From Candidatus Latescibacterota bacterium (GTDB lineage Bacteria > Latescibacterota > UBA2968), in the NCBI GenBank assembly GCA_965204745.1, contig OZ242010.1, forward strand, positions 5,283,461 through 5,347,460: a stretch of 64,000 nucleotides of DNA. The letters are read 5' to 3'. Position 1 is the first letter of the stretch. Each line of letters begins with the position of its first letter. Shown one piece after another: positions 1 to 64,000 of the stretch. Below the pieces are notes generated by a model. That model had not been told where the DNA came from. It saw nothing but the letters and a program-made list of their open reading frames with translations, and made no database searches. Made by a program: the position numbers and the translations under genes.

Positions 1-3000
1 CCAAGCCCATCGAAGAAATGATGGGCACGATTTCCGGGATCGAGTCCATCCGAGCGCGGTCTTATGGCAGTCGGGGGTACGTGTTCATGGAATTTGACTA
101 TGGCACGGACATGGAACTCAAGTCGATTCAAGTGCGCGACCGCATCGATCAGGTTCGCAACTTACTGCCCGAAGACTTGGAGACCATCGAAACGCGCCGA
201 TGGGATTCGTCCGATTGGGAAATTTTGGACTACAACATGACGTGGCTAGGCGACGATCCCTCGGAACTCGCCACCGTGTATAAAACCACCATCTTGCCCC
301 GCTTACAACGCATTCCCGGGGTGGGCAATGTGGAAATGGAAGGCGCGGATGAAAAAATCCTCAGAGTCGATGTGGATCAAAACCGCATGCACGCGCATGG
401 CTTGGACATTCGCACCCTCAACAGAACGATTCGGACGAACAACATCAACATCTCGGGCGGGTACGTCACCGATGGCGGCAAACGCCTCGCGGTGCGCGCG
501 GTCGGCGAATTTGACGAAGTCGATCAAATCCGCGATCTCGACTTGCCCAATGGCCTCGAGATAAAAGACGTGGCGCAGGTGAGTTACGACTATCCGGAAA
601 AGCGGTACTTCGAACGCTTGGACGGGCGAGACGCGGTCTCGATGGAAATTCGCAAAACCTCCACCGCCAATCTGGTCGAAACGTGCAGGCTGGTCAGGGC
701 AGAAATCGAAGCCCTACAAGACGACATCGGGCGCGACAAATTGCGCCTGCATCTGCGCCGCGACCAATCCGAAGCCGTGATCGCGGGCATCGCGGACCTG
801 GGGCAATCGGCTATCTTGGGGGGCATGCTGGCGATTTGCATCATCTTTGTCTTCTTGCGAAACTTCCGCAGCACGCTCATCGTCGGCTCTGCCATTCCCA
901 TTTCCGTCTTGTGCGTTTTCGTGATCATGTATTTGATGCGGCAGGTTTTTGGATCGACCATCACCTTGAACATGATCTCGATGATGGGCCTGATGGTCGC
1001 CATTGGGATGCTGGTCGATCCCGCTGTGGTGGCATTGGAGAATATCTATCGCAGGCGCTTTGACGAAGGCGACGGCGTGCGCGACGCGGCGATAGAGGGC
1101 AGCAGGGAAATCGGCATCCCGGTGCTGGCGGCCGCGCTGACGACGATCTGCGTGTTCGTCCCCCTCATTTTTATCTCTGGCTCGTACAACACCATGTGGA
1201 TGCGCGACTTTGCCATCACCGTTTGCATTTCCGTGGTCGCGGCCATGTGCGTGGCCTTGAGCCTCATTCCGCTGGCGTGTTCGCGGGCCTTTGCCTCTGC
1301 TGGCAACCGCGTGGATCTCGCGTTGAAACTCGGCTTGGGCGCGCTGTTTTGCGCGGGCGCGATCTACCTCATCCACCGGGAGGGCCTCGCGGAATCGGGC
1401 GCGTGGATCGCGGAAAACGCGCTGTGGCTTTTGGGCGGGCTCGCCACCGTGGCCATAAGCGTTTGGCTCGCACTCGGCGCGGCCGTCGCAACGCTGGCCT
1501 TTTTCTATTTTCGCCTGCGGCACCTCGGCCTCAAGGGCGTGTACGCGCGCGTCATCGGCACGACCCTGCACTATCGTTGGACCACGGTTGTGGTCGCCAC
1601 GTTCATCTTGTTCAGCGGCATCTACATCTTCACCAAAATCGAAGTCCAACGCTACCGCTATCAACCCAACCGCATGGTGGGCTATACGGTGGAAATCCCG
1701 CGCACGTACGACATCGACGACGCGCTCGTCCTCTACAAACAAATCGAAGCCATCCTGTTGCCGCACAAGGAAGAACTCGACATCGAAGCCATCAAAACCC
1801 GGTTCAGCACTCGGCGCGGCAATACGATCTATCTGTACCTCAAACCCGCTGAAGAAAGCGCGTACAGCACGGATGAAGTTCAAAAAAAGGTGACCGTGCT
1901 GTTGCCCAAAGACATCCCCGGCGTGCGCTTTAAGTCGGGCTTCAGGCGCAGGGGCAGCAGTGGCACGGGCGTGGGCATCGAAATCAAGGGCAGAAACCAG
2001 GAAGTGCTGGCGATTTTGGCCGAAGACATCCGCCTGCGAATGGACGACATCGCGGGCATCCACACCGTCGAGACCAGCTTGGAAAGCGGCACCGAGGAAA
2101 TTCGCGTGTCCGTGAACCGCACGCGGGCGCAGCAATTTGGCCTGTCGTCCCAACAAATTGCCAGCACGGTCGCCACGGCCTTGGGCGCGCGCGGGAACAG
2201 CAAGTTCAAAACGCCGGATGGGGAAATCGACATCGCCTTGCAACTGCGAGAAGAGGACCGCGCCACGCTGGACCAACTCAAAACCCTGTCTTTTGAAAGC
2301 GACCAAGGCAGCATGATTTCATTTGCCAGCCTCGCGGACTTTGAATTGACCAAAGGCCCGCAGTCTATCGAACGCCAAGATCGCATGTCCACCGTGACCG
2401 TCTTCGCCAATACCGAGGCGTCCGAGGTGCAAAAGGTCGGCTTTGAAATGCGCGACCGCATGGACGCCATCCCCTTGCCCAAGGGGTATAGCTGGCAGAT
2501 GGATCGCCGGTTTCGGTACATGGCGGCTGAAGAGGGGGAAAGTAATTTCACGATGGTTTTTGCCGCGCTGCTCATCTACCTGATCATGGCGTCCCTGTTT
2601 GAATCCTACATCCACCCGTTCACGATCATGTTTTCCATCAGCTTTGCGTTTATCGGCGTGGCGCTGGGGCTTTACATTTTTGGCGTGGTGCTCGACAGCA
2701 ACGCGACTTATGGGTTGCTCATCTTGTTCGGCATTGTGGTCAACAACGGCATTGTGCTCATCGACCACATCAACCGGTATCGCAAGCAGGGCCTGTATCG
2801 CAGAGACGCGATTTTGCGCGGGGGGCAAGATCGCCTGCGCCCCATTTTGATGACCGCCACCACGACCATTTTGGGCCTCGCGCCGCTGGTGATCCCGATG
2901 ATCTACGGCAATGTGGAAGGCAATGCGCGCCGCTGGGGCCCCATCGGCTTGGTGATCATCTCCGGCCTGTCGATTTCCACGGTCCTCACTGTGGTCATCC

Positions 3001-3077
3001 TGCCGACCATCTACTCCCTGATGGACGATCTCTCCGGCTACGCAAAGCGCGTCGTCGCCGTGGCAAAACGGGCATGA
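1..3077 (+). CDS. Efflux RND transporter permease subunit (AcrB/HAE1-like), 5'-partial (continues upstream of window)
   Basis: 1019-aa ORF in the listed frame, open back to position 3. Typical RND TM/periplasmic-loop organisation with many conserved G/P-rich TM segments. C-terminal cytoplasmic tail. Confidence 0.85.
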   Translation, partial: KPIEEMMGTISGIESIRARSYGSRGYVFMEFDYGTDMELKSIQVRDRIDQVRNLLPEDLETIETRRWDSSDWEILDYNMTWLGDDPSELATVYKTTILPRLQRIPGVGNVEMEGADEKILRVDVDQNRMHAHGLDIRTLNRTIRTNNINISGGYVTDGGKRLAVRAVGEFDEVDQIRDLDLPNGLEIKDVAQVSYDYPEKRYFERLDGRDAVSMEIRKTSTANLVETCRLVRAEIEALQDDIGRDKLRLHLRRDQSEAVIAGIADLGQSAILGGMLAICIIFVFLRNFRSTLIVGSAIPISVLCVFVIMYLMRQVFGSTITLNMISMMGLMVAIGMLVDPAVVALENIYRRRFDEGDGVRDAAIEGSREIGIPVLAAALTTICVFVPLIFISGSYNTMWMRDFAITVCISVVAAMCVALSLIPLACSRAFASAGNRVDLALKLGLGALFCAGAIYLIHREGLAESGAWIAENALWLLGGLATVAISVWLALGAAVATLAFFYFRLRHLGLKGVYARVIGTTLHYRWTTVVVATFILFSGIYIFTKIEVQRYRYQPNRMVGYTVEIPRTYDIDDALVLYKQIEAILLPHKEELDIEAIKTRFSTRRGNTIYLYLKPAEESAYSTDEVQKKVTVLLPKDIPGVRFKSGFRRRGSSGTGVGIEIKGRNQEVLAILAEDIRLRMDDIAGIHTVETSLESGTEEIRVSVNRTRAQQFGLSSQQIASTVATALGARGNSKFKTPDGEIDIALQLREEDRATLDQLKTLSFESDQGSMISFASLADFELTKGPQSIERQDRMSTVTVFANTEASEVQKVGFEMRDRMDAIPLPKGYSWQMDRRFRYMAAEEGESNFTMVFAALLIYLIMASLFESYIHPFTIMFSISFAFIGVALGLYIFGVVLDSNATYGLLILFGIVVNNGIVLIDHINRYRKQGLYRRDAILRGGQDRLRPILMTATTTILGLAPLVIPMIYGNVEGNARRWGPIGLVIISGLSISTVLTVVILPTIYSLMDDLSGYAKRVVAVAKRA

Positions 3078-3207
3078 GCACATTCTCGCAACGCAAAACG
3101 CCGTGCAGAAACGACCCTGCACGGCGTTTTTTTCGCGCTTGTAATATCCGAGTCTTTTCCATAAGTTGGGGCGTTCAATGATTAGCTCAATTTTCAGGAG
3201 GGGCGAC

Positions 3208-4092
3208 ATGGTCTTTGGAGAAGGGGATTATCGGTACGAAGAAGTGGATGATTGGGCGAAATTGCCCGAGGGCTGGGTGTTCACGCAGGTGTCGGACGCC
3301 GCGGTGGATTCGCAGGGGCGCATTTACGCATTTACGCGCGGGGTTCACCCGGTGATCGTGTTTGACAAAGCCGGCAATTTCATCACGTCTTGGGGATATG
3401 GCGATTTTGGGATTTCCCCGAACCTGATCAGCCAATCGCACGGCATTTTCATCGACCCAGAAGACAAGGTGTTTTTGACCGATTCTTACCAGCACATCGT
3501 TAGGCGTTATACCCGCTTGGGTGAGTTGGAACGCGAATGGGGCAACCGCGGCGTGCCCTCTCCGGCCTTTCGCCGCGGGGAATACAACATGCCCACCGGC
3601 GTCGCGTTCGCGCCCGATGGCGAGTCGTTTTACGTGTCGGACGGCTACGCCAATATGCTCGTCCACAAGTACTCGCGCGGCGGCGAGCACTTGGCAACGT
3701 GGGGCGAAGCCGGGCATGGCCCCGGGCAATTCTCATTGGTTCACAACATCGGTTGCGATAAGACGGGGCGGGTTTTGGTGTGTGACCGCGAGAACAGTCG
3801 CATTCAGGTTTTCGATCCAGAGGGCAAATTCATCGAGGCCTGGACCGATTTGATGATGCCGGGCGACGTGTGGATCACCGATGACAATGCGATTTACGTG
3901 GCCGAGCAAGGCGGCGGCGGGCGCGTCAGCGTTTGGTCTCCGGACGGCGAATTGATCTGCCGATTTGCAGACCCGAGCGCGGTGCAATCCCCGCACGGCC
4001 TGTGCGTGGATGACGAGGGTAGCATCTACGTCGCCGAAATCGGCACAGAGGGGCAGGGACAGCGGTTGCAGAAATTTGCGAGGGTCAGGTGA
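3208..4092 (+). CDS. NHL-repeat six-bladed beta-propeller protein (PAL-like/SMP-30-like fold)
   Basis: Start chosen at ATG 3208, preceded by AGGAGG with 6-nt spacing. Repeated motifs of the form '...G.IYVAD..N.RIQVFDP.G' are typical of NHL blades. Confidence 0.6.
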   Translation: MVFGEGDYRYEEVDDWAKLPEGWVFTQVSDAAVDSQGRIYAFTRGVHPVIVFDKAGNFITSWGYGDFGISPNLISQSHGIFIDPEDKVFLTDSYQHIVRRYTRLGELEREWGNRGVPSPAFRRGEYNMPTGVAFAPDGESFYVSDGYANMLVHKYSRGGEHLATWGEAGHGPGQFSLVHNIGCDKTGRVLVCDRENSRIQVFDPEGKFIEAWTDLMMPGDVWITDDNAIYVAEQGGGGRVSVWSPDGELICRFADPSAVQSPHGLCVDDEGSIYVAEIGTEGQGQRLQKFARVR

Positions 4093-4130
4093 TACACTCC
4101 CCGTTGCGGGGAAGGGCCATATTAGTTTAA

Positions 4131-4168
4131 GGCGAGAGATCAGATCGATCTCTCGCCTTTTATTTTTG
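4131..4168. terminator. Rho-independent terminator between convergent genes
   Basis: Perfect 11-bp inverted repeat ggcgagagatc/gatctctcgcc with a 5-nt loop. Followed by ttttattttt. Confidence 0.5.
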
Positions 4169-4264
4169 GCTTTCAGCAACAGGAGCCCAGTGCCTCGTCA
4201 GGGTTTTCTTTCCGCAGAAAGTTTGTTTGTCTCGGCAACTCTTGAACGAAAAATTATCGCTGCG

Positions 4265-5632
4265 TCAAATAAACCCAATCGCCCGCCAGTAGCGCAGGGT
4301 TAGGGGAAGCAGTACCGCGAGCGTGAGCGCGGAAATCAGGGACATGACGAGGACAAATTGTCCCATTCGGGCGTAGCGAAATCCGTACGCAATAATAAAG
4401 GGCGCGCTTTGATAGGGGATGAAAACCACGCCCGTGCCGATAGCCAGGCTGAGCGCGACGGGCAGGGGCGATAGGCCGAGTTGCGGGCCGAGGTCGAGCA
4501 AAACCGGAGCGAGCACCCCGCCGACCGCAGCGGTATCCATCAAAAAATCAAAGGGCACAGCCAAGCAGGCCATGAGCGCGAGTTGGGCAGTCGGGGTGTC
4601 GAGGGTTTGGAGATGGGGGATGAACGCGGACGCGAGCGCGCGGTTGAGGCCAGACTGTTCGAGTGCATGACCTATCGCAAAGATCGAGGAAATGAAGATG
4701 AGCAGGGGAAAATTGACTTTTTTGAGGGTGTCAAAAGGCAGAGGGCCCCAGCCGGGCAAATAGCAGAGGAGCACGAGGCCCAGGCCCACATAGACCGGAT
4801 GGATGCCGTGCATCGCGTCCGTCGTCCACATGACCATCCCGGCGATGAGAATGCCGAGCACCTTTTTCTCGGCTCGGGTGATCCGTGCGGGCACATCCGC
4901 GGGCGGGCGACGCGAGAGATCGGGTTGTCGCGCAGGGCGAAACAGCAACGAGATGAGGCCGTAGAGCAAGGCAACGCGCAACAGCCCGATGATGGGAAAG
5001 AGATAATACGCCCACGCGCTCCAATAGACCGAGAGGTCGCGCGATTCGAGCACGCCGAGGATGACCAAATTGGGCACGCTGGCCGTCAGAATGCCCGTGC
5101 CGCTGTAATACGTGGCGCAAGTCAGGGAGAGGACGAGGCCCGCGCTGACCTTTGAACCGGGCACTTCCCCAAGGGTTTTGAGCAGGGCAACGACTATCGG
5201 CATCATGATGAGGACGCGCACGACCCCAGAGGGAATCAGCAATGCCATAGCCACGCCGAGGATGTGCAGGCCCAAGACGAGTTGCCAATACCTATCCACG
5301 CGGTTGAGCACGAATTGAGCCAGTCGCGCGCCCAGCGGGGTTTCCGTGATGCCCAAGCTCAAGGCCATGCCCGCAAAAACGAGCCACACGGCTTTGCCGG
5401 AAAAACCTTGAAACGCGGTTTCAAAGGGCAGAACATCCAAAAGCGGAAAGAGCGCGAGGACGAAAATGGCGGTGTAGGAGATCGGGACGGGTTCAAACGT
5501 CCAGAAGATAACGGTCAGCGCAGTCAACGCGAGGGCCAACCGTGCGGATGGGATGAGGTCGCCGGGCAAGAGGAGGATGAGCAGGAACAGGACAGGCCCG
5601 AGGATGAGGCCGATGGTTTGGGAGTGAGGCAT
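4265..5632 (-). CDS. Anion permease, ArsB/NhaD superfamily (DASS/citrate-transporter-like)
   Basis: 455-aa highly hydrophobic polytopic protein with internal two-fold repeat organisation typical of this superfamily. A heptamer tandem repeat lies immediately upstream of its ATG. Confidence 0.45.
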   Translation of the reverse strand: MPHSQTIGLILGPVLFLLILLLPGDLIPSARLALALTALTVIFWTFEPVPISYTAIFVLALFPLLDVLPFETAFQGFSGKAVWLVFAGMALSLGITETPLGARLAQFVLNRVDRYWQLVLGLHILGVAMALLIPSGVVRVLIMMPIVVALLKTLGEVPGSKVSAGLVLSLTCATYYSGTGILTASVPNLVILGVLESRDLSVYWSAWAYYLFPIIGLLRVALLYGLISLLFRPARQPDLSRRPPADVPARITRAEKKVLGILIAGMVMWTTDAMHGIHPVYVGLGLVLLCYLPGWGPLPFDTLKKVNFPLLIFISSIFAIGHALEQSGLNRALASAFIPHLQTLDTPTAQLALMACLAVPFDFLMDTAAVGGVLAPVLLDLGPQLGLSPLPVALSLAIGTGVVFIPYQSAPFIIAYGFRYARMGQFVLVMSLISALTLAVLLPLTLRYWRAIGFI

Positions 5633-5773
5633 AGTCAGTTGTCAGTTGTCAGTCCCATCAGTCGTAGGGACGGGTTGAGGTGTAGGCCAAGAAAAAAATC
5701 ATATAAGCCGTATTGGAAGTTCCGAGAAGACATATAGGGCTAAAGACGCGCCACATTCGCCCCTGTTTTTTGC

Positions 5774-5801
5774 TTGACTCTTTTGGCAGAAGTCCTATAT
5801 A
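5774..5801 (+). promoter_or_regulatory. Sigma70-type promoter (-35 TTGACT, 16-nt spacer, -10 TATATA) for the sigma-factor gene
   Basis: TTGACT at 5774-5779 and TATATA at 5796-5801, about 30 nt upstream of the proposed GTG start. Confidence 0.35.
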
Positions 5802-5833
5802 TCGCAAAACCCAATGCCTCTCACTCCCCCTTC

Positions 5834-6682
5834 AATGAGGTGATTGCCTTGCCTACGACAATCGTTTCCAAAGATGCCTTGCATCGCTATCTCGAAGACG
5901 TGGCCGCGTCTCAACCGCTCTCTGCACGAGAGGAAGTGCGGCTCTCTGCGCGCATTCGCAAGGGCGACCGCGAAGCGCGTGCAAAACTCATCGAAGCCAA
6001 TCTGCGCTTTGTCATCACTGTGGCGTACGAATATCAAAATCAAGGCGTGCCGATTGTCGATCTCATCAGCGCGGGCAATGTCGGGCTGATCACCGCGGCA
6101 GAGCGTTTTGACGGCAGCCGAGGGTTTAAGTTTATCTCTTACGCTGTCTGGTGGATTCGCCAGTCCATTTTGCAAACCTTGGCAGAACATTCCCGCGTGG
6201 TGCGCCTGCCGCTCAACCGCGTGGATTTGCTCAGGCGCATCGCGCGTTGCGCGACCGGGCAGACGTCGATGCGATCTCTGGAAGAGATCGCCGAAGAATT
6301 GGGCATTCCAGTCGAGCAGGTGACGGAGACCCTCACCAGTGGGCAGCGCGTTTTGTCGTTGGATGCGTCTTTTGGCGGCGAGGATGAAAACAGCCTCCTC
6401 GACCTGATGGCCGATGACTCGCAAGAGTCGCCCGATGCGCTGATCATGCGAAATACCCTCAAAAAGGAAATCACCCGCGCATTGAGCACGCTTGAGGAAC
6501 GCGAGCGCGAGGTTATCTGCCTCTATTTTGGGTTGGAATCCGGCGTGGAAATGACGCTCGAAGAAATCGGCAGGCGATACCGCCTCACGCGCGAACGGGT
6601 GCGGCAGATCAAGGAAAAAGCACTCCGCAAATTGCGCCATCCCACCAGAGGCAGGAAGCTGATGCCTTATACGGAAAAGTGA
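5834..6682 (+). CDS. RNA polymerase sigma factor, sigma-70 family (compact RpoD/RpoS-like, regions 1.2-4)
   Basis: Motifs DALHRYLEDV (region 1.2), LIEANLRFVITVAYEY (2.1-2.2), DLISAGNVGLITAAERFD / FISYAVWWIRQSI (2.3-2.4), RVVRLPLNRV (3), and LTLEEIGRRYRLTRERVRQIKEKALRKLR (region 4.2 HTH). Start GTG 5834 is inferred (GAGG 4 nt upstream). The listed ORF start at 5774 lies inside the promoter. Confidence 0.8.
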   Translation, partial: NEVIALPTTIVSKDALHRYLEDVAASQPLSAREEVRLSARIRKGDREARAKLIEANLRFVITVAYEYQNQGVPIVDLISAGNVGLITAAERFDGSRGFKFISYAVWWIRQSILQTLAEHSRVVRLPLNRVDLLRRIARCATGQTSMRSLEEIAEELGIPVEQVTETLTSGQRVLSLDASFGGEDENSLLDLMADDSQESPDALIMRNTLKKEITRALSTLEEREREVICLYFGLESGVEMTLEEIGRRYRLTRERVRQIKEKALRKLRHPTRGRKLMPYTEK

Positions 6683-6930
6683 AAGGCACGGTGTACCTGC
6701 GATAGCCGTTCAAAGGCAAGAGGCAAGACGGAAGAGGCAAGAGGCAAGACGGGAGAAGGCCACCGCGCTGTTCCTCTCAAGTTGTCAGTTGTCAGTTGTC
6801 AGTCCGCCCCGCCCACCCCCTGTTGTAGGGGCGATGCCCCCGTGCTCGTCCAAAGATACAAGGGGGAATGAGGTCTCCCCTCCCCGAAATGGGAGGGGCA
6901 TAACATTGTGCATTCCAACAACGACGGGCA

Positions 6931-8301
6931 TCATGAATTTGATGCCCGTTTCAATTTGTCCACCCAGGCGCGGAATCGCTCGCCGCGTTCTTCAAAATTC
7001 CGAAATTGGTCGTAACTCGCAGACGCAGGCGATAGCAAGACCACATCCCCGGGTTGTGCCAAGCGGGTCGCGCATGCCATTGCCGCGGCCAAATTTTCGA
7101 CCCGATGGATGGCGGTCACACCCTTTGTCGCGTCTGCGATGGCGTCACCGGTTTCGCCCATCACAATCAGGTGCGCCACTTGTTCTGCTATCGCGGGTCC
7201 CAACTCGTCAAACGCGATGCCCTTATCGTATCCCCCGGCGATGAGCACGATGGGCTTGTCAAATGCCTCGAGTGCTGTTTGCGTGCGGTCCGGGGTTGTG
7301 GCGATTGAATCGTTCACATAGAGAACGCCGTCGATCTCGGCCACCTGTTCCAATCTGTGGGGCACGCCTTCAAACATGTGCAGTGTTTCGGCGATGTCCG
7401 TCTCGGCTACGCCGCATAATAGCGCCGCGCCCGTGGCTGCGAGTGCGTTGGCGAGGTTGTGCTGACCGCGCAAGGACAACTCATTTGCAGAACAGATTGT
7501 TCGCGCCGAGCCCCGGAGCGCGTGTTGGATTTTGCCATCGCGCACAAAGACCTGCCCATCGCCTTCAATGGCAAAGACCACGCGTTGCCCATTGCCCGGC
7601 CAGCGAGACACTTCGGCGTCTTCCCCATTGACGACGGCCCAATCGCCGCGGCTTTGGTGCGCGGTGATCTGCTGTTTGGCCTTGCGATACGCTTTTAATG
7701 ACCCGTGAACGTCGAGGTGATTGGGCGCGAAATTGGTGAGCACGGCAATGTGCGGGCTCCACGGCAACTCGCCCAGTCGGTCGAGTTGAAAGCTCGACAA
7801 CTCCAGCACAACCGGGATGGTGGCATCGCCATGCAGGATGTCCAGCGCGTCCAACAATGACCCGCCGATGTTGCCGCCGATTAGGGCGCGCCCATCCTCG
7901 CGCTTGAGCATGTCGCCCAAGAGCGACGTGGTGGTGGTCTTGCCACTGCTGCCCGTGATGCCGATCACCGGCGCGGGACAGCGTTCGACAAACAGACAGA
8001 TTTCAGACGTGATGGGCACACCTGCGGATTCCGCGACCTGCAAAAACCGCGATGACCGGGGCACTGCGGGATTGGCGACGATCAAATCCGCGTTCCGAAA
8101 ATCCGCCTCCTCGTGCCCGCCCAACACAAATGCCACGGGCAACCCATCCAGCGTGCGCACGGATGCGCCCAGTTCCCTCTCCGACCGCAAATCCGTCACT
8201 GTGACCACGGCGCCTTCGCGCACCAAAAACCGCACGGCCCCCACACCCCCGCCAAACACGCCCAACCCCATCACCAAAACGCGCTGGCCCTTTAAGTTCA
8301 T
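6931..8301 (-). CDS. murD: UDP-N-acetylmuramoylalanine--D-glutamate ligase
   Basis: N-terminus MNLKGQRVLVMGLGVFGGG (Rossmann fold). Mur ligase P-loop GITGSSGKTTTTSL. Conserved central and C-terminal Mur domains. Start at 8301 preferred over 8331. Confidence 0.85.
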   Translation of the reverse strand: MNLKGQRVLVMGLGVFGGGVGAVRFLVREGAVVTVTDLRSERELGASVRTLDGLPVAFVLGGHEEADFRNADLIVANPAVPRSSRFLQVAESAGVPITSEICLFVERCPAPVIGITGSSGKTTTTSLLGDMLKREDGRALIGGNIGGSLLDALDILHGDATIPVVLELSSFQLDRLGELPWSPHIAVLTNFAPNHLDVHGSLKAYRKAKQQITAHQSRGDWAVVNGEDAEVSRWPGNGQRVVFAIEGDGQVFVRDGKIQHALRGSARTICSANELSLRGQHNLANALAATGAALLCGVAETDIAETLHMFEGVPHRLEQVAEIDGVLYVNDSIATTPDRTQTALEAFDKPIVLIAGGYDKGIAFDELGPAIAEQVAHLIVMGETGDAIADATKGVTAIHRVENLAAAMACATRLAQPGDVVLLSPASASYDQFRNFEERGERFRAWVDKLKRASNS

Positions 8302-8366
8302 GGGAATCTCCTCTGATCGAAAAAAAGTCACTAGGTTCTGTTGACATTTAGGAGCAAAGCAACATC

Positions 8367-8700
8367 GGGACCTACCCCCCTAGCCCCCCTTCCTTAGAGG
8401 AAGGGGGGAACGCGGATGGGTTTTGCGAGGGGGACCTACCCCCTAGCCCCGTTACTCGCTACGCTTCGTTGTAGGCTACGCCTGTGCCTGCGAGGAAGGG
8501 GGAATGACGAGAGGTTTTGCGAGGGGATGGTGTGAGGGATTTTTAATCGCTTTATGCCCTCGGTCAATGCCATCAGAGCAACTAGAGATATAAGCCATCA
8601 AAGGGACTTTACTCCCCTTTCCTCGTAGGAAAGGGGCCGGGGGATAGGTCCCCTCGCGCAACGCCATCAGAGCAACCTAAGCCATCAAAGGACCAAACGC
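8367..8700. repeat. Composite GC-rich palindromic intergenic repeat cluster (family C, MITE/REP-like), two partial copies
   Basis: Contains terminal motif GGACCTACCCCC(T)AGCCCC. Perfect hairpins cccccttcc-ttaga-ggaaggggg and ccctttcc-tcgta-ggaaaggg. Submodule gtaggctacgcctgtgcct. Homologous to 10266-10343, 23391-23820 and 28872-29050. Confidence 0.7.
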
Positions 8701-8844
8701 ATTAAATGAGCAAGCAACACATTTGCTAATCTGTGCGTAACATAAAAAATAAAATGTCAACACGACCTAAAAATTAAAATAGTGATAGAAAAATAAAAAA
8801 TCAAATTGGTATAACCTGCTTTTCTCTTTGCCCCACCTGAACGC

Positions 8845-8890
8845 CCCAATCCGCGCAATCTGTTTAATCCGCGATTCAGACGAGGTGTTG
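8845..8890. repeat. Family E repeat (TAATCCGCG-type motif cluster)
   Basis: aatccgcgcaatctgtttaatccgcgattcagac is shared almost exactly with 23925-23975 and, more loosely, with 53941-53990. Confidence 0.6.
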
Positions 8891-9119
8891 CCTCTCCTTT
8901 TATCCCTTGCCAAAGGTCATCTCGGGTATTAAGTTGGTCGATGAACTTTGACATACATCCCATCGCATGCGCGGCGTGCGGTCAATGGCGAGCAACGATC
9001 CCTCGCAGAAAGGAGGCTTATGGACGGAAATCCCAAGCGAGCAGTTGCAGCATCACGCGAGTAGTTGTAGCATCAGGTCTGTTTATTTTTTGTCTCATTC
9101 ACCCCCGGAGGAAATTCCC

Positions 9120-9986
9120 ATGACGTATCGACATCCACTCTTTGCCCTGCTCTTCCTCGTTGTGTGTTTTGCCGGCTATGGCGCAAGCGATGCCGGCCAT
9201 CACAAAATGCACGAAAAAAAAACCGTCACCATCCCCGACGCCAATCTGCGCGCGGTGATCGCGGATTCTTTGAAAAAGGCGAGTGATGAGGCGATCACCA
9301 CGGCTGATATGGCCATGGTGACGCGCCTCGTCGCGCCGAATGCAGGCATTGGCGATTTGACCGGATTAGAGCACGCCACCAATCTGGCACATTTGGACCT
9401 CGGCGACGCGCGCGTGGAGGAAAAGCGCGCCAATAGCAACGACATATCCGACCTGTCGCCCCTGTCTGGCCTCACCAAGTTGAGGGTGCTGGACCTCGAC
9501 CGCGCCACCTCGGTTATGGACCTCGCGCCGCTGGCCGGGCTGATGAACCTGCGAACCCTGCGCCTCAGCAACAACGAGGTAGCCGATCTGTCGCCCTTGT
9601 CTGGCGCGACCAAGTTGAGAATCCTGACGCTTGCCGGAAACAAAAAAATCATGGACATCGAGCCGCTAGCAGGCGCGACCATGTTGCGGAACCTCAATCT
9701 GAACAACACCGGCATCTCGGACCTCGCATCCCTGTCCGGGATGGCGGAACTGGTATCGCTGAATCTCAACAGCACCAAAATTATGGACCTCGCGCCCCTC
9801 TCGGGCTTGGCGAAGCTGAAAACCTTGAATATCAACAACAACAAGGTCGGCGACATCTCGCCCGTGGCGGGCTTGAGCGCACTGAGCACCCTGAACCTCA
9901 GAAACAACCCATTGGACGAAGCGGCGATCAACACGCATGTTCCGGCCCTGAAGAAACGCGGGGTCAAAGTGGGCATCGAAGAATAA
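9120..9986 (+). CDS. Secreted leucine-rich-repeat (LRR) protein, internalin-like 22-residue repeats
   Basis: Signal peptide MTYRHPLFALLFLVVCFAGYGA. At least 9 tandem repeats of the form 'L..L..L.L..N.I.DL.PLSGL'. Confidence 0.7.
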   Translation: MTYRHPLFALLFLVVCFAGYGASDAGHHKMHEKKTVTIPDANLRAVIADSLKKASDEAITTADMAMVTRLVAPNAGIGDLTGLEHATNLAHLDLGDARVEEKRANSNDISDLSPLSGLTKLRVLDLDRATSVMDLAPLAGLMNLRTLRLSNNEVADLSPLSGATKLRILTLAGNKKIMDIEPLAGATMLRNLNLNNTGISDLASLSGMAELVSLNLNSTKIMDLAPLSGLAKLKTLNINNNKVGDISPVAGLSALSTLNLRNNPLDEAAINTHVPALKKRGVKVGIEE

Positions 9987-10082
9987 ATGTCCGCAACATC
10001 TCAACCATGACCAGCGGGGTTCGTGTCTGTCGCACGAACCCCGTTGCGGTTGAGAGGCGAAATCGAACGCCATCACGGAGGG

Positions 10083-10117
10083 AAGTTGTCAGTTGTCAGT
10101 TGTCAGTTGTCAATGCG
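10083..10117. repeat. Family A heptamer tandem repeat (GTTGTCA)n
   Basis: gttgtcagttgtcagttgtcagttgtca. Also at 5633-5655 and 6781-6810, each followed by gtcc. Confidence 0.8.
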
Positions 10118-10361
10118 AATTAAGAGTAGAAAGCGAGTAAGAAGCAAGCCGCAACCCATCATCCAAAGACATGAACGAGTCATCCATTATAGAATCGCCC
10201 TTGAATTTGTCTTAAAACGAACGATGGATGCCCCTCCTCCTGCTCTTCCCCGCAACGGAGAGATGTTATTCCCCCCTTGTATCTTCCTCGTAGGCACAGG
10301 CGTAGCCTACAACGAAGCGTAGCGAGTAACGGGGCCAGGGGGGTAGGTCGTAAAAAGTAAA

Positions 10362-10404
10362 GCCCGAGTTCACTGTGAACCCGGGCTTTTGTTTGTTTGC
10401 ATCT
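10362..10404 (-). terminator. Stem-loop terminator downstream of giant-protein/dockerin operon (bidirectional-looking)
   Basis: agcccgagttcac-tg-tgaacccgggct 13-bp stem. T/A-rich runs on both sides (ttttgtttgtttg on plus, tttacttttta on minus). Confidence 0.4.
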
Positions 10405-10418
10405 TTCGTCGTTCAGCC

Positions 10419-10613
10419 TTAGGTACCAAAGCTATCGGCGGAGATGAAGCAATCGTCGAATCCAATCTCGCCATCGCCATCGCCATCGCACCGGGGGTCA
10501 TATCGCTCCTGGCCGAGTCGCGAGCCGAACTTGCTGGCAAAGGTCAAGAAGTCGGCGAAATTCACATCGCCATCGCCATCTTCATCTGTGGCGGTCAGGG
10601 AACAGGCTTTCAT
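10419..10613 (-). CDS. Small dockerin-domain ORF (64 aa), 4-nt ATGA overlap with stop of giant gene; possibly the displaced C-terminal dockerin of the giant protein
   Basis: Two canonical dockerin Ca-binding segments: TDEDGDGDVNFADFLTFASKFG and DGDGDGEIGFDDCFISADSFG. No signal peptide. ATG at 10613-10611 overlaps the TGA at 10612-10610. Confidence 0.45.
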   Translation of the reverse strand: MKACSLTATDEDGDGDVNFADFLTFASKFGSRLGQERYDPRCDGDGDGEIGFDDCFISADSFGT

Positions 10614-13600
10614 TGGAAGTGGGAGTCGGGATAGAGGCTTCGGATGTAGGGTTCAATGGCTTGAGCGGTCGTGCGCGTAGCATTTTGCTCAATGACGTTC
10701 CCTCTGAGGAGGGCCTCGTTCCGGAAGAAGAGGACGTATCGAATGATCAGGATTATATCCGAGAACAGCCTCACATCGCCATCGCCATCCACATCGAGAA
10801 TGTTCTGATTGACCAACGTGTCGAGGTAGGGTTCAATTTCTTGAGCGGTCGTGCGCGTGGCAGTTGGCTCGATGACGTTCCCTCTGAGGAGGGCCTCTTC
10901 CCGGAAGAAGAGGACATATCGAATGACCAGGATTATATCCGAGAACAATCTCACCCGGCCATCGCCATCCACATCCAAGTTGGCACTCGAGGTTTCGTCA
11001 TCGATAATCGTCCCTGTGCCTTGCGCCGTGCTTATGGTCGCATTGGTCGCACTGCTCAGCGTCACGATCACGGTCTCGTTCTGCTCATCATCCGAGTCGT
11101 CGGTCACAGAAACAGGGATGGTCTGGATGGTATCGCCTACCGTGAAGGTCAGGGTCCCCGCGGTAAGCGCGGTGTAATCCGTCCCCGAAGTCGCGGTGCC
11201 CGTGCCCGCGTCTGCATACCCCACTGTCACTTGTGCCGTGTGCGCCGGGCGTAGGTACACCCGAAAGGTTAGGGTCGCGCCGGTCGCGCCTTCAATCACG
11301 CTTGGCGAACCGATACTCAGCGCAGGCATGCCATCGTCATCGATAATCGTCCCTGTGCCTTGCGCCGTGCTTATGGTCGCATTGGTCGCACTGCTCAGCG
11401 TCACGATCACGGTCTCGTTCGGCTCATCATCCCCGTCGTCGCTCACAGAAACAGCGATAGTCTGGCTGGTCGTGCCCGCCGCGAAGGTCAGGGTTCCTGC
11501 GGTAAGTGTGGAGTAATCCGTCCCCGAAGTCGCGGTGCCCGTGCCCGCGTCTGCATACGCCACCGTCACCTCCTTGCCGCTCACCGCATTCAATCTAACG
11601 GTGAACGTCAGGGCAGTGCCCTCAACCGCACTCGGCGAACTGATCGAGAGCCTCGGTTGCGGGTCATCATCGGTGATCGTTATTGCAGTCGGGAGGACCA
11701 CACTGCCCTGGGCGTTGGCTGATACAACGGACACGGTCACGTCGCGATTAAGTTCGTCTCGGGTGTTGTCCACCGCTGTGATGACCACCGTATCCGACGC
11801 GTTCGCGGTTTGCCCTGCCGCGATGGTGATCGTCGAATCCATCCCCACCGTGTAAGCACCGGTCACAGGGCGCACCGTGATCGTCGTCGCCGTGCTCCAC
11901 GACCGTGTCAGCGTCGCGGTCACGGTACTCATCCCGCCGCTTTCCGAGATCGACGAGGGCGTCAGGGTCAACGTCACTACCGCGGGTTGGAGTTGAAATT
12001 GCACGGTGGTGTCCATGCCGGCATACTTCAAGACCGGATACTGATCCGCCGCGCCAAAGGTCCACGGATCGTCTTTGCCCACTGCGTCGCCCGTGTTGGT
12101 ATCGCTGTCCACATTTAGGTTCCAGTTGTAGTAGGTGTCGCTGTTGGTGGCACCGTAAGTGCTCGGGCTCTGGAGATCGCGGGTGGTCTTGCCCCCGGCA
12201 ATGCCGCTCCGGTCACTGTCCCAGTAGCTATTGGTCACTGTGCCAGATGTGCTACCCACCAACCCGCCTTTCGTGCCGTCACCAGTGACCTGACCTGTCG
12301 CATAACTGGCCGTCACTTCACCGCTACTCTCGAGGCGCCCCACCAACCCGCCTTTCGTGCCGCTCCCAGTAACCGTGACCGCGCCCGTCGCATAGGACGC
12401 GATAATCGTCCCGCCGTTCTGCCACCCCACCAGACCACCGACCCAGAAATTGGCCCCACTCCCTAAGGCCGTCACAGCCGCAACGGAATAGCTAGCACTG
12501 ATGCGGCGGTTGGCACCGGTATGAGAATGCCCCACCAGACCGCCCAAGCCGTAACTGCCAGACCCCCGAACGCGACCGGTGACATAACAACCCGTGATGG
12601 CACCCCCGCGCTGATTGCCGGTGAGTCCTCCCACGGCGAGGTTGCCTCTGACATCCACATTGCGGAGCCCAAGACCGGAAACAGTGCCCGTGATATCCCG
12701 GAACAGCCCAACATCATTCTGACCGCCACGGTTGATATACAGGTTGGAGATCGTCTTGTTATTGCCCTTGAGCGTACCGGTGTAAGTCCCGAGGGGTTGC
12801 CAACCCGCGCTGCCATTCCAGTAGGTGGCGTCTGCTGAGGTGATTTCGTCGTCGCCATTCTCGTCAAAGTTGAGGTTGTTGAGCAGTTCGTAGCCGGTGC
12901 AGGTCCCAGAAGGGCAACCCATCCGGACATTGCTGGTGGTGTCGCGGTTGGGAAAGGCGGCGTTGTAGTTCATGGTATCACTATCGGCGACGATCCCATC
13001 GCCGTTGAGATCCCAGCGGATGGCATGCAGTTGTGCCAGCGTCTTAATGTCGATGAGGCCATCGCCATCCCTGTCGTAATTGATCCCCGGGGGCGTGCCC
13101 ATGACCTCGTCCGAGGGCGTGCTATCGGTCCCACCTGCCAGGGTGGCAAGGACGCGCACTGTGTAGGGCGTCCCTATCGTCAGGTTCTCTATCGTGTAGG
13201 TCGTGGTGCTGCCTCCAGAGACCGTCTCCTGGCGAGAAGAGGTGTTGTAGCTTTGTCCACCGGACTTCCACTGCACCTTGTAGCCCGTCGCGCCGGTTGC
13301 CTCGGTCCAAGCCACAATGAGTTGGCCCGGCCCAGGCGTCACGCGCACATTGGTGGGTTTATTTGTCGCCAAGGTCACCATGACTGCGTCCGAAGGAGCG
13401 CTGTCGGCTACATTGATATTGGTACTCGTGGCGATGACGCGAATCGTGTAAGTCGTCCCTGCGGTCAGCCCAGAAATTTTGTGGATCGTGGTGCTCCCGC
13501 CAGCGATTGTGGCTTGCCCGTGCGTGGCCAACGCCAGATCGGCGGTGGGATAAGTCGCTACCCCGGATTTCCACTGCACCTTATACCCAGTTGCATCGTT

Positions 13601-16600
13601 CACCGCATTCCAAGTCACGGTCAGCGTGTCCACCTTCGCCGCCACCATCACAGCCGGACTGCCCAGCAAGGCGGGAACGCCGGTCTGCTCTGCCGAGGGC
13701 ATGCCATCGGGCGCACCGGTCTTGGTGGCAATGACACGCACTGTGTAGGTCGTCTCGGCGAGCAAGTTGGGGATCTTGTAGCGCGTCCCTGTGACGATCC
13801 CCTGACGTGAGGCGGCGTAGCTCTGCGCGCCGGCTTTCCACTGCACCTTGTACCCCGTCGCATAACTCGCCGCAGTCCAACGCACGTCCAAGGTGTCCGC
13901 TTTTGGCGTTACTGTCACACTTGTCGGAATGCCCGGCGGTTGCAAGTTATACTGCACGGTGGTGTCCATGCCGGCATATTTCAAGACCGGATACTGATTC
14001 GCCGCGCCAAAGGTCCACGGATCGTCGTTGCCGGGTTGTCCGTCGAGGTTGGCGTTCCAGCCGTAGTAGGTGTCGTTGCTGGTGGCACCGTAGGTGGTGG
14101 GGCTTATGAGCGCGCTGGTCGTCAGTCCGGTAACGCCGCTACCGCCGGCGCTGGTTGTGCAACCGTTGCTGCCGCCGGATGTACAGCCGCTGGTTTGGGT
14201 GTCCCAGTAGCTTGCGGTGCCGCCCGTGCCGGAGCCTATCAACCCGCCGATGGTTGTTAGCGTTCCGCTGGAGCGAGTAACCACGCCGGTGGAGTAGGAG
14301 TTCGTTACGGTGCCGCCTTGGCTTGCTCCCAGCAGTCCGCCGACGTGCTCAGGGCCGCTGACGGATGCGGTGGAGTAGCTTGAGGTAATCGCGTTGGGCG
14401 TCCATCCGACCAGTCCGCCGGCGGTCCTAGTCGTCGCCGAAATGTTGCCGGTGGAGTAGCAGGCGACGACTGTGCCGCGCAGGGCGCCGACCAGAGCGCC
14501 GGCATATTCGCCTCCCGCAACACTGGCGTTGGTTATGCCGACGGACTCGATGCGGGAGGCGGTGTCGACGTTGCCGAATAATCCCACTTCAACGACGGAG
14601 GGTCGGTTGATGGTCAGGTTGTCGATAGTGTAGCCGTTGCCCTTGAAATCGCCGGTGTATCTGGCGGCGTCTGTGCCAATGGGTAGCCAGCCGTCGCCGT
14701 TGTTCCAGTAGGTGGCGTCTGCTTGGGTGATTTCGCCATCGCCATTCTCGTCAAAGTCGAGGTTGTTGAGCAGTTCGTAGCCGGTGCAGGTCCCGGAAGG
14801 GCAACCCATCCGGCCGCTACTGGTGGTGACGCGGTTGGGAAAGGCGGCGTTGTAGGTCATGGTATCATTATCGGCGACGACCCCATCGCCGTTGAGATCC
14901 CAGCGGATGGCATGCAGTTGCGCCAGCGTCTTAATGTCGATGAGGCCATCGCCATCGCTGTCGTAATTGATCGCTTGGGGCGTGCCCATGACCTCGTCCG
15001 AGGGCGTGCTATCGGTCCCACCTGCCAGGGTAGCAGTGACGCGCACCGTGTAGGTCGTGCCAAAGGTCAGGTTCTCTATCGTGTGGGTCGTAGTGCTCAT
15101 CCCAGAGACCGTCGTCTGGCGATCAGATGTGTTGTAGCTTTGTACACCGGACTTCCACTGTATCTTGTATCCCGTCGCGCCGGTTGCCTCGGTCCAAGCC
15201 ACAATGAGTTGGCCCGGCCCCGGCGTCACGCGCACATTGGTGGGCTTGGTGGTCGCCGAGGTCACCATGACTTCCTCCGAAGGGGCACTGTTGCCGGCCG
15301 TTGTGGTGTGCGTGGCGATGACGCGAATCGCGTAGGTCGTCCCTGGGGTCAGCCCAGAAATTTTGTGGATCGTGGTGCGCCCGCCAGCGATAGTGGCTTG
15401 CCCATGCGTGGCGGACTCCTCATCGGCGGCGGGATAAGTCTCTGACCCGGATTTCCACTGCACCTTATACCCGGTTGCGAGGGGCACCGCATTCCAGGTC
15501 ACGGTCAACGTGTCCACCTTCGCACTCACCTCCACACCCGTTGGGCTACCCAGCGTGAGAAGGGTGATCACTTCCTCCGAGGGGGCACTGTCGGCTACAT
15601 TGGTACGCGTGGCGATGACGCGAATCGCGTAGGTCGTCCCTGGGGTCAGCCCAGAAATTTTGTGGATCGTGGTGCGCCCGCCAGAGATTGTGGCTTGCCC
15701 GTGCGTGGCGGACTCCTCATCGGCGGCGGAATAAGTCTCTGACCCGGATTTCCACTGCACTTTGTAGCCGGTTGCTCCGTTCGCCGCATTCCAAGTCACG
15801 GTCAGCGTGTCCACCTTCGCATTCACCTCCACACCCGTCGGGCTACCCAGCAGGGGAACGCCGGTCTGCTCTGCCGAGGGCCGGCCATCGCGGACACCGG
15901 TCTTGGTGGCAATGACACGCACTGTGTAAGTCGTCCCGCCGATCAAGTTGGCGATCTTGTAGCGCGTATCCGTGGTGATGGCCTCACGCGAGACGGCGTA
16001 GTTCTGCGCGCCGGCTTTCCACTGCACCTTGTATCCCGTCGCATTACTCGGCGCAGTCCAACGCACGTCCAAGGTGTCCCTTTGCACCGTCACGGTTACA
16101 CTTGTCGGAATGCCCGGCGGTTGCATTGCAAATTGTGCGGTGGTGTCCATGCCGGCATATTTCAACACCGGATACTGATCCGCCGCGCCAAAGGTCCACG
16201 GGTTGTCACTGCCAGGCCTGCCATCGACATCCACATTCCAGTTGGCGTAGATGCCGTTGTAATCCGTTTCTGACCGCAACGCGCTGGTGGTCTGGCTCGT
16301 GCCGCGAGCACTGGATGAGCGACCACTACTTTCCCTATCCCAGTAACTATGGGACACTCCGGATTGTGCAAACCCGATCAATCCGCCTAGTTGGCTGGAG
16401 TCATGTCTGCGCCCAGTGACTGTCCCCGTGGCATAGCTGGTACTAACCGAACTAGGAGAAATGTCCAACCTCCCCACCAAACCGCCGACCCTGAAATTTC
16501 CAGTCACCGGCCCGATAGCGTAGGACGCTATCACCGTAGCCTTTAGTCTGCCCACCAAACCGCCGGCCCCGTCATGAATCCGCCCTCCGGAGACCTCAGC

Positions 16601-17983
16601 ATTGGCATAGCTGGCCGCGATGACGGTATTATTACCGTTTGATTCACCCGCTAAACCGCCCACATCGTGACCAGTACCCTCAACGCGACCCGTGACATAA
16701 CAGCCCAGGATGCGACCACCCACCTGATTACCGACCAACCCACCCACTTGATTTCTGCCTCTTACATTGACACTTTTCAGCCCCAGACCGGAAATGTTGC
16801 CGCTGACACGGCCGAACAGCCCAACATCATCCTGACCACGGTTGATGTGCAGGTTGGAGATGGTCTTGTTATTGCCCTTGAACGTGGTTGAGTAGGTGCC
16901 TCCGATGGGCGACCAGTTGGGGTAGGTGTCGGCAGAGGTGACGCTCCCGCTCCCGTCGGTGTCGAAATTTAGGTTGTTGAGCAGTTCGTAGCCGGTGCAT
17001 GTCCCGGAAGGACAACCCATCCGGACGTTGCTGGTGGTGTCGCGGTTGGGAAAGGCGGCGTTGTAGTTCGTGATATCACTATCGGCGACGATCCCATCGC
17101 CGTTGAGATCCCAGCGGATGGCATGCAGTTGCGCCAGCGTCTCAATGTCGATGAGGCTATCGCCATCGCTGTCGTAATTGAACCCTTGGGGCGTGCCCAT
17201 GACCTCGTCCGAGGGCGTGCTATCCATCCCACCTGCCAGGGTAGCAAGGACGCGCACGGTGTAGGTCGTGCCAAAAGTCAGGTTCTCTATCGTATAGGTC
17301 GTGGTGCTCCCTCCAGAGACCGTCTCCTGGCGAGAAGAGGTGTTGTAGGTCTGTTGTCCGGACTTCCACTGCACCTTGTATCCCGTCGCACCGGTTGCCT
17401 CGGTCCAAGCCACAATGAGTTGGACCGGCCCCGGCGTCACGCGCACATTGGTGGGTTTGGTTGTCGCCGAGGTCACCATGACTTCCTCCGAGGGGGCACT
17501 GTCGGCTAAATTGATATTGGTACTCGTGGCGATGACGCGAATCGTGTAGGTCGTCCCTGCGGTCGGCCCAGAAATTTTGTAGGTCGTGGTGCGCCCGTCA
17601 GAGATTGTGGCTTGCCCGTGCGTGGCGGCCTGAGAATCGGAGGTGGGATAAGTCGTTGCCCCGGATTTCCACTGCACCTTATACCCGGTGGCATCGTCCA
17701 CCACATTCCAAGTCACGGTCAGCGTGTCCACCTTCGCCGCCACCATCACAGCCGGACTGCCCAGCAAGGCGAGAACGCCGGTCTGCTCTGCCGAGGGTGT
17801 GCTATCGGGCGCACCGGTCTTGGTGGCAATGACACGCACTGTGTAGGTCGTCTCGCCGAGCAAGTTGGGGATCTTGTAGCGCGTCCCCGTGACGATCCCC
17901 TGACGCGAGGCGGCGTAGCTCTGATCGCCGGATTTCCACTGCACCTTGTACCCCGTCGCATAACTCGACGCACGCCAACGCAC
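10610..17983 (-). CDS. Giant cell-surface protein, C-terminal portion: 3x[Ca-loop+GLUG+3 FN3] modules, 3 Calx-beta domains, 2 dockerin-like repeats
   Basis: Repeated YDSDGDGLIDIKTLAQLHAIRWDLNGDG (DxDxDG loops). GLUG motifs (VGGLVG/AGGLVG/IGGLIG recurring roughly every 20 aa). FN3 repeats (PPGIPTSVTVT...GYKVQWKSG...TTYTVRVIATKTG). Calx-beta (LSISSPSAVEG...TDYSTLTAGTLTFAAGTTSQTIAVSVSDDGDDEPNETV). C-terminal DVDGDGRVRLFSDIILVIRYVLFF x2. Confidence 0.75.
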   Translation of the reverse strand: MRWRASSYATGYKVQWKSGDQSYAASRQGIVTGTRYKIPNLLGETTYTVRVIATKTGAPDSTPSAEQTGVLALLGSPAVMVAAKVDTLTVTWNVVDDATGYKVQWKSGATTYPTSDSQAATHGQATISDGRTTTYKISGPTAGTTYTIRVIATSTNINLADSAPSEEVMVTSATTKPTNVRVTPGPVQLIVAWTEATGATGYKVQWKSGQQTYNTSSRQETVSGGSTTTYTIENLTFGTTYTVRVLATLAGGMDSTPSDEVMGTPQGFNYDSDGDSLIDIETLAQLHAIRWDLNGDGIVADSDITNYNAAFPNRDTTSNVRMGCPSGTCTGYELLNNLNFDTDGSGSVTSADTYPNWSPIGGTYSTTFKGNNKTISNLHINRGQDDVGLFGRVSGNISGLGLKSVNVRGRNQVGGLVGNQVGGRILGCYVTGRVEGTGHDVGGLAGESNGNNTVIAASYANAEVSGGRIHDGAGGLVGRLKATVIASYAIGPVTGNFRVGGLVGRLDISPSSVSTSYATGTVTGRRHDSSQLGGLIGFAQSGVSHSYWDRESSGRSSSARGTSQTTSALRSETDYNGIYANWNVDVDGRPGSDNPWTFGAADQYPVLKYAGMDTTAQFAMQPPGIPTSVTVTVQRDTLDVRWTAPSNATGYKVQWKAGAQNYAVSREAITTDTRYKIANLIGGTTYTVRVIATKTGVRDGRPSAEQTGVPLLGSPTGVEVNAKVDTLTVTWNAANGATGYKVQWKSGSETYSAADEESATHGQATISGGRTTIHKISGLTPGTTYAIRVIATRTNVADSAPSEEVITLLTLGSPTGVEVSAKVDTLTVTWNAVPLATGYKVQWKSGSETYPAADEESATHGQATIAGGRTTIHKISGLTPGTTYAIRVIATHTTTAGNSAPSEEVMVTSATTKPTNVRVTPGPGQLIVAWTEATGATGYKIQWKSGVQSYNTSDRQTTVSGMSTTTHTIENLTFGTTYTVRVTATLAGGTDSTPSDEVMGTPQAINYDSDGDGLIDIKTLAQLHAIRWDLNGDGVVADNDTMTYNAAFPNRVTTSSGRMGCPSGTCTGYELLNNLDFDENGDGEITQADATYWNNGDGWLPIGTDAARYTGDFKGNGYTIDNLTINRPSVVEVGLFGNVDTASRIESVGITNASVAGGEYAGALVGALRGTVVACYSTGNISATTRTAGGLVGWTPNAITSSYSTASVSGPEHVGGLLGASQGGTVTNSYSTGVVTRSSGTLTTIGGLIGSGTGGTASYWDTQTSGCTSGGSNGCTTSAGGSGVTGLTTSALISPTTYGATSNDTYYGWNANLDGQPGNDDPWTFGAANQYPVLKYAGMDTTVQYNLQPPGIPTSVTVTPKADTLDVRWTAASYATGYKVQWKAGAQSYAASRQGIVTGTRYKIPNLLAETTYTVRVIATKTGAPDGMPSAEQTGVPALLGSPAVMVAAKVDTLTVTWNAVNDATGYKVQWKSGVATYPTADLALATHGQATIAGGSTTIHKISGLTAGTTYTIRVIATSTNINVADSAPSDAVMVTLATNKPTNVRVTPGPGQLIVAWTEATGATGYKVQWKSGGQSYNTSSRQETVSGGSTTTYTIENLTIGTPYTVRVLATLAGGTDSTPSDEVMGTPPGINYDRDGDGLIDIKTLAQLHAIRWDLNGDGIVADSDTMNYNAAFPNRDTTSNVRMGCPSGTCTGYELLNNLNFDENGDDEITSADATYWNGSAGWQPLGTYTGTLKGNNKTISNLYINRGGQNDVGLFRDITGTVSGLGLRNVDVRGNLAVGGLTGNQRGGAITGCYVTGRVRGSGSYGLGGLVGHSHTGANRRISASYSVAAVTALGSGANFWVGGLVGWQNGGTIIASYATGAVTVTGSGTKGGLVGRLESSGEVTASYATGQVTGDGTKGGLVGSTSGTVTNSYWDSDRSGIAGGKTTRDLQSPSTYGATNSDTYYNWNLNVDSDTNTGDAVGKDDPWTFGAADQYPVLKYAGMDTTVQFQLQPAVVTLTLTPSSISESGGMSTVTATLTRSWSTATTITVRPVTGAYTVGMDSTITIAAGQTANASDTVVITAVDNTRDELNRDVTVSVVSANAQGSVVLPTAITITDDDPQPRLSISSPSAVEGTALTFTVRLNAVSGKEVTVAYADAGTGTATSGTDYSTLTAGTLTFAAGTTSQTIAVSVSDDGDDEPNETVIVTLSSATNATISTAQGTGTIIDDDGMPALSIGSPSVIEGATGATLTFRVYLRPAHTAQVTVGYADAGTGTATSGTDYTALTAGTLTFTVGDTIQTIPVSVTDDSDDEQNETVIVTLSSATNATISTAQGTGTIIDDETSSANLDVDGDGRVRLFSDIILVIRYVLFFREEALLRGNVIEPTATRTTAQEIEPYLDTLVNQNILDVDGDGDVRLFSDIILIIRYVLFFRNEALLRGNVIEQNATRTTAQAIEPYIRSLYPDSHFQ

Positions 17984-20900
17984 ATCCTAAGGTGTCCACT
18001 TTTGGCGTTACGGTCACACTTGTCGGAATGCCCGGCGGTTGCAAGTTATACTGCACGGTGGTGTCCATGCCGGCATATTTCAACACGGGATATTGATCTG
18101 TCTTGCCAAAGGTCCACGGCTCGTCGTTGCCGGGTTGTCCGTCGAGGTTGGCGTTCCAAGTGGAGAAGATGAGGGTGTAGCCGGTGGGGGATTGGAGCGC
18201 GCTGGTCGTCTGGCCGGTAACGCCGCTACCGCCGGCGCTGGTTGTGCAACCGTTGCTACCGCCGGATGTACAGCCGCTGGTTTGGGTGTCCCAGTAGCTT
18301 GCGGTGCCGCCCGTGCCGGAGCCTATCAACCCGCCGACGAGTGGAGAACTGCCGGTGCCGATAACCGTGCCGATGGAGTAGGAGTTCGTTACGGTGCCGC
18401 CTTGGCTTGCTCCCAGCAGTCCGCCGACGTGCTCAGGGCCGCTGACGGATGCGGTGGAGTAGCTTGAGGTAATCGCGTTGGGCGTCCATCCGACCAGTCC
18501 GCCGGCGGTCCTAGTCGTCGCCGAAACGCTGCCGGTGGAGTAGCAGGCGACGACTGTGCCGCGCAGGGCACCGACCAGAGCGCCGGCATATTCGCCTCCC
18601 GCAACACTGGCGTTGGTTATGCCGACGGACTCGATGCGGGAGGCGGTGTCGGCATTGCCGAATAATCCCACTTCAACGACGGCGGGTCGGTTGATGGTCA
18701 GGTTGTCGATAGTGTAGCCGTTGCCCTTGAAATCGCCGGTGTATCTGGCGGCGTTTGTGCCGATGGGTAGCCAGCCGTCGCCGTTGTTCCAGTAGGTGGC
18801 GTCTGCTGAAGTGATTTCGCCGTCGCCATTCTCGTCAAAGTCGAGGTTGTTGAGCAGTTCGTAGCCGGTGCAGGTCCCGGAAGGGCAACCCATCCGGACG
18901 TTGCTGGTGATGTCTCGGTTGGGAAAGGCGGCGTTGTAGGCGGTCGTATCGCTGGTTGAGGCACTTGCGTCTATGGCACCATCGCCGTTGAGATCCCAGC
19001 GGATGGCATGCAGTTGCGCCAGCGTCTCAATGTCGATGAGGCCATCGCCATCGCCATCGTAATCGATCCCTTGGGGCGTGCCCATGACCTCGTCCGAAGG
19101 CGTGCTATCGGTCCCACCTGCCAGGGTAGCAGTGACGCGCACCGTGTAGGTCGTGCCAAAAGTCAGGTTCTCTATCGTGTAGGTCGTGGTGCTTCCTCCA
19201 GAGACCGTCTCCTGGCGATCAGATGTGTTGTATGCCTGTTGCCCGGACTTCCACTGTATCTTGTATCCCGTCGCGCCAGTTGCCTCGGTCCAAGCCACAA
19301 GGAGTTGGAAATGCCCCGGCGTCACGCGCACATTGGTGGGCTTGTTTGTCGCCGCAGTTACCATGACTTCCTCCGAAGGGTCACTGTCGGCGATATTGAG
19401 ATTGGTACTCGTGGCGATGACGCGAATCGTGTAAGTCGTCCCTGCGGTCACATTGGAGATTTTGTAGGTCGTGGTGCTCCCGCCTGCGATGGTGGCTTGC
19501 CCGTGCGTGGCGGCGGACGTCAGATCGGAGGTGGGATAAGTCGCTACCCCGGATTTCCACTGCACCCTATACCCGGTTGCGTTGGACACCGCATTCCAAG
19601 TCACGGTCAGCGTGTCCACCTTCGCACTCGCCATCACAGGCGGACTGTCCAGCGTGGACACGATAAAGATGGATTGCTCTGCTGAGGGTGTGCCATCGCG
19701 GGCACCGGTCTTGGTGGCAATGACACGCACTGTGTAGGTCGTCCCAAACGTCAAGTTGGGAATCTTGTGGCGCGTCCCCGTGGTGGTGGCCTCACGCGAG
19801 GCGGTATCGTAGCTCTGCGTGCCGGATTTCCACTGCACCTTGTACCCCGTCGCATAACTCGCCGCAGTCCAACGCACGTCCAAGGTGTCCGCTTTTTGCG
19901 TTACTGTCACACTTGTCGGAATGCCCGGCGGTTGCATTGCAAATTGCGCGGTGGTGTCCATGCCGGCATACTTCAAGACCGGATACTGATCCGTCTTGCC
20001 AAAGGTCCACGGATCATCGCCGCCCGGTTGCCTGTCCAGGTTCAGGTCCCAATTCATTATGTAGATGCCGGTATAACCCGTGGGGCCTTGGAGACCGGCG
20101 GTGGTCTGGGGAGCACCGCGTCCGGTGTCGCTACGTTTAGAGGTGGTACTATCGTAGTAGCTATGGGTAATTGTTGAACTACTGTTGAGACCGACCAGGC
20201 CACCAACCTGTGAAGGAGCACTGACCGGGCCGATGGCATAGCTACCGGTTATCGTGCTGGAATAGAAGTTGGCACCGACCAGGCCACCGGTTCTATAGTT
20301 GCCGCTGACTACGCCGGTGGCATAGCTGGCGCGTATGATGGCCTTCGGGCTACCAAAGTTGCCGTGGAAGCCCACCAGGCCGCCGACGTAAGTAGTGCCG
20401 CTGACTGCGCCGGTAGCATAGCTAGCGGTTATCGTGCCGCGACTCCAGCCCACCAAGCCGCCGATGCTTATATTAGACCCAGTGACGTCCACCTCGGAAC
20501 GACAGGCGGTAATGGTCGAGCTACCGTGCCGCAGCCAGCCCACCAAGCCGCCGCTTCGTGCATACCCGCTGACCTGTCCGGTAACGCGGATGTGCATGAG
20601 ATGGAGCCTGTTGCCTTCGCCAACAAGGACTGCGGTTTCAGAATTGCCGGTCACATTGGCGTTCACCAGGCTCAAATTGCGGATCGTACCGTCCGCGGCA
20701 AAGCCGAACAGCCCGATGTCGTCGGCAGAGCGGTTGATAAACAGGTTGGAGATGGTATAGTCGTTGCCGTGGAAGGTGCCGGTGTATTTCGTCGCACTGT
20801 TGCCGATGGGCGCCCAGCCTGCGCCGCTGTTCCAGTAGGTGGCGTCTGCTACGGTGATTTCGTTGTCGTTGTTCTCGTCGAAGTTGAGGTTGTTGAGCAG

Positions 20901-23060
20901 TTCGTAGCCGGTGCAGGTTCCGGAAGGGCAACCCATCCGGCCGCTACTGGTGGTAACGCGGTTGGGAAAGGCGGCGTTGTAGTTCATGGTATCATTATCG
21001 GCGACGACCCCATCGCCGTTGAGATCCCAGCGGATGGCATGCAGTTGCGCCAGCGTCTTAATGTCGATGAGGCCATCGCCATCGCTGTCGTAATTGATCG
21101 CGTAGGGCGTGCCCATGACCTCGTCCGAGGGCGTGCTATCGGTCCCACCTGCCAGGGTAGCAGTGACGCGCACCGTGTAGGTCGTGCCAAAAGTCAGGTT
21201 CTCTATCGTGTAGGTCGTGGTGCTTCCTCCAGAGACCGTCTCCTGGCGATCAGATGTGTTGTAGCTTTGTCCACCGGACCTCCACTGCACCTTGTATCCC
21301 GTCGCGCCGGTTGCCTCGGTCCAAGCCACAATGAGTTGGGCCGGCCCCGGCGTCACGCGCACATTGGTGGGTCTGGTGGTCGCCAAGGTCACCATGACTG
21401 CGTCCGAGGGGACACTGTCGGCTAAATTGATATTGGTACTCGTGGCGATGACGCGAATCGTGTAGGTCGTCCCTGTGGTCAGCCCAGAAATTTTGTGGAT
21501 CGTGGTGCCCCCGCCAGCGATGGTGGCTTGCCCGTGCGTGGCGGACTGCTCATCGGAGGTGGGATAAGTCGCTACCCCGGATTTCCACTGTACCTTATAC
21601 CCGGTTGCGTTGGACACCACATTCCAAGTCACGGTCAGCGTGTCCACCTTCGCCGCCACCATCACAGCCGGACTGCCCAGCAAGGCGGGAACGCCGGTCT
21701 GCTCTGCCGAGGGTGTGCCATCGGGCGCACCGGTCTTGGTGGCAATGACACGCACTGTGTAGGTCGTCTCGCCGAGCAAGTTGGCGATCTTGTAGCGCGT
21801 CCCTGTGACGGTCTCCTCACGCGAGGCGGCGTAGCTCTGATCGCCGGATTTCCACTGCACCTTGTACCCTGTCGCATAACTCGCCGCAGTCCAACGCACG
21901 TCCAAGGTGTCCGCTTTTGGCGTCACGGTCACACTGGTCGGCCTGCCCGGCGGTTGCAAGTTATACTGCACGGTGGTGTCCATGCCGGCATATTTCAAGA
22001 CCGGATACTGATCCGCCGCGCCAAAGGTCCACGGATCATCGTCGCCGGGTTGTCCGTCGATGTTGGCGTTCCAGGTGGAGAAGATGAGGGTGTAGTCGGT
22101 GGGGGATTGGAGCGCGCTGGTCGTCTGGCCGGTAACGCCGCTACCGCCGGCGCTGGTTGTGCAACCGTTGGTGCCGCCGGATGTACAGCCGCTGGTTTGG
22201 GTGTCCCAGTAGCTTGCGGTGCCGCCCGTGCCGGAGCCTATCAACCCGCCGATGAGTGGAGAACTGCCGGTGCCGATAACCGTGCCGATGGAGTAGGAGT
22301 TCGTTACGGAGCCGCCTTGGCTTGCTCCCAGCAGTCCGCCGACGTGCTCAGGGCCGCTGACAGATGCGGTGGAGTAGCTTGAGGTAATCGCGTTGGGCGT
22401 CCATCCGACCAGTCCACCGGCGACCCTAGTCGTCGCCGAAACGTTGCCGGTGGAGTAGCAGGCGACGACTGTGCCGCGCAGGGCGCCGACCAGAGCGCCG
22501 GCATATCCGCTTCCTGCAACACTGGCGTTGGTTACGCCGACGGACTCGATGCGGGAGGCGGTGTCAGTGGTGCCGAATAATCCCACTCCAGAGACGGCGG
22601 GGCGGTTGATGGTCAGGTTGTCGATAGTGTAGCCGTTGCCCTTGAAATCGCCGGTGTATCTGGCGGCGTCTGTGCCGATGGGGACCCAGCCGTCGCCGTC
22701 GTTCCAGTAGGTGGCGTCTGCTGAGGTGATTTCGCCATCGCTGTTCTCGTCAAAGTTGAGGTTGTTGAGCAGTTCGTAGCCGGTGCAGGTCCCGGAAGGG
22801 CAACCCATCCGGCCGCTACTGGTGGTGACGCGGTTGGGAAAGGCGGCGTTGTAGGCGGTCGTATCGCTGGTCGTGGCACTTGCGTCTATGGCACCATCGC
22901 CGTTGAGATCCCAGCGCATGGCATTGAGCTGGGCGAGGTTGGCTACATCAATGTAGCCGTCGTTGTTCATGTCGTAGTCGGTTTGGGCAAAAGCCGGCCC
23001 CGATGCCACCAGCATGGCCAGCGCGACCAGGGCCAACAAGTGAGCGTAGCGGGGCATCAT
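17984..23060 (-). CDS. Giant cell-surface protein, N-terminal portion (signal peptide + 3 modules); same gene as 10610-17983 interrupted by a 1-nt frameshift near 17988
   Basis: ATG at 23060 preceded by GAGGGGGA SD. Signal peptide MMPRYAHLLALVALAMLVASGPAFA. Module architecture identical to the downstream part. The listed ORF's upstream extension (23061-23717) is read-through of the leader/repeats and is not coding. Confidence 0.7.
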
Positions 23061-23254
23061 TTTGTCCCCCTCTCGAGGGGGGGGGGGGGGGGGTACACTG
23101 TACTGATCATCGTAACAGGCTGTTTTGCAATAAAATAGAACCGCACTCCAAGACGAGGATGGGCGATATGAACGCCACTTTTCGCGGTGGGACAGGCTGG
23201 AAAAACATAGCGCCAAATGAGGTTCAAACAGCGGCTGAAAATGGCGGTGATCAT
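23057..23254 (-). CDS. Leader uORF (65 aa) ending in polyproline encoded by the poly-C tract; stop overlaps giant-gene ATG (ATGA)
   Basis: AAAGGAGG SD 6 nt upstream of ATG 23254. Reads through 17 consecutive C (PPPPP). TGA at 23059-23057 overlaps ATG 23060-23058. Confidence 0.3.
   Translation of the reverse strand: MITAIFSRCLNLIWRYVFPACPTAKSGVHIAHPRLGVRFYFIAKQPVTMISTVYPPPPPLERGTK
23077..23093. repeat. Homopolymeric G17 (C17 on coding strand) tract ~15 nt upstream of giant-gene start codon
   Basis: Directly visible run of 17 G between 23077 and 23093. Confidence 0.9.
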
Positions 23255-23336
23255 CTGAAGCCTCCTTTGCAAAGCTGTCGCACAGACCGGGTGCGACTTT
23301 TTCTTCGCGTTCAAAATCGCAATGGTGAACGGGAAA

Positions 23337-23366
23337 AATATAGGGAATCGCGCTCTTGTTTGTCAA
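23337..23366 (-). promoter_or_regulatory. Sigma70-type promoter for giant gene (TTGACA-18nt-TATATT), implying ~270-nt leader
   Basis: Minus-strand TTGACA (23366-23361), 18-nt spacer, TATATT (23342-23337). Confidence 0.35.
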
Positions 23367-23390
23367 GCGGTAAAATGACGATGGGAATTG

Positions 23391-23820
23391 GGACCTACCC
23401 CCTGGCCCCCTTCCTAAGAGGAAGGGGGAATGGCGAGAGGTTGTGCGAGGGATTGTGTGTAAGGGTTTTTGGATTTTCATGGCGTGATCCATTCGCCCAA
23501 AGCCATCAAAACAGCCCTGGATGCAAACCTTCAAGAAAGCCATGCGCTCCCCCTTTCCTTGTAGGAAAGGGGGCCGGGGGGATAGGTCCTGCGATGAAGG
23601 GGGAATGGCGAAAGGTTTTGCGAGGGATTGCGCGAGGGGGGTTTGGGGTTCTATGGCGTGATCCATTCGCCCAAAGCCATCAAAACAGCCCTGGATGCAA
23701 ACCTTTAAGAAAGCCATGCGCTCCCCCTTTCCGCGTAGGCACAGGCGTAGCCTACAATGAGCGAAGCGAATAACGGGGGCCGGGGGGATAGGGCTATGGC
23801 GACAGGGCGTGCGAAGGACA
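23391..23820. repeat. Family C composite repeat, two tandem full copies with ~75-nt conserved core
   Basis: Core catggcgtgatccattcgcccaaagccatcaaaacagccctggatgcaaacctt(c/t)aagaaagccatgcgctccccctttcc duplicated. Ends gtaggcacaggcgtagcctac...ggggccggggggataggg. Same family as 8367-8700 and 28872-29050. Confidence 0.75.
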
Positions 23821-24090
23821 CAGCGGAGTGGGAACGATGAAGCGGTGGTGGGGCGGTGGGTGGATCTCGCCTCTTACTTCTTGCCTCTTACTTGGGGATA
23901 GGGCTTGCGGTAGGGTGGTGTGGGGTAATCCGCGCAATCTGCGTAATCCGTTTAATCCGCGATTCAGACACGGCGGGGCGGATGGACAAGCACAGGGCAT
24001 CGCCCCTACACACACTGCTCGTTTTTTGTGTTTTTGTGCCTTTGAACTGGCTGTTGCCAGTTGTACCCCGCTCGTGGCTAAACTTCCATC

Positions 24091-25083
24091 TCACCTCTTG
24101 CTGGGCGGATGGGGAAACGGGCGGGGACTGACCACTGCATTTGCCTCTCCCGTCTTGCCTCTCCCGTCTTGCCTCTTCCCTCTCTCCTCTGCCCATGCCC
24201 GCAGGGGAATGTCATCTCCATTTTTTGTGAGCCAGTATTGAGACGAGGGGTGAAACTCGGATTCCGGGCCGAGGGGGTCGCCGCCGGATGCCAGCGCGCC
24301 GAGCAACTGTTGTCGAATGGGCGAACTGCGTTGGATGAGTGCCTCGTCTTGCGCGATGTAATCCGTTGGGCGCAGCCAGCGGTAGTGGTAGCCCACATGC
24401 ATGATCTTCCGGGTTTTCCGCGACAAGTTCGGCCCGACGCAGTGCCAGACCGCTGTGCGCCACAACACGGCAGACCCGGCGCACAACTTGAGTTCCACGG
24501 CCTCTTCGGGGCTGACCACGCGCCCGGCGTCGCGCAGTTCCTCGGGCTTGCGCTTGTGGCTACCCGGCACCAACCACAAGTTGCCGCAGTTGGACTCGGT
24601 CATGTCGTAGAGCACGTAAAAAATCTTGATCTCCATGAACGGCAACCGCCCGTCCAGCGAGGGCGCGAGAAACAGGGTGTCGCTCGCCAAATCCGGATGC
24701 CACGCGACATTGCGATACCCGGCTTCTTGATCCGCGCCCTTGCCCACGCCCACGTCGCCGGGCGTCATGCCTTCGGGATACGGCGGGCGATAATCCAAAT
24801 GCGTGGTTCTGATCTGGATGTTCCACCCAATCGCATCCACCACCAAAGGCAACATGCGCGGGTGGTCGATCAAGTCGAGAAACGCCTCGTGTTGCGACAA
24901 GGCATTCCGCACGGCAAACGGATCACTGGGGCACAAACCCTCGGCCGCCCGAACCCGCTCGGCCACCTCGTCAATCGCCAACAAGAGCCGATCCACCTCG
25001 GCCTGCGCCAAAAAATCCTCGAAAACGACAAATCCCTTTTCCTCAAAATCCCGCGCCTGCTCCTCGGTCATTGCAAGGGCCAT
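24091..25083 (-). CDS. Phytanoyl-CoA dioxygenase (PhyH) family Fe(II)/2-oxoglutarate oxygenase
   Basis: Family-typical N-terminus (MTEEQARDFEEKGFVVFEDFL), WHPD motif and double-stranded beta-helix core. The 3' end of the ORF runs into repeat families B/D, so the C-terminal ~45 aa is repeat-derived. Confidence 0.65.
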   Translation of the reverse strand: MALAMTEEQARDFEEKGFVVFEDFLAQAEVDRLLLAIDEVAERVRAAEGLCPSDPFAVRNALSQHEAFLDLIDHPRMLPLVVDAIGWNIQIRTTHLDYRPPYPEGMTPGDVGVGKGADQEAGYRNVAWHPDLASDTLFLAPSLDGRLPFMEIKIFYVLYDMTESNCGNLWLVPGSHKRKPEELRDAGRVVSPEEAVELKLCAGSAVLWRTAVWHCVGPNLSRKTRKIMHVGYHYRWLRPTDYIAQDEALIQRSSPIRQQLLGALASGGDPLGPESEFHPSSQYWLTKNGDDIPLRAWAEERGKRQDGRGKTGEANAVVSPRPFPHPPSKR

Positions 25084-25111
25084 CGCGTTCCCCCTTCATT
25101 GCGAAAATGGA

Positions 25112-25468
25112 TTATTCATCCGCATCGGGCACCTTGCAGCAATTAGGCAACTGCTGATAGGCTGTGGAATCGGCCTGTTTGTCGTTGGCCGCATACCCCG
25201 ATTGGACGATTGCCTGCTCCAATGCGGGCACATCGGTCACTTTGGCGTCGAATGTCACCGTTGCGGTTTTGGCATTCAGCTCGACGCGCACATCTTGCAC
25301 GCCCTCGACCTGTTTCACCGCTGTTTCCACGGTGTTGACGCACACCGCGCATTGCAGCGTCGGCAACTTCACTTCGGCGGTTGTGGCTTCCGACTTTGCC
25401 GAACAGCCGATATGGGCCGCGGCGCCGATTGCACACGCGATCACCCAGGCAAAAATGCGAACCTTCAT
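25112..25468 (-). CDS. Heavy-metal-associated (HMA) domain lipoprotein (periplasmic metallochaperone-like)
   Basis: Lipoprotein signal ...AAAHIGC. HMA-like ferredoxin fold with metal-binding CAVC motif (LQCAVCVNTVETAVK). Located immediately downstream of the HME-RND pump gene. Confidence 0.55.
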   Translation of the reverse strand: MKVRIFAWVIACAIGAAAHIGCSAKSEATTAEVKLPTLQCAVCVNTVETAVKQVEGVQDVRVELNAKTATVTFDAKVTDVPALEQAIVQSGYAANDKQADSTAYQQLPNCCKVPDADE

Positions 25469-25505
25469 GATACACCTCCAAAAAAATATGGGTTGAGGCG
25501 CGGTC

Positions 25506-28500
25506 TCATTTTTCGCGCCCTTCGTTGAACTGCCTCTCCTTCCACAAGGCGTAAATCGCGGGGATCACCAAAAGCGTCAGGATCGTGGAGGACACCATCC
25601 CGCCGACCATCGGCGCGGCGATGCGTTTCATCGCCTCGGCGCCCGTGCCTGTGGACCACATGATCGGCAACAGGCCGACCATTGTCGAGAACACCGTCAT
25701 CAACTTGGGCCGCACGCGCTCCACCGCGCCTGCGATGATGGCCCGGTTCAAGTCTGCCCGCGTCAGTGTCTCGCGTTCGTACGCCTGATTCAGATAGATC
25801 AGCATCACCACCCCGGTTTCGGCGGCCAGGCCGGCCAGTGCGATGAACCCGACGCCGACGGCAATGCTCATCTCGTAATCCAAAATATACAGCAACCATA
25901 TCCCGCCGACCAGTGCAAAAGGCAGGGATAGCATGACGATCAGGCTCTCGGCCACGGTTTTGAAATTCAGGTACAGCAGAATGAAAATGATCGCAAGGGT
26001 GACGGGTATGACCACCTTCAGCTTTTGCTCGGCGCGTAGCATGTACTCGTACTGCCCGCTCCAGATCACGGTGTAGCCGGGGGGCATTGCCACCTGCTCC
26101 AAGACCGCCTGCCGCGCTTTTTCGACATAAGTGCCCACATCCACGTCTCGGATATCCACGTAGATCCACGCATTGAGGCGGGCGTTCTCGCTCTTGATGC
26201 TCGGCGGGCCTTTCCGAATGCGGAGCGCAGCCAATTCGCCAAGGGGGATTTGCGCGCCCGTGGGCGTGGGGACGAAGACGCGCCGCAGTGCGGGCAAATT
26301 GTCGCGCAATTCCCGGCCGTAGCGCAAATTTATCGGGTAGCGCGCCAAGCCCTCGACAGCATGCGTGATGTTCTGCCCGCCGAGTGCGGTCACGATAATG
26401 TCCTGCACGTCTCCCACTGTGAGCCCGTAACGCGCAACGGCCTGTCGGTCGATTTCAAAATCGAGATAATTGCCGCCGGCAACGCGCTCGGCAAACGCGC
26501 TTTGCGTGCCCGGCAGGCCGCGCATGACCGCCTCGATTTGTTTGCCCAATGCCTGCAACGTGTCGAGGTTGTCGCCCACGACCTTGATGCCCACCGGGGT
26601 TTTGATGCCGGTCGAGAGCATGTCGATGCGCGTCTTGATCGGCATGGTCCACGCATTGGTCAGGCCGGGGAATTGGACCGCGCGGTCCAGTTCTCGAATC
26701 AATTTTTGCGGGGTCATGCCCTCGCGCCATTCGGATTCGGGTTTGAGCATAATGGTGGTTTCGATCATCGACAAAGGCGCGGGGTCCGTTGCGGTTTCTG
26801 CGCGTCCGATTTTGCCGAATACGTGTTCGACTTCCGGAAACGTGCGGATGATTTTGTCGGTCTGTTGCAACAAGGCCCGCGCTTTGGTGATCGACACGCC
26901 GGGCAAGGTCGTGGGCATGTACAGCAGGTCGCCTTCGTACAGGGGGGGCATAAATTCCGAGCCGATTTTTTCGAGTGGAAACAGCGCGTCCAATTTGACC
27001 AGCGCCTTGTGGGTCAGGCTTTGCGGATGGGTTGCAAAACGCGAGACGACGAGATCGCGGAACGGGAACGCGGTCGCGAACAACGCGGCGCAGCCCAAGG
27101 CGACGGTCAGCAGTCGATGGTGCAACACCCAGTCGATCATGGGGCGGTACAGAAAAATCAATCCCCGGTTGATGGGATTTTCCGCTTCGGGGCGGATTTT
27201 GCCGCGCACGAAAAAGGTCATCAGCACGGGCACGACGGTAATCGCCAAGCATGCCGCCGCTACCATCGCATAAGTTTTGGTGTACGCGAGCGGTTTGAAC
27301 AGCCGGCCTTCCTGCGCCTCGAGGGAAAAGACCGGCAAAAACGACAGCGCGATGATCAGCATGGAAAAGAATAGGGAGGGCCCCACTTCTTTGGACGCGG
27401 CGATGACGATGTCCAGGTGCGGCTTTTTCCCGGCGTCGCGCTCGAGGTGCTTGTGAGCGTTTTCGATCATCACGATAGCCGCATCCACCATCGCGCCGAT
27501 AGCTATGGCGATGCCGCCGAGGGACATGATATTCGAGTTGACGCCCTGATGGTGCATGGCGATGAACGCGATCAATATCCCCATCGGCAAGGTGAACACC
27601 GCGACAAACGCGCTGCGAAAATGCAGGAGAAAGACCATGCACACCACGGCCACGACCGCGATCTCTTCTAGCAGCTTTTGTCGCAAGTGATCGACCGCGC
27701 GCAAGATCAGCGCGGAGCGGTCATAATTGGGGATGACGACCACGCCCTTGGGCAGGCCGGGTTTGAGCGTCTCGAGTTTTTGTTTGACCCGCTCGATCAC
27801 TTTGAGGGCGTTTTCCCCGTAGCGCATGACCACGATGCCGCCGACCACTTCGCCCTCGCCATTCCACTCGGCCAAGCCCCGCCTGAGTTCCGGGCCCACT
27901 TGCACGGTCGCAATGTCTTTGACGCGAATGGGCGTGCCCTTGTCATCCACGCCGAGCGCGATGTGCTCGATGTCTGCCACAGAGCGGATGTAGCCCAAGC
28001 CGCGCACCATAAATTCCGTTTCGGCCAGTTCGACGAGCCGCCCGCCCACGTCGTCGTTGCTGCGCTGAATGGCCATCCGCACCTCTTGCAACGGGATGTT
28101 GTACGCCAGCAGGCGATGGGGATCCACCACGACTTGATACTGTTTGACAAATCCCCCGACGGACGCCACTTCCGCGACGCCCTGCACGCTGCTCAATTCG
28201 TAGCGCAAGTACCAGTCTTGGATGGAGCGCAACTCCGACAAATCGCGCGTGCCCGTGGTGTCCAACACCGCGTATTGATAGACCCAACCCACGCCGGTCG
28301 CATCGGGCCCCAGCACGGGCGTGACCCCACGCGGCAATCTGCCGGACGCGGCATTGAGGTATTCCAATACCCGGCTGCGCGCCCAATACATGTCCGTGCC
28401 ATCCTCAAAAATCACATAGACGTAAGACAGGCCAAAAAACGAGTACCCGCGCACGGTCTTGGCATGAGGCACGGACAACATCGCGGTGGTCAGGGGATAG

Positions 28501-28697
28501 GTCACTTGGTCTTCGACCACCTGCGGCGCTTGCCCCGGGTATTCGGTGAACACGATCACCTGCACGTCCGACAAATCGGGAATCGCATCCAGCGGCGTGT
28601 TCACCATAGCATACACGCCCCAGCCGATCACCATCACCGTGGCGATCACCACCAAAAAACGATTCTCCACACTCGCTTGGATGATTTGGTTTAACAT
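25506..28697 (-). CDS. CusA/CzcA-family heavy-metal efflux RND transporter
   Basis: Start [27 protein letters not shown]...[40 protein letters not shown] is the hallmark HME-RND N-terminus. 1063 aa. Upstream extension of the listed ORF is translated repeat DNA. Confidence 0.85.
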   Translation of the reverse strand: [1063 protein letters not shown]

Positions 28698-28702
28698 GGC
28701 AG

Positions 28703-29050
28703 CGGTGAAAGGTGAGAGGTGAAAGGTGAAAGGTGAGAGGGCCGCCCAACAGCCCATCCGCAAGTAAGAGGTGAGACGGGAGAGGTGAGAGGGCCGCCCA
28801 ACAGCCCATCCGCAAGTAAGAGGTGAGACGGGAGAGGTGAGAGGGCCGCCCAACAGCCCATCCGCAAGTAAGGGGGAATGGCGAGAGGTCTTCGGGGTTC
28901 ATGGCGTTATCCATTCGCCCAAAGCCATCAAATCCGCCCTGGATGCAACCCTTTAAGAAAGCCATGCGCTCCCCCTTTCCTCGTAGGCACAGGCGTAGCC
29001 TACAATGAGCGAAGCGAATAACGGGGGCCGGGGGGATAGGGCTATGGCGG
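28703..29050. repeat. Tandem ~52-nt units (family B, x2.5) plus one family C core copy in cusA upstream region
   Basis: Unit gggccgcccaacagcccatccgcaagtaagaggtgagacgggagaggtgaga repeated head-to-tail. Followed by the conserved core ...ccattcgcccaaagccatcaaa...gtaggcacaggcgtagcctac. Confidence 0.75.
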
Positions 29051-29080
29051 TAGGCCGGTTGGGGAACGCGGTTGGGGGTA

Positions 29081-30694
29081 CTATCCTCCGAACAGGCGGG
29101 CGAAAATGATAAAATCCGCGAAATCGACGCGGCCGTCTTGGTTGAGATCAAAGCGGGAATCAAAGTCCGCGTCGCCTTGGCGCAGGCCGAAGTGTTCGGC
29201 GAACAAGCGAAAATCGTCAAAACTCCGTTGTCCATTGCCATCAAAGTCAATGCGCGCGGCATAGCCCACGCTGGGAGATAGGGCGATGTACTCGTCGCCT
29301 TTTCGATAGGGCACGTATTCCATTGCCACGAGGAGCATTTCATCCGTGGTTTTTTCGCCCCACGCCACCGTGCGCGGGGGGGAATTGGGATTGAGCGGAT
29401 TGCCGACGGTATTGTCATACGTGACGACAGCGTGAATTTTCGATCCCGCGACAATTTTCTGAAAATGCGTGAAGGTGTAACTGCCCTGCCAATCAAAATC
29501 CCAGTCTGAAATCCGCACGAGATTGACGCGCTTGCCCTGTGGATCCACCGCGTACACGTCCCATGACCTGCCCAGCAAGTGCATGTGCGGGTAGATGGAC
29601 AACAAGCTGATGTCTTGATCGATAGTGAGGGTACCGCGAAAGGTTTTGACCCTGCGTGCCGGGATGACAAAGCGGCTGTCGATCTCGAGTTTTGCCATCG
29701 GATTGATCGCGCCAAACAAGTCGTCCGCGCTGCCGAGGAGATCGATCAAGTCTTCGACAGTGGGCGACAAATCCCCGAGTGCTTTGAGTTGCTCGATGTC
29801 GCGCCCGCCAAAAAGGCCGAAGAACGCTTTGACGTCATTGAGCGAAAAAGGCACGATAGCGATGAGGCCCACCTCTCTTTCGAGGGGTTCTTTTTTGAAA
29901 AAGATGTTCACGCTGGATCGATCCGACTCTGCAATGGGCCAGGGCGCGTAATGCACTTGGATGAGCAAATCGGCGTCTTTGGGCAAGATCTGTCCAACGC
30001 CCTGGGGAAATGCCACCGGGCGCGCGCCCGGGGTATAGGAGGGCAGGAGGGCGGCAATGGGCGAATCGAACCCGCCAAAAGACGCGTACCCGTATTCCGG
30101 GGTTTCGAGATCTTTTCGGCGCGCCGTGCCCGTGATGTCAACCGCGAGAAGCGCGTGGTGAACGATCTGGCGATTGCCCGGCCGAAATTCAATCGCCGCG
30201 ATAGCCCGATGTTCTGTCAGCCCGGTTGGGAGGACGAAGACCTGATACTGGTCCTCGTTATCCCCGCGGATGGTAAAGGGTTCTGCCATGGTCAAGACGA
30301 GGTCCGGCGTGCCGAGTGCAGACCCCGTGGGAAAGGTCGGCAGCGGTGCTTCGAGGGCGAGGTCGCCTCGCGGAAATCCCGCGTCGACCCAATCGCGGAT
30401 CAGGTCAATTTCGCTTTGCGTCAATGTTTGTTCGCCGATGTGCCGGCCGTAATTGGGATTGGGTTTCCACGGCGGCATTGCCCTGGTCTGCGTGACGTGT
30501 TTGACCATGGTCGCGTACGCCGCAACCTCGCTGTAATTCGTAAAAGGCATCGGCCCAATTTCACCCGTGCGATGGCAAGATGTGCAGTTGTTGTAGATGA
30601 TCGGGGAAATGTGTTCGCCAAACGCGATGGTTTGTGCGTGCGGCGAAGCAAGGGCGCAGGCGAGTGCGAGAATCAACAGGGCGAATACGCGCAT
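29081..30694 (-). CDS. Secreted copper type II ascorbate-dependent monooxygenase-like (PHM/DBH-like) protein with N-terminal CxxCH motif and C-terminal dockerin
   Basis: Signal peptide MRVFALLILALACALA. CTSCH heme-c-type motif followed by ...MPPW. PHM-like His clusters (IVHHALLAV, and YPHMHLLG HxH followed by a later Met). C-terminal dockerin repeats FDGNGQRSFDDFRLFAEHFG and FDLNQDGRVDFADFIIFARLFG. Confidence 0.55.
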   Translation of the reverse strand: MRVFALLILALACALASPHAQTIAFGEHISPIIYNNCTSCHRTGEIGPMPFTNYSEVAAYATMVKHVTQTRAMPPWKPNPNYGRHIGEQTLTQSEIDLIRDWVDAGFPRGDLALEAPLPTFPTGSALGTPDLVLTMAEPFTIRGDNEDQYQVFVLPTGLTEHRAIAAIEFRPGNRQIVHHALLAVDITGTARRKDLETPEYGYASFGGFDSPIAALLPSYTPGARPVAFPQGVGQILPKDADLLIQVHYAPWPIAESDRSSVNIFFKKEPLEREVGLIAIVPFSLNDVKAFFGLFGGRDIEQLKALGDLSPTVEDLIDLLGSADDLFGAINPMAKLEIDSRFVIPARRVKTFRGTLTIDQDISLLSIYPHMHLLGRSWDVYAVDPQGKRVNLVRISDWDFDWQGSYTFTHFQKIVAGSKIHAVVTYDNTVGNPLNPNSPPRTVAWGEKTTDEMLLVAMEYVPYRKGDEYIALSPSVGYAARIDFDGNGQRSFDDFRLFAEHFGLRQGDADFDSRFDLNQDGRVDFADFIIFARLFGG

Positions 30695-30699
30695 GGGGG

Positions 30700-31227
30700 T
30701 TACTCCTGTGCTGTGTTTTGCAAGGGCGTGATGAAGCAGCCAATGGCTTGGGTTTTGCGAAATGTCGAGGGCTTTTTGTTGCGGAGGACATTCAGGACAT
30801 CCGCGAGGTCATGCTCGGTGACGACCCTGCGCCGCTTGCCCACGCGCGCAAAGGTGTTGTCAATGCGGCCCTGGTAGATCGCGGTATTTGACGAATCGAC
30901 AACCACGACCTCGGGCATCACGGTTATCCCAAAGCGCTTCACCCATGTGTGGGCGGAATCCCGGATGCAGGAGAACGGCAGCATGTATTTCTCTTTGAAC
31001 GCGGCGATGGTGGTCGATGTGGAGAGCGCGTTGGGGAACACGCCGATAAATGCGAGTTCTTCAGCCGCGTACTTCGCGTGCAACTTTCTCAGCGTCAGGG
31101 TGTAATGCCGCGAGACCGGACAGGTTTCCCCGAGAAAGACATAGACCTTATGCGGCGCGCAAATCCCCGATCCGACCAAGAGCAAAATCGCACAGGGGAT
31201 GACCAAAATAGCATGACGCCAATTCAT
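30700..31227 (-). CDS. Thioredoxin-fold (redoxin/TlpA/SCO-like) protein with signal peptide, co-operonic with the Cu-monooxygenase-like gene
   Basis: ATG 31227 with GGAGGAG SD. N-terminal hydrophobic signal. Motif VYVFLGETCPVSRH occupies the CxxC/CxxS position. 6-nt gap to the next gene. Confidence 0.4.
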   Translation of the reverse strand: MNWRHAILVIPCAILLLVGSGICAPHKVYVFLGETCPVSRHYTLTLRKLHAKYAAEELAFIGVFPNALSTSTTIAAFKEKYMLPFSCIRDSAHTWVKRFGITVMPEVVVVDSSNTAIYQGRIDNTFARVGKRRRVVTEHDLADVLNVLRNKKPSTFRKTQAIGCFITPLQNTAQE

Positions 31228-31397
31228 CGATCTCCTCCACGAAACAATGGAAAAATTTGCGTTGACAACTACACATTTGTTTATGATAATGCCTTCACAA
31301 TAGCTATTGCAGAGGAAAGCATGGGGCAATCAACGCCTCAGTTCAACCCAAACGCAGAATAACTTCGTTCAAAATTTTTAAGCGAAAAGGACAGGCG

Positions 31398-33143
31398 GTG
31401 GTCATCACAAAACAAAAGGCAATGGGGGTACATTTTACCCCTCCTGAATTGGCCCGGTTTGTAGCGCGGAGAATTATTAACGCATTCTCTTCCAATGCCT
31501 CAAAGCACCTCAGGGTTCTCGATCCCGCTTGTGGAGATGGCGAATTGCTTTTGGCATTTGCCGAAATGCTTCCCGACTCATTTCAAGGCCGATGTACTTT
31601 GGTAGGTATCGAGTCAGACTGTTCATCATTGCATCGCGCGAGCGAACGATTGGCGCACTTGCCTCAAAAAGAAGTCGAACTCCACGAAGACGATTTTCTA
31701 GCGTTCTACGAAAATCAGCAGAAACGCCCCGATTTGTTTCATCTCCCTTCAAACGGTCATTCGCTTGTAAAACCCGCCGATGTCATTATTGCAAATCCCC
31801 CTTATGTAAGGACACAGATACTCGGCGCCGCGAAAGCACGAGAATTATCGAACCTTTTTGGTTTGAAGGGGCGGATCGATCTCTATCAGGCATTTCTGAT
31901 TGCAATGACCGATCATTTGTCTCCGGGGGGAATGATCGGCGTCATTACTTCAAATAGGTTTCTTTTTACCCGAGGTGCAAGTGTTGTGCGAGAATTTTTG
32001 GATCGTCAATACCATATCACTGAAATTTTTGATCTTGGAGATACGAAACTTTTTGACGCTGCGGTACTGCCCGCGGTGTTTATAGGACAGCGCAAATCCG
32101 ACGGTGAATTACCCGACAAAAAGTTACAAAAATTTGTGAAAATTTATGAAAATCTGAACGGCAATGACAATTCCAAACAAAATGTAGAGTACTCTGACTC
32201 CGTGTTCAAAGTTCTCGAAAGCGAAGCCATTGGCACGTATCAAATCCAGAGTAAATGCTTCAATATCTCCCGAGGTCTTCTTTCTATCCCAGCCTCATCC
32301 TCCGAACCGTGGCGCATGGTCACGGCAGGGGAAAGTGCTTGGCTCAAAAGGATAAACGCTCGGGCCTTTTATCGCATTGGAGATATTTTGAAAGTTCGAG
32401 TGGGTATTAAGACCACGGCGGATGAGGTGTTCATCAGAGAAAATTGGGACGCGCTTTCCAAAACGCGAAAGCCAGAAAAAAAACTCCTTCAATACTTGCT
32501 GTCTCATGGCGATGCGGCCCGTTGGCGTTCTCTAACGAGGAAAGAGGCCCTCAAGCAAGTCTTGTACACTCATGAAGAGAAAAATGGCAGACGTCAGGCG
32601 ATTGATTTATCTGAATATCCACGAGCTAAGGCGTATCTCTCTCTGTATCGAAAGCGTTTGGAAGGCAGAAAATACGTTTTGAAAGCGAAGCGCAATTGGT
32701 ACGAGATCTGGGTACCTCAAAATCCCCATCTGTGGAAACGGCCCAAAATCGTTTTTCCCGATATAAGTTTGGTGCCCAAATTTTTCTATGATGCAGATGG
32801 ATATATCGTCGATGGCAACTGCTACTGGATTCCACTGGAAAACGGAACGGATGAAGAGGTGCTTTTTCTGATACAAGGCGTGGCAAATTCAAAACTCATG
32901 ACGCGCTATCACGACCTTTCATTTAACAACAAGCTCTATGCTGGACGGCGGCGATATTTGACTCAATACGTTCAAAAGTATCCCCTTCCCGATCCAACCA
33001 CCCGCGACGCACAGCAGATTGTCGCTCTGGTCAAAGCGTTGGTATTTTCTGTCTCAGATGATAAATCGCGTGATGAAAAAGAACGAGAATTGGAAATTAC
33101 GGTCGCAAGTGCCTTTGGCGTAGAGCCCGTGTCCGAAATTTAG
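31398..33143 (+). CDS. Type II N6-adenine DNA methyltransferase, gamma class (Eco57I/TaqI-like)
   Basis: Motif I VLDPACGDGELL precedes motif IV IIANPPY. C-terminal target-recognition region. Lower GC than surroundings. Confidence 0.8.
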   Translation: MVITKQKAMGVHFTPPELARFVARRIINAFSSNASKHLRVLDPACGDGELLLAFAEMLPDSFQGRCTLVGIESDCSSLHRASERLAHLPQKEVELHEDDFLAFYENQQKRPDLFHLPSNGHSLVKPADVIIANPPYVRTQILGAAKARELSNLFGLKGRIDLYQAFLIAMTDHLSPGGMIGVITSNRFLFTRGASVVREFLDRQYHITEIFDLGDTKLFDAAVLPAVFIGQRKSDGELPDKKLQKFVKIYENLNGNDNSKQNVEYSDSVFKVLESEAIGTYQIQSKCFNISRGLLSIPASSSEPWRMVTAGESAWLKRINARAFYRIGDILKVRVGIKTTADEVFIRENWDALSKTRKPEKKLLQYLLSHGDAARWRSLTRKEALKQVLYTHEEKNGRRQAIDLSEYPRAKAYLSLYRKRLEGRKYVLKAKRNWYEIWVPQNPHLWKRPKIVFPDISLVPKFFYDADGYIVDGNCYWIPLENGTDEEVLFLIQGVANSKLMTRYHDLSFNNKLYAGRRRYLTQYVQKYPLPDPTTRDAQQIVALVKALVFSVSDDKSRDEKERELEITVASAFGVEPVSEI

Positions 33144-34309
33144 GGGTCGTGAACCGCTCGACCTTCATATTGGTCAAAGAAGCTCATCGGAATCGCCCTT
33201 TGGCATTTGTAGTTCGTACTGGAAACATAAGAGAAATGCTCGCCTAATTTTTCCCCAGGACACAACACAACGCCTGTGACGACACCTGTTTTTTCGTCCG
33301 TCAATGCAATCAGATATCGAATATCCGATGTCGTGAACCCCGGACATGCGGGAACATCTTCCTCGACTCGAGGGCTGTACATACCCAAGTCAATGGTGGG
33401 CGAATCTTGCACTTTGACTTCGAGTGCTTGATTGGGCAAATCGGGATAGCTTCCCATGAGTGGTTCATCCGCACGCGGCATATATCCCAGATACTGGGAA
33501 ATGAGCAGTTCGAGAAATTGCCCTCGGTTTTTGGTGGTAGCCCCCTCAATTGTTGCATTTATCAGACGGACCGCTACTTTCTCTCGCAATATTCGCAGTG
33601 CCAGTACTCGCCCCTGTCTGGGCTTGTCACGCATAGAAGCGCGTGGCCTTTCATAAAGTTGCGAAACCATTGTCGCAACTTTAGCGGTATCTGGATAATA
33701 GAGAATGGGGGGCCGCGTCTCCAAAATTTTCCTGCGTGTTTTATCGGTGATAATGAGTTGATGCTTGATTGTGGGCCTGCTAAATTTTCCGAAATGATCG
33801 ACGATATAATCCGATGATAAGAGGAAAATAGAACGCACTTCGAAGGTATGGGGATCGACGCGCACGATAACGAATCTAACATCTCGGTCACGCAAGTTTT
33901 CCCCAAAAGCGTACTCGATTTGGATACTTTCTCCTACGGGATTTCGATTCCATACTTGGAGATTGTACGCCGCGCCCGTTGTAACGATATAGGTGTCGAT
34001 ATATTCTCGCAGAATCCGCGGTACACCTTTCTTTTTTGGAGGGATGATCGTATAGGAAGCCCGATCACATGGCGGCGGCAACGGGTGTTTTTCAAGTGTT
34101 GCCGCGATCAAATTTCGCATATTCGTGCCGTCGGTTCTCGTTTTCCGCGTCAATGGAAATGAGGTTCCGATCAGCACGCTTAAGCACTCAACGAGGATTT
34201 TAGGCGGTGTGAGCGCGTTTTTATTTTTCGGCGGAATCGTTAAGGGGTTATTCAAAGCGAGCCCCATCTTGAAATGGCGAATGGACTTGTGCAATACCGC
34301 GTATCGCAT
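33140..34309 (-). CDS. Putative type II restriction endonuclease (PD-(D/E)xK)
   Basis: Convergent with the methyltransferase, overlapping by 4 nt. ...YPDLPNQALEVKVQ fits PD-x(n)-E-x-K. Low GC. Start uncertain (34309, 34267 or 34120). The N-terminal ~135 codons of the listed ORF overlap the uxaC-like gene and are rejected. Confidence 0.5.
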   Translation of the reverse strand: MRYAVLHKSIRHFKMGLALNNPLTIPPKNKNALTPPKILVECLSVLIGTSFPLTRKTRTDGTNMRNLIAATLEKHPLPPPCDRASYTIIPPKKKGVPRILREYIDTYIVTTGAAYNLQVWNRNPVGESIQIEYAFGENLRDRDVRFVIVRVDPHTFEVRSIFLLSSDYIVDHFGKFSRPTIKHQLIITDKTRRKILETRPPILYYPDTAKVATMVSQLYERPRASMRDKPRQGRVLALRILREKVAVRLINATIEGATTKNRGQFLELLISQYLGYMPRADEPLMGSYPDLPNQALEVKVQDSPTIDLGMYSPRVEEDVPACPGFTTSDIRYLIALTDEKTGVVTGVVLCPGEKLGEHFSYVSSTNYKCQRAIPMSFFDQYEGRAVHDP

Positions 34310-34311
34310 CT

Positions 34312-35553
34312 TCAATCCAGCAATTTGCCCCCGCCGAACATGGTCGAGATGTCGCGTTGGATGTCGGCTTGGGTGAGGGGCCAGCCCGCGGCGCGGAGCG
34401 ATTCGTATTTCTCGACGAAAACCGGGGCGATGACTTGGATGGCATGCGTCCATTTGTAGAGCAACTGGTCGAGGATGCGCGCATCGGAGTGCTGCGGGAC
34501 AAAACTCGTGCCGAGCAGTTCGAGGCGTTCGGCGGTAATTTCGCGGATGATGCTCGGATTGTTCAAAAACCACCAGCAGCCAAAGGGATGCACATTGGGA
34601 AATTTGCGGCCCGTCACGCAGAGTTCGTGCTGGTTCTCGCGCGAGAGCAAGGTGATGAGAAAATCGACCTCCGGCCAATCGCGGGCGATGCGCTCGAGGT
34701 TCGTCATATCCCACTTGCCCAAACTGTCGCCCCCGTCTTTGAGCACGGGGTTGACCTGCCGCGTCACCCCGATCATCATCGCCGATGGGATTTGCAATTC
34801 CCGCGCCGTGGGATACACCACGTTGCCCATCATCAGGGAGATGCTGTCCGCTGAGGGATATGCAAAATCCGGGGGAAGCGAGATCGCCATGTAGCGCGCG
34901 TCCATCTTTGCCACCCAGTCCGCGAGATAGCGGCGCAGTTCCGAAAAGGTCTTGTCGGACAACCCCTCTTCCACGTCATACCCCAAACCGCGCAGTTTGC
35001 CCACCGGCGTCGGCCAGTTCATCAACGCGCTGTCGAGGCGCAAGACCGCCTTGAAGCGCGGGTCAATGGAAACGCCCTGCTGCCACATCGCGCCTTCGGC
35101 GTCGTCGAGCGGATCATTGGTCATGTACACACAGGCGACCCCGGCTTTTTCAAACACCATATCGGTGTATTCTTCGGGCGTCTTGGAGGCGTAAAAGGCG
35201 CGAAACTCGGACAGGTCTGTAGCACGGGGATTCAGCCCCAAGCGGCTCATCACAGTGACCACGCCCAGTTGTGCTTCGGAAATCGGCGAACTGTTGCCCA
35301 CGAAAAGTCGTCGCCAGATCACGTCGGCCTGTTCCGCAGTGGGCATATTGTTAAACGCGGCCACCGAGACGCCTTCGGGCAACATGCGCGAACACTCGGC
35401 TTTGAGATAGTGGTAGGTCAGCAACTCGTCCGGCCCGGCCAGGTACAACGCGCCCATCGACGCGGGGTAGAGATGCGTGTGAATATCGACAATGGCGTGG
35501 TTTTGAAATGCGTTCTCCACGGCTTTTGCGATTGAAAAATTGGACATGTTCAT
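34312..35553 (-). CDS. uxaC: Glucuronate (uronate) isomerase-like amidohydrolase-superfamily protein
   Basis: N-terminal IVDIHTHLYP...HYLKAECSRM and C-terminal FGCWWFLNNP resemble the UxaC signatures (DYHCHL, HYKWRAMR, GSGWWFND) recalled from memory. Start at MNMSNF (35553). Confidence 0.55.
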   Translation of the reverse strand: MNMSNFSIAKAVENAFQNHAIVDIHTHLYPASMGALYLAGPDELLTYHYLKAECSRMLPEGVSVAAFNNMPTAEQADVIWRRLFVGNSSPISEAQLGVVTVMSRLGLNPRATDLSEFRAFYASKTPEEYTDMVFEKAGVACVYMTNDPLDDAEGAMWQQGVSIDPRFKAVLRLDSALMNWPTPVGKLRGLGYDVEEGLSDKTFSELRRYLADWVAKMDARYMAISLPPDFAYPSADSISLMMGNVVYPTARELQIPSAMMIGVTRQVNPVLKDGGDSLGKWDMTNLERIARDWPEVDFLITLLSRENQHELCVTGRKFPNVHPFGCWWFLNNPSIIREITAERLELLGTSFVPQHSDARILDQLLYKWTHAIQVIAPVFVEKYESLRAAGWPLTQADIQRDISTMFGGGKLLD

Positions 35554-35582
35554 TCCCCTTTTCGCGAATGCGATGAATTGGA

Positions 35583-36332
35583 TCAATACCGGTCGATCAG
35601 AAACAGAAATTCGCGCCAGTTTTTGATTTCGACATGCGGATCCGGGCCGTCGAGCGGCGCGTCCAACCGGTTGTACCACACGGCGCCCATGCCGGCATTG
35701 TGCGCGCCGGCAATGTCGTATTGCGGCGTATTGCCTATGTACCACGCATCCGAGGGTTTCACGCCGAGCTTGGCTGCAGCGGTTTCCAAGATGAGGGGAT
35801 GGGGCTTACGCACCCAGTAGTCCGCGCTCGACATGAGAAATTGAAAATAATTCGCGAGCCCCTGTCGCTCGAGTTCCCACCACAACGTGTTGCCACAAAA
35901 CGCGGCATTGCTGACAATGCCCATTGGAATGCGTTTTTCGTTCAATGTTTTGAGGGCATTTTCCACACCCGGTTCGGGCCGCCACGACATGGCCGCACGC
36001 CAAAACACGCGCTCAACTTCCTCGGGCGCACAATCAAAGGCGATGTGCAGAGCTTCGTAAACATGGCGTTGAAAAATGTGCGGATGAAATTCCACCTGCG
36101 CTTTTTCGCGGCGCGGAATGAGGTCGCGGTTCATGCTTTCAATGCGCCTGCCGATGTCTTTGACCGTATGGCCCGATGGGTTGTTGGCGATTTCGAGCGT
36201 GGCTGCAATCCCCGCCTCCGGGTCAAAGCCGAGATGCGTCAAGAGCGTGTCGCCCATGTCGAACAAAACGCCGAGCGGCTTTTGCAAGGTCGACGCCCGT
36301 TGCGCCTTGGGTCGGGGTCGTGTTTCGCGCAT
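35583..36332 (-). CDS. HAD-superfamily hydrolase, subfamily IA
   Basis: Motif I FDMGDTL, motif II GIVSN, K...GNTPQYDIAGAHNAGM (motifs III/IV). Start inferred. The listed ORF has an N-terminal extension towards the IS element. Confidence 0.6.
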   Translation of the reverse strand: MRETRPRPKAQRASTLQKPLGVLFDMGDTLLTHLGFDPEAGIAATLEIANNPSGHTVKDIGRRIESMNRDLIPRREKAQVEFHPHIFQRHVYEALHIAFDCAPEEVERVFWRAAMSWRPEPGVENALKTLNEKRIPMGIVSNAAFCGNTLWWELERQGLANYFQFLMSSADYWVRKPHPLILETAAAKLGVKPSDAWYIGNTPQYDIAGAHNAGMGAVWYNRLDAPLDGPDPHVEIKNWREFLFLIDRY

Positions 36333-36429
36333 TTCCGCCGCGGTGACCGTTTTGTGCTCGGTTCGCTCACCGCTCGCCTCCCGAGTCTGAGAAGCGCGAA
36401 TAGCCTGCGGCCGATTTTGTCGCATCTCT

Positions 36430-37800
36430 TAGCCGCTCCTTCAAATTGTATGAAATCGACTTTATCGCATACTATCGCATGCTACACAAAAGCCAATGAC
36501 CGTTGATTCGATTGCCGCTTCTTTGGGCGTGCGTCCACGCGCTTACAACCTCGTGTCCGTCTTATCGTTCCTCCACGTCCGTTTATCGACTCGGCAGGGC
36601 TTGCCGCGTCGTATTGTGCAAGATTTCTTGCCGCGTTCAAATCGCGGTCAAGAACCAGTCCGCAGGACAAGCAGACATACTCACGCTCTGACAAATCCAT
36701 AGCAACCTTGCGCTGTCCACAGCCAGAGCATGTCTTCGTGCTGGCAAACCACCTGTCGGCTTTCTCAAAGGCCACGCCAGACCATTCGCACTTATACGCC
36801 AACATACGCAAGAAGCCTGCGATGCCGGCGCGGTGGAACGCACGCGACAGGCTTTTGTTGCGGCGCATACCGGCGACATTCAGCGTTTCGACAATCACCT
36901 TGCCAACGGTCGTCGCTTTGACCAAAGCGGAAGTGGCTTTGTGATGAACATCGTTGCGAATGGTTGTGATGCGTCCGTAGATGCGCTGGCGTTGGTCATA
37001 CAAGCGTTGCCTGCGATTACTGCGTTGGTTCTTGCCATGCACATGCTTTGAGCGTGCGATGGCTTTATCTACTCGGCGCAACTTCCGATACTGCGTATCA
37101 ATTGATCCTTTTGGATTGTCTATCGTTGTGCCATCAGAATAGGTTGCCAGCGTCTTGATGCCCATGTCAATGCCGATGGGTTCACCAGACCGCTTATCGG
37201 GCACAGCCTCGCCAGTATCGACAGATAGACAAACAAACCAGCGGTCATGCGTCTTTGTCACCGTGGCTTTGACAATCTCGCCGGGAAAGCGCAGACGCTC
37301 AGCCATCTTGACCCAACCAATTTTGGGGAGATAGACCTTTTTGCCGTCCACCTTGACCGTACCGGGCCCATTATCGGCTTGGTACGCACGCTTACCAGAC
37401 CGCTTGCGGTGTTTTGGAAACCTCGCTGGCGATTTCTTGTCTTGCCACCTCTTGATGGCAAAGTCCAAATCGTGAATGGCGTTCTTTGATGCGTTCTGCG
37501 ACAACTCGACAGACCATTCATACTCGGCATACTTGACCGCATTGAACTCCCGCTTGAGCGTATAGACCGACTTAAACACGCCCATATCCAGGGCGTGTTT
37601 GAACGCATTGAGGGCGTGATTATACGCAACACGAGCATAGCCACAGTGCTTTGACAACCGCGTCGCCTGGGCTTTATTCGGCTTCAGTGCATTTTTGTGC
37701 GTCTTAACCATTGGCCTATCCAATCTTCAACACCAACTGCTTTCGCTCGATAATATACGATTTTATACGATACGATACGATTATAGCGAAATGTTACTTA
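36430..37800 (-). mobile_element. IS200/IS605-family element of IS1341 type (tnpB only, no tnpA)
   Basis: Complete TnpB ORF. Lower GC. Upstream end carries atacgat direct repeats and ...gaaatgttacttacc. No Y1 transposase in the window. Confidence 0.6.
36482..37723 (-). CDS. tnpB: TnpB (OrfB) RNA-guided endonuclease-like transposase accessory protein
   Basis: N-terminal HTH-like region (KAQATRLSKHCGYARVAYNHAL). RuvC-I GIDMGI. Zn finger CSGCGQ...CLSCG. RuvC-III DRDLNAARN. Confidence 0.85.
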   Translation of the reverse strand: MDRPMVKTHKNALKPNKAQATRLSKHCGYARVAYNHALNAFKHALDMGVFKSVYTLKREFNAVKYAEYEWSVELSQNASKNAIHDLDFAIKRWQDKKSPARFPKHRKRSGKRAYQADNGPGTVKVDGKKVYLPKIGWVKMAERLRFPGEIVKATVTKTHDRWFVCLSVDTGEAVPDKRSGEPIGIDMGIKTLATYSDGTTIDNPKGSIDTQYRKLRRVDKAIARSKHVHGKNQRSNRRQRLYDQRQRIYGRITTIRNDVHHKATSALVKATTVGKVIVETLNVAGMRRNKSLSRAFHRAGIAGFLRMLAYKCEWSGVAFEKADRWFASTKTCSGCGQRKVAMDLSEREYVCLSCGLVLDRDLNAARNLAQYDAASPAESINGRGGTIRRTRGCKRVDARPKKRQSNQRSLAFV

Positions 37801-38048
37801 CCCTCTGTCGTTCCTATATCCTCGCCACTCCGCTCTTCCCAAGTATAGGTTGGGAATGGCGATGAAGCAAGCGAGAATATGGCGAGATGTAGGGGCGGCG
37901 CAATTAGCCGTTCTCAAGCCAGTTCATGGATGGGAAACGACGAGCGAGGTAGGGGCAGTGCCCCTGTGCCAAAAAAAAATGATGTGGCTATCAGAAATTA
38001 TCATACCTTTTCGATATGGATGGGAATAATGTGAAAAAGGAGAATAAC

Positions 38049-38876
38049 ATGGTTTCTGATCTCGATATCTATCTGTTCGACTTGCGCGGGTACCTGCTTC
38101 TGGAAGGCGCGCTGACCGATAGTGAAGTTCGGGCATTGAACGGGTGTTTGGACGAAATTCCCGCGCTCGCGCCGGGCGACTGGTATGGGTATATCCACGG
38201 CCATGCGTATGGCGATGTCACATCGGGAATCAACTATCAGCAGATTTACGAGGCGGGCGAGCCGTATGAAAAGCTGATCGACCATCCGTCTTGGTTTGAA
38301 CACGTCAAGTTGTTCATCGGCGGCGAAGGCACCTTTGACTACCATCACGGCCCCGTGTTCATCGACGAATGTTTTGCCAATTTCCGCGGGCCGGGCGAGG
38401 CCATTGGCCTGCATTCGGGTGGGTTTCCGCCCATTCACAGAAATCAGTTTCGCTATCGCGGCGGCCGGTTTATGTGCGGGCAGATCAACGTGCTGATCGC
38501 CCTCACAGACATCGGGCCGGGCGATGGGGGAACGATGCTGATTCCGGGCAGCCACAAATCGAATTTCAAGCATCCGCATTACGACAAACAGCGGATGGGA
38601 GAGAACAGGTCCGTCGATGGCACCCTAGGCGCGATTGAAGTGTTTATGAAGGCGGGCGATACCTTGGTTTTTGTCGATGGGATTTCTCACGGCTCCGCCA
38701 AGCGCGTCAACGAGGGCACGCGGCGCATTGTCGTGTATCGCTACGGCCCTTCGTGGGGAAATTTCCGGCACGGGTACCAGCCCTCACCGGAATTGCTCGA
38801 CCGCCTCACACCCCAACGCCGCCGCATCGTCCAACCCCAGGTCTTGCTCCCACGCGAACCACAAATCAAAAAATAA
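38049..38876 (+). CDS. Phytanoyl-CoA dioxygenase (PhyH) family protein
   Basis: AAGGAG SD 6 nt upstream of ATG 38049. DSBH-type 2OG-oxygenase fold with conserved His/Asp residues. Paralogous to the three other PhyH genes in the window. Confidence 0.55.
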   Translation: MVSDLDIYLFDLRGYLLLEGALTDSEVRALNGCLDEIPALAPGDWYGYIHGHAYGDVTSGINYQQIYEAGEPYEKLIDHPSWFEHVKLFIGGEGTFDYHHGPVFIDECFANFRGPGEAIGLHSGGFPPIHRNQFRYRGGRFMCGQINVLIALTDIGPGDGGTMLIPGSHKSNFKHPHYDKQRMGENRSVDGTLGAIEVFMKAGDTLVFVDGISHGSAKRVNEGTRRIVVYRYGPSWGNFRHGYQPSPELLDRLTPQRRRIVQPQVLLPREPQIKK

Positions 38877-38926
38877 AAAAAGGAAGGCGACCTGCCTTCC
38901 CCCTTTCTTTTGCACAAAAAATGGCA

Positions 38927-39772
38927 TTAGCACGTTGCGCCGAGTTGGTCGCCGCCGTAGATGGCTAGGCGTTCTGCTGTGGTCAGCGCGACAGCACGTT
39001 GAGGGCGGTAGTGGTATTGCAAGGCCCTGCGGCGATAGGGCGAGCGATTGGTCGGGCTACCGTGATGGGTCAAGCCGTGCCAGAACAGGCAACCGCCGGG
39101 ATCGAGCGGCACAGTGACGCTGTTGGGAACAGCCACATCCGCGTCGCATATTTGCCAGTCGCGCCGCTTAAAATGCGGGATCGGGCCATGTTGGTTAGAA
39201 CCGGGAATGATGTGCAAACACCCATTTTCTTCGGTGGCCGCATCTATCGCAATCCACACCCCGACAACCGTGGTGTGAACGGGATAATTGAAATACGCGC
39301 AGTCTTGGTGCCATGGCTTCTCGCGGCCAATGCGCGGGGGTTTGATCAGCCCCATGTCCTGAAAGAGCACGGGCGTGTCGTTCATCATGCGGGCGAGCAC
39401 AGCGAGCACGTCGGGGGCATAAGCGAGGGCAGAGAGGCGGTCGTCGCTATCGACAAATTGCCAGAGTTTCCGCACGGCATCGCGGCGCGCCTCACCCGTG
39501 AGTGTGGAAAAACACCCGCGGTTGTCGGCTTCGACCTGCAAGCCCTTAAAGTCCGGATTGTTGCCATCGATGAGGTGCCACATCGCCCGGCCAGCGGATT
39601 CAATTTGTTGCGGCGCGAACGCCTGCCGAATGGCGAGATACCCCTGTTCGTGAAACCGGGCGATTTGACGGTCGTCAATATCGGCGAGCGTATCGAGATA
39701 CTCGGCCCGTCTGTTCGCGCTGTAGAGCGATGGGTCATGGATCTCGATAGACACGGGAACTGGTTCTGCCAT
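38927..39772 (-). CDS. Phytanoyl-CoA dioxygenase (PhyH) family protein
   Basis: KPWHQDCAYF (WHQD motif). Start at MAEPVP (39772). Upstream extension of the listed ORF is translated family D repeat. Confidence 0.7.
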   Translation of the reverse strand: MAEPVPVSIEIHDPSLYSANRRAEYLDTLADIDDRQIARFHEQGYLAIRQAFAPQQIESAGRAMWHLIDGNNPDFKGLQVEADNRGCFSTLTGEARRDAVRKLWQFVDSDDRLSALAYAPDVLAVLARMMNDTPVLFQDMGLIKPPRIGREKPWHQDCAYFNYPVHTTVVGVWIAIDAATEENGCLHIIPGSNQHGPIPHFKRRDWQICDADVAVPNSVTVPLDPGGCLFWHGLTHHGSPTNRSPYRRRALQYHYRPQRAVALTTAERLAIYGGDQLGATC

Positions 39773-39775
39773 GAG

Positions 39776-39875
39776 ATACTCCTGAAAAGATGGAAGTTTA
39801 GCCACGAGCGAGGTACAACTGGCAACAGCCCGTTCAAAAACACGAGCGGGGTACAACTGGCGACAGTCCGATCAA
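39776..39875. repeat. Family D dispersed repeat (two tandem copies)
   Basis: gatggaagtttagccacgagcg(a/g)ggtacaactggc(a/g)acag(c/t)cc occurs twice here and in reverse orientation at 24035-24100. Confidence 0.6.
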
Positions 39876-40035
39876 ACAAAGATACAAGAAACCTTTACAG
39901 GCTATCGTCGCGGTGGTGAAAGTAGGGGACTATAATTATAGCCCCCTACGCCATTCAATCTGGGGCATGTTGCGGCACGACCAGGATTTTGATGGCGAGA
40001 AATTCTATCGGATCACCGCGCAAACCCCTTGACCT

Positions 40036-40995
40036 TTAAGAGCGTATCTTATTTTTTTCGCTTTCTAATGCGAGGAGCATGACCTCTGTTGTCGTTAGCA
40101 AATCCAGCGCGTTGTGGAACAGAATATCGCGCATTTGCACGGCATTGCCCGAGAGCACAAAGCGGTGGTACGCGTCGGGAATTTCCGCGCCCGGAATATC
40201 GCCGCGCCGGATGCGGTGGCAAAGATGGCGTTCCAAGGTCTGCAACTTGCAGTTGGGCAGTTGCCGGCCCCAAAACCGCCGCGCCACATGCAACATGTCA
40301 ATATGCGCTTGTCGCAGGCAGAAGGGCACGCCCAAGAACGCGCACCGGTCGCGGATATAGGGCAAATCGTAGGACTTGCCATTGAAGCTGACAATCACGC
40401 TGGACGCATCCAACAGGGCGGCGAAGTGCGTCAACAGCGCGGCTTCTTCGGTGTAATCGCGGGCTAGCAGTTGGACGACGCGCAAGTCGCCATTGAACTG
40501 CGCCAAGATGCCGATCAAGAACAAGGGCGTGCCCGCGGTCAATCCCGTGGTTTCGATATCCACGCAAATCACATCGCGGGCATGGGCGTCGATGAGGGGA
40601 TGGAAAGTGTCGTAGCGATCCCACGGCACATTGCCCGCGTGCAACGCGCTGATCGCGCGTGTGTATCGCTCGGCAAATGCCCGGCCGCCGCCGTGCAGAA
40701 TTTCTCGCACGGTTTGGTCGATCCGCAGAAACGCGCCCGCGGGCGTCTGGATCGCTTGGCCCTGCGCCACTTCGCTCAACGAGAGGTGCAACCGCGCATC
40801 GGCCGCGGTCGCCATGACGCGCAAGTCGCGGGCATCGGGCACGGGCGTGCGGAATGAGGTCGCTGCGTTGCCGCGGTTTTTTTGATCGGTTGCAACGGGG
40901 CGGTGCTCGGATTCGGACACTTCGATCTCGTCTTTGTGTTTCAAATCGCGGCGGTTGAGCGCGGCAATGCGTTTTCGCATGTCATCGGAAATCAT
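40036..40995 (-). CDS. RNase H-like 3'-5' exonuclease (YprB/COG3359, PolB-exo-related family)
   Basis: ICVDIETTGL (exo I), SFNGKSYDLPYIRDR (exo II), HNALDLLTT (exo III). Confidence 0.55.
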   Translation of the reverse strand: MISDDMRKRIAALNRRDLKHKDEIEVSESEHRPVATDQKNRGNAATSFRTPVPDARDLRVMATAADARLHLSLSEVAQGQAIQTPAGAFLRIDQTVREILHGGGRAFAERYTRAISALHAGNVPWDRYDTFHPLIDAHARDVICVDIETTGLTAGTPLFLIGILAQFNGDLRVVQLLARDYTEEAALLTHFAALLDASSVIVSFNGKSYDLPYIRDRCAFLGVPFCLRQAHIDMLHVARRFWGRQLPNCKLQTLERHLCHRIRRGDIPGAEIPDAYHRFVLSGNAVQMRDILFHNALDLLTTTEVMLLALESEKNKIRS

Positions 40996-41082
40996 AGGGA
41001 CAATATACTTTCAGAACCGCCCATCCGTCAAGGTGTAGAAACTTCTCGCATGAACGAAATGGGTTTATTAAATTACGGGTCT

Positions 41083-42987
41083 ATGAAACGCATCTATTTT
41101 TGGATTTTCTTTTTTTTGGTAGGGTGTCTCGCGCCCGATCCTGGGCAACGCGAAGCGGGTGAGGCCGTGCAGTCCAATGCGGTGATCCGCGAATCGCGCG
41201 CACCCGAGCAGATCGATCCCACAATTTTGATCGACCGCACCTTTGGCGAAGCCCCCGGCCTCGCTGAAAAAGTCAAAAGCGGCAAACTCCCTCCGGTATC
41301 TGAACGCCTGCCGGAAAATCCCCTCGTGGTCATCCCGATAGACACCATCGGACAATATGGGGGCATCTTGCGCCGCGCACTCACGGGCGACATCATCCAA
41401 ACAGCGGGCGCGAATAAAACCCTGAGCGAAAATCTGATGGGATTTTCCCGGCCCTTGCCGGACAGCATTGTACACAACCTCGCAGAAAGTTTTGAATTTC
41501 GAGACGCGGGTCGAACCGCGATTTTCAAAATCCGCAAGGGCATCAAGTGGTCCGATGGCGCGCCATTTACGGTTGACGACATCTTGTTTTGGTACTACGA
41601 CATGACCTTTGACGACAATGCCCGGCCGCACAACCAGCCGGTTCCCCCTTCGGTGTGGGTGGTGGATGGCAAGCCCATTGACTTGGAGAAGATCGACGAT
41701 CATACCTTGAAAGTCTCGTCGTCCAAACCCCTCGGCCGCGTCTTGCACGCGCTGTGTTCAGATGTGGTTGCACAGCCCAAACACCACTTGTCGCACTTGC
41801 ATCCGCGGTACAATCCGGAAGCGCGTTATGAGGAGTTTCGGGAAAAAGCCACGAATGCCATGCTCATCATGAAACCCGGGATGCCGCGCTTGTCTGCGTG
41901 GGTGCCCGTGGAATGGATTCGCGGGCAACGCATCGTTTATGAGCGCAATCCTTATTATTGGAAGGTGGATACCGCGGGCAATCAACTGCCTTATGTGGAC
42001 CGCCTCGAATTTACGGTCATCCAAGACCCGCAGGTTATTTTGCTCAAATTCGTCAATGGCGAGCTCGACTTGTTTGGGCGGTATTCCCGCATCAACATGT
42101 TTCCCACCCTGCGCGCCGAAGAAACAGAGGGCAAGTTCAAATTGCGAATCACCGGGCCGGACCGAGGGCCGGCGTACTATCTCAACTGGGATACGCCCAA
42201 ACCCGCGCTGCGCGAAGCCTTTCGCAACCGGGATGTGCGCGTCGCCATGTCGCACGCGATCAACCGCGAGGAGATCAACCAGATCGTGTATCACGGCTTG
42301 CTCGATCCCTCGGGATATTCTTTCGCGCCCTCCAACCCGCACTACGCCGAGGCGGCCTATCGCAAATATTCTGCCTTTGACCCGGCCCTATCCCGCGACC
42401 TTTTGGACAGGGCCGAGTACCGCGACACAGATGGCGATGGGTGGCGCGAGCTCCTGGACGGGTCGCGTTTTGAACTCAATATCGACGTGATTCCCGGGGT
42501 CGGCGTGGATGTGTCCGAACTCGTGTCCGAACACTGGCGCGACATTGGCATCAAAGCCAATTTGAATATCGCGTTGCGCGACATCGTATGGCCGCGCCGG
42601 CTCAACGGGGAATTTGACATCCACCACTGGGGACTCGAAGGCCCGGCCGATCCTTTGGGCCGCCTCAACGACTGGGCGATTATGGCGCCCACCGTGCCCT
42701 TTTGGCACCGCAATGCGTCCAAAGAAGGCCCGGCGTGGTTGCGCGAAGCCACGGCCCGCATCAAAAAGGTGTTGACGAGCGTCGATCCCATCGCCGTACA
42801 CCGGGAAATGACAGACGTGCGCGACCTCCACACCGACAATGTACCCGTTATCGTCGTCGGTTCCGCCTATTCCATCTGGGGGGCGAGCACGCGACTGGGC
42901 AATGTCCCGCTTCAAGGCAGCGCCGCAGACGTACATCGCGGCTGGGGCCGCCCCGTGTTCCACGAACAGATTTTTGTGAGGAAGTAG
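41083..42987 (+). CDS. ABC transporter substrate-binding lipoprotein, family 5 (DppA/OppA-like)
   Basis: Lipobox ...FFFLVGC at start 41083. ~630 aa, SBP_bac_5-like. Upstream of the permease and ATPase genes. Confidence 0.75.
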   Translation: MKRIYFWIFFFLVGCLAPDPGQREAGEAVQSNAVIRESRAPEQIDPTILIDRTFGEAPGLAEKVKSGKLPPVSERLPENPLVVIPIDTIGQYGGILRRALTGDIIQTAGANKTLSENLMGFSRPLPDSIVHNLAESFEFRDAGRTAIFKIRKGIKWSDGAPFTVDDILFWYYDMTFDDNARPHNQPVPPSVWVVDGKPIDLEKIDDHTLKVSSSKPLGRVLHALCSDVVAQPKHHLSHLHPRYNPEARYEEFREKATNAMLIMKPGMPRLSAWVPVEWIRGQRIVYERNPYYWKVDTAGNQLPYVDRLEFTVIQDPQVILLKFVNGELDLFGRYSRINMFPTLRAEETEGKFKLRITGPDRGPAYYLNWDTPKPALREAFRNRDVRVAMSHAINREEINQIVYHGLLDPSGYSFAPSNPHYAEAAYRKYSAFDPALSRDLLDRAEYRDTDGDGWRELLDGSRFELNIDVIPGVGVDVSELVSEHWRDIGIKANLNIALRDIVWPRRLNGEFDIHHWGLEGPADPLGRLNDWAIMAPTVPFWHRNASKEGPAWLREATARIKKVLTSVDPIAVHREMTDVRDLHTDNVPVIVVGSAYSIWGASTRLGNVPLQGSAADVHRGWGRPVFHEQIFVRK

Positions 42988-43191
42988 CGAGCGATCAACC
43001 CTCCCCATCCACCCCGGAGATATGTTTCGCCGACCTCTTGGGGATTGTGTGGCCTTCTCACGTCTCACGTCTCGCTTTTAGGGTTGTGTGGCCTCTTGCA
43101 TCTTTGGGCCGCCCCGTGCAGATTTTTGTTAGCGAAAGGCTATCTCCGCAGAGACGGCCTTTCCCGATTCCTTTACATTTGGGAGAATGAT

Positions 43192-44433
43192 ATGGATGAC
43201 CAACAATTGGAACAAGCCTTGCAGAAGGTTGGAAAAGAATGCTTTGTGACCTATCTTGAGAAGTTCGCCGACTTTTCGATAGTCAACAAAGATGTTGCCG
43301 CACAGATTAAGGCGGAGAAAAATTACACGGACAAAGCCTGCCAATATCGCACAAACGATGCCCGCCGCATCATCAGGGCAGGCCAAGCTGTGGATGCCTT
43401 GATCAATATTAGCCAATCAAATGTGCCAAGCCATGTTATGGAAAAAGCTCGCAAAATTGCCGAGCGGGCCAATGCCGAAAATAAGGGCAAGTCGGTCAAT
43501 GGCTCTGATCTGCTACAAATTATCGCGGCCTCAGTCGGTCTCACTTTTACCTACGCGATTGACAACATCCTTAAAGATGGTTGTTTTCTTGATCGGGCCA
43601 AACTGGAAATGGTACTACAGCGGCTCAAGGACAAGAAGAACCTGATTCTACAGGGGCCGCCGGGCACGGGCAAGACTTGGCTGGCTACCAAGTTGGCGTT
43701 TGCTCTGCTTGGGGGCAAAGACAGACGCAGGGTGGAGCGTTTCCAGTTTCATCCCAATCTCTCTTACGGGGACTTCATCCGCGGTTACCGTCCTCAAGGT
43801 GAAAAAGGGCCAACGCTCGTTGACGGTCCGTTTCTCAGGGTGGTTAATAACGCGAAGGAAGAGCCTGATCGCGATTACGCACTCGTCATTGAAGATATAA
43901 ACCGGGGCAACCCGGCCCAGATTTTCGGCGAGATGCTGACCCTGCTGGAAGCCGACAAGCGCGAGTACAGTGACGCACTGACGCTGGCCCATCCTCATAC
44001 TCCTGATGAGCGCGTCTATATTCCGCCTAATGTGTATGTTATTGGCACGATGAATGTCGCGGATCGCTCTTTGGCACTCTTCAATTTGGCTCTCCGACGC
44101 CGATTTGCGTTCGTTGACCTGGAACCCATTTTCGACACCACTTGGCGCGACTGGGTCAACCGGGAGTGTGACATAGATAGCGACTTTCTATCGACCATTG
44201 CAAATCGGCTGACGTCTCTGAATGAGCAAATCGCAGCCGATCACAATCTGGGGCCACAATTCCGAATCGGGCACAGCGTCGTAACCCCTCAACCCAACGC
44301 ATCGATTACTGATCCGATAAAGTGGTTCACAGATGTCGTCGAAACCGAGATAGGCCCCATGCTGGATGAGTACTGGTTCGATAATGCGGATGAGGCTCAA
44401 AAAGCAAAGCGAGCACTGCTGGAAGACCTGTGA
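43192..44433 (+). CDS. McrB-family AAA+ GTPase (5-methylcytosine restriction system subunit B-like)
   Basis: Walker A ILQGPPGTGKTW. McrB signatures GTMNVADRS and ALRRRF. GGGAGA SD 5 nt upstream of ATG. Markedly lower GC than flanks. Confidence 0.8.
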   Translation: MDDQQLEQALQKVGKECFVTYLEKFADFSIVNKDVAAQIKAEKNYTDKACQYRTNDARRIIRAGQAVDALINISQSNVPSHVMEKARKIAERANAENKGKSVNGSDLLQIIAASVGLTFTYAIDNILKDGCFLDRAKLEMVLQRLKDKKNLILQGPPGTGKTWLATKLAFALLGGKDRRRVERFQFHPNLSYGDFIRGYRPQGEKGPTLVDGPFLRVVNNAKEEPDRDYALVIEDINRGNPAQIFGEMLTLLEADKREYSDALTLAHPHTPDERVYIPPNVYVIGTMNVADRSLALFNLALRRRFAFVDLEPIFDTTWRDWVNRECDIDSDFLSTIANRLTSLNEQIAADHNLGPQFRIGHSVVTPQPNASITDPIKWFTDVVETEIGPMLDEYWFDNADEAQKAKRALLEDL

Positions 44434-44525
44434 TGATAGCCCCTAACACTATTGACCGTGCGGACCGCGCTATTGCCGAAGAGGCCATCGGCGCGGTGTT
44501 GGACAACGGAGAACTGATTGCTTGA
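44433..44525 (+). pseudogene. 30-codon ORF overlapping mcrB stop (TGATGA), truncated by family B repeat; possible mcrC remnant
   Basis: ATG at 44433 overlaps the McrB TGA. Reading frame terminates as the ctctcacc repeats begin. Confidence 0.2.
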
Positions 44526-44539
44526 ACGGTTGGGCGTTG

Positions 44540-44618
44540 GGCGGCCCTCTCACCTCTCACCTCTTGCCTCTTGCTTCTTGCCTCTCACCTCTCGCCTCTC
44601 ACCTCTCACCTTTCACCT
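44540..44618. repeat. Family B pyrimidine-rich octamer tandem repeat (ctctcacc/ctcttgcc)n
   Basis: Reverse-complement relative of the ggcaagag/gaggtgaga tracts at 6718-6766 and 28703-28880. Shares gggcggccc...caac. Confidence 0.7.
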
Positions 44619-44619
44619 T

Positions 44620-45618
44620 ATGATCAACTACATCATCCGCCGATTGTTGCACATGATCCCCACGCTGATCCTGATTTCCATGGTCAGCTTCGCGGTGATT
44701 CAAGCGCCGCCGGGCGATATGCTCACGTCTCGCCTCGCGGAATTGGCCGAGCAGGGCGAGTTGGGGTCCGAAAGCGCGATGGCGCAAATTGACGCCCTGC
44801 GCGAACGCTATGGGCTCAACGATCCGATCTACGTGCAATACGCGCGCTGGATCTGGAAAATCGTCAGCAAAGGCGATTTTGGGCAATCGTTCACGTACGA
44901 AATGGACGTGATGGAACTCTTGGCCGAACGCTTGGGACTCACCTTGACCCTGACGCTCTCCACCTTGATCTTTACGTGGATCGTCGCCATACCCATTGGC
45001 ATCTACTCGGCCACGCGGCAATATTCCATTGGGGATTACGGCTTTACCTTTCTCGGGTTCATCGGCCTTGCCACCCCCAACTTTTTGCTGGCACTGGTCA
45101 TTATGTTCATCCAAGTCTCGGTCTTTGAAGCCGAATCGGTCGGGGGGTTGCTCTCGCCCGAATACATCGGCGCGGCGTGGTCGTGGGCAAAATTTGTCGA
45201 TTTGCTCGAGCACATCTGGGTGCCCATTCTCGTCATTGGCACGGGCAGCACGGCGGGCATCATCCGCATTATGCGCGGCAACTTGCTCGACATCCTCGGG
45301 CAACAACACATTCAAACCGGGCGCGCCAAGGGCCTCAAAGAAGGCAAGGTCATCGTCAAGTACGGCGTCCGCATTGCCATCAACCCGTTGGTCAGCCGCC
45401 TCGGCCTCGAGTTGCCCGGCCTGCTCTCGGGCGCGGTTGTGACCGGCATCGTGCTCGGCTTGCCGACGGCCGGCCCCATTTTTTTGACCGCGCTCACGTC
45501 GCAAGACATGTACTTGGCGGGCGCATTCCTGCTCTTGGCCGCCACGTTTTTGCTCGTGGGCAATTTGTTGGCGGATATTCTTTTGGCATGGCTCGATCCG
45601 AGGATTCGCTATGAGTAG
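44620..45618 (+). CDS. ABC transporter permease (DppB/OppB-like)
   Basis: Start MINYIIRRLLHMIPTLILISMVSF is a typical DppB N-terminus. 6 TM. EAA-like loop. Confidence 0.8.
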   Translation: MINYIIRRLLHMIPTLILISMVSFAVIQAPPGDMLTSRLAELAEQGELGSESAMAQIDALRERYGLNDPIYVQYARWIWKIVSKGDFGQSFTYEMDVMELLAERLGLTLTLTLSTLIFTWIVAIPIGIYSATRQYSIGDYGFTFLGFIGLATPNFLLALVIMFIQVSVFEAESVGGLLSPEYIGAAWSWAKFVDLLEHIWVPILVIGTGSTAGIIRIMRGNLLDILGQQHIQTGRAKGLKEGKVIVKYGVRIAINPLVSRLGLELPGLLSGAVVTGIVLGLPTAGPIFLTALTSQDMYLAGAFLLLAATFLLVGNLLADILLAWLDPRIRYE

Positions 45619-46741
45619 CATCGATCAAACGACGCCGGAGGTACAGGCGGAAGAAGCCGCGACCGCGGGCACGTATTCGCAGCGCGAGTTGATCTGGCGG
45701 CGGTTCAAAAAACACCGCGCAGGCGTCGTGGGGGGATACGTGGTGCTCTTTCTGTATGTCTGCGTTTTCATGGGCGAATTTTTGGCGCCGCACGACCCGG
45801 CGCATCGCTACTACAACTACGTTCATTTGCCCGCGCAGCGCGTTCACATCTTTTCCGAGAACGGCATCCACTGGCCCTTTGTCTATGGGATCAAAAAGGC
45901 GTTTGACCGGCAAACCGGCATCAAAACCTATACGGAAGACGCCTCGGCGCGCTACCCGGTGTACCCGTTTGCCCGCGGCGCGGAATACGCATTTTACGGC
46001 CTCTTTCGCACGGATATTCACTTGTTTGGCACGGGCAAGGGCAACCCGCTGTTCCTCTTGGGCACGGACCGGTTTGGGCGCGACATGCTCTCGCGCATCA
46101 TCGTGGGCGGGCGCATCTCCCTCACCATTGGCCTGCTCGCGGTGCTCATCAGCCTCACCCTCGGCTCTGCGCTCGGCGTGATCTCGGGCTATTACGGCGG
46201 CCATGTCGATAACATCATCCAGCGCATCATCGAACTGATCTTTGCGTTTCCATCCATCCCCATTCTCATGGCCCTCAGCGCGATCTTGCCCCCAGAGTGG
46301 CCCTCGCATCTCGTTTTTATGGGCATCGTCACCGTGCTCGCGCTCGTGGGTTGGGGCGGCCTCGCCCGGGAAATCCGCGGCAAGACCCTGTCCATCCGCG
46401 AAGCCGATTTCGTGCTGGCGGCCCGCGTGGCCGGCGCCAAAGACAGGCGCGTCATTTTTCGGCACTTGCTCCCGTCGATGTTTAGCCACATCATCGTCAT
46501 CGCAACCCTGGCGATTCCGGGATTCATCCTCGGCGAAAGCACGTTGAGTTTTCTCGGCTTGGGCATCAAACCGCCCATGACCTCGTGGGGCTTGCTCTTG
46601 GCCGACGCGATGAATATTCACTCCCTCAGCTTGTATCCCTGGCTGCTTTTGCCCGGCGTGTGCATCATCATCGCGGTGCTCGCGTTCAATTTTCTCGGGG
46701 ATGGGTTGCGCGATGCCGCGGATCCGTATTCGAGCAGATAG
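45611..46741 (+). CDS. ABC transporter permease (DppC/OppC-like)
   Basis: 8-nt overlap with upstream permease. N-terminal cytoplasmic extension then 6 TM. Confidence 0.8.
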   Translation: MSSIDQTTPEVQAEEAATAGTYSQRELIWRRFKKHRAGVVGGYVVLFLYVCVFMGEFLAPHDPAHRYYNYVHLPAQRVHIFSENGIHWPFVYGIKKAFDRQTGIKTYTEDASARYPVYPFARGAEYAFYGLFRTDIHLFGTGKGNPLFLLGTDRFGRDMLSRIIVGGRISLTIGLLAVLISLTLGSALGVISGYYGGHVDNIIQRIIELIFAFPSIPILMALSAILPPEWPSHLVFMGIVTVLALVGWGGLAREIRGKTLSIREADFVLAARVAGAKDRRVIFRHLLPSMFSHIIVIATLAIPGFILGESTLSFLGLGIKPPMTSWGLLLADAMNIHSLSLYPWLLLPGVCIIIAVLAFNFLGDGLRDAADPYSSR

Positions 46742-46764
46742 CGCGGATCGTTTGAGGACTTCCC

Positions 46765-47754
46765 ATGACACAACCGCTTTTGGACATCTGCGACCTCAAA
46801 ACCTATTTTTACACGGACGATGGGATCGTGCGCGCAGTCGATGGCGTGTCCCTGTCCATGATGCCGCAACAGACCCTGGGCGTGGTGGGCGAATCCGGGT
46901 GCGGCAAAAGCATCACGGCATTTTCGACCATGCGCCTCATCCCAAGCCCGCCGGGCAAAATCGAAAACGGGCAGATTTTGTTTCGCAAAACCCCAAAAAG
47001 CGATCCCATCGACCTGACCCAACTCAACCCCAAAGGCGCGCAGATGCGCGGGATTCGCGGGAATGACATCGCCATGATCTTTCAAGAACCCATGACCTCG
47101 CTCAGCCCGGTCCACACCGTGGGCAACCAGATCGGCGAAGCCATTATGTTGCACCAAAATGCGGACAAAACCGAGGCTCGGGAACGCGCCATTGACGCGC
47201 TCAACAAGGTGCGCCTGCCGCGTCCGGACCGCCAGGTCGATGCCTATCCCCACGAACTTTCGGGCGGGATGCGCCAACGCGCGATGATCGCCATGGCCCT
47301 GTCGTGCAACCCCAACTTGCTCATCGCGGACGAACCCACCACGGCCTTAGATGTGACGGTGCAGGCCCAAATTTTGGACCTGATGCGCCAACTGCAATCC
47401 GATATCGGCATGGCGATTATGCTCATCACGCACGACTTGGGCGTGGTCGCCAGCATGGCGGATTACGTCGCGGTGATGTATTTGGGCAAGATCGTCGAGT
47501 ATGCCGACACGCGCACCATTTTCAAAAACCCGCGCCATCCCTATACCAAGGGCTTGCTGAACTCCCTTCCCCAAGTGGGGCACAAACGCCGGCTCGTGCC
47601 CATTGAAGGCGCGATTCCAGATCCGTTTGAAATCCCCCAGGGCTGTGCTTTTGCCCCGCGTTGCCCGCACGCCATGCGAAAGTGCCGCGAAGAACCGCAA
47701 CTCCTCGAAATCGCATCGGGCCATCGCGTGAGTTGTTGGTTGGAAAATGATTGA
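46765..47754 (+). CDS. ABC transporter ATP-binding protein (DppD/OppD-like)
   Basis: Walker A GESGCGKS, signature LSGGMRQR, Walker [14 protein letters not shown]-terminal oligopeptide-ABC extension with Cys motif. Confidence 0.85.
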
Positions 47755-48796
47755 TGGACAAAACGCCATGACAAAAACGAACGCGCAACCCCTCCTCGAA
47801 GTGACGCAACTCAAGACCCATTTCCCAATTAAAAAGGGCATTTGGCGGCGCGTGGTGGGCTATGTCAAGGCCGTAGATGGGATCGACCTGACCCTGTACC
47901 GCGGGGAGACCCTCGGTTTGGTGGGCGAATCCGGCTGCGGCAAGACCACGGCGGGGCGGTCGATCATTCGCCTGATCGAGCCTTCGGCTGGGAAGATCGT
48001 TTTCCACCACAACGGCGAGCCGATTGACCTGCGCGGCTTGGGCAAGGAAGATATCCGCAACCTGCGGCGCGAATTGCAATACATCTTCCAAGACCCCTTC
48101 TCGTCGCTCAACCCGCGCATGACGGTTTTCGACCTCGTGGCCGAACCCCTCGTCATCAACCGAGTCGCGTCCGGCGCCGAACTCGAAGACCGCATCGAGC
48201 AGTTGCTCATCCGCGTGGGCTTGCGTCCGGATCACCTGCGCCGCTATCCCCATGCGTTTTCGGGGGGGCAACGCCAGCGCATCGGCATTGCCCGCGCCCT
48301 CGCGCTCAATCCCAAACTCGTCATTGCCGACGAGCCGGTCTCTGCCCTCGACGTGTCCGTACAAGCGCAGGTCATCAACCTCCTCGAAGACCTGCAAGAA
48401 GCCTTTGGCCTGACGTATTTGTTCATCGCGCACGACCTCGGCGTCGTGGAACACATTTCGGATCGCGTGGCGGTGATGTACCTCGGTCAGATCATCGAGA
48501 TCACCACCTCTGAGCGGCTCTATCAAAATCCCCTGCATCCCTATACCGCGGCCCTTTTATCCGCCGTTCCAGTTGCGGACCCGGATGATCGACGCCAGCG
48601 CATCTCTATCGAAGGCGATGTGCCCGATCCCGCGGATGCCCCATCCGGATGCAAATTTCACACGCGCTGCCTGTACGCGCAGGACAAGTGCAAAACAGAA
48701 GCGCCCCAGCTAAGAGAAATCGAACCGGGGCACGAGGTGAGTTGCCACTTCGCGGGCGAACTCACATTCTCCGATCACCACGTCGAACCCGCTTGA
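47747..48796 (+). CDS. ABC transporter ATP-binding protein (DppF/OppF-like)
   Basis: Walker [10 protein letters not shown], signature FSGGQRQR, Walker [13 protein letters not shown]. 8-nt overlap with the upstream gene. Confidence 0.85.
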
Positions 48797-48825
48797 CCTG
48801 GGACCGTGCTTTGGTATTTTGAAAA

Positions 48826-49104
48826 ATGAACTGGACCGTCACAATAGGTACGAGGGCACAAAAACAAATCAGGCGTTTACCCGAACAGATCAAAAAGAAT
48901 CTTGTTGCTCTGATCAGAGAGATTGAAGTGGCAGGTCCAGTTCGTGGGAACTGGCCTAATTATAGCTCTCTCGGAAGAAATCGGCACCATTGTCACATCA
49001 AAAAAGGAAGACCGACTTACGTCTCTGTTTGGGAAGTAAAGGACAAAAACATCAAACTGGTAGAGGTGACTTATGCAGGTACCCATGAAAAAGCACCGTA
49101 CTGA
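48826..49104 (+). CDS. RelE/ParE-superfamily toxin (HigB-like; toxin-first gene order)
   Basis: 92-aa basic protein (RelE/ParE-like by size and charge). Precedes and overlaps an HTH antitoxin gene. Very low GC (~43%). Confidence 0.5.
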   Translation: MNWTVTIGTRAQKQIRRLPEQIKKNLVALIREIEVAGPVRGNWPNYSSLGRNRHHCHIKKGRPTYVSVWEVKDKNIKLVEVTYAGTHEKAPY

Positions 49105-49429
49105 AGCAGACACCATTGAACTGCGCTTTCTCGGTCCGCAAGAAAAACGCAAGCAAGCCATTCGCGTACTCGATTCCATGGGCTTTGTGGATATATCCGA
49201 TTCAGTTCCCTGGCAGGCGTGTTTTTCGTATGCTGACGAACAGTTGCCCAGCATTTCTCTGGCGGGAGCAAGGGAAAAGGAAGGGTTGACACAACGAGAA
49301 CTGTCTCGGTTGACGGGCATTCCGCAACGACGTATTTCAGAAATGGAAAATGGCAAACGGCCCATTCAAAAAGAAACAGCGAAAAAACTGGGGAAAACAC
49401 TCAACATCAGCTATAAAGTCTTTCTGTGA
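49085..49429 (+). CDS. HTH XRE-family antitoxin (HigA-like)
   Basis: C-terminal helix-turn-helix LTQRELSRLTGIPQRRISEMENGKRPI. Overlaps the toxin 3' end by ~20 nt. Confidence 0.6.
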   Translation: MKKHRTEADTIELRFLGPQEKRKQAIRVLDSMGFVDISDSVPWQACFSYADEQLPSISLAGAREKEGLTQRELSRLTGIPQRRISEMENGKRPIQKETAKKLGKTLNISYKVFL

Positions 49430-49492
49430 ACCGACAGATCGCCTAAAAATATCCACTGAAATTTTTTGACGCTCGTCTTTCCGAGGGAAGCG

Positions 49493-50290
49493 ATGTCTTT
49501 GACGCAAGCGCAAATTGACCGCTTTCGCAAGTGGGGGTACGCGGTCGTGCCCGATATGTTCACGCGGCGGGAAGTGCGTGCGATGCGCGGGGAACTCGAC
49601 CGCTTCAAGCGCGAGGGGCTTCTCCGCAATGTGGCGACGGATGGCGATGGGCAAACCCATTCGCAAACGCAGATCAACTTGCAGATTTGCCCCATCACCC
49701 CCAAGAGTGCGTTTTACCGCGCCCTGCACTTTCACCCCAAGGTCATCGCGCTCGTCGAACAACTCATCGGCTCGCCCTTTGTGTTCTACCTCGATCAGAT
49801 CTTTCTCAAACCCGGCAAACAGGGCATTGGCACGGACTGGCATCAGGACAACGCCTATTTCAAAGTCAGGGACCCGGGCAAAGGCGTTGGGATGTGGGTT
49901 GCCCTGCACGATGCGACTATCGCCAACGGCACCTTGCACATCATTCCCGGCAGCCATCGAGAAAACCATGCCCACGACCGCGATCCCAACAGCGACCACC
50001 ACATTCACTGCGCCGTGCCCGAAGAGAGGGCCATCCCCATTGAATTGCCGGCCGGAGGCGCGGTCTTTTTTAATTTTGGCATCGCGCACAGCACCCGCGC
50101 AAATACCACAGCCCGAGAACGCGCGGGCCTTGCCCTGCATTTTTTGAACGCGGACTATATTCCCGAAAACATCAGAGGCACGCGGCGATATACCCACCTC
50201 ACAGGCCCTCTCGCCACGGGTGGGAAGAGGGAATACGGCCGCTGCATTGCCAACACTTGGCGCGATGAAGTGGATCGCGTGCTTGGGTGA
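49493..50290 (+). CDS. Phytanoyl-CoA dioxygenase (PhyH) family protein
   Basis: TDWHQDNAYF motif. N-terminal LTQAQIDRFRKWGYAVV is typical for the family. HxD...H iron ligands. Confidence 0.7.
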   Translation: MSLTQAQIDRFRKWGYAVVPDMFTRREVRAMRGELDRFKREGLLRNVATDGDGQTHSQTQINLQICPITPKSAFYRALHFHPKVIALVEQLIGSPFVFYLDQIFLKPGKQGIGTDWHQDNAYFKVRDPGKGVGMWVALHDATIANGTLHIIPGSHRENHAHDRDPNSDHHIHCAVPEERAIPIELPAGGAVFFNFGIAHSTRANTTARERAGLALHFLNADYIPENIRGTRRYTHLTGPLATGGKREYGRCIANTWRDEVDRVLG

Positions 50291-50594
50291 ATCGTGCGTG
50301 CCCATCCTCTCTACCCCGCCGCTTTGGGCGATGCCCCCGTGTCCGCCCGCCGAAAAAAAATTGAAATTAGCTGTTGACATGTTTCCCCAAATCAGATAGT
50401 TTTTGAGCAGAACATAGAACCTCGTGCTTTGATGCGTTTTGCATCTCTTCCGATCCCGATGGTCTCAGTCGGGAATCCTACGGGTTCGACAATCTGTAAC
50501 GGGATGCGCGGATTGTTTGGTTTTATTCGACAAGCCGATAATCCCGTTCGATTGCCCCACTTGGGATAGGGTGTCGCTTAACAAAGGAGTGGGA

Positions 50595-52394
50595 ATGAGC
50601 GAAGCCAAAGATGGCCGTTCTGGCCTTGTTTTTCCGCTACGCGATTCTTCTTCCGAAGAAATTTTCCTCATTGTGCAGTGCCTTCAGGACGCTGGTTTTT
50701 CCCGCCATGACCGAGCATGGCTGGTGCGCGTTTTTGAACGCCCAGATTGTTTTGGCGATCCCAACGGGGACGCTGTGTTGAAAGAGGCGTTTGCGGCTTC
50801 TTTTGAGCATGTTCTGCCCGGCGTCGTGGAAGAATTGGGCGAACCGGAGCAAACCGAGGAAGACAGGCAGAACCGCTTGGCACTTCTGTTCGGGTTCCTG
50901 CTTGGCTTTGGGCCGATCTACAGCGAGGTGGTTCTACCCGATGACAGGCTCGGAAAATCGGGCGACGCTTGGCATGTTCCCGCGTGGGTTGGCGCGTTCC
51001 AAAAGCACGCGAGGTTTTGTGCGAAAAGTCTGGGTTGGCAAAAACTCAATGCGTTGCGGGACGCGGGTGTTTTTCGATTCTTTGACCTGATTCCATTTCT
51101 CTTTCCCAAAGGCGTGCCATTGGCCCAGGTCGTGGAGTTGGGCTTGTTAAATCCGATTCTGCGACGCGGATGGTCGAGCGATGATTTTCGGGATCCCAGA
51201 GAACTCGAGTTTTGGTTGATCTGGCGATTTCGCACGGATGCCGAATGCCGCGACATGATTGACCTGCACACGTTATTGCGAGCGTTTTCAGAGTTTCCCG
51301 ATGGCGTTTTGGGCGATAAAATACTCGGGCTGTTGAACGCCATCGAATACGCTATGAACCTGGGATCGGCATTGGGCGATAAACGCCTGAATGCGTTGGG
51401 CGACGGATGGCGGGTTGTTGCACGGGAGTTGACGCCGTTTTGGGAACTGTTGAATGGGAAATCGCCAGAGTCGCAGCCGCAACCCTCATCCCTGCTCAAA
51501 GCATGGTGGCGGTTGGCTGTGGCGATTCACTACAAAAGTATGGGTGGGTTGGAATCCGATCTCGCCGATGAACTCAGGAACCAGCTCGTCGAAAGTGCCG
51601 CACGGCACATTGGGATTTTGCGAAAGATAGTGCGAGAAACGCCTGAAAATTTTGCAGGTAGGGATTCGACGGGAATGCCCGTTTCCGATTTTTACGACAA
51701 GGCGTTTGAAGTGCTGTGCATTTTTGCACCCCCGTGGAAATGTCTGAAGTCCTTATTGCTGGCTTTTTCCGAGATGACCGTGCCGGCCATTGCATCTGAT
51801 CTGCGGCCATGGGCAGAAGCGAACAGAGAAGCCCCGCCGCATCCGCATCATCACATCCCGCTGTGGATCGGCATCGCCATGTATCCGCAGAATCTTCGGA
51901 ATGAATTGAAGCGAGACCCGCACTTGCGGCGGTTGCGCGAGGAGTTCGCCAAATTTTGCCTCGACCGGCTCAAAACAAAAAAAATTGACACCGAGGCGAA
52001 AACCGAGGTGTCTGATTACGCAGATGAAGAATTTGTCGAACCGCGTCGCCCGTGGCGACGGTGCTATGTGCAAGCCGTAACCGCATTGCGCGTCAATCCC
52101 GGCGGCCGGGCGCACAGAACCCTGTTCTGGCTTTCTAGGAATGATCCGGATAAAACGGTCCGAGAATTTGCAAAACGAGCGCACGGACAAATTCGGCATC
52201 TCAACCGCAACAAATCGAATTTAGATCGCGGTGCATCACCCCGCCGCCCCCTATTTGAAGCCTTTTGGTGGCTTCGCCAAGCGCATCTGTTGACGCTCGA
52301 CAAACCGATTGATGAGGCGGGCGCGCTGCGAACGCGCAGAACGGAGTTGCACCGCACCCGCGAGAAAGCTGATCGCCTCAATTGGGAAGCATAG
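50595..52394 (+). CDS. Hypothetical protein (~600 aa, predominantly alpha-helical), no recognisable domain; immediately upstream of the pVip cassette
   Basis: AAGGAG SD 6 nt upstream of ATG 50595. Long uninterrupted ORF with coding-like third-position GC. ~52% GC, lower than core genes. Confidence 0.5.
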   Translation: MSEAKDGRSGLVFPLRDSSSEEIFLIVQCLQDAGFSRHDRAWLVRVFERPDCFGDPNGDAVLKEAFAASFEHVLPGVVEELGEPEQTEEDRQNRLALLFGFLLGFGPIYSEVVLPDDRLGKSGDAWHVPAWVGAFQKHARFCAKSLGWQKLNALRDAGVFRFFDLIPFLFPKGVPLAQVVELGLLNPILRRGWSSDDFRDPRELEFWLIWRFRTDAECRDMIDLHTLLRAFSEFPDGVLGDKILGLLNAIEYAMNLGSALGDKRLNALGDGWRVVARELTPFWELLNGKSPESQPQPSSLLKAWWRLAVAIHYKSMGGLESDLADELRNQLVESAARHIGILRKIVRETPENFAGRDSTGMPVSDFYDKAFEVLCIFAPPWKCLKSLLLAFSEMTVPAIASDLRPWAEANREAPPHPHHHIPLWIGIAMYPQNLRNELKRDPHLRRLREEFAKFCLDRLKTKKIDTEAKTEVSDYADEEFVEPRRPWRRCYVQAVTALRVNPGGRAHRTLFWLSRNDPDKTVREFAKRAHGQIRHLNRNKSNLDRGASPRRPLFEAFWWLRQAHLLTLDKPIDEAGALRTRRTELHRTREKADRLNWEA

Positions 52395-52442
52395 TGTCCC
52401 CCTGCGGCGATAGATACCAACGAGAAAGGAGGTGATGAGAAT

Positions 52443-52607
52443 ATGGCGAAAATCAGTGGCAATCGCTCGGGCGGTACCCGCAGTGGCGGTAAAGGTGGTC
52501 GGCAAAGCGGCGGTCAAAGCAAAAGCCGTGGAAGTGGCGGCTGGCCGAGCAAGACCGGCAACCGCTCCGGCACTGGCCGAACCAATGCCCCGCCGAAAAG
52601 CAAATGA
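52443..52607 (+). CDS. Small Gly/Ser/Lys/Arg-rich ORF (54 aa; KGG-like), uncertain
   Basis: MAKISGNRSGGTRSGGKGGRQSGGQSKSRGSGG... lies between the hypothetical gene and pVip. The alternative overlapping frame (52432, MMRIW...) has atypical codon bias. Confidence 0.3.
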   Translation: MAKISGNRSGGTRSGGKGGRQSGGQSKSRGSGGWPSKTGNRSGTGRTNAPPKSK

Positions 52608-52783
52608 ACTGATCGGAAGGTGCTGATAACGCCAGTTCATTCACGCGATCAACACCTTCCGCCAACAACTGGTGCGTCCGCACTTCGTGGCTCAATAGCC
52701 ACCCGTTTGATCTCTTCGAGATCGTGCTATGGCGCATCCTTTCAAGACAATTTTTGAATCGCCTTGTCAAAGGAGAAAGGATC

Positions 52784-53683
52784 ATGAAAATGACCATCAA
52801 TTCCCCCGATCTGTCGCAGAAAATTCCATCGGTCAACTACCATCTCTGGGAGCCGTGCAACATGCGTTGCAAGTTCTGTTTTGCCACATTTCAAGATGTC
52901 AAGCGAGACATGGAACTGCCCAAAGGTCACTTGCCGGAGAATGAGTGTCTCTCGGTCGTGGATCGACTTGCCGAAGCCGGTTTTGAAAAGATCAATTTTG
53001 CCGGCGGAGAACCCACGCTTTGCCCTTGGTTGCCAAACTTGATCAAGCGGGCAAAGAACCATGAGATGGTCACCTCCATCGTTACAAATGGATCGAGAAT
53101 CACCGATCCATGGCTGGACGGGCTGAACGGAAGTTTGGACTGGATCGCGTTGAGCATTGATACCGTTGATCCGGAAAAACTGAAACGCTCGGGTCGCGCA
53201 CTTGGTGGTGGAAAGAAACCCATGACCGAGGAAGAATATCTGGGCATCATCCGCACCGTAAAGCGACGAGGGGTTCGGCTGAAAATCAACACGGTCATCA
53301 CTTCTGAAACGTGGCAAGAGGATTTTACCGACTTCATCAGATCGGCCAAACCGGAGCGATGGAAGTTGCTCCAAGCCCTCCGCGTCGAGGGGCAAAATGA
53401 CGCGCATATCGCCGATTTCGAGATCGCGCCAGAGCAATTCGAGGCGTACGTCCAACGCAATCGCATCGTCGAAAATGACGGTATTATCGTCGTGCCAGAG
53501 AGCAATGAAATGATGACGGAAAGTTATGTCATGATCGACCCAGCGGGCCGCTTTTTTGATAACGCACAAGGTGCCCATACTTATAGCCGCCCTATTTTGG
53601 AGGTTGGCATTGAAGATGCTTTGCAGGATGTATCGGTTGACCGTGAACGTTTTCTCAAAAGAGGAGGGCAGTATGAGTGGTGA
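52784..53683 (+). CDS. Prokaryotic viperin (pVip) radical SAM antiviral nucleotide-modifying enzyme
   Basis: CNMRCKFC (CxxxCxxC). Near-collinear similarity to human viperin RSAD2 recalled from memory: NYH..R.CN..C.FCF, KINFAGGEP, SIVTNGS, KINTVI, RWKLLQAL.VEGQN, VPESNEMMTESYVMID, ILEVGIEDA, and C-terminal FLKRGGQYEW (vs FLKRGGKYIW). Confidence 0.85.
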   Translation: MKMTINSPDLSQKIPSVNYHLWEPCNMRCKFCFATFQDVKRDMELPKGHLPENECLSVVDRLAEAGFEKINFAGGEPTLCPWLPNLIKRAKNHEMVTSIVTNGSRITDPWLDGLNGSLDWIALSIDTVDPEKLKRSGRALGGGKKPMTEEEYLGIIRTVKRRGVRLKINTVITSETWQEDFTDFIRSAKPERWKLLQALRVEGQNDAHIADFEIAPEQFEAYVQRNRIVENDGIIVVPESNEMMTESYVMIDPAGRFFDNAQGAHTYSRPILEVGIEDALQDVSVDRERFLKRGGQYEW

Positions 53684-53883
53684 TACACTCCCGCGCTGAA
53701 GCGAAGCGGGGTGAGGCCGTTAGAAATGAGGAGCGAAACCTCGCTGAGAAAGTTGCCCGACGCGAGGCAGTGCTTCAGGCGTACCGGATGTTTGACCCGA
53801 TTGAGATCGATACCAGTCACCTCGATCCCGATGCCGTACTCGTAGCGGTGCTCGAGGTTCTGCACAAATCCGTATTGTGTTAA
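53677..53883 (+). pseudogene. Cytidylate-kinase-like C-terminal remnant (68 codons) overlapping pVip stop
   Basis: RNEERNLAEKVARRE...DPIEIDTSHLDPDAVLVAVLEVL resembles the Cmk C-terminus (R-D-x-R-D...[20 protein letters not shown]). No P-loop N-terminal part is present. Confidence 0.35.
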
Positions 53884-53894
53884 GCATCTGATAC

Positions 53895-53936
53895 AAAAAA
53901 GTGCCCCGGCGATGTTTTGCCGGGGCACTTTTTTTG
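53895..53936. terminator. Bidirectional Rho-independent terminator (pVip cassette / uvrA)
   Basis: aaaaaa-gtgccccggc-gatgtttt-gccggggcac-ttttttt. Perfect 10-bp GC stem flanked by A6 and T7. Confidence 0.65.
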
Positions 53937-53967
53937 TCACCGTCGAGGGTTTAATCCGCGCCATCCC

Positions 53968-56529
53968 TTAATCCGCGACAATCCGCGATCCAGACTGGAG
54001 AAACCGGCCCGTGTGGGAAGTGGGAACGCGGGTGATCGCTTCGGGGGTGCCCGTGGCGACGATGTGCCCGCCGTTTTCGCCGGCGTCGGGGCCGAGGTCG
54101 ATGATCCAGTCGGCGCGTTTGATCACGTCGAGATTGTGCTCGATGACGAGCGCGGTATTGCCGCGATCCACGAGGCGGTCGAGCACTTCGATGAGCACGC
54201 GGATGTCGTCAAAGTGCAAGCCCGTGGTGGGTTCGTCGAGCAAGTACAGGGTCTTGCCCGTGGCACTGCGCGCCAGTTCAGTGGCGAGTTTCACGCGCTG
54301 TGCCTCGCCGCCGGACAATGAGGTGGCCGCCTGCCCCAAGCGCAAATAGCCCAGGCCCACGGCTGCGAGGGAGTTGAGGTGTCGCTGTGCGGCGGGAATG
54401 TTGCGGAAAAAGGACTGCGCCTGCGCGACGGTCATGTTCAACGCGTCGGCGATGGAACTGCCCTTGTACCGGACCTCGAGGGTTTCCCGGTTGTAGCGCG
54501 TGCCCGCGCAGGTGTCGCAAGTGACGAACACATCGGGCAAGAAGTGCATCTCGATGCGGCGCACCCCATCGCCCTGACAGGCTTCGCACCGCCCGCCCTT
54601 CACATTGAAACTGAACCGGCCCGCGCCATAACCGCGCACTCGGGATTCGGGCAGTTGCGCGTACAGGTCGCGGATGGCGGTGAACGCGCCGGTGTACGTG
54701 GCGGCATTGGATCGCGGGGTGCGCCCAATGGGCGATTGGTCGATGCGGATGACCTTGTCGAGTTGCCCCATGCCCTCTATTGCGCGATGGGGCAGGGGGT
54801 CTGCATTCGCGCGGTGAAAATGCCGGGCGAGCGCGGGATACAGGGTTTGGTCGATGAGCGAACTCTTGCCGGAGCCGGACACGCCGGTGACGCACACAAA
54901 AACGCCCAGTGGAATATCCACCTCCACGTCTTGCAAATTGTGCCCACGGGCGCCCCGAATCGAGAGATGGCCGTGCGGTTGGCGCGCATCCGGAGGCGGG
55001 GGAATGGTCTTGCGCCCCGAGAGATAATCGCCGGTGAGGGATCGTTCATCGGCCATCACGGTTCGCGGCGCACCCTTTGCGATCACCCGGCCCCCGTGTT
55101 CGCCCGCGCCCGGCCCGAGGTCGATGAGATAATCGGCCATTTCCATGGCTTCGCGGTCGTGCTCGACCACGATGACCGAATTGCCCAAATCGCGCAGATT
55201 GCAAAACGCTTTGATGAGTTTGCGATTGTCGCGGGGGTGCAGGCCAATGCTCGGTTCGTCGAGCACGTACAGGACGCCAACGAGGCGCGTGCCGATTTGC
55301 GTTGCCAAGCGGATGCGCTGAAATTCGCCACCGGAAAGCGTGGTTGCCCTGCGGTTGAGCGCGAGATACCCCACGCCCACATCTGCGAGAAAGCCGAGGC
55401 GGCTTTCGATTTCGCGGATCAGGGGCGCGGCGATCTCGGCGGCATTGTCTCGCAAGTCGAGCGTTTGAAAAAACCGCCTGATCCCATCGATGGGCAGGCG
55501 GGCGATATCGGCGATGGTGCTATCGGCAAGGGTGATGGCTAGCGCCTCTGCGCGCAAGCGCGTGCCATGGCACTCGGGGCAGGTTTGATCGCGCACGCGC
55601 GAATCGGAATCGCCCGGGGCCGGATCGCTGCTAGATGGAGGCTTGCTGAATAACTCCCCGTCAGCGCCTGCGTTGGAAACCGTCCCAAGGCCATCGCAGG
55701 TCGGGCAGGCGCCATAAGGGCTGTTGAAGGAAAACAAGCGCGGTTCGATGGCGTGGATTTCAAAATGGCCCTCTGTGCAGGCAAAGCGCGTGGAGAACGT
55801 CCAGTCGCCTTTGCCGACAATGTCGAGTGTGGCCGTGCCGTCGGCCAAATCGAGCGCGGTTTCGAGCGAATCCGCGAGGCGCGAAGCCAGGTTGCCGCGC
55901 ACCACCAAGCGATCCACGACCGCGTCAATGCTGTGCGCGGCGCGTTTGTCCAAGGTGATCGCACGGTCGAGCGGCAGAATCGCGCCATCCACGCGCACGC
56001 GCAGATAGCCCGCTTTTCGCAACTGCACAAAAACGCTTTGCTGCCCGCCTTTTGCATTGCGGACCAGCGGCGCGAGCACCTGAAGGCGTTGGCCTTCGGG
56101 CAAGGCGAGCACGCGATCCACGACTGCCGCGACCGTCTCTCGGACGATGACCTGCCCACAGACCGGACAATGCGGCGTGCCAACTCTGGCAAACAAGAGG
56201 CGCAAGTGGTCATAGACTTCCGTCAACGTGCCCACGGTCGAACGCGGTGTGCGGGGCATGCCGCGCTGTTGAATTGCCACCGCAGGCGAAAGACCTTCGA
56301 TGCTGTCGGCATCGGGCTTGTCCATCAAATCGAGAAATTGCCGCGCGTACGCAGACAGGGATTCGACATAACGGCGTTGCCCTTCGGCGTAGATCGTATC
56401 AAAAGCCAACGACGATTTGCCCGACCCGGAAGGCCCGGTGATCACGACCAGACAGTTGCGCGGAATGTCCAAGTCGATATTTTTGAGGTTGTGCTGCCGC
56501 GCACCGCGAATGGTGATCGTATCGCTCAT
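53968..56529 (-). CDS. uvrA: Excinuclease ABC subunit A (UvrA family), 853 aa
   Basis: N-terminus [66 protein letters not shown]. Two ABC modules with Zn-finger Cys clusters ([25 protein letters not shown]). Confidence 0.85.
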
Positions 56530-56591
56530 ATCTCAAAATAGCCGAACCGCGCAAAAAATCAACCGCGTCGTATCGGCCTTCGGAAATTGCC

Positions 56592-56620
56592 TTGACATCG
56601 CAAAAATTATTTATTAGCAT
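56592..56620 (+). promoter_or_regulatory. Candidate sigma70 promoter (TTGACA-17nt-TAGCAT) in divergent uvrA / M28-FtsX intergenic region
   Basis: TTGACA at 56592-56597. AT-rich spacer. TAGCAT at 56615-56620. Confidence 0.3.
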
Positions 56621-56763
56621 AAAATTCGCTTTGTTTGGATCCGTAAGGAGATATGGACGATAGCCTGCTCGTTCCCCTGCCTCTGGCTGTAAAAGTCCTA
56701 CATCGCGCCTAATTAGACTTGGAAACCGGATCGTCGTTTTCGCCTTTTAACAGGAGCTTTGCA

Positions 56764-59700
56764 ATGCGTAAAGTCGGCACAGGCATTCTTTGGGTCATCA
56801 CGATTTTGATGTTGTCGTCGGTGACTGTGTTCAACCCGGGGCAGGTGACGGATTTTTTCGTCACGCTTTTCAATATCAAACCGAGCATTCCCGAGCTCAA
56901 GCCCATCGAGATTTCGGAACGCGACCGCGAGATTCGGACCGTTGTCGAGTCCATTGCCCAAGAAGACGTGCGCCAAGTCATCGCGGACCTCTCGGCGATG
57001 GGATCGCGGGTGCCGGGCTATGCGGGGCATCGGCAGGCGTTTGAATACGTCAAACGGCAGTTTGAACAAATCGGTCTGGAAAACATCCAAGTCGAAGAAC
57101 ACCTGGTCACGGTGCCCATCGACAAAGGCGCGGCCCTTACCCTGACGGAAACCGGCGAAAAAATCGAGATTTACGGGTTCTGGCCGAACCACGTTCAAAC
57201 GCCTTCCATCCCCGGGGCCGGGGTTTCTGGCCCCCTGATTTACGGAGGCAAGGGGGCGTTTTCAGAACTCAATGGCAAACGGGTTGAAGGCAGCATCGTG
57301 TTGATGGATTTCGATTGCGACCAAGGATATCTCAGCCCGCGCATGCTCGGCGCGCAGGCGATTTTGTTTTACGACAATGGGCGCGTCACCCGAGGGCAAG
57401 CGATAGACAAGTTCTTGCCGGTGCCGGTTGACGTGCCCCGGTTCTGGGTGGAGAAAGCCGACGCGATGCGCCTGCTCGAGATGGCCGAAACCCAATCGCC
57501 AGAAGTGCATTTGACGTCGCGGATGGACTGGGAAGAAGTCCCGGCGTGGAACATCTTTGCCACCTTGCCCGGCTCGGATACGTATATCACCGAGCGCGAA
57601 GAGCGCAAGTGGAAGGATCAGCAAATCGCGTTGAGCGCGTTTTACGACGCGATTTCAGTCGTGCCCGCAATCGCGCCGGGCGCCGAGAACGCCTCGGGCA
57701 TGGCCGCGCTGTTGCACGCGGCGAAAATCCTCAAGCGGCATCCGCCGAAATACTCCGTGACCTTTTTGGCGACTGGCTCGCACTTTCAGGGCTTGGCCGG
57801 CATCAACGATTTCGTGTATCACCACGCGCGCGAAAGCGACCACTTCCGCGACAAAATTCCGGATAGTTTGTCCGCCGAGGGCGCGTATCTCGACGGGGAG
57901 TTCATTCACCGAGACAGCGAGGATTTCGAGGAGCTCATCCCGGACAGTTACAAGATCGACTTTCGGTTGTTCGTGGGCTTGGACTTGTCGAGCGAATCCG
58001 ACCAGTTGGCGAGTTTTTCGCACGGCACGTTTAACAACCCCAACTGGCAGACCGACAATTATCTGAACAATTTGCTCGCGCCTTATGCGGACAAGTTCGA
58101 CAAGTACATGGCCAAGGTTTTTCCCGGAGAGGAAAACCGGCATGTGGATGCCATCGCCCCGCCCAAGCGCACCTGGAAAAATTTCATGCCCATTCGCATG
58201 GGCTTCGACAGCGAGGCGGTCACGTTTGTGGGCAAAGAGGGCATTACCCTGGCCACGCCCTCGACCGTGCGTCGATTTGTCGATACGCCCATCGACCAGG
58301 TGGAGCGCGTCAACATGGACAATTTGACGCGCCAAGTGCAAACCGCGGTTGCGGCGATGATGAAGGCCGGCGAGGATGCCGAGTTTTTCAGGGTGTCCAA
58401 GCTCAAGTTGCAAGACCGCGGGCACAGCTTGTCCGGGCGCGTGTTGTGGTTTGACCGCAATGTGGATTTCGCCTTGCCCCGCGTGCCGGTGCCGGGCGCC
58501 GTGGTCACGTATCGGCAACCGGGCAATGTGCCGAGTTGTGCGGGCGTCCGCACCTTGATCATCGACAAGACCACGCGCGGGCCGATTTACGATGTCGATA
58601 AATTGGCGGGCGGCAGGACCGATGTGGATCCCAACTTGTTTGGCAAAGAGGAGCGCGTCAAAGAAACCGGGGTGTTTTCCTTCGACATTATGCGGAACCG
58701 CTTTACCAATCGCATTTTGTCCTACGACATTGACGAGGAGGGCAGAATCACGTCCGCGCCGGATATGGGGTCCGAAGGCGAGGACAAGTTCCCCTTGCTC
58801 CAGCGGTATGGCTGGTGGGAAAACGAAATGATAACGGTGTTGTTCAAGTGCCGCTCCATCAGCGTTTTTGAAATCATCGACTCGAGTTATTTGTCCGCGC
58901 TCGATTTTATGACCGTGCTCAACGAGAACGACACCACGCCCCTGGAATTTGGCAACACGTACTTGCCCGGGCAAAGCACCAAAGAGGGCGATGTGACGCG
59001 CGCCGCGGTGACATTTGCGCGCATCGATGAAGTCACGGGCGAGGCCGAGCGCCTGAAGGTGTTGATGAGCACGGGCCTGTTTGGGGTGAAGTACTTGCTG
59101 ATCAACGCGCCGCAGGAATTTTTGGACACGCCGATTGACAAGAGCCAAGTGAATCCCACGCTCTTGGAAGAGGCGCGGGGCGAGGGCTACGCGCCCGGGG
59201 TCATTTTCCGACCCTCGTATCAGGCGGCGCGAGATATGTGGGTCATCGACGACGTGCGGATGAAACAACTCGCGCAATTCGGCATTGAGAACAACCGCCT
59301 CACCCTGTTGCACAACAGCGCGCGCGAGGCCCTCCTCGAAGCCCGCCAATACCTGGAAAATTTGGATTACGAAGGCTTTATGGCCGCTTCGCGGCGCGCC
59401 TGGGGCCTCGAGGCACGCGGGTACCCAGAGGTGATGGCAACGGCCAACGACACGGTGCGGGGCATTATTTTTTATTTTATTTTGCTGCTCCCGTTTTCGT
59501 TTTTCTGCGAGCGGTTGTTGATCGGCGCGTCGAGCATTACGGCGCGCTTGAGTTGGTTCGCCGCGTTTTTCATATTTTTCTTCATCGTGTTGCGCTTCGT
59601 CCACCCGGCCTTTCAGCTGAGCAATTCCCCGTACATCATCTTTCTCGCATTTGTGATCATGGCCTTGGGCGGGGTGGCCATGGTCATCGTGGTGTCCAAA

Positions 59701-61617
59701 TTCGGGGACGAAGTTCGCAAGATGAAACAGGCTTCTGCCGGCACGTACGAAGCGGACGTGGGGCGCATCAGCGCGACGTCGGCCGCGGTCGTGCTGGGGA
59801 TTTCCAACCTGCGGAAGCGGCCCATGCGAACCGGGTTGACGGCGATTACCCTCACCTTGTTGACGTTCACAACCCTGTCCTTTACGTCCGTGCAAACGTC
59901 CCTGAAATTTTACAAATTGCCCCGCGACAACGAGCCGTCTTACCAAGGGGCATTGGTGCGCGACCGGTCGTGGCGCGGCATGCAGGAATCCGTGCTCAAC
60001 TACTTGCACAGCGCGTTTGAGGGCCGCGCGGATATCGTGCCGCGGTCGTGGTATTTGTCGCAGGTGCGCGGGGAACGCGCTTACGTGAATTTTTCGCGCG
60101 TGACCGAGGCCACCGCAGATATGGGCCCCAAAGAGATTTACGCGGATTTCGACGTGGGCATCACCACGGGCAAAGACAGCTTTGTCAACGCGCTATTGGG
60201 CCTCACCCCGGACGAAACCAAAATCACCGGCGCGGATCGGTATTTGATGAGCGGGCGGTGGTTCCAGCCCGGGGAGGAGTTCGTCTGCTTGTTGCCCAAT
60301 GACTTGGCGGAACTCGTGGGGATTTTCCCGGAAGACGCGGGCACGGCGAAAATCGAAATGCAGGGGCAGATTTTTACCGTGATCGGCATTCTCGATTCCG
60401 AGGCGTTTAATAAGTTCAAGGATTTGGACGACGAAAAGCTGACCCCGGTCGATACGGTGAAGGAAAAAGACGACTTGGCAGACGCGCAAGACCAAGACCC
60501 GCGCGTGGTCGCCGCCGCGCCTATCGAAACCTTTACGCATCTGGAATCGACGAATGTGCTCGTCGTGCCCTACGAGTACATCCGCGACATCGGGGGCGTG
60601 TTGGCGTCGGTTGCTATCGCCAATTTCAAGGATGACAGCGGGCAGCCCAAATCGGATTTCGTGCCGGATATCGAGGAGTTCATGGCGCGCGTGTCCCTGA
60701 CGATGTTCGTGGGCAAAGGCGAAGGCGTCACGGTGTACAGTTCGATAGGGTCCACATCGCTTTCCGGCTTGGGCAATTTGTTCATTCCCATTTTGATCGC
60801 CGCGCTCATCGTGCTCAATACCATGATGGGCGCCGTGTACGAACGCTTCCGCGAGATCGGGATTTATTCATCGGTGGGCTTGGCGCCCAATCACATCGCC
60901 GCGCTTTTCCTCGCCGAGGCCGGCGTGTTTGCCACCCTCGGCGCGGTGATGGGCTATTTGATCGGACAGGTGCTCGTGCTCGTGTTGTACAACCAGGGCT
61001 TGTTGGGCGGGCTGGAATTGAATTACTCGTCCCTGTCCGCGATTTCCGCCACCCTGATCGTGATGGCAACGGTGTTTCTCTCCGCGCTTTATCCGGCGAA
61101 AAAAGCCGCGGATATGGCCGTGCCCGACGTGACCCGCAAGTGGGAATTTCCAGATCCGGATGGGGACCGCTGGGTGTTCGACTTTCCCTTTACCGTGGGC
61201 GGGGCCGAGGTCTTGGGCATGTATTCCTATCTGACGCGGGTGTTCGAATCTTATGGCGAGGGGTCCGTAGGCGATTTCGTGGCGGACCACGTCAAGTTCT
61301 GGTCCGAGGATCACGCGGGCGAGCCGCAGTACAATATCGACCTGACCGCGTGGTTGGCGCCTTATGATTTGGGCATCAGCCAGGAAGTGCAACTCAAGGC
61401 GATTCCCACGGGGGAACACAATATTTACAAGATCGAGGTGATCATCAATCGCTTGAGTGGCGATGTGGCGTCGTGGAAGCGGATCAATCGCGGATTTTTG
61501 AATGTGCTGCGTAAGCGGTTCCTGGTGTGGCGCACCATTCCGGGGGACATGAAGTTCAATTACGCAGAAGAAGGCCGCCGGATCTTGTCTGGCGAAGTTT
61601 TGGAAGAAGTCGCATAA
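56764..61617 (+). CDS. Fusion protein: N-terminal PA/M28 zinc peptidase ectodomain + MacB/FtsX-type permease (4 TM with large periplasmic domain) + C-terminal cytoplasmic domain
   Basis: AGGAG 8 nt before ATG 56764. M28 signatures (...PGAENASGMAALLHAAKIL, HH pairs). TM cluster. MacB-like TM1 LRKRPMRTGLTAITLTLLTF. FtsX core LNTMMGAVYERFREIGIYSSVGLAPNHIAALFLAEAGVFATLGAV. ~170-aa C-terminal tail. Confidence 0.7.
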   Translation: MRKVGTGILWVITILMLSSVTVFNPGQVTDFFVTLFNIKPSIPELKPIEISERDREIRTVVESIAQEDVRQVIADLSAMGSRVPGYAGHRQAFEYVKRQFEQIGLENIQVEEHLVTVPIDKGAALTLTETGEKIEIYGFWPNHVQTPSIPGAGVSGPLIYGGKGAFSELNGKRVEGSIVLMDFDCDQGYLSPRMLGAQAILFYDNGRVTRGQAIDKFLPVPVDVPRFWVEKADAMRLLEMAETQSPEVHLTSRMDWEEVPAWNIFATLPGSDTYITEREERKWKDQQIALSAFYDAISVVPAIAPGAENASGMAALLHAAKILKRHPPKYSVTFLATGSHFQGLAGINDFVYHHARESDHFRDKIPDSLSAEGAYLDGEFIHRDSEDFEELIPDSYKIDFRLFVGLDLSSESDQLASFSHGTFNNPNWQTDNYLNNLLAPYADKFDKYMAKVFPGEENRHVDAIAPPKRTWKNFMPIRMGFDSEAVTFVGKEGITLATPSTVRRFVDTPIDQVERVNMDNLTRQVQTAVAAMMKAGEDAEFFRVSKLKLQDRGHSLSGRVLWFDRNVDFALPRVPVPGAVVTYRQPGNVPSCAGVRTLIIDKTTRGPIYDVDKLAGGRTDVDPNLFGKEERVKETGVFSFDIMRNRFTNRILSYDIDEEGRITSAPDMGSEGEDKFPLLQRYGWWENEMITVLFKCRSISVFEIIDSSYLSALDFMTVLNENDTTPLEFGNTYLPGQSTKEGDVTRAAVTFARIDEVTGEAERLKVLMSTGLFGVKYLLINAPQEFLDTPIDKSQVNPTLLEEARGEGYAPGVIFRPSYQAARDMWVIDDVRMKQLAQFGIENNRLTLLHNSAREALLEARQYLENLDYEGFMAASRRAWGLEARGYPEVMATANDTVRGIIFYFILLLPFSFFCERLLIGASSITARLSWFAAFFIFFFIVLRFVHPAFQLSNSPYIIFLAFVIMALGGVAMVIVVSKFGDEVRKMKQASAGTYEADVGRISATSAAVVLGISNLRKRPMRTGLTAITLTLLTFTTLSFTSVQTSLKFYKLPRDNEPSYQGALVRDRSWRGMQESVLNYLHSAFEGRADIVPRSWYLSQVRGERAYVNFSRVTEATADMGPKEIYADFDVGITTGKDSFVNALLGLTPDETKITGADRYLMSGRWFQPGEEFVCLLPNDLAELVGIFPEDAGTAKIEMQGQIFTVIGILDSEAFNKFKDLDDEKLTPVDTVKEKDDLADAQDQDPRVVAAAPIETFTHLESTNVLVVPYEYIRDIGGVLASVAIANFKDDSGQPKSDFVPDIEEFMARVSLTMFVGKGEGVTVYSSIGSTSLSGLGNLFIPILIAALIVLNTMMGAVYERFREIGIYSSVGLAPNHIAALFLAEAGVFATLGAVMGYLIGQVLVLVLYNQGLLGGLELNYSSLSAISATLIVMATVFLSALYPAKKAADMAVPDVTRKWEFPDPDGDRWVFDFPFTVGGAEVLGMYSYLTRVFESYGEGSVGDFVADHVKFWSEDHAGEPQYNIDLTAWLAPYDLGISQEVQLKAIPTGEHNIYKIEVIINRLSGDVASWKRINRGFLNVLRKRFLVWRTIPGDMKFNYAEEGRRILSGEVLEEVA

Positions 61618-61651
61618 CGCGCATTCGTGGATTCCTTACCGGGAGGCAATT

Positions 61652-63706
61652 TTGGCAACCGAACCGAGAGATGCGGAAGAAACAAAAGAGGACCTGGCGG
61701 AATACGAACAAATTATGCCAGAGGACGCGCCCTTTGAAGAGGGCTTTGGCTGGAAGACGATTTGGGCGACGGTGTTCGTGGGCTTGGTGATGCTGCCCGG
61801 CGCGATTTATCTGGGCTTGGTGACGGGCCAAAGCATGGCCGGCGCGTCCGAGTGGGTGACGATCATTCTCTTTCTCGAGATTGCCAAACGCTCGTTTGTG
61901 CGCCTCAAAACGCAGGAAATTTTGATCATCTACTGGGTGGCCGCGGGCCTGTTGGGCATCGGCGTGAAACTCGGCTCGGGCGCGCATCTGTACGGCGGGC
62001 CTTTTGGCGGCCTGATCTGGGACCAGTATTTGATTCAATCGCCCGCGGCAATGGGCCTGGATAAATACATTCCCAACTGGGTGACGCCCCCGCTCGATTC
62101 GCCCGTGTATGCGGACCGCACCTTCGTCCATCAGGACTGGGCTTTGCCGGTGTTGATTCTGTTCTTGGTCATGATCATCAACCAGACTGCGCGCTTGTCC
62201 TTTGGGTACGTGATGTTCCGCATTACCAGCGATATCGAGCAACTGCCCTTTCCGCTCGAGCCGGTTCACGCGCGCGGGTGTACTGCACTGGCCGAGACCT
62301 CGTCCAAGACCGAGGGTTGGCGGTGGCGCGTGTTTAGCACGGGGACGTGTATTGGGCTCGTCTGGGGCTTGCTCTACGTGGTCGTGCCCACATTGTCCGG
62401 CATTTTCCTAACCGAGACCGTTCAGGTCTTGCCCATTCCATTTATCGACTTTACGGCCGAGGTCAAGACCATCTTGCCCGCTGCGGTGTTTGGACTGGGA
62501 ACGGATTTGGGGCATGTGTTGCTCGGGTTCGTCCTGCCGTTCTACGTGGTGGTCGGGTCCTTTATCGGCGCGGTGCTCGGCAATTTGGTGATCAATCCCA
62601 TGCTCTATCTCCACACGGATGTGTTGAGCCGCTGGGCGCCTGGCATGACGGCGATTCCCGCGAGCATTTCCAATCGCTTCGACTTCTGGTTGAGCTTTGG
62701 GATCGGCACGTCTATCGTGATCGCGCTCACCGGGTTTTACATGGTGGGCAAAACCCTGCTGGAACAGCGCAAGATGCAACGGGAAACCGGGCATCATTCC
62801 CTAAAAATTAGCCTGGATGATTTGCCAGAAGGGCGCGGGGATATCGCGCTGAAGTGGCCCCTGGTCTTGTGGGTGCTGGCTTCTTTTGCCGCCATTGGCT
62901 TGTGCTATTGGCTCGTGCCCGAATTTCACTGGGGTTGGCTGGTTTTCTTCGCGTTTATTTATACGCCTGTGTCGTCTTATATCGGCGCGCGGATGATCGG
63001 CCTGACGGGCAGCCCTTATGGAGCGAGCATTCCCTATATTCGGGAAGCGGCCATTTTGCTGTCGGGGTACAAGGGCGTGGCCGTGTGGTTCGCCCCCATT
63101 CCCCTGCACGACCACGGGTTGGCCGTGCGGTCATTCAAGCAACTGGAATTGACCAAGACGAAGATCGGCAGTTATGTCAAAATGGTGGCGATCACGTCGG
63201 TTGTGATTTTCCTGTGTAGCTTCATGTTCTACGAGTTTATCTGGCGTTTGGGCCCCATTCCATCTTCGACTTATCCCTACGTGCAACTGTTCTGGCCCTT
63301 TGAAGCCACGATGCAGACGATGTGGCTCAAATCGACTTTGCCCCCCGGCGAAGTGCAGGGCGCCGCTGGTTTGGAACTCCTGCGGGATATCATCAAGCCG
63401 AAATACATCGGCGTCGGGTTGGTTTCGGGCGGGCTTATCTACGTGGCACTGGTCGCCATCAAGGTTCCCGTGCTGGCGTTTTTCGGATTTGTGAATGGCC
63501 TGGCCCAATGGCCGCACTTCGTCATTTTGAACTTTGCCGGCGCCATGCTCGGTCGCTACCATTTTTCCAAGCGGTTCGGCGAGTCCAAATGGAAGGCTTA
63601 CGCGCCGATTTTGTTGGCGGGCTATTCCTGCGGCATGGGCCTGATCGGCATGACTTCGATAGCCGTGGCGCTGATTTCCAAGGCCGTGTCTCAGGTGGTG
63701 TTTTGA
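61652..63706 (+). CDS. Polytopic membrane protein (>=14 TM), putative OPT-family oligopeptide transporter
   Basis: 684 aa, very hydrophobic with regularly spaced TM helices. 35 nt downstream of the M28-FtsX gene (operon). Family assignment is tentative. Confidence 0.4.
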   Translation: MATEPRDAEETKEDLAEYEQIMPEDAPFEEGFGWKTIWATVFVGLVMLPGAIYLGLVTGQSMAGASEWVTIILFLEIAKRSFVRLKTQEILIIYWVAAGLLGIGVKLGSGAHLYGGPFGGLIWDQYLIQSPAAMGLDKYIPNWVTPPLDSPVYADRTFVHQDWALPVLILFLVMIINQTARLSFGYVMFRITSDIEQLPFPLEPVHARGCTALAETSSKTEGWRWRVFSTGTCIGLVWGLLYVVVPTLSGIFLTETVQVLPIPFIDFTAEVKTILPAAVFGLGTDLGHVLLGFVLPFYVVVGSFIGAVLGNLVINPMLYLHTDVLSRWAPGMTAIPASISNRFDFWLSFGIGTSIVIALTGFYMVGKTLLEQRKMQRETGHHSLKISLDDLPEGRGDIALKWPLVLWVLASFAAIGLCYWLVPEFHWGWLVFFAFIYTPVSSYIGARMIGLTGSPYGASIPYIREAAILLSGYKGVAVWFAPIPLHDHGLAVRSFKQLELTKTKIGSYVKMVAITSVVIFLCSFMFYEFIWRLGPIPSSTYPYVQLFWPFEATMQTMWLKSTLPPGEVQGAAGLELLRDIIKPKYIGVGLVSGGLIYVALVAIKVPVLAFFGFVNGLAQWPHFVILNFAGAMLGRYHFSKRFGESKWKAYAPILLAGYSCGMGLIGMTSIAVALISKAVSQVVF

Positions 63707-63787
63707 ACTGGAACTTTTAATCGGGCATGGGTCGTCTAAGGGGTTGCGATGCATGCCCAATTTCACCCTTTTTCAAAGGAGCAACAA

Positions 63788-64000
63788 GATGCAGAGGTTT
63801 CGACTTTTCGGGGTTTTGGCGATGGCGATGCTCATCGCAACCGCCTGCGACGTGTGGGCACAGCCGAGAGGCGATGGCGGTGGTCAAGGCCGGCGCGGCG
63901 GGGTTCAGGTGCAGCGATTTTTGCCCGTGGAACAAGTGCTGAGTTATTTGGCATTTAACGACAATATCGCCCTGACGGACGAACAACTCGCCGAGGTGCG
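63788..64000 (+). CDS. Secreted hypothetical protein, 3'-partial
   Basis: AAGGAG 8 nt upstream of ATG 63788. Signal peptide MQRFRLFGVLAMAMLIATACDVWA. Open to the end of the window. Confidence 0.3.

What the first reader, a model, noticed from the sequence alone, without database searches (positions are those of the whole stretch)
42988..44620. mcrB-like GTPase gene inserted inside a dpp/opp ABC operon, without an intact mcrC
The order is substrate-binding protein (ends 42987), McrB-like AAA+ GTPase (43192-44433, low GC), then permease, permease, ATPase, ATPase. The insert is bracketed by pyrimidine-rich repeat tracts: ttctcacgtctcacgtctcgc on the left and (ctctcacc)n on the right. Only a 30-codon ORF follows mcrB, overlapping its stop (TGATGA), before running into the repeat. 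McrB normally requires McrC for cleavage. This is therefore either a decaying McrBC or an McrB-like GTPase working with a non-adjacent partner.
Basis: partly seen in the sequence, partly recalled or inferred. Interest (0 to 1): 0.55.

Follow-up and report, generated by a model that had tools for sequence, protein, structure and literature searches.

The report
Orphan mcrB left by gutted McrBC
A foreign McrBC restriction cassette landed in the 3-base gap between two genes of a peptide-transporter operon, then lost almost all of its nuclease gene (mcrC), leaving an intact, still-constrained mcrB GTPase gene; this is an ordinary case of defence-system decay, unusually well documented.

Summary
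A 413-aa McrB-family AAA+ GTPase gene (43192-44433) sits between the substrate-binding-protein gene and the first permease gene of an Opp/Dpp operon, and a 30-codon ORF follows it.

- **Insertion:** two Latescibacterota relatives have the binding-protein stop and the permease ATG only 3 nt apart. The 1632-nt segment 42988-44619 is therefore an insertion, and its GC3 is low (0.575 against 0.71-0.79).
- **mcrC remnant:** a relative (L085) keeps the McrC N-terminal motif IGRIPVR joined to the McrC C-terminus, the footprint of a roughly 330-codon internal deletion. The window has a more eroded copy. In sister strains a 325-nt repeat element splits it.
- **No McrC in the window.** All four outgroup homologue loci examined have McrC adjacent.
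- **mcrB is not a dead gene:** dN/dS is 0.27-0.37 among three McrC-less lineages (P ≤ 1e-5 against neutrality).
- **Signs of relaxed constraint:** the window protein deviates at 7 of 129 near-invariant positions. One is the catalytic Walker B Glu→Asp.
- **Flanking tracts:** these are heptamers (not octamers) of a genome-wide dispersed repeat family, not insertion-specific ends.

A McrC partner elsewhere in the genome could not be tested.

The parts
41083..42987 (+). Opp/Dpp-type substrate-binding protein gene (SBP_bac_5). It is native and lies immediately upstream of the insertion.
   Evidence: Pfam E 1.5e-58. It is 89% identical to the Latescibacterota orthologues L005 and L006. The start is taken from the 634-aa gene call in L001.
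42988..44619 (+). The inserted segment (1632 nt), which replaces a 3-nt spacer.
   Evidence: In L005 and L006 the arrangement is SBP stop TAG + 3 nt + permease ATG. GC of the segment is 0.526.
42988..43105 (.). Variable repeat-containing spacer. It holds GGGGATTGTGTGGCC plus TCTCACG heptamers, then a second GGGTTGTGTGGCC unit.
   Evidence: Strains differ here by a 44-nt indel and by heptamer copy number.
43106..43132 (+). Duplicate of the SBP gene 3' end: GGGCCGCCCCGTG followed by CAGATTTTTGTTAG, as at 42945-42980 but lacking 9 nt.
   Evidence: Each motif occurs only at these two places in the 64 kb. The duplicate is conserved in L001, L085, L128 and L132.
43192..44433 (+). mcrB-like gene, 413 aa. 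It comprises an N-terminal helical domain (aa 1 to about 95), an AAA+ GTPase module and a lid (aa about 115-413). A GGGAG ribosome-binding site lies upstream.
   Evidence: Motifs read from the sequence: Walker A GPPGTGKT 155-162; Walker B E234-D235; MNVADR 286-291; RRRF 302-305.
44430..44525 (+). mcrC remnant, (V)MIAPNTIDRADRAIAEEAIGAVLDNGELIA*. It overlaps the mcrB stop and is non-functional.
   Evidence: It is homologous to the L085 and L128 remnants, which carry the McrC IGRIPVR motif and C-terminus. In L132 and L001 a 325-nt element splits it.
44526..44619 (.). Dispersed repeat, GTTGGGCGTTGGGCGGCC followed by about 10 heptamers (CCTCTCA). It abuts the permease ATG.
   Evidence: The same unit is found at 28704-28872 on the minus strand.
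44620..48796 (+). Native downstream operon genes, all intact: permease OppB-like, permease OppC-like, and two ATPases.
   Evidence: Pfam. They are 85-96% identical to the L005 and L006 orthologues.

Best explanation
This is the relic of a horizontally acquired McrBC (Type IV, modification-dependent) restriction cassette.

**History.** The cassette integrated into the 3-nt spacer between the binding-protein and permease genes of an Opp/Dpp operon, in the ancestor of this Latescibacterota species-level clade. A single internal deletion of about 1 kb then removed nearly all of mcrC, which encodes the PD-(D/E)xK nuclease and GTPase activator. Only its first codons (about 10-30) and last few codons remain. 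These are now eroding neutrally through indels and, in sister strains, a repeat-element insertion. The locus therefore cannot restrict DNA on its own.

**What mcrB probably still does (inferred).** mcrB is still an intact ORF and is probably co-transcribed with the transporter genes. It is under moderate purifying selection. Its product most likely still binds GTP, forms hexamers and binds DNA through its N-terminal domain. That domain is shared with methyl-directed Type II restriction enzymes.

**Signs of relaxation.** Coupling to McrC is no longer under full constraint. The window lineage has changed the catalytic Walker B Glu to Asp and has altered the L3/SRH segment. Hydrolysis is therefore expected to be slow.

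**Shown:** the insertion, the mcrC deletion, the integrity of mcrB and the constraint on it.
**Inferred:** co-transcription, residual nuclease-free DNA and GTP binding, and reduced GTPase activity.
For: **Insertion**
- L005 and L006 lack it and have a 3-nt junction; L007 also lacks it.
- GC3 is 0.575 against 0.71-0.79 for the operon genes.
- The SBP dS to L005 is 0.96, against 0.10 among carriers.

**mcrC deletion**
- The L085 remnant matches McrC aa 17-32 (IGRIPVRKL) and, in another frame, McrC aa 356-383 (E 1.9e-4).
- L128 is intermediate between L085 and the window.
- The window shares the first 32 nt and GATTGCTTGA with L085.
- A 325-nt element splits the remnant in L132 and L001.

**McrC is the norm for this subfamily**
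- It is adjacent in L003, L004, L086 and L087.
- No McrC is found in the window.

**Constraint on mcrB**
- dN/dS is 0.27-0.37, with P between 5e-8 and 9e-6.
- There is one codon indel and no stop codon at 90% DNA identity, while the adjacent remnant is full of indels.
- Of the 36-member cluster, 13 of the 15 members listed are full length at 413 aa; the other 21 were not listed.

**Relaxation**
- The window deviates at 7 of 129 sites that are at least 95% conserved; other homologues average 0.97 (maximum 4).
- E235D corresponds to E. coli E280, the residue that activates the catalytic water (PMC6624300). The equivalent TgMcrB E357A abolishes hydrolysis (PMC7680126).
- P0128 and P0132, which also lack mcrC, still have Glu, so the change came after the loss.

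**Other**
- No terminator-like site lies between mcrB and the permease gene.
- N-terminal domain aa 6-77 matches aa 201-272 of plasmid proteins whose N-terminus is a methyl-directed REase.
Against: - **Constraint is still clear.** A dN/dS of about 0.3 is only modestly above the one intact control pair (AAA module 0.19, mcrC 0.31). mcrB may therefore be fully functional with a partner I could not see.
- **Single ancestral deletion is inferred.** It rests on shared junction sequence that is itself much eroded. Independent deletions are not formally excluded.
- **Glu→Asp is conservative.** Its effect on the GTPase is not known.
- **Co-transcription** rests only on the absence of consensus terminators and promoters.
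- **L128 context.** The RNaseH-SBP-mcrB block there sits among different genes. This is either a real rearrangement or a chimeric short-read assembly.
Confidence: 0.8

Rival explanations
1. mcrB is fully functional in restriction because it works in trans with a McrC, or another nuclease, encoded elsewhere in the 5.5-Mb genome. Loss of the adjacent mcrC would then have been tolerated.
For: - Purifying selection on mcrB.
- The residues that relay McrC binding are kept: N237 (= E. coli N282) and D290 (= D336). So are the MNxxDR motif and the arginine fingers (PMC6624300).
- The McrBC census notes that multiple McrBC systems often occur in one genome and may cooperate (PMC11090510).
Against: - No McrC in 64 kb.
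- The L3/SRH segment that senses McrC has substitutions in each orphan lineage.
- The catalytic Glu has changed to Asp in this lineage.
- The McrC N-terminal domain must fit the cognate McrB hexamer pore (established from PMC6624300 and PMC7680126).
Confidence: 0.15
2. The orphan McrB has been exapted to a new function that needs no nuclease, as happened with S. aureus PcdA. One possibility is a slow GTPase switch that binds DNA or another cellular target, expressed with the peptide transporter.
For: - Retention with dN/dS of about 0.3 after mcrC loss, in three lineages and in 13 of the 15 listed members of a 36-member cluster.
- An N-terminal domain found in none of the other 118 listed homologues.
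Against: - Unlike PcdA, Walker A, the arginine fingers and the lid are intact.
- P0128 and P0132 keep the canonical Glu.
- The time since mcrC loss is short (dS about 0.1-0.2).
- No positive evidence for any new partner.
Confidence: 0.2
3. mcrB is a pseudogene in waiting, with no function at all. The ORF survives only because too little time has passed, or because stop codons inside the operon would be polar on the permease and ATPase genes.
For: - Excess of changes at near-invariant positions, including a catalytic residue.
- dN is 2-3 times that of the neighbouring native genes for the same strain pair.
- The gene lies inside an operon with no terminator before the permease gene.
Against: - Avoiding polarity would select against stop codons and frameshifts but not against missense changes. 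Yet nonsynonymous changes are about 3-fold under-represented (P ≤ 1e-5).
- The adjacent remnant decayed heavily over the same interval.
Confidence: 0.2
4. mcrB is native at this position and the relatives lost it, or the arrangement is an assembly artefact.
For: Short-read contigs break at the flanking repeats (L001, L002, L085). L128 shows a different downstream context.
Against: - Three increasingly distant relatives lack it, two of them with a tight 3-nt junction.
- Composition is foreign.
- Two independent megabase-scale contigs show the same order: the window's source (5.48 Mb) and L132 (5.28 Mb).
Confidence: 0.03

Closest known systems
E. coli K-12 McrBC (EcoKMcrBC), Type IV modification-dependent restriction
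   Same: - The AAA+ GTPase and lid module align end to end (aa 115-412 against McrB 162-458, E about 1e-71).
- Walker A, the MNxxDR signature and RRRF are present.
- The ancestral gene order was mcrB then mcrC with overlapping stop and start.
   Different: - mcrC is reduced to about 30 codons.
- The N-terminal domain is unrelated to the 5mC-binding DUF3578/ADAM domain.
- Walker B is E-D instead of D-E.
- The gene is embedded in a transporter operon.
The 'IEEINR' McrB subfamily with PF10117 McrC (homologues P0003-P0120, for example loci L003, L004, L087)
   Same: 63-70% identity across the AAA+ and lid module. The remnant matches the N- and C-termini of their McrC.
   Different: - Those loci have a full 381-396-aa McrC.
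- Their N-terminal domains differ (DUF8425/DUF8426 or others).
- 114 of 120 have E-E in Walker B, whereas this lineage has E-D.
S. aureus PcdA, an McrB-family protein co-opted for cell division (PMC10602043)
   Same: It is an McrB-family NTPase without McrC, and the Walker B general-base Glu is altered.
   Different: PcdA has a degraded Walker A, has lost the C-terminal helical bundle and one arginine finger, carries EVE domains, and is old and fixed in a family-level clade. Here all those elements are intact, the mcrC loss is recent, and no new function is shown.
Type IIM methyl-directed restriction enzymes (PADLOC mREase_II PDLC03212 / Pfam DUF6998), 290-aa proteins on E. coli and Pantoea plasmids
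   Same: Their C-terminal aa 201-272 are homologous to aa 6-77 of this McrB (37-39% identity, E about 1e-17).
   Different: There the domain is fused to a nuclease domain rather than to an AAA+ GTPase. In most of the family (about 159 hits) it is a stand-alone protein of about 95 aa with unknown function.

Membership tests
McrB family (AAA+ GTPase subunit of McrBC) | Full-length similarity of the AAA+ core and lid to characterised McrB | tested here: met
   NCBIfam PRK11331 gives 241.8 bits, E 1.2e-71, over aa 115-412. This is below the equivalog cut-off of 637 because the N-terminal domain differs. PDB 6HZ4/6UT6 gives E about 1e-71. A PF28529 McrB_lid hit is on record for the 99%-identical P0001.
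McrB family (AAA+ GTPase subunit of McrBC) | Walker A motif GxxGxGK[T/S] | tested here: met
   GPPGTGKT at aa 155-162. K161 corresponds to E. coli K207.
McrB family (AAA+ GTPase subunit of McrBC) | Walker B acidic pair with a catalytic Glu (E. coli D279-E280; E-E in this subfamily) | tested here: inconclusive
   The window has E234-D235 (codons GAA GAT). The catalytic Glu is replaced by Asp. 114 of 120 homologues have E-E, and the McrC-less relative P0128 still has E-E. The effect on activity is unknown.
McrB family (AAA+ GTPase subunit of McrBC) | McrB signature NxxD (MNxxDR) motif, arginine finger and sensor 2 (RRRF) | tested here: met
   MNVADR at 286-291 and RRRF at 302-305. All are invariant columns.
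McrB family (AAA+ GTPase subunit of McrBC) | N-terminal DNA or modified-base reader domain | tested here: inconclusive
   - A helical domain of about 95 aa is present (AF2 pLDDT 87.7).
- It has no PDB fold match (best E 1.8) and no Pfam family.
- It is homologous to the C-terminal domain of methyl-directed REases.
- DNA binding has not been shown.
McrB family (AAA+ GTPase subunit of McrBC) | GTP-specific hydrolysis and hexamer formation | not testable with these tools
   Needs biochemistry.
Functional McrBC Type IV restriction system | Adjacent intact McrC (PF10117/DUF2357 N-terminal domain plus PD-(D/E)xK nuclease) | tested here: not met
   Only a 30/31-codon remnant is present. No McrC was found in the window by tblastn (best E 0.47) or by Pfam on 38 ORFs of the window.
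PcdA-like exapted McrB | McrC absent, together with degenerate Walker A, lost lid bundle and lost arginine finger | tested here: not met
   McrC is absent, but Walker A, the lid (aligned to E. coli 350-458) and the RRR are intact. PcdA features are taken from PMC10602043.

The most novel reading that the evidence does not exclude
After losing its nuclease partner, this McrB has been kept by selection as a stand-alone, operon-embedded, slow GTPase. It would use a previously undescribed helical reader domain, shared with methyl-directed restriction enzymes and about 160 small stand-alone proteins. Its role would be nuclease-free: for example sensing or occluding modified foreign DNA, or a house-keeping function coupled to peptide uptake. 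That would make it an early-stage snapshot of the McrB-to-PcdA type of exaptation.
Probability: 0.2. Interest if true: 0.55.

Novelty: new member of a known kind. Interest (0 to 1): 0.3.

Why it matters
Loss of defence systems is common, but the steps are rarely this easy to read. This locus shows four things:

- the empty site in relatives;
- the deletion footprint that joins both ends of mcrC;
- graded erosion of that remnant across strains;
- a partner gene that stays intact under measurable constraint while its McrC-coupling elements begin to drift.

It is a useful natural example for asking what an McrB does without McrC, and whether orphan McrBs are a route to exaptation. It also links an uncharacterised small helical domain to two architectures of modification-dependent restriction enzymes. 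It does not reveal a new kind of system.

Tried and rejected
- **Exact look-ups.** Look-ups of the window protein and of its identical cluster member P0134 returned no gene record, so the rest of the 5.48-Mb source genome could not be reached.
- **JGI metagenome scan with McrB.** It returned only distant homologues (≤61% identity) and none with the same N-terminal domain.
- **Foldseek of the N-terminal domain model against the PDB.** No hit with E < 1, so the fold is unassigned.
- **N-terminal domain against phages.** tblastn gave no match.
- **Rfam on the whole window.** Nothing.
- **Promoter and terminator scan.** No convincing promoter in front of mcrB or the permease gene, and no terminator between them. 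This is only weak support for co-transcription.
- **Flanking repeats as ends of a mobile element.** Rejected as specific ends. They are not inverted repeats, they belong to a family present at about 6 other places in the window, and their copy number varies between strains.
- **RNase_H_2-superfamily gene upstream (40036-40995) as a possible nuclease partner.** Rejected, because it is present at the same place in relatives that lack mcrB.
- **Walker B Glu→Asp as a hallmark of all McrC-less copies.** Rejected, because P0128 and P0132 lack mcrC and keep Glu.
Full report
**1. The observation**

ORF listing and Pfam give this order:

- an SBP_bac_5 substrate-binding-protein gene ending at 42987
- a 413-codon ORF at 43192-44433 with an AAA_5 domain
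- two BPD_transp_1 permease genes, 44620-45618 and 45611-46741
- two ABC_tran/oligo_HPY ATPase genes, 46765-47754 and 47747-48796

The 413-aa product matches E. coli McrB from the start of the AAA+ module to the last residue:

- NCBIfam PRK11331: 241.8 bits, E 1.2e-71, aa 115-412 against McrB 162-458.
- PDB 6HZ4 and 6UT6: E about 1e-71.

The start at 43192 is supported by a GGGAG site upstream. It is also supported by homologues of the N-terminal domain that begin with the same MDDQ.LE sequence.

The gene is compositionally foreign. GC is 0.514 and GC3 0.575, against GC3 0.71-0.79 in the operon genes.

A 30-codon ORF (44433-44525) follows. Its ATG shares one base with the mcrB stop. An in-frame GTG at 44430 gives the same 4-nt overlap seen between mcrB and mcrC in intact homologues.

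Two details needed correcting:

- The repeat unit is 7 nt, not 8. It is CCTCTCA x10.4 at 44546-44618 and TCTCACG x2.6 at 43056-43073.
- The tracts belong to a family spread over the window. There are 21 matches against 0.8 expected, at about 6714, 23865, 24141 and 28704-28872, often directly upstream of start codons.

**2. It is an insertion**

A scan of one genome per species with the binding protein found Candidatus Latescibacterota MAGs as the nearest relatives. L005 and L006 are 89% identical and L007 is 74% identical.

All three have the same RNase_H_2 gene, binding-protein gene, permeases and ATPases, but no mcrB. In L005 and L006 the binding-protein stop codon is followed by 3 nt and then the permease ATG. 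L007 has an 82-nt spacer. The 1632 nt at 42988-44619 are therefore an insertion into a minimal intergenic spacer.

Carriers of the insertion:

- L001 and L002, 99% identical McrB
- L132, on a 5.28-Mb contig
- L128 and L129, 90% identical
- L085, 86% identical

L132 reproduces the full order, binding protein - mcrB - permeases - ATPases, in an independent assembly. A cluster member identical to the window protein lies on a 5.48-Mb contig. Mis-assembly is therefore very unlikely.

Synonymous divergence of the binding-protein gene dates the insertion. It falls after the split from L005 (dS 0.96) and before the carriers diverged (dS about 0.10).

**3. The 30-codon ORF is what remains of mcrC**

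The McrB subfamily is very large: 7927 hits, with 63-70% identity over the AAA+ and lid module across phyla. In all four outgroup loci examined, a PF10117 McrC gene lies immediately downstream (L003, L004, L086, L087).

In L085 the ORF after mcrB reads MIALNTIDRAGELGSVAKRAIGRIPVRKLGRP*.

- It matches McrC N-termini, which carry ..IGRIPVRNIWLLMLYA. The same motif is VIPVRNIYYML in my recollection of the E. coli McrC sequence, which I did not check with a tool.
- The next 80 nt, in another frame, match the McrC C-terminus (McrC aa 356-383, 43% over 28 aa, E 1.9e-4).

This is the footprint of an internal deletion of about 330 codons.

The other carriers fit a series of further erosion:

- L128 carries the same 5' part, joined to the same 3' junction as the window (GATTGCTTGAACGGTTGGGCG...).
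- The window shares the first 32 nt (94% identity) and the GATTGCTTGA piece, but has further indels.
- In L132 and L001 a 325-nt composite of the genome's dispersed repeats is inserted right after TGATGAT and splits the remnant.

The most parsimonious history is one ancestral deletion followed by neutral erosion. This is an inference, because the junction is itself degraded.

No McrC is encoded elsewhere in the window. tblastn with three McrCs gave a best E of 0.47, and a Pfam sweep of 38 ORFs of the window found none.

**4. mcrB is still constrained, but loosened**

*Constraint*

- Among the three McrC-less lineages (window, L128, L085), mcrB has 90% DNA identity. There is a single codon indel and no stop codon.
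- dN/dS is 0.27-0.37. The binomial P against neutrality lies between 5e-8 and 9e-6.
- For the same strain pair, the native neighbours give 0.175 (binding protein) and 0.25 (RNase_H_2).
- One intact McrBC pair (L003 against L004) gives 0.19 for the AAA module and 0.31 for mcrC.
- Of the 36-member cluster (at least 90% identity), 13 of the 15 members listed are full length at 413 aa; the other 21 were not listed.

The gene is therefore not evolving as a pseudogene.

*Relaxation*

- The window protein deviates at 7 of the 129 positions that are at least 95% conserved in 117 other homologues. These are I173L, E193G, L207P, E235D, V297F, D298N and L390M.
- P0002 deviates at 5 such positions. Other homologues average 0.97, with a maximum of 4.
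- E235 corresponds to E. coli E280, the Walker B glutamate that activates the catalytic water (PMC6624300). The equivalent E357A abolishes hydrolysis in T. gammatolerans McrB (PMC7680126).
- 114 of 120 homologues have E-E at this site. Only this lineage has E-D.
- P0128 and P0132, which also lack mcrC, keep Glu (GAA GAG against GAA GAT). The change therefore followed the loss of mcrC.
- Each orphan lineage has substitutions in aa 294-300 (E. coli 339-345), which overlaps loop L3. PMC6624300 places D336 and L339 in that loop, whose conformation changes when McrC binds.
- The relay residues themselves are kept: N237 and D290, equivalent to N282 and D336.

**5. The N-terminal domain**

- Residues 1 to about 95 have no counterpart in the other 118 listed homologues and no Pfam family.
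- The AlphaFold2 model is all-helical (pLDDT 87.7; alignment of only 5 sequences). It has no PDB neighbour (best E 1.8).
- Sequence relatives are mostly stand-alone proteins of about 95 aa (159 hits).
- aa 6-77 also align to aa 201-272 of 290-aa proteins on E. coli and Pantoea plasmids (37-39% identity, E 5e-17 and 4e-18).
- The N-terminal 160 aa of those plasmid proteins match PADLOC 'Type II methyl-directed restriction enzyme' (E 1.7e-70) and DUF6998.

The domain is thus shared between two architectures of modification-dependent restriction enzymes. That fits a target-recognition role, but DNA binding is an inference.

**6. How it most likely works**

Without McrC there is no nuclease and no GTPase activator, so the locus cannot restrict. 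This follows from established McrBC mechanism (PMC6624300, PMC7680126).

No terminator-like site lies between mcrB and the permease gene, and no good promoter lies in front of either. mcrB is therefore probably transcribed with the operon, but this is weakly supported.

My best reading, at 0.8 for the relic history, is a dead restriction cassette. Its GTPase subunit is still made and still under selection, with a probably slowed active site.

Why it is retained is open. The three non-exclusive options and my rough weights are:

- a partner elsewhere in the genome (0.15)
- a nuclease-free role, as in PcdA (PMC10602043; 0.2)
- slow decay, with ORF integrity partly protected by operon polarity (0.2). 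The 3-fold deficit of missense changes argues against this as the only cause.

**7. Comparison and novelty**

[quoted passage not shown] All sequence-defining features are met, except that the catalytic Glu is replaced by Asp.

The locus fails the definition of a McrBC system, because it has no McrC. It is not PcdA-like in structure, since Walker A, the lid and the arginine fingers are intact.

Orphaned defence genes and insertions into operons are known phenomena. This is a new member of a known kind, with an unusually legible history and an undescribed N-terminal domain. Interest: 0.3.

**8. Limits**

- The rest of the source genome could not be read.
- The control for dN/dS is a single pair.
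- In L128 the RNase_H_2 - binding protein - mcrB block sits in a different context, next to a Type II RM system. This may be a rearrangement or a short-read chimera.
- The 27-nt duplicate of the binding-protein gene's 3' end just upstream of mcrB (43106-43132) is real and conserved in all carriers, but I have no tested explanation for it.

Noticed in passing
window 5634-5653, 6714-6803, 8368-8651, 10084-10274, 23387-24194, 28704-28987, 39803-39876, 43039-43105, 44526-44619: The genome is full of dispersed, MITE-like composite repeats, for example a 174-nt unit x1.8 at 23421-23739 and a 52-nt unit x3 at 28715-28872. They end in heptamer arrays (CCTCTCA/CTCTTGC, GACAACT), often placed directly upstream of start codons. 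One 325-nt composite copy inserted into the mcrC remnant in sister strains (L132 9247-9571). This resembles the short tandemly repeated heptamers I recall from cyanobacteria, but the organism here is a Latescibacterota.
   Followed up: partly
window 42945-42980 and 43106-43132: The last ~36 nt region of the binding-protein gene (GGGCCGCCCCGTG ... CAGATTTTTGTGAG) is repeated 161 nt downstream, just before the mcrB 5' UTR, lacking 9 nt. Each motif occurs only at these two places in the 64 kb. The duplicate is present in every carrier (L001, L085, L128, L132). It may be a footprint of the integration event, but it is unexplained.
   Followed up: partly
window 31247-34298: A strain-specific Type II restriction-modification module. 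It comprises an Eco57I/N6_Mtase/TaqI_C methyltransferase (31398-33143, PADLOC MTase_II 704 bits, GC3 0.46) and a convergent ORF (33140-34714, minus strand) that matches PADLOC REase_II (E 2e-15). The whole segment is absent from the 97-98% identical contig L001.
   Followed up: partly
window 36482-37723 (minus strand): A TnpB/IS605 OrfB-type gene (HTH_OrfB_IS605, OrfB_IS605, Cas12f1-like_TNB), also present in L001 and L132.
   Followed up: no
window 48800-49430: A low-GC patch (0.46-0.50) lies immediately after the last ATPase gene. It holds a 92-aa ORF with no family match (48826-49104) that overlaps an HTH_3 (Xre/HigA-like) gene (49073-49429). This may be a toxin-antitoxin pair, and the HTH gene is also present in L132.
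   Followed up: no
window 10610-23717 (minus strand): Two giant ORFs (2457 and 1971 aa). The 1971-aa ORF (17802-23717) has fibronectin type III, GLUG and T9SS-associated domains; the 2457-aa ORF (10610-17983) was not scanned, and the internal 180-nt and 297-nt tandem repeats lie within it.
   Followed up: no
L128 1-5823 and 10418-14603: In this 90%-identical carrier, the block RNase_H_2 - binding protein - mcrB - mcrC remnant is flanked on both sides by genes that differ from the window. Downstream these are adh_short, UPF0150, an N6_N4 methyltransferase and RE_MjaI. The breakpoints fall at heptamer arrays. This is either a repeat-mediated rearrangement that separates the binding protein from its permeases, or a chimeric assembly.
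   Followed up: partly
proteins P0121-P0255; L088 6001-6646: The N-terminal domain of this McrB defines an unannotated family of about 160 small (about 95-aa) stand-alone proteins. They share conserved GKECFVT, two Cys residues and RxIIxAG. In L088 the gene overlaps a 119-aa ORF that has no family match.
   Followed up: partly

Follow-up and report, generated by a model that had tools for sequence, protein, structure and literature searches.

A prokaryotic viperin in an apparently modular gene cassette with structured RNA leaders

In a 64,000-nucleotide stretch of a Candidatus Latescibacterota bacterium genome (the window; positions are counted from its first nucleotide), we found a prokaryotic viperin (pVip) gene downstream of X600, a conserved gene of no recognisable family. 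We favour, by a modest measure, the interpretation that the locus is one case of a modular cassette that has not been described before, is most likely antiviral and is controlled at the RNA level. Viperin is among the few immune enzymes common to bacteria and humans, and X600, as a conserved candidate partner of viperin in at least five phyla, bears on the control of bacterial viperins and on whether they work alone.

Organization of the locus

A sequence-only reading of the region had described four ORFs, all of which are present where it placed them (Table 1). Similarity to the closest relatives (L001 and L002) runs at 87–89% identity from 50353/50354 to about 53943 (blastn), and the flank upstream of the cassette is unlike that of either. 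In the Latescibacterota/Poribacteria clade, the operon probably begins with the promoter and motif A, continues with X600, G54, the P0 hairpin and motif B, and ends with pVip and the terminator. The candidate promoter is tentative; a consensus promoter scan did not flag it, and Poribacteria relatives have TATAAT a few bases 5' of motif A. The listed ORF of X600 begins at a TTG further upstream, at 50439. The strong terminator described earlier is indeed there (−35.2 kcal/mol), flanked by an A-tract and a U-tract and convergent with uvrA. The cassette had also been called a low-GC block; it is lower in GC than the window (53.5% versus 57.3%; uvrA, 62.9%; G54 itself, 62%), but only modestly, and this makes a weak argument.

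Table 1 Features of the cassette, in window coordinates
Feature	Position	Strand	Basis or remark
Whole cassette	50353..53943	+	Block homologous to the closest relatives, L001 and L002
Candidate promoter, TTGACA-17 nt-TAGTTT	50374..50402	+	Read from sequence; tentative
RNA motif A, three-way junction in the X600 5' UTR	50417..50487	+	Covariation alignment, CM
X600, 599 aa, predicted all-alpha solenoid, constant gene	50595..52394	+	ATG start
G54, 54-aa Gly/Ser/Lys/Arg-rich basic micro-protein	52443..52607	+	Conservation, dN/dS, own SD
P0 hairpin, CGGAAGGUG...CACCUUCCG	52614..52661	+	Directly 3' of the G54 stop; conserved, by-eye covariation
RNA motif B, three-way junction leader (P1, P1b, P2, P3)	52671..52738	+	5' of the exchangeable gene
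Putative expression platform: anti-SD, small hairpin, SD	52737..52781	+	Function suggested by sequence
pVip, viperin-family radical SAM enzyme, CNMRCKFC	52784..53683	+	HMM, structure-sequence alignment
Tmk/CMPK2-like viperin-associated kinase remnant	53673..53883	+	DNA alignment, tblastn
Intrinsic terminator, bidirectional, common to the cassette and convergent uvrA	53896..53938	.	AAAAAAGUGCCCCGGC-loop-GCCGGGGCACUUUUUUU

A viperin with a decayed kinase gene

By the measures of its sequence, the radical SAM protein is a genuine pVip, as had been proposed. It scored 308.9 bits against NF038283 (viperin_w_prok), the NCBIfam equivalog model for viperin, for which the cutoff is 180, and its residues 15–299 gave a full-length alignment with residues 30–309 of mammalian viperin (5vsl; 8.7e-43), in which the C-terminal KRGGQYEW matches KRGGKYVW. 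The PADLOC pVip models matched at 2e-81 to 5e-114 and the radical SAM core (PF04055) at 1.9e-20, and the cluster motif CNMRCKFC is present in the translation. The gene has a dN/dS of 0.17–0.28, and the SD spacing in homologues suggests that its true start may be the second ATG, at 52790. By family membership, pVip would convert NTPs to 3'-deoxy-3',4'-didehydro-NTPs, which terminate chains in viral RNA synthesis.

The gene fragment behind pVip was right to be described as a decayed nucleotide kinase, but it is not the cytidylate kinase (Cmk) for which it was taken. DNA alignment with relatives showed that the kinase ATG is kept at 53673 and is followed by an internal deletion of approximately 390 nt; the ATG and eight codons (53673–53699) lead to a stop, and the C-terminal portion of about 57 codons lies in another frame (~53701–53883). 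The 68-codon ORF seen at 53677–53883, which has a GTG start and overlaps the pVip stop, matches residues 141–197 of the intact kinase of about 200 residues found in relatives. The remnant covers 57 of 201 residues (tblastn), has lost the region of the N-terminal P-loop (GxDxxGKST) and is 63% identical to the C terminus of the kinase in one relative (L004). Intact relatives match thymidylate-kinase models only and no Cmk family, which led us to reject the Cmk identity in favour of a Tmk/CMPK2-like kinase: that of L004 matches PF02223 (1.8e-17), TIGR00041 (9e-19; 67.9 bits, under the cutoff of 83.25 bits) and PADLOC VakA (1.5e-13), and the pVip-linked kinase also matches PDC-M51B (6.5e-27). As the kinase is intact in 10 loci of the clade and decayed in at least five, it is an accessory gene. 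The pVip described here formerly had a CMPK2-like kinase, which would have supplied it with substrate and is now dead.

X600 is a conserved, uncharacterised protein with a predicted solenoid fold

The 600-residue ORF of no recognisable family noted earlier is a real gene, conserved and under purifying selection, and our HMM and structure searches left it uncharacterised. X600 had no family match in Pfam, NCBIfam, PADLOC, PHROGs or the PDB sequences, and neither X600 nor G54 hit any family among the PADLOC v2 HMMs at E values up to 0.1. Its predicted structure is a confident all-alpha solenoid with a strongly basic C-terminal domain, the most conserved region of the protein. Structure comparison with this model returned no significant match, only generic solenoid similarity, and we recognised no catalytic or sensor fold in it. 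The family is patchy, with 475 clusters among 1.84 billion representatives, and identity across phyla is 30–40%. X600 would most likely be a sensor/regulator or adaptor by which effector activity is tied to infection, perhaps by binding RNA.

X600 adjoins exchangeable enzyme genes in several phyla

We examined the neighbours of X600 homologues in a census of 73 genome loci (one genome per species) and a further 28 metagenome loci. A same-strand gene for pVip, a beta-CASP nuclease (MBL) or a B12-binding radical SAM enzyme (B12-rSAM) lies directly 3' of the X600 homologue in 61 of the 73 genome loci, in at least five phyla. MBL is the commonest partner (29 of 73), and the metagenome loci follow the same downstream-partner pattern. 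pVip itself is directly downstream in approximately 27 of the genome loci and 8 of the 28 metagenome loci, among them loci of Myxococcota, Planctomycetota, Phycisphaerales and a Deltaproteobacteria-labelled MAG. The co-occurrence that the sequence-only reading had proposed to look for is thus decisively present. The pVips of distant phyla scored 269–294 bits on NF038283, and some distant X600 loci adjoin type I RM, AbiEi and mad2 genes.

Near-isogenic genomes swap the gene in this slot exactly at the start codon. In three relatives with flanks that are 91–93% identical, carrying pVip with the kinase (L004), MBL (L003) or B12-rSAM (L009), homology spans X600, G54 and motif B and ends at the start codon of the next gene. 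Because the adjacency is conserved and exchange occurs at the start codon, we regard X600 as the constant part of the cassette and pVip as one interchangeable module. The earlier suggestion of an undescribed pVip variant, or of a pVip co-opting a new partner, therefore holds for the unusual partners, which are conserved, but has to be turned around, as X600 is the constant element and pVip one of at least three swapped modules. In sister genomes the slot is occupied either by a beta-CASP ribonuclease resembling aCPSF1 and Cas14 or by a PDC-M51A-type radical SAM enzyme that binds B12. The latter (C4) matches PADLOC PDC-M51A at 1e-90 to 1e-105. For MBL, the matches to aCPSF1 and Cas14 reached about 1e-92 to 1e-95; true membership of either family was rejected, given scores of 309.5 against a cutoff of 800 (NF045584) and 321.3 against 580 (TIGR03675). 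This partner, found in relatives and not in the window, is on sequence grounds a related beta-CASP RNase-type protein.

It is very improbable that X600 is an unrelated conserved gene that happens to mark an integration hotspot for defence genes. The upstream flank of the cassette in the window, which differs from those in L001 and L002, and the varying slot content would fit such a hotspot, but in at least five phyla, amid wholly unlike surroundings and at the X600 identity given above, X600 and its partner keep their adjacency, strand and order, and this has already largely refuted coincidence. The gaps between X600 and its partner in distant phyla can be as short as about 27–136 nt, and a dedicated leader RNA is common to all slot genes and was found nowhere else in 1.5 Mb. 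We also considered whether X600 might be a self-protection or neutralising factor, akin to an antitoxin or immunity protein, that shields host RNA polymerase or RNA or holds the effector inactive. X600 is always 5' of potentially self-toxic enzymes, with which it is probably co-transcribed, and the predicted solenoid would suit protein binding. RelE/HicA-type toxins are known pVip neighbours (PMC10865869), and in Myxococcota a DUF4258 toxin-like gene sits between X600 and pVip. However, a single 600-residue protein would need to act against enzymes of three unrelated families. We consider this idea improbable. We also know of no immunity partner reported to be needed by a characterised pVip.

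Two structured RNA leaders

Motifs A and B are conserved RNA structures backed by covariation. Both were missed by the sequence-only reading, and they are arguably the most unusual feature of the locus. Motif A has the form GAACCU...GAUGC-loop-GCAUC...GAUCCCGA-loop-UCGGGAAUC...GGGUUC. Its 20 pairs are paired in 95.5% of alignment cells (alignment A9) versus 24–51% in slid controls, 10 of them show compensatory change, 0 of 500 shuffles attain the observed value, and the single-sequence MFE reproduces the fold. The CM built for motif A (R2) scored 89.8 bits at the window locus and matched 5' of X600 in nearly all loci of the clade and nowhere else in 1.58 Mb. In many loci a hairpin and a U-tract come after motif A; a terminator-like hairpin in this place is confined to the Poribacteria loci.

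Motif B has 23 pairs (alignment A6), 91.4% paired versus 31–45% in slid controls, with compensatory change in 14 pairs and again 0 of 500 shuffles reaching the observed value; the region folds with z = −3.99. Its CM (R1) scored 87.8 bits at the window locus and gave about 48 plus-strand matches, which lie in the interval from X600 to the following gene or ahead of a second module; motif B precedes pVip, MBL and B12-rSAM alike. Among 4227 Rfam families we found no match to motif A or to the motif-bearing strand of motif B. A hit to ncS01 overlapping motif B was discarded as chance, being on the minus strand with 17.2 bits against a gathering threshold of 58 (E = 0.56). The P0 hairpin lies within the MFE fold and covaries by eye (AGGUG/CACCU versus AGGUU/AACCU; alignment A5).

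Directly after P1 of motif B, and overlapping its last 2 nt, is an anti-SD (UCCUUUC, 52737–52743) complementary to the SD (GAAAGGA, 52775–52781). Such SD-complementary stretches of 6–10 nt right after P1 occur in about half of the 48 leaders, mainly Latescibacterota-labelled ones, and two cases covary: UCUCCUCU/GGAGGAGA in L021 and UCUUCUCA/UGAGGAGA in L046. We infer that the anti-SD masks the ribosome-binding site as a control step. In the scheme that we propose, motif A would gate X600, and motif B with its anti-SD would gate translation of each exchangeable gene, so that toxic effectors would be kept silent until the leader opened in response to a signal. The two uncatalogued RNAs could be new classes of riboswitch or protein-binding leader that gate immune effectors.

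Neither motif was found in phyla outside Latescibacterota/Poribacteria, and the same is true of G54 in those phyla that keep X600–effector pairs. The RNAs and G54 thus cannot be essential to the relationship between X600 and its effectors.

The micro-protein G54

The 54-residue ORF seen earlier is real, conserved in at least 22 loci, and remains uncharacterised. Like X600 and pVip, it is under purifying selection (dN/dS of 0.26 versus L001). G54 has its own SD, a pI of 12 and zero acidic residues, and its family comprises at least 289 clusters. With a sharply conserved motif, GWPSKTGN(P/R)SGxGRxNAPPK, in about 50 residues, this micro-protein family is a further lead; in the proposed scheme G54 would bind RNA or act as a co-regulator.

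A small conserved peptide beside radical SAM genes also brings to mind a RiPP-like pathway. G54 would then be the precursor peptide, which the radical SAM enzymes would modify before or after processing by the MBL-fold hydrolase. C4 is weakly similar to RiPP C-methyltransferases (TIGR03975, 1.9e-09; NF050148), the hosts are sponge symbionts, and the HXS system offers a precedent of a radical SAM-matured repeat peptide as a defence effector (PMC13128918). We give this pathway only a slender chance: G54 equally precedes pVip, a nucleotide enzyme by its full-length alignment with viperin, other phyla keep X600–effector pairs without it, and its motif also turns up in unrelated contexts such as Acidovorax soli. 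Nor does the locus have a protease, a transporter or a leader/core organization.

Defence or metabolism

We infer an antiviral role for the cassette, as we do any role of X600, G54 and the RNAs. In its favour, the slot partners are defence-associated or RNA-directed (PDC-M51A, VakA, PDC-M51B, aCPSF1/Cas14). Against it count the generic similarity of X600, the confinement of the RNA motifs and G54 to one clade, the lack of the anti-SD in about half of the leaders, and the genomic setting: in Latescibacterota/Poribacteria the cassette is found at constant chromosomal sites with housekeeping neighbours (uvrA, Rieske, DUF1501) and looks vertically inherited, unlike typical mobile defence islands. 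To our knowledge, it is metabolic genes and not known defence systems that typically have riboswitch-like leaders, and characterised pVips reportedly function alone in heterologous hosts, as Bernheim et al. are said to have found in 2021; both points also count against an antiviral cassette.

The same setting suits a non-defence module of RNA or nucleotide metabolism, which we consider unlikely overall but the strongest competitor. Here X600 would be a housekeeping RNA-processing scaffold, motifs A and B would be metabolite riboswitches, and the modified nucleotide made by the viperin-like and B12-rSAM enzymes would serve the cell itself. In eukaryotes, HEAT proteins are scaffolds for beta-CASP nucleases, symplekin for CPSF73 and IntS4 for IntS11, and the prevalence of the beta-CASP partner, the purifying selection on X600 and the riboswitch-like architecture of the leaders are all in keeping with such a module. 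However, three mechanistically unrelated enzymes are swapped at one slot between near-isogenic genomes, and a fixed metabolic role would hardly account for this. pVip also scores above the cutoff of an equivalog model for antiviral viperins, models of defence candidates are matched by both C4 and the kinase, the X600 family is patchy and its solenoid matches are generic.

We return to the modular, most likely antiviral cassette. A bolder form of it, which we advance tentatively and would not bet on, is that X600 represents a new multi-phylum modular immune family, a solenoid sensor/regulator, possibly RNA-binding, set over interchangeable RNA-directed effectors (a ddhNTP-making viperin, a Cas14/CPSF-like ribonuclease or a B12 radical SAM enzyme) and, in one clade, acting through two new RNA classes, as riboswitch or protein-binding leaders, and a basic micro-protein. 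If true, dedicated aptamer-like leaders would here be seen to gate a defence system for the first time. All elements of the cassette are short, cloneable and open to direct test.

Comparison with known systems

Linkage of viperin to a kinase is known, an associated kinase being found with 12% of bacterial viperins (bioRxiv 10.1101/2023.09.13.557418). The locus resembles these pVip–VakA and viperin–CMPK2 pairs in that its pVip passes the equivalog model and aligns with RSAD2, and relatives carry an overlapping Tmk/CMPK2-like kinase directly 3'. It differs in that the kinase is destroyed here and pVip is exchangeable with other enzymes. In descriptions of pVip in the literature, we found no 600-residue partner, micro-protein or structured leader. 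PDC-M51, a B12-binding radical SAM enzyme with a Tmk-like kinase, is a candidate system only. C4 matches PDC-M51A and the pVip-linked kinase matches PDC-M51B, but the window lacks an M51A gene, and in the present loci C4 is preceded by X600 and motif B and usually lacks a kinase. That natural swaps put viperin, a beta-CASP ribonuclease and PDC-M51A in one slot argues for one pathway in which both PDC-M51A and the nuclease serve as effectors.

Motifs A and B resemble riboswitches and protein-binding leaders in being covarying three-way junctions of about 70 nt in 5' leaders, and the anti-SD after motif B and, in many loci, the hairpin and U-tract after motif A recall SD-sequestering and terminator platforms. 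The two motifs differ in that they match no Rfam family and are confined to the X600 cassette. In DSR2, a HEAT-repeat domain senses a phage protein (PMC11263360). DSR2 and Avs/NLR-like systems share with the cassette a solenoid protein, interchangeable enzymatic effectors and turnover between close relatives, whereas here sensor and effector would be separate genes, and X600, whose sensor role is only proposed, has no NTPase or signalling domain. The pairing of an X600 solenoid with an aCPSF1/Cas14-like beta-CASP MBL, its commonest partner, is also reminiscent of symplekin–CPSF73, IntS4–IntS9/11 and the Cas14 of type VII CRISPR.

An X600 gene with three exchangeable partner enzymes

We fetched 73 loci (one genome per species) with a profile of X600, the ~600-aa protein encoded upstream of the prokaryotic viperin (pVip) in the window, called the ORFs around each locus with our own greedy ORF caller rather than taking them from annotation, and clustered them. 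Partner counts run from X600 loci to downstream genes, and phylum names are those of the record titles. In 61 of the 73 loci, the same-strand gene or genes directly downstream of X600 were drawn from just three families. A ~530-aa MBL/beta-CASP/RMMBL nuclease (MBL) was the partner in 29 loci and matched aCPSF1 at 1e-95 and type VII Cas14 at 4e-92, both under the family cutoffs. pVip was found in 26 loci by ORF clustering or about 27 by tblastn, with a recognisable kinase ORF in nine, and a ~465-aa B12-binding radical SAM enzyme (C4), matching the PADLOC candidate PDC-M51A at 1e-90 to 1e-105, in 13. Some loci combined partners, in the orders X600-pVip-kinase-MBL, X600-MBL-pVip-kinase and X600-C4-MBL. 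The 12 loci without any of the three include several contig ends or split ORFs and five distant Spirochaete loci. The same X600-partner pattern was present in 28 additional metagenome loci.

At 50-86% identity, X600 occurs in Candidatus Latescibacterota and Poribacteria (hereafter the clade), mostly in sponge-associated MAGs; at 30-41% identity, over the C-terminal 200-400 residues, it occurs in Myxococcota, Planctomycetota, Phycisphaerales, Verrucomicrobia and a Deltaproteobacteria-labelled MAG, with a weak match in Spirochaetes. Six distant-phylum pVips were scored on the viperin equivalog model; each passed, with 269-294 bits, and each is placed 77-136 nt behind X600. Flanking genes are wholly different between phyla, with type I RM, AbiEi and mad2 among them in some loci.

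Some genomes have both flanks 91-93% identical at the nucleotide level and different slot content. In the group with uvrA downstream, locus L003 carries MBL, L004 carries pVip and the kinase, and L009 and L010 carry C4; in the group flanked by a 1286-aa gene (upstream) and a Rieske gene (downstream), the slot is filled by MBL in L012, L016, L018 and L019 and by pVip in L013 and L014. L004 and L003 are homologous from upstream of X600 and across it as far as position 12237 of each, the start codon of pVip in L004 and of MBL in L003, and again past the slot gene; homology between L004 and L009 breaks in the same way. As read from these alignments, three enzyme families are exchanged precisely in one slot. 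Because the slot genes are swapped at the start codon and X600 is retained, X600 is the constant part and pVip is one interchangeable module. The sequence-only reading had proposed a pVip co-opting a new partner; the partnership is indeed recurrent, with pVip directly downstream of X600 in several phyla, but the roles of constant and variable part are the reverse of those proposed.

Two other slot occupants were seen: a family-2 glycosyltransferase (L038 12331-13404), with the leader RNA motif B before it, and, in the Phycisphaerales locus L056 (5931-6476), a GRDP-like protein. X600 and pVip are separated in Myxococcota by a ~100-aa DUF4258-like gene (L058 11219-11521, L059, L063, L064 and L054 6092-6484), in keeping with a linkage between small RNase toxins and pVips that has been published (PMC10865869). 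pVip-kinase and pVip-HicA/RelE linkages are present in the literature, in which our search found no account of an X600-like partner, of the motif A and B RNAs or of pVip/beta-CASP/B12-rSAM exchange.

A viperin with a decayed kinase in the window cassette

Features of the window cassette and its immediate neighbours (window coordinates)
Feature	Position	Strand	Remarks
PhyH-family gene	49466-50290		upstream neighbour of the cassette
Motif A three-way junction	50417-50487	+	in the X600 5' UTR
X600	50595-52394	+	599 aa counted from ATG; good SD
G54	52443-52607	+	54 aa
Motif B three-way junction	52671-52738	+	P1 GGUGCGUC/GGCGCAUC; P1b GCAC/GUGC
Motif B hairpins	within 52671-52738	+	P2 GUGGCU-CAAU-AGCCAC; P3 GAUCUC-UUC-GAGAUC
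Radical SAM gene (pVip)	52784-53683	+
F68, kinase remnant	53677-53883	+	68-codon ORF
Bidirectional terminator	53896-53938		strong, -35 kcal/mol; closes the block
uvrA	53968-56529	-	convergent with the cassette

A tentative promoter and P0, a hairpin after G54, were identified by eye. The cassette had been described as a low-GC block closed by a strong terminator; the terminator is strong, but the drop in GC is modest (53.5%, against 57.3% for the whole window and 62.9% for uvrA). The upstream RelE-like/HTH pair and the PhyH gene were ruled out as members because homology with the relatives begins only at 50353. A low-GC gene pair at 48826-49429 (46%), a 92-aa ORF overlapping a 118-aa HTH_3/HigA-like protein, likewise falls outside the stretch shared with the relatives and looks like a toxin-first TA module; family searches with the 92-aa ORF gave no match. 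On the other side, the window UvrA has 853 aa compared with 914-923 aa in relatives. Within its gene (55595-55673, minus strand), 78 nt coding a low-complexity stretch stand in place of ~285 nt of L002, and the protein appears to be without one internal domain.

The radical SAM protein scored 308.9 bits on NCBIfam NF038283, 'viperin family antiviral radical SAM protein' (cutoff 180), and matched the PADLOC pVip models at 2e-81 to 5e-114. Its residues 15-299 align to residues 30-309 of mammalian viperin (5vsl) at 8.7e-43, a span that takes in CxxxCxxC and the C-terminal KRGGxYxW, and its dN/dS against the two closest relatives is 0.17-0.28. By these matches, the protein is shown to be a genuine pVip, collinear with viperin as first proposed.

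The short ORF behind it had been taken for a decayed cytidylate-kinase gene. A decayed kinase it is, but not Cmk: the intact gene in relatives, whose ATG overlaps the pVip stop, encodes ~200 aa with the N-terminus MTGKFIVIEGLDATGKSTL and matches PF02223 Thymidylate_kin (1.8e-17), dTMP-kinase TIGR00041 (9e-19), PADLOC VakA (1.5e-13) and PDC-M51B (6.5e-27). Judged by homology, the parent kinase of F68 belongs to the CMPK2-type family linked to bacterial viperins, which adjoins 12% of them (Shomar et al., 10.1101/2023.09.13.557418). DNA alignment showed that the window gene keeps its ATG (53673) and 8 codons and has then lost ~390 nt; the surviving part corresponds to residues 141-197 only, in a different frame. 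Ten clade loci retain an intact kinase. The gene is damaged by a different deletion and frameshifts in L001 (13040-13416) and by frameshifts in L002 (13024-13653), the window cassette's two closest relatives, and also in L013/L014 (about 13190-13411) and L032 (14984-15439); many of the relatives are MAGs assembled from long reads, so that their frameshifts, those of L002 included, may be errors of assembly. The lesions (different deletion, frameshifts, truncations) differ between lineages and, on the alignments, the decay is independent in several of them. Since the kinase is intact in these 10 loci and independently damaged in others, it is accessory, and the window copy aligns as a dead one.

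X600 is a conserved protein outside known families

Searches of Pfam, NCBIfam, PADLOC, PHROGs and PDB sequences with X600 and with G54, the 54-aa Gly-rich micro-protein, gave no match, and Foldseek with X600 found nothing significant in the PDB or the viral BFVD library, so that the first description of X600 as a protein of no recognisable family stands. Its homologues number more than 427 (90% clusters), and at 50% identity they form 475 clusters out of 1.84 billion representatives; a further search with distant X600 sequences as queries gave at least 14 proteins. Nearly all have 530-670 aa and lack a Pfam domain, and the longer members show no Pfam domain fusion either. The AF2 model, built with 53 sequences, is of high confidence (pLDDT 85, pTM 0.82) and alpha-helical throughout. 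Conservation across phyla lies in the C-terminal third, which has invariant Arg, Trp and His, carries ...VNPGGRAHRTLFWLS.NDPD... and ...SPRR.LFEAFWWLRQAHL... and is strongly basic (pI 10.4, net +12); the N-terminus is acidic. With a dN/dS of 0.22-0.25, X600 is a conserved, selected and unclassified partner across phyla, with a predicted solenoid fold.

X600 was ruled out as a phage gene, as 2.9 million viral contigs held one match, a near-copy of a Phycisphaerales chromosomal locus. Because this X600-pVip pair (L106, IMGVR_UViG_3300021969_000084, 5221-8142) is 92-94% identical to the Phycisphaerales locus L053, it probably stems from a chromosomal island or from a provirus called in error.

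Two leader RNAs and a micro-protein specific to the clade

Alignment of the spacers between G54 and the next gene revealed motif B, a ~70-nt element upstream of pVip, MBL and C4 alike. About 48 copies were found with nhmmer and the covariance model R1, all of them on the plus strand and located either in the stretch from X600 to the gene that follows it or ahead of a second module. There were none elsewhere in the 1.43 Mb searched or in distant phyla; its exact pattern had 0 matches in the JGI metagenomes, a collection that seems to be without this clade. We specified the structure by hand, as RNAalifold on the motif B alignment (A6) gave P2 and P3 but mis-paired P1, and tested it against controls: 91.4% of cells were paired compared with 31-45% for slid partners, 14 of the 23 pairs showed compensatory change, and 0 of 500 shuffles reached the observed values. 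Immediately 3' of P1, UCCUUUC is complementary to the pVip SD, GAAAGGA. This anti-SD/SD pairing is present in about half of the copies, chiefly Latescibacterota-labelled, and covaries in L021 (UCUCCUCU/GGAGGAGA) and L046 (UCUUCUCA/UGAGGAGA). By masking the SD, motif B would control translation of the effector.

For motif A, the figures were 95.5% paired compared with 24-51% in controls, compensatory change in 10 of 20 pairs and 0 of 500 shuffles. Its covariance model, R2, detected it ahead of X600 in practically all clade loci and found none in other phyla; E-values from both covariance models are rough. In L027 and L037 a copy separates X600 from the effector, and in Poribacteria loci a hairpin and U-tract follow the motif. 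It is tandem upstream of X600 in L045 (9627-9715 and 9856-9944) and L048 (8737-8825 and 8966-9054), an arrangement known in some riboswitch classes. Neither motif matched Rfam 15, permissive filters included, and neither figured in the sequence-only reading. A GAUGC...GCAUC helix and a GAUCCC...GGGAUY hairpin are present in both, which may hint at a shared binder or origin.

In L009 (6078-6166, 6653-8474) and L010 (13932-14020), an extra motif A and a short X600 5' fragment precede 496-aa and ~100-aa genes that are unrelated to X600, had no Pfam match and may represent a further module type. One gene behind the extra motif A, c52, was ruled out as an X600 paralogue, as BLASTP found no relation.

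At least 22 loci conserve G54, with the sequence MAKSSGNRSGG...GWPSKTGNPSGGGRxNAPPKGK; it has its own SD, a dN/dS of 0.26, a pI of 12 and 0 acidic residues. Its conservation, dN/dS and SD rule out a non-coding sequence or chance ORF, so the small Gly/Ser/Lys-rich ORF first noticed is a real gene. It lies just ahead of pVip, MBL or C4 and sometimes ahead of a locus's second module. As parts of this cassette, the conserved micro-protein and the two leader RNAs, whose structures covariation supports, are specific to one clade. The G54 family comprises at least 289 clusters, and small proteins that contain two tandem copies of its core motif are encoded in unrelated contexts by Acidovorax soli, Lautropia and a euryarchaeote. 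In Acidovorax soli (L102-L105; gene at L102 3885-4049), the 54-aa protein is 2 x PSKTGNPSGGGRxNxPP and its gene adjoins those of a WG_beta_rep protein, an unknown protein of 896 aa and a UvrA-like protein of 1956 aa, and a transposase gene is close by; the peptide motif thus extends well beyond the X600 cassette.

A proposed antiviral role and its alternative

We infer that the cassette is antiviral, because pVip and PDC-M51A are defence-associated, slot content turns over between near-identical genomes and some loci lie near RM/Abi genes. A role in non-defence RNA or nucleotide metabolism remains a serious rival, since clade cassettes occupy a fixed chromosomal position among housekeeping genes, unlike a classical defence island, and have riboswitch-like leaders, which are typical of metabolic genes. 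In an antiviral cassette, X600 would act as a sensor, regulator or adaptor. For the first of these roles there is a precedent in DSR2, which uses a HEAT-repeat sensor (PMC11263360).

Follow-up and report, generated by a model that had tools for sequence, protein, structure and literature searches.

There is a genuine gene at positions 50595-52394 of the 64,000-nucleotide stretch of Latescibacterota DNA analysed here (the window). The gene, which we call C0, belongs to a large, uncharacterised and previously undescribed family whose members are near-obligate, co-oriented neighbours of genes for pVip (prokaryotic viperin), a B12-radical-SAM enzyme or a beta-CASP nuclease, and these effectors are exchanged between loci. 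Structured RNAs exist in front of both C0 and the pVip gene that follows it in the window. We see about an even chance that C0 is a non-catalytic regulatory or sensor partner in a modular gene-RNA-effector defence cassette. The features of the locus are as follows.

48826-49104: RelE-like gene of a toxin-antitoxin (TA) pair
49073-49429: HTH_3 gene of the TA pair
49466-50290: gene for a PhyH-family dioxygenase
50374-50379, + strand: TTGACA, a -35-like box of an inferred promoter, aligned in most of 28 related loci
50416-50488, + strand: Leader A, a three-way-junction RNA in the 5' leader of C0, supported by covariation on alignment A5
50595-52394, + strand: C0, encoding a 599-aa all-alpha solenoid protein, supported by the ORF, homologues and an AF2 model
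52443-52607, + strand: SMALL, a 54-aa Gly/Ser/Arg-rich basic ORF, conserved and with a strong Shine-Dalgarno (SD) sequence, AAAGGAGGTGA
52671-52738, + strand: Leader B, a three-way-junction RNA (P1/P1b, P2 with a CAAU loop, P3) immediately upstream of pVip
52739-52779, + strand: possible expression platform (tentative), in which CCUUUC (52739-52743) is complementary to the pVip SD sequence GAAAGG (52775-52779)
52784-53683, + strand: pVip, a radical SAM enzyme and the effector of this locus, identified by PADLOC, NCBIfam and Pfam
53677-53883, + strand: C-terminal remnant (68 aa) of a thymidylate-kinase-like gene, identified by identity to the kinases of relatives

The C0 gene and its inheritance

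The C0 reading frame runs uninterrupted to a stop codon ending at 52394, and a strong AAAGGAG ribosome-binding site precedes the ATG at 50595, which bears out the long clean ORF with a good SD sequence described in an earlier note on this DNA. This start is common to more than 400 full-length homologues (572-609 aa), and is supported by the alignment of their N-termini from M1. The GC contrast claimed in that note (about 52% versus about 62%) is smaller than stated, as C0 has a GC content of 54.7% compared with a window mean of 57.3% and 62.9% for uvrA. However, the GC3 value of C0 is clearly lower, at 0.59 versus 0.72-0.75 in its neighbours.

The joint horizontal origin of C0 and its neighbours that was proposed in the same note is a weak inference, because orthologues retain the same position near uvrA in four related genomes (L002, L003, L004 and L008). 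The gene appears to be vertically inherited at fixed positions within Poribacteria/Latescibacterota. Searching plasmid and phage collections by tblastn gave no match to it, although one IMG/VR contig (L043) carries C0 together with pVip.

The C0 protein

The AF2 model of C0 is all-alpha (pLDDT 82.4, pTM 0.80), as the helical composition remarked on earlier had suggested. The N-terminal two-thirds of the protein is variable, while the C-terminal 120 residues are conserved, basic and rich in Arg, Trp and His, with a net charge of +8 over residues 501-550. Near-invariant polar residues are bunched in this region (W487, R488, H507, D517, R534, H564, D573 and E584).

There are 427 word-indexed homologues of C0, and the family comprises 472 clusters at 50% identity. 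The source name of every homologue is ‘hypothetical protein’. The absence of a recognisable motif held up: profile searches with C0 gave zero matches in Pfam (E<=1), NCBIfam, PHROGs and PADLOC (E<=1, including the pVip, pVip-kinase, PDC-M51A and PDC-M51B models). Likewise, 71 family members had no Pfam match at E<=0.01, and their profile searches of Pfam, NCBIfam, PADLOC and PHROGs were empty. A search with a profile built on distant members returned mainly the same clade and gave no taxonomy for the distant members.

Sequence searches of the PDB with close and wide family profiles gave two kinds of match, one to a colicin immunity protein (E 0.9) and the other to designed helical repeats (6e-4), and no others. 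Foldseek comparison of the model with PDB and BFVD gave no match below E 0.02, the best PDB matches being weak ones to generic ARM/HEAT solenoids (E>=0.02, TM 0.15-0.26), and the Pfam repeat models detected no HEAT, ARM or TPR sequence repeats. No domain for RNA binding, NTPase activity or catalysis can be recognised in C0. The remote-homology searches and structure prediction proposed earlier thus yielded an all-alpha model with no family, structure or fold match, and clear homology to a characterised metabolic or structural family was found in none of Pfam, NCBIfam, PADLOC, PHROGs, PDB and BFVD.

One possibility is that C0 is an all-alpha enzyme of a new type, such as a HEPN-like RNase or a phosphohydrolase, that serves as a second effector or protects the cell against the products of its neighbour. 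The clustering of near-invariant polar residues in the C-terminus would fit such an activity, as would the presence of R..H-type spacings (RAH, RQAH and R528-x6-H535). However, there is no HEPN profile match, and the canonical Rx4-6H motif is not conserved across the wide alignment, as checked by eye; the near-invariant R534 and R561/H564 form no such motif there. In addition, the Pfam, PDB and Foldseek searches matched C0 to none of the hydrolases, and product-specific protection would be ill-suited to partners as unlike as a nuclease and a glycosyltransferase. We therefore consider an enzymatic role very improbable.

Neighbouring genes in the window

The TA pair, which the earlier note placed as the upstream flank of C0, lies 1.2 kb away behind the PhyH gene, so that both this gene and a 305-nt leader intervene. 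Nor is the pairing conserved. None of 41 related loci yielded a TA homologue, and the TA and PhyH genes are missing even from two loci that are 83-86% identical (L001 and L002). A TA-linked function for C0 was rejected for this lack of conservation.

As claimed, the gene downstream is a genuine pVip, but it is separated from C0 by a 390-nt gap that contains the 54-aa ORF and a structured RNA. Matches to pVip models range overall from 1e-81 to 1e-114 (PADLOC pVip-kinase 4.7e-114, pVip 2.8e-89), and are accompanied by matches to NCBIfam NF038283 viperin_w_prok (2.8e-92) and Pfam Radical_SAM (1.9e-20). An alternative start at GTG 52724 was rejected, since it falls within the RNA junction and the start used by homologues is ATG 52784. 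The enzyme pVip makes chain-terminating ddh-nucleotides, and its gene is a validated defence gene.

In related loci, pVip is followed by a full-length kinase that matches PF02223 and PADLOC PDC-M51B/VakA. The remnant in the window corresponds, at 64-80% identity, to the last 50-55 aa of these kinases of about 200 aa (L002, L026, L030 and others), and it lacks the N-terminal P-loop part.

There are 31 loci in which SMALL is detected by HMM, each time on the + strand, with the consensus MAKxSGNRSGG...GWPSKTGNxSGxGRxNAPxK. Differences at the three codon positions number 3965/3301/7389, and 4126 codon differences are synonymous. Gene callers predict SMALL in 8 clusters, one of which is 100% identical, and it has no match in Pfam. 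An alternative frame at 52432 is less conserved and was rejected. A scan for terminator-like sites between C0, SMALL and pVip found none.

Association of C0 with interchangeable enzyme genes

There are 86 non-redundant C0 loci in our adjacency census, 76 of which are informative. A co-oriented gene for pVip, the B12-radical-SAM enzyme or the beta-CASP nuclease is found directly downstream of C0 in 69 of these 76 (68 loci, with L069 added), and one of the three is the next co-oriented gene in every one of the 41 genome loci. Of the 86 loci, 15 have a PDC-M51A-like enzyme as the partner (7.7e-86; 8.2e-155). Family members with only about 25-35% identity are still followed by pVip (PADLOC 1e-67 to 1e-83) or PDC-M51A (8e-155), and adjacency, orientation and short spacing are kept in distant homologues whose contexts are otherwise unrelated.

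Throughout the C0 tree, at deep and shallow branchings alike, loci with different partner types are intermixed, and even syntenic sister loci can differ, with pVip in one (L011) and beta-CASP in the other (L015). Pairwise identities of C0 and its partners correlate, with r = 0.91 overall and 0.71 within the clade. There are 7 loci without any of the three main partners. One of these has a GT2 glycosyltransferase gene (L074) and two have a DUF4258 gene (L097 and L100); no partner could be identified in the other 4. The beta-CASP partner has no PADLOC match, and thus not every C0 partner is a recognised defence gene.

The link between C0 and pVip is much stronger than island proximity. The core idea of the earlier note, that C0 is a candidate for a new defence component with a link to pVip, is supported by this co-oriented adjacency, which includes distant homologues. 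The flanks of distant C0 loci show a weak defence-island signal, as PADLOC analysis of 149 proteins encoded there gave about 4 methyltransferase (MTase) and about 3 AriA/mad3-type ATPase matches.

Structured RNAs in front of C0 and the effector genes

A region of about 200 nt upstream of C0 is recovered by nhmmer in more than 40 related loci. The -10 element of its promoter region is weak (TAGTTT), and a consensus scan made no call there. Leader A has 93.2% of cells paired on alignment A5, compared with 22-45% in slid controls, and there are compensatory changes at 13 of its 20 pairs, a number reached by none of 500 shuffles. Its junction is related to that of Leader B.

There are 41 nhmmer matches to Leader B in 36 loci, one before each effector gene. 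On alignment A4, 88.7% of cells are paired compared with 35-46% when slid, and double changes occur at 16 pairs. With model R1, one copy is detected in the window, at a score of 111 bits, and the minimum free energy (MFE) fold of the window's own sequence reproduces the junction (z = -2.95). RNAalifold on the MAFFT alignment gave P2 alone, and the structure of Leader B was specified by hand. Neither leader matches Rfam 15 at E<=1 over positions 48500-54200, and at E<=10 the region 52600-52800 yields just sub-threshold sRNA and miRNA noise. The two three-way-junction RNAs show good covariation and are candidates for new classes of cis-regulatory RNA.

The expression platform proposed for Leader B has moderate support and is put forward tentatively. 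The helix between the anti-SD sequence and the SD sequence of pVip is 81% paired across alignment A4, and 2 pairs have changed on both sides, but it does not form in the MFE fold of the window sequence.

Four loci carry two effector genes (L026, L030, L033 and L051), and each has one C0, yet there is one RNA copy per effector. One C0 with several RNA copies is the pattern expected for a trans-acting factor and its cis-acting sites. Perhaps the leader RNA could instead be a metabolite riboswitch that needs no protein.

Another explanation is that C0 is a protein-level infection sensor or adaptor, wherein the N-terminal solenoid binds a phage component, the C-terminus directly activates or scaffolds the enzyme, and the RNAs serve as ordinary leaders or stabilisers with no relation to C0. 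Protein recognition is a typical task of alpha-solenoids, the division of C0 into a variable N-terminus and a conserved C-terminus would suit this role, and the swapping of effectors around C0 resembles modular sensor-effector defence systems. However, the same C-terminal domain would need to bind unrelated folds (a radical-SAM barrel, MBL/beta-CASP, GT2 and DUF4258), and the effectors are of standard length without a shared adaptor extension. The RNA copy for each effector would also be left unexplained, as would the tracking of C0 by the motif across distant lineages. We regard this explanation as unlikely.

Model R1 missed distant copies of the motif and MAFFT failed to provide a structural register, and therefore a descriptor search with controls and an N-padded layout were used for the distant loci. 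In these loci, a compact junction of three stems, laid out in the same way, is found 10-40 nt after the C0 stop codon. At a strict descriptor score of >=34, it is present in 15 of 40 post-stop windows versus 16 of 339 control windows (p = 1.5e-8). The 100% pairing in the N-padded layout is circular, because the stems were chosen for pairing. A junction also follows the C0 stop codon in three loci that have no known effector (L068, L078 and L090).

These observations bear on the possibility that C0 is a lineage-specific housekeeping gene located beside a recombination hotspot, at which cassettes of SMALL, leader and effector are exchanged without functional coupling to C0. Synteny of the flanks follows lineage even as the downstream gene varies, and the apparent vertical inheritance of C0 at fixed positions also fits an anchor gene beside such a hotspot. 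Moreover, SMALL-containing direct repeats flank effector genes in two loci (L023 and L032), and another (L026) retains a piece of the 3' end of C0, which shows that cassettes are exchanged by recombination. However, the persistence of adjacency, orientation and short spacing in distant homologues and unrelated contexts speaks against a mere anchor, as does a partner repertoire that is narrow and does not sample the full range of defence systems. The junctions that follow C0 even where no effector is known, and the related leader that C0 itself possesses, argue in the same direction. We judge uncoupled exchange to be improbable.

A possible mechanism

We return to a regulatory or sensing role for C0, in which the gene would be part of a four-part operon consisting of a structured leader, C0, a small three-way-junction RNA and an interchangeable enzyme gene, here pVip. 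The 54-aa basic SMALL protein would be an addition to this operon in the present lineage. C0 may couple effector output to infection, and the likeliest route would be through the three-way-junction RNAs located before C0 and every effector gene. Perhaps effector translation is kept in check and is freed once C0 becomes engaged. The variable N-terminal two-thirds might then form the sensing surface, and the conserved C-terminal 120 residues might provide a shared output or bind RNA. We infer a role in defence for the module, RNA binding by C0 and this direction of regulation.

A more specific proposal, which we offer tentatively and at less than even confidence, is that C0 and the three-way-junction RNA form an infection-responsive gate, either as a ribonucleoprotein or as a protein-operated RNA switch. 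The gate would define a new modular defence family with plug-in effectors (pVip, B12-radical-SAM, beta-CASP, GT2 and DUF4258). If so, this would be the first prokaryotic viperin under dedicated post-transcriptional control. Until now these enzymes have been regarded as acting alone or with the help of a kinase. With a conserved protein partner and an RNA leader, viperin output would be under control, which would offer a way into the question of how cells keep their own polymerases from being poisoned. The shared C0 partner also nominates the B12-radical-SAM enzyme and the beta-CASP nuclease as effectors of the same logic. There would be three testable cassettes (pVip, B12-radical-SAM and beta-CASP), all of whose parts are short and clonable.

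Comparison with known systems

Prokaryotic viperin (pVip) systems, reportedly described by Bernheim et al. in 2021, consist of pVip alone or together with a nucleotide kinase. The downstream gene here is a typical pVip, and a kinase follows it in related loci, with a remnant in the window. However, a kinase is the only viperin partner reported in the preprint of Shomar et al. (10.1101/2023.09.13.557418), which describes neither an upstream gene for a helical protein of 600 aa nor a small basic ORF nor a structured leader, and the PADLOC pVip models leave out C0. Literature searches on viperin partners, PDC-M51, B12-radical-SAM anti-phage systems and viperin riboswitches found nothing relevant.

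The PDC-M51 system consists of a B12-binding radical SAM enzyme (A) and a kinase (B). Some C0 partners match component A and the kinase beside pVip matches component B, whereas C0 matches neither. PDC-M51 is itself merely a PADLOC candidate system, and no mention of it was found in the literature searched.

Retrons combine a reverse transcriptase, a noncoding RNA and an effector, and Lamassu or Avs-type systems are sensor-effector pairs. C0 loci resemble these in having a conserved component, here with a structured RNA, and interchangeable effectors that are exchanged between close relatives. In contrast, C0 lacks any known core domain, be it reverse transcriptase, NTPase, SMC or another, and where retrons have an msr/msd element, C0 loci have a small three-way junction in the leader of the effector.

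CapH/CapP regulate CBASS, BrxR/WYL proteins regulate BREX, and ribosomal-protein leaders exemplify autoregulation by protein-RNA interaction. As in these cases, a gene proposed to encode a regulator adjoins the system it would control, and a cis element is repeated before its own gene and its targets. C0 differs from CapH/CapP and BrxR/WYL in having no HTH, WYL or protease domain, and the control proposed for it would be exerted at the level of RNA.

The gene and its surroundings

C0, the gene flagged in the earlier note, is genuine, and the window supplies the founding example of an uncharacterised protein family. Its longest possible frame begins with a TTG codon at 50439. However, the ATG at 50595 lies 6 nucleotides downstream of a Shine-Dalgarno (SD) sequence, AAAGGAG, and coincides with the N-termini of aligned homologues (proteins of 572-609 aa). 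The product has 599 aa, a mass of 68.8 kDa and a pI of 7.7. Features of the locus are as follows.

48826-49104, + strand: toxin of a toxin-antitoxin (TA) pair, RelE-like, 92 aa (PHROG 32175, 3e-20; RelE-like PHROG, 4e-3)
49073-49429, + strand: TA antitoxin, HTH_3, 118 aa, with a ~60-aa N-terminal extension
49466-50290, + strand: PhyH-family Fe(II)/2-oxoglutarate dioxygenase (PF05721, 7e-32)
50416-50488, + strand: leader A, three-way-junction RNA, 5' leader of C0
50595-52394, + strand: C0, a single open frame
52443-52607, + strand: SMALL, a basic ORF of 54 aa, rich in Gly, Ser and Arg and preceded by a very strong SD
52671-52738, + strand: leader B, three-way-junction RNA immediately 5' of pVip (match to its covariance model R1, 52661-52795)
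52739-52743: possible anti-SD, which would pair with the pVip SD at 52775-52779
52784-53683, + strand: pVip, prokaryotic viperin (PADLOC, 4.7e-114; NCBIfam NF038283, 2.8e-92)
53677-53883, + strand: kinase remnant, a 68-aa ORF overlapping the pVip stop codon, with 64-80% identity to the kinase C-termini of relatives

The earlier note had placed C0 between a TA module and pVip. The database matches bear out pVip, and the arrangement is correct in substance, but the adjacency was imprecise because the PhyH gene and a 305-nucleotide leader intervene between the TA pair and C0. The TA pair (48826-49429, + strand) has its toxin gene first, an overlap of 32 nucleotides and a GC content of 44-48%; the toxin had no match in Pfam or NCBIfam. 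The dioxygenase gives weak matches to ectoine-hydroxylase, PhnY and halogenase models. Its gene is not a conserved neighbour of C0, and a distant PhyH-like gene is found upstream of C0 in related locus L018. The lower GC content attributed to C0 is right in direction (54.7%; whole window 57.3%, uvrA 62.9%) but imprecise in size; GC3 is 0.59 versus 0.72-0.75 for the neighbours. In relatives, pVip is followed by a thymidylate-kinase-like gene, and the 68-aa ORF is what is left of the C-terminal part of that gene. The P-loop half has been deleted, and thus the pVip of the window has lost its kinase.

A protein family without recognised domains

As the earlier note had proposed from the sequence, C0 carries no recognisable motif (nothing at E<=1 in Pfam, PADLOC, NCBIfam or PHROGs) and is alpha-helical. 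An AF2 model built from a 45-sequence alignment (pLDDT 82.4, pTM 0.80) consists essentially of helices plus one small hairpin. Foldseek found nothing in the PDB below E 0.02, where the closest folds are ARM/HEAT/karyopherin-type solenoids with a TM of about 0.2, and no match in BFVD. A PDB sequence search with C0 profiles matched designed helical repeats alone. The remote-homology and structure check suggested in the note led to no characterised family in these collections.

When 1.84 billion representatives were searched exhaustively with a profile, 472 clusters were recovered at E<=1e-3, including 220 at E<=1e-30. Most members are 530-670 aa long and align best over residues of about 270-590. 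There are no Pfam domains among 71 diverse members, and source names are 'hypothetical protein' throughout. The final 120 residues are the most conserved (76-82% inside the clade, 42-51% family-wide), versus 9-20% in the N-terminal half. Near-invariant Arg, Trp and His residues abound in this conserved C-terminus, and residues 501-550 carry a net charge of +8. Tests for membership in the pVip or PDC-M51 components, the Pfam repeat families, the HEPN proteins and the TA system were all negative for C0. That C0 is a novel enzyme is an explanation to which we give very little weight.

Plasmid and phage collections yielded no match to the family. The sole viral-collection match is an 18-kb IMG/VR contig (L043, IMGVR_UViG_3300021969_000084) carrying a 670-aa C0 homologue and then pVip, and the same sequence is present on a 38-kb metagenome contig (L056). 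One MAG, RHO3_bin_69, has two C0 genes (L035 and L041).

Effector partners of C0

Scanning GTDB at one genome per species produced 41 C0 loci; going by record titles, all are from Latescibacterota or Poribacteria MAGs except one labelled Vicinamibacterales and two labelled only 'bacterium' (L017, L023). When the neighbours of all 41 loci were clustered, the next co-oriented gene after C0 always included at least one of three enzyme types, and the more distant flanks varied with lineage.

Type 1: pVip, often with a thymidylate-kinase-like gene after it (PF02223; PADLOC PDC-M51B/VakA)
Type 2: B12-binding radical SAM enzyme (B12-rSAM; PADLOC PDC-M51A, 7.7e-86)
Type 3: beta-CASP metallo-beta-lactamase nuclease (PF10996 with RMMBL), with no match in PADLOC

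Distant homologues (~25-35% identity), collected by looking up exact proteins and by scanning metagenomes, conform to this pattern: pVip (PADLOC, 3e-67 to 3e-83) or PDC-M51A (8e-155) comes next, often after a gap of 30-140 nucleotides. A census of 86 non-redundant loci, 10 of which are too short to judge, found one of the three partners in 68 of the 76 informative loci, or 69 if a divergent B12-rSAM in L069 is counted. C0 is tightly linked to pVip and two other enzyme classes, and of all the results this context is the decisive one.

Some of the remaining loci, which are distant ones, show possible additional effector types: a GT2 glycosyltransferase, whose gene follows C0 homologues at L074:1569-2507 and L077:2985-3699, and a DUF4258 toxin-like protein (L058:5965-6300, L097:2124-2432 and L100:5008-5340). 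In L047 a DUF4258 gene (3473-3796) sits between C0 and pVip, and in L097 a C5 DNA methylase gene (PF00145, 7e-54) comes after the DUF4258 gene. A second ORF in L097 resembles another C5 methylase by eye.

As for the defence island proposed in the note, the flanks farther out hold few known defence genes: of 149 proteins compared with PADLOC, about 4 matched MTases and about 3 matched AriA/mad3-type ATPases.

A small conserved protein

SMALL, which is unannotated, has the sequence MAKISGNRSGG...GGWPSKTGNRSGTGRTNAPPKSK in the window and was found by HMM search in 31 loci, co-oriented every time. It usually occupies the gap between C0 and the effector gene, follows the effector in L042 and L080, and is duplicated in L023 and L032. 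Third codon positions differ about twice as often as the other two, and the synonymous codon differences number 4126, which indicates that SMALL is coding. There was no match in Pfam.

Structured RNAs

Directly 5' of every effector gene, regardless of type, is an element of ~110 nucleotides (leader B; 41 copies in 36 loci), and loci with two effectors have two copies. It folds into P1/P1b, P2 with a CAAU loop, and P3. Pairing is retained in 88.7% of alignment cells versus 35-46% in slid controls, and compensatory change occurs in 16 pairs, a result matched by 0 of 500 shuffles. The window sequence by itself adopts the same junction (-39 kcal/mol, z = -2.95), and a search of the window with the covariance model gives a single match, which scores 111 bits. 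The effector SD could pair with a CCUUUC tract lying 3' of P1; this helix is 81% paired across the alignment and missing from the MFE fold.

The 200 nucleotides 5' of C0 are conserved in 40+ loci. A conserved TTGACA box lies upstream of leader A, and together they span 50374-50488 (+ strand). Pairing in leader A reaches 93.2% versus 22-45% when slid, with compensatory changes in 13 of 20 pairs and in all three helices. Neither leader was matched in Rfam. C0 comes with a small conserved protein and with two structured RNAs that the searched databases do not contain.

A second leader A copy at L008:11888-12090 lies downstream of a B12-rSAM gene and precedes a C0-like start (ATGAGC...), which is probably the sign of a second, truncated C0. 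Two leader A copies each are also found in L038 and L039.

Distant loci, which lack both SMALL and the long leader, carry a compact three-way junction of ~45-50 nucleotides, 10-40 nucleotides past the C0 stop codon, with the layout seen in leader B: P1, UU, P2 with a YAAU-type loop, P3 and P1'. A strict no-mismatch descriptor (score >= 34) matched 15 of 40 post-stop windows, versus 16 of the 339 windows that these loci supplied as controls (Fisher p = 1.5e-8). Helix sequences vary freely among loci with pairing retained; the 100% pairing in this layout is built in, since ability to pair was the basis on which stems were chosen. The junction also occurs in some loci where no effector was recognised (L068, L078, L090). 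In five loci of one distant subfamily (L073, L074, L076, L080, L083), a ~130-aa ORF lies between junction and effector, with a common N-terminal '(V/I)xGGDxR...' pattern seen by eye.

Apparent cassette exchange and the proposed role of C0

Partner types are interleaved at all depths of the C0 tree. In syntenic sister loci, for example L011 (pVip) versus L015 (beta-CASP) and L003 (beta-CASP) versus L008 (B12-rSAM), the cassette alone differs. Loci with two cassettes have direct repeats around effector genes. Those in L032 (9820-10136, 11668-12007) and L023 (1928-2090, 4137-4300), of about 300 nucleotides, hold SMALL and its flanks. In L026 (9742-9764, 11737-11759) the second SMALL has a leftover piece of the C0 3' end in front of it. 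These repeats and the remnant suggest that effectors are exchanged by recombination between conserved module sequences, and cassettes appear to be gained in the same manner.

Such exchange could be expected if C0 were simply an anchor gene beside a cassette hotspot, an explanation that we consider distinctly improbable. A linkage that is near-obligate, co-oriented and kept across deep divergence, a narrow set of partners and a common RNA all speak for functional coupling of C0 to the enzyme downstream, beyond its being an island neighbour. C0 and partner identities are correlated (r = 0.91 overall, 0.71 within the clade), a relationship confounded by phylogeny.

We infer the function of the C0 module solely from context. 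A single C0 serves several effector genes, and every one of these genes has an RNA copy to itself; the folds of the effectors are unrelated, and no adaptor domain is common to them; and C0 is preceded by its own related leader and is conserved in a basic C-terminal domain. There is perhaps an even chance that C0 is a dedicated regulatory or sensor partner of the effector. Within this reading we prefer an RNA-level route as the most economical model, wherein C0 would regulate or gate effector expression by way of the RNA and its variable N-terminal solenoid would serve as the sensing surface. A direct protein-protein sensor or adaptor, which would have to accommodate these unrelated folds, seems unlikely.

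Comparison with known systems

Work by Bernheim et al. in 2021 reportedly described pVip systems that occur alone or with a nucleotide kinase. In PADLOC the B12-rSAM and kinase pair has no more than the status of a candidate, PDC-M51, and a literature search on PDC-M51 found no paper. In the preprint by Shomar et al. (10.1101/2023.09.13.557418), the kinase is the sole partner reported for viperins, at 12% of bacterial viperins. The C0 module resembles, in its logic, systems made of a conserved core, an RNA and swappable effectors, such as retrons, and likewise operons with a dedicated regulator, but it has no domain in common with any of these. Its novelty lies at the level of the family and the module architecture.
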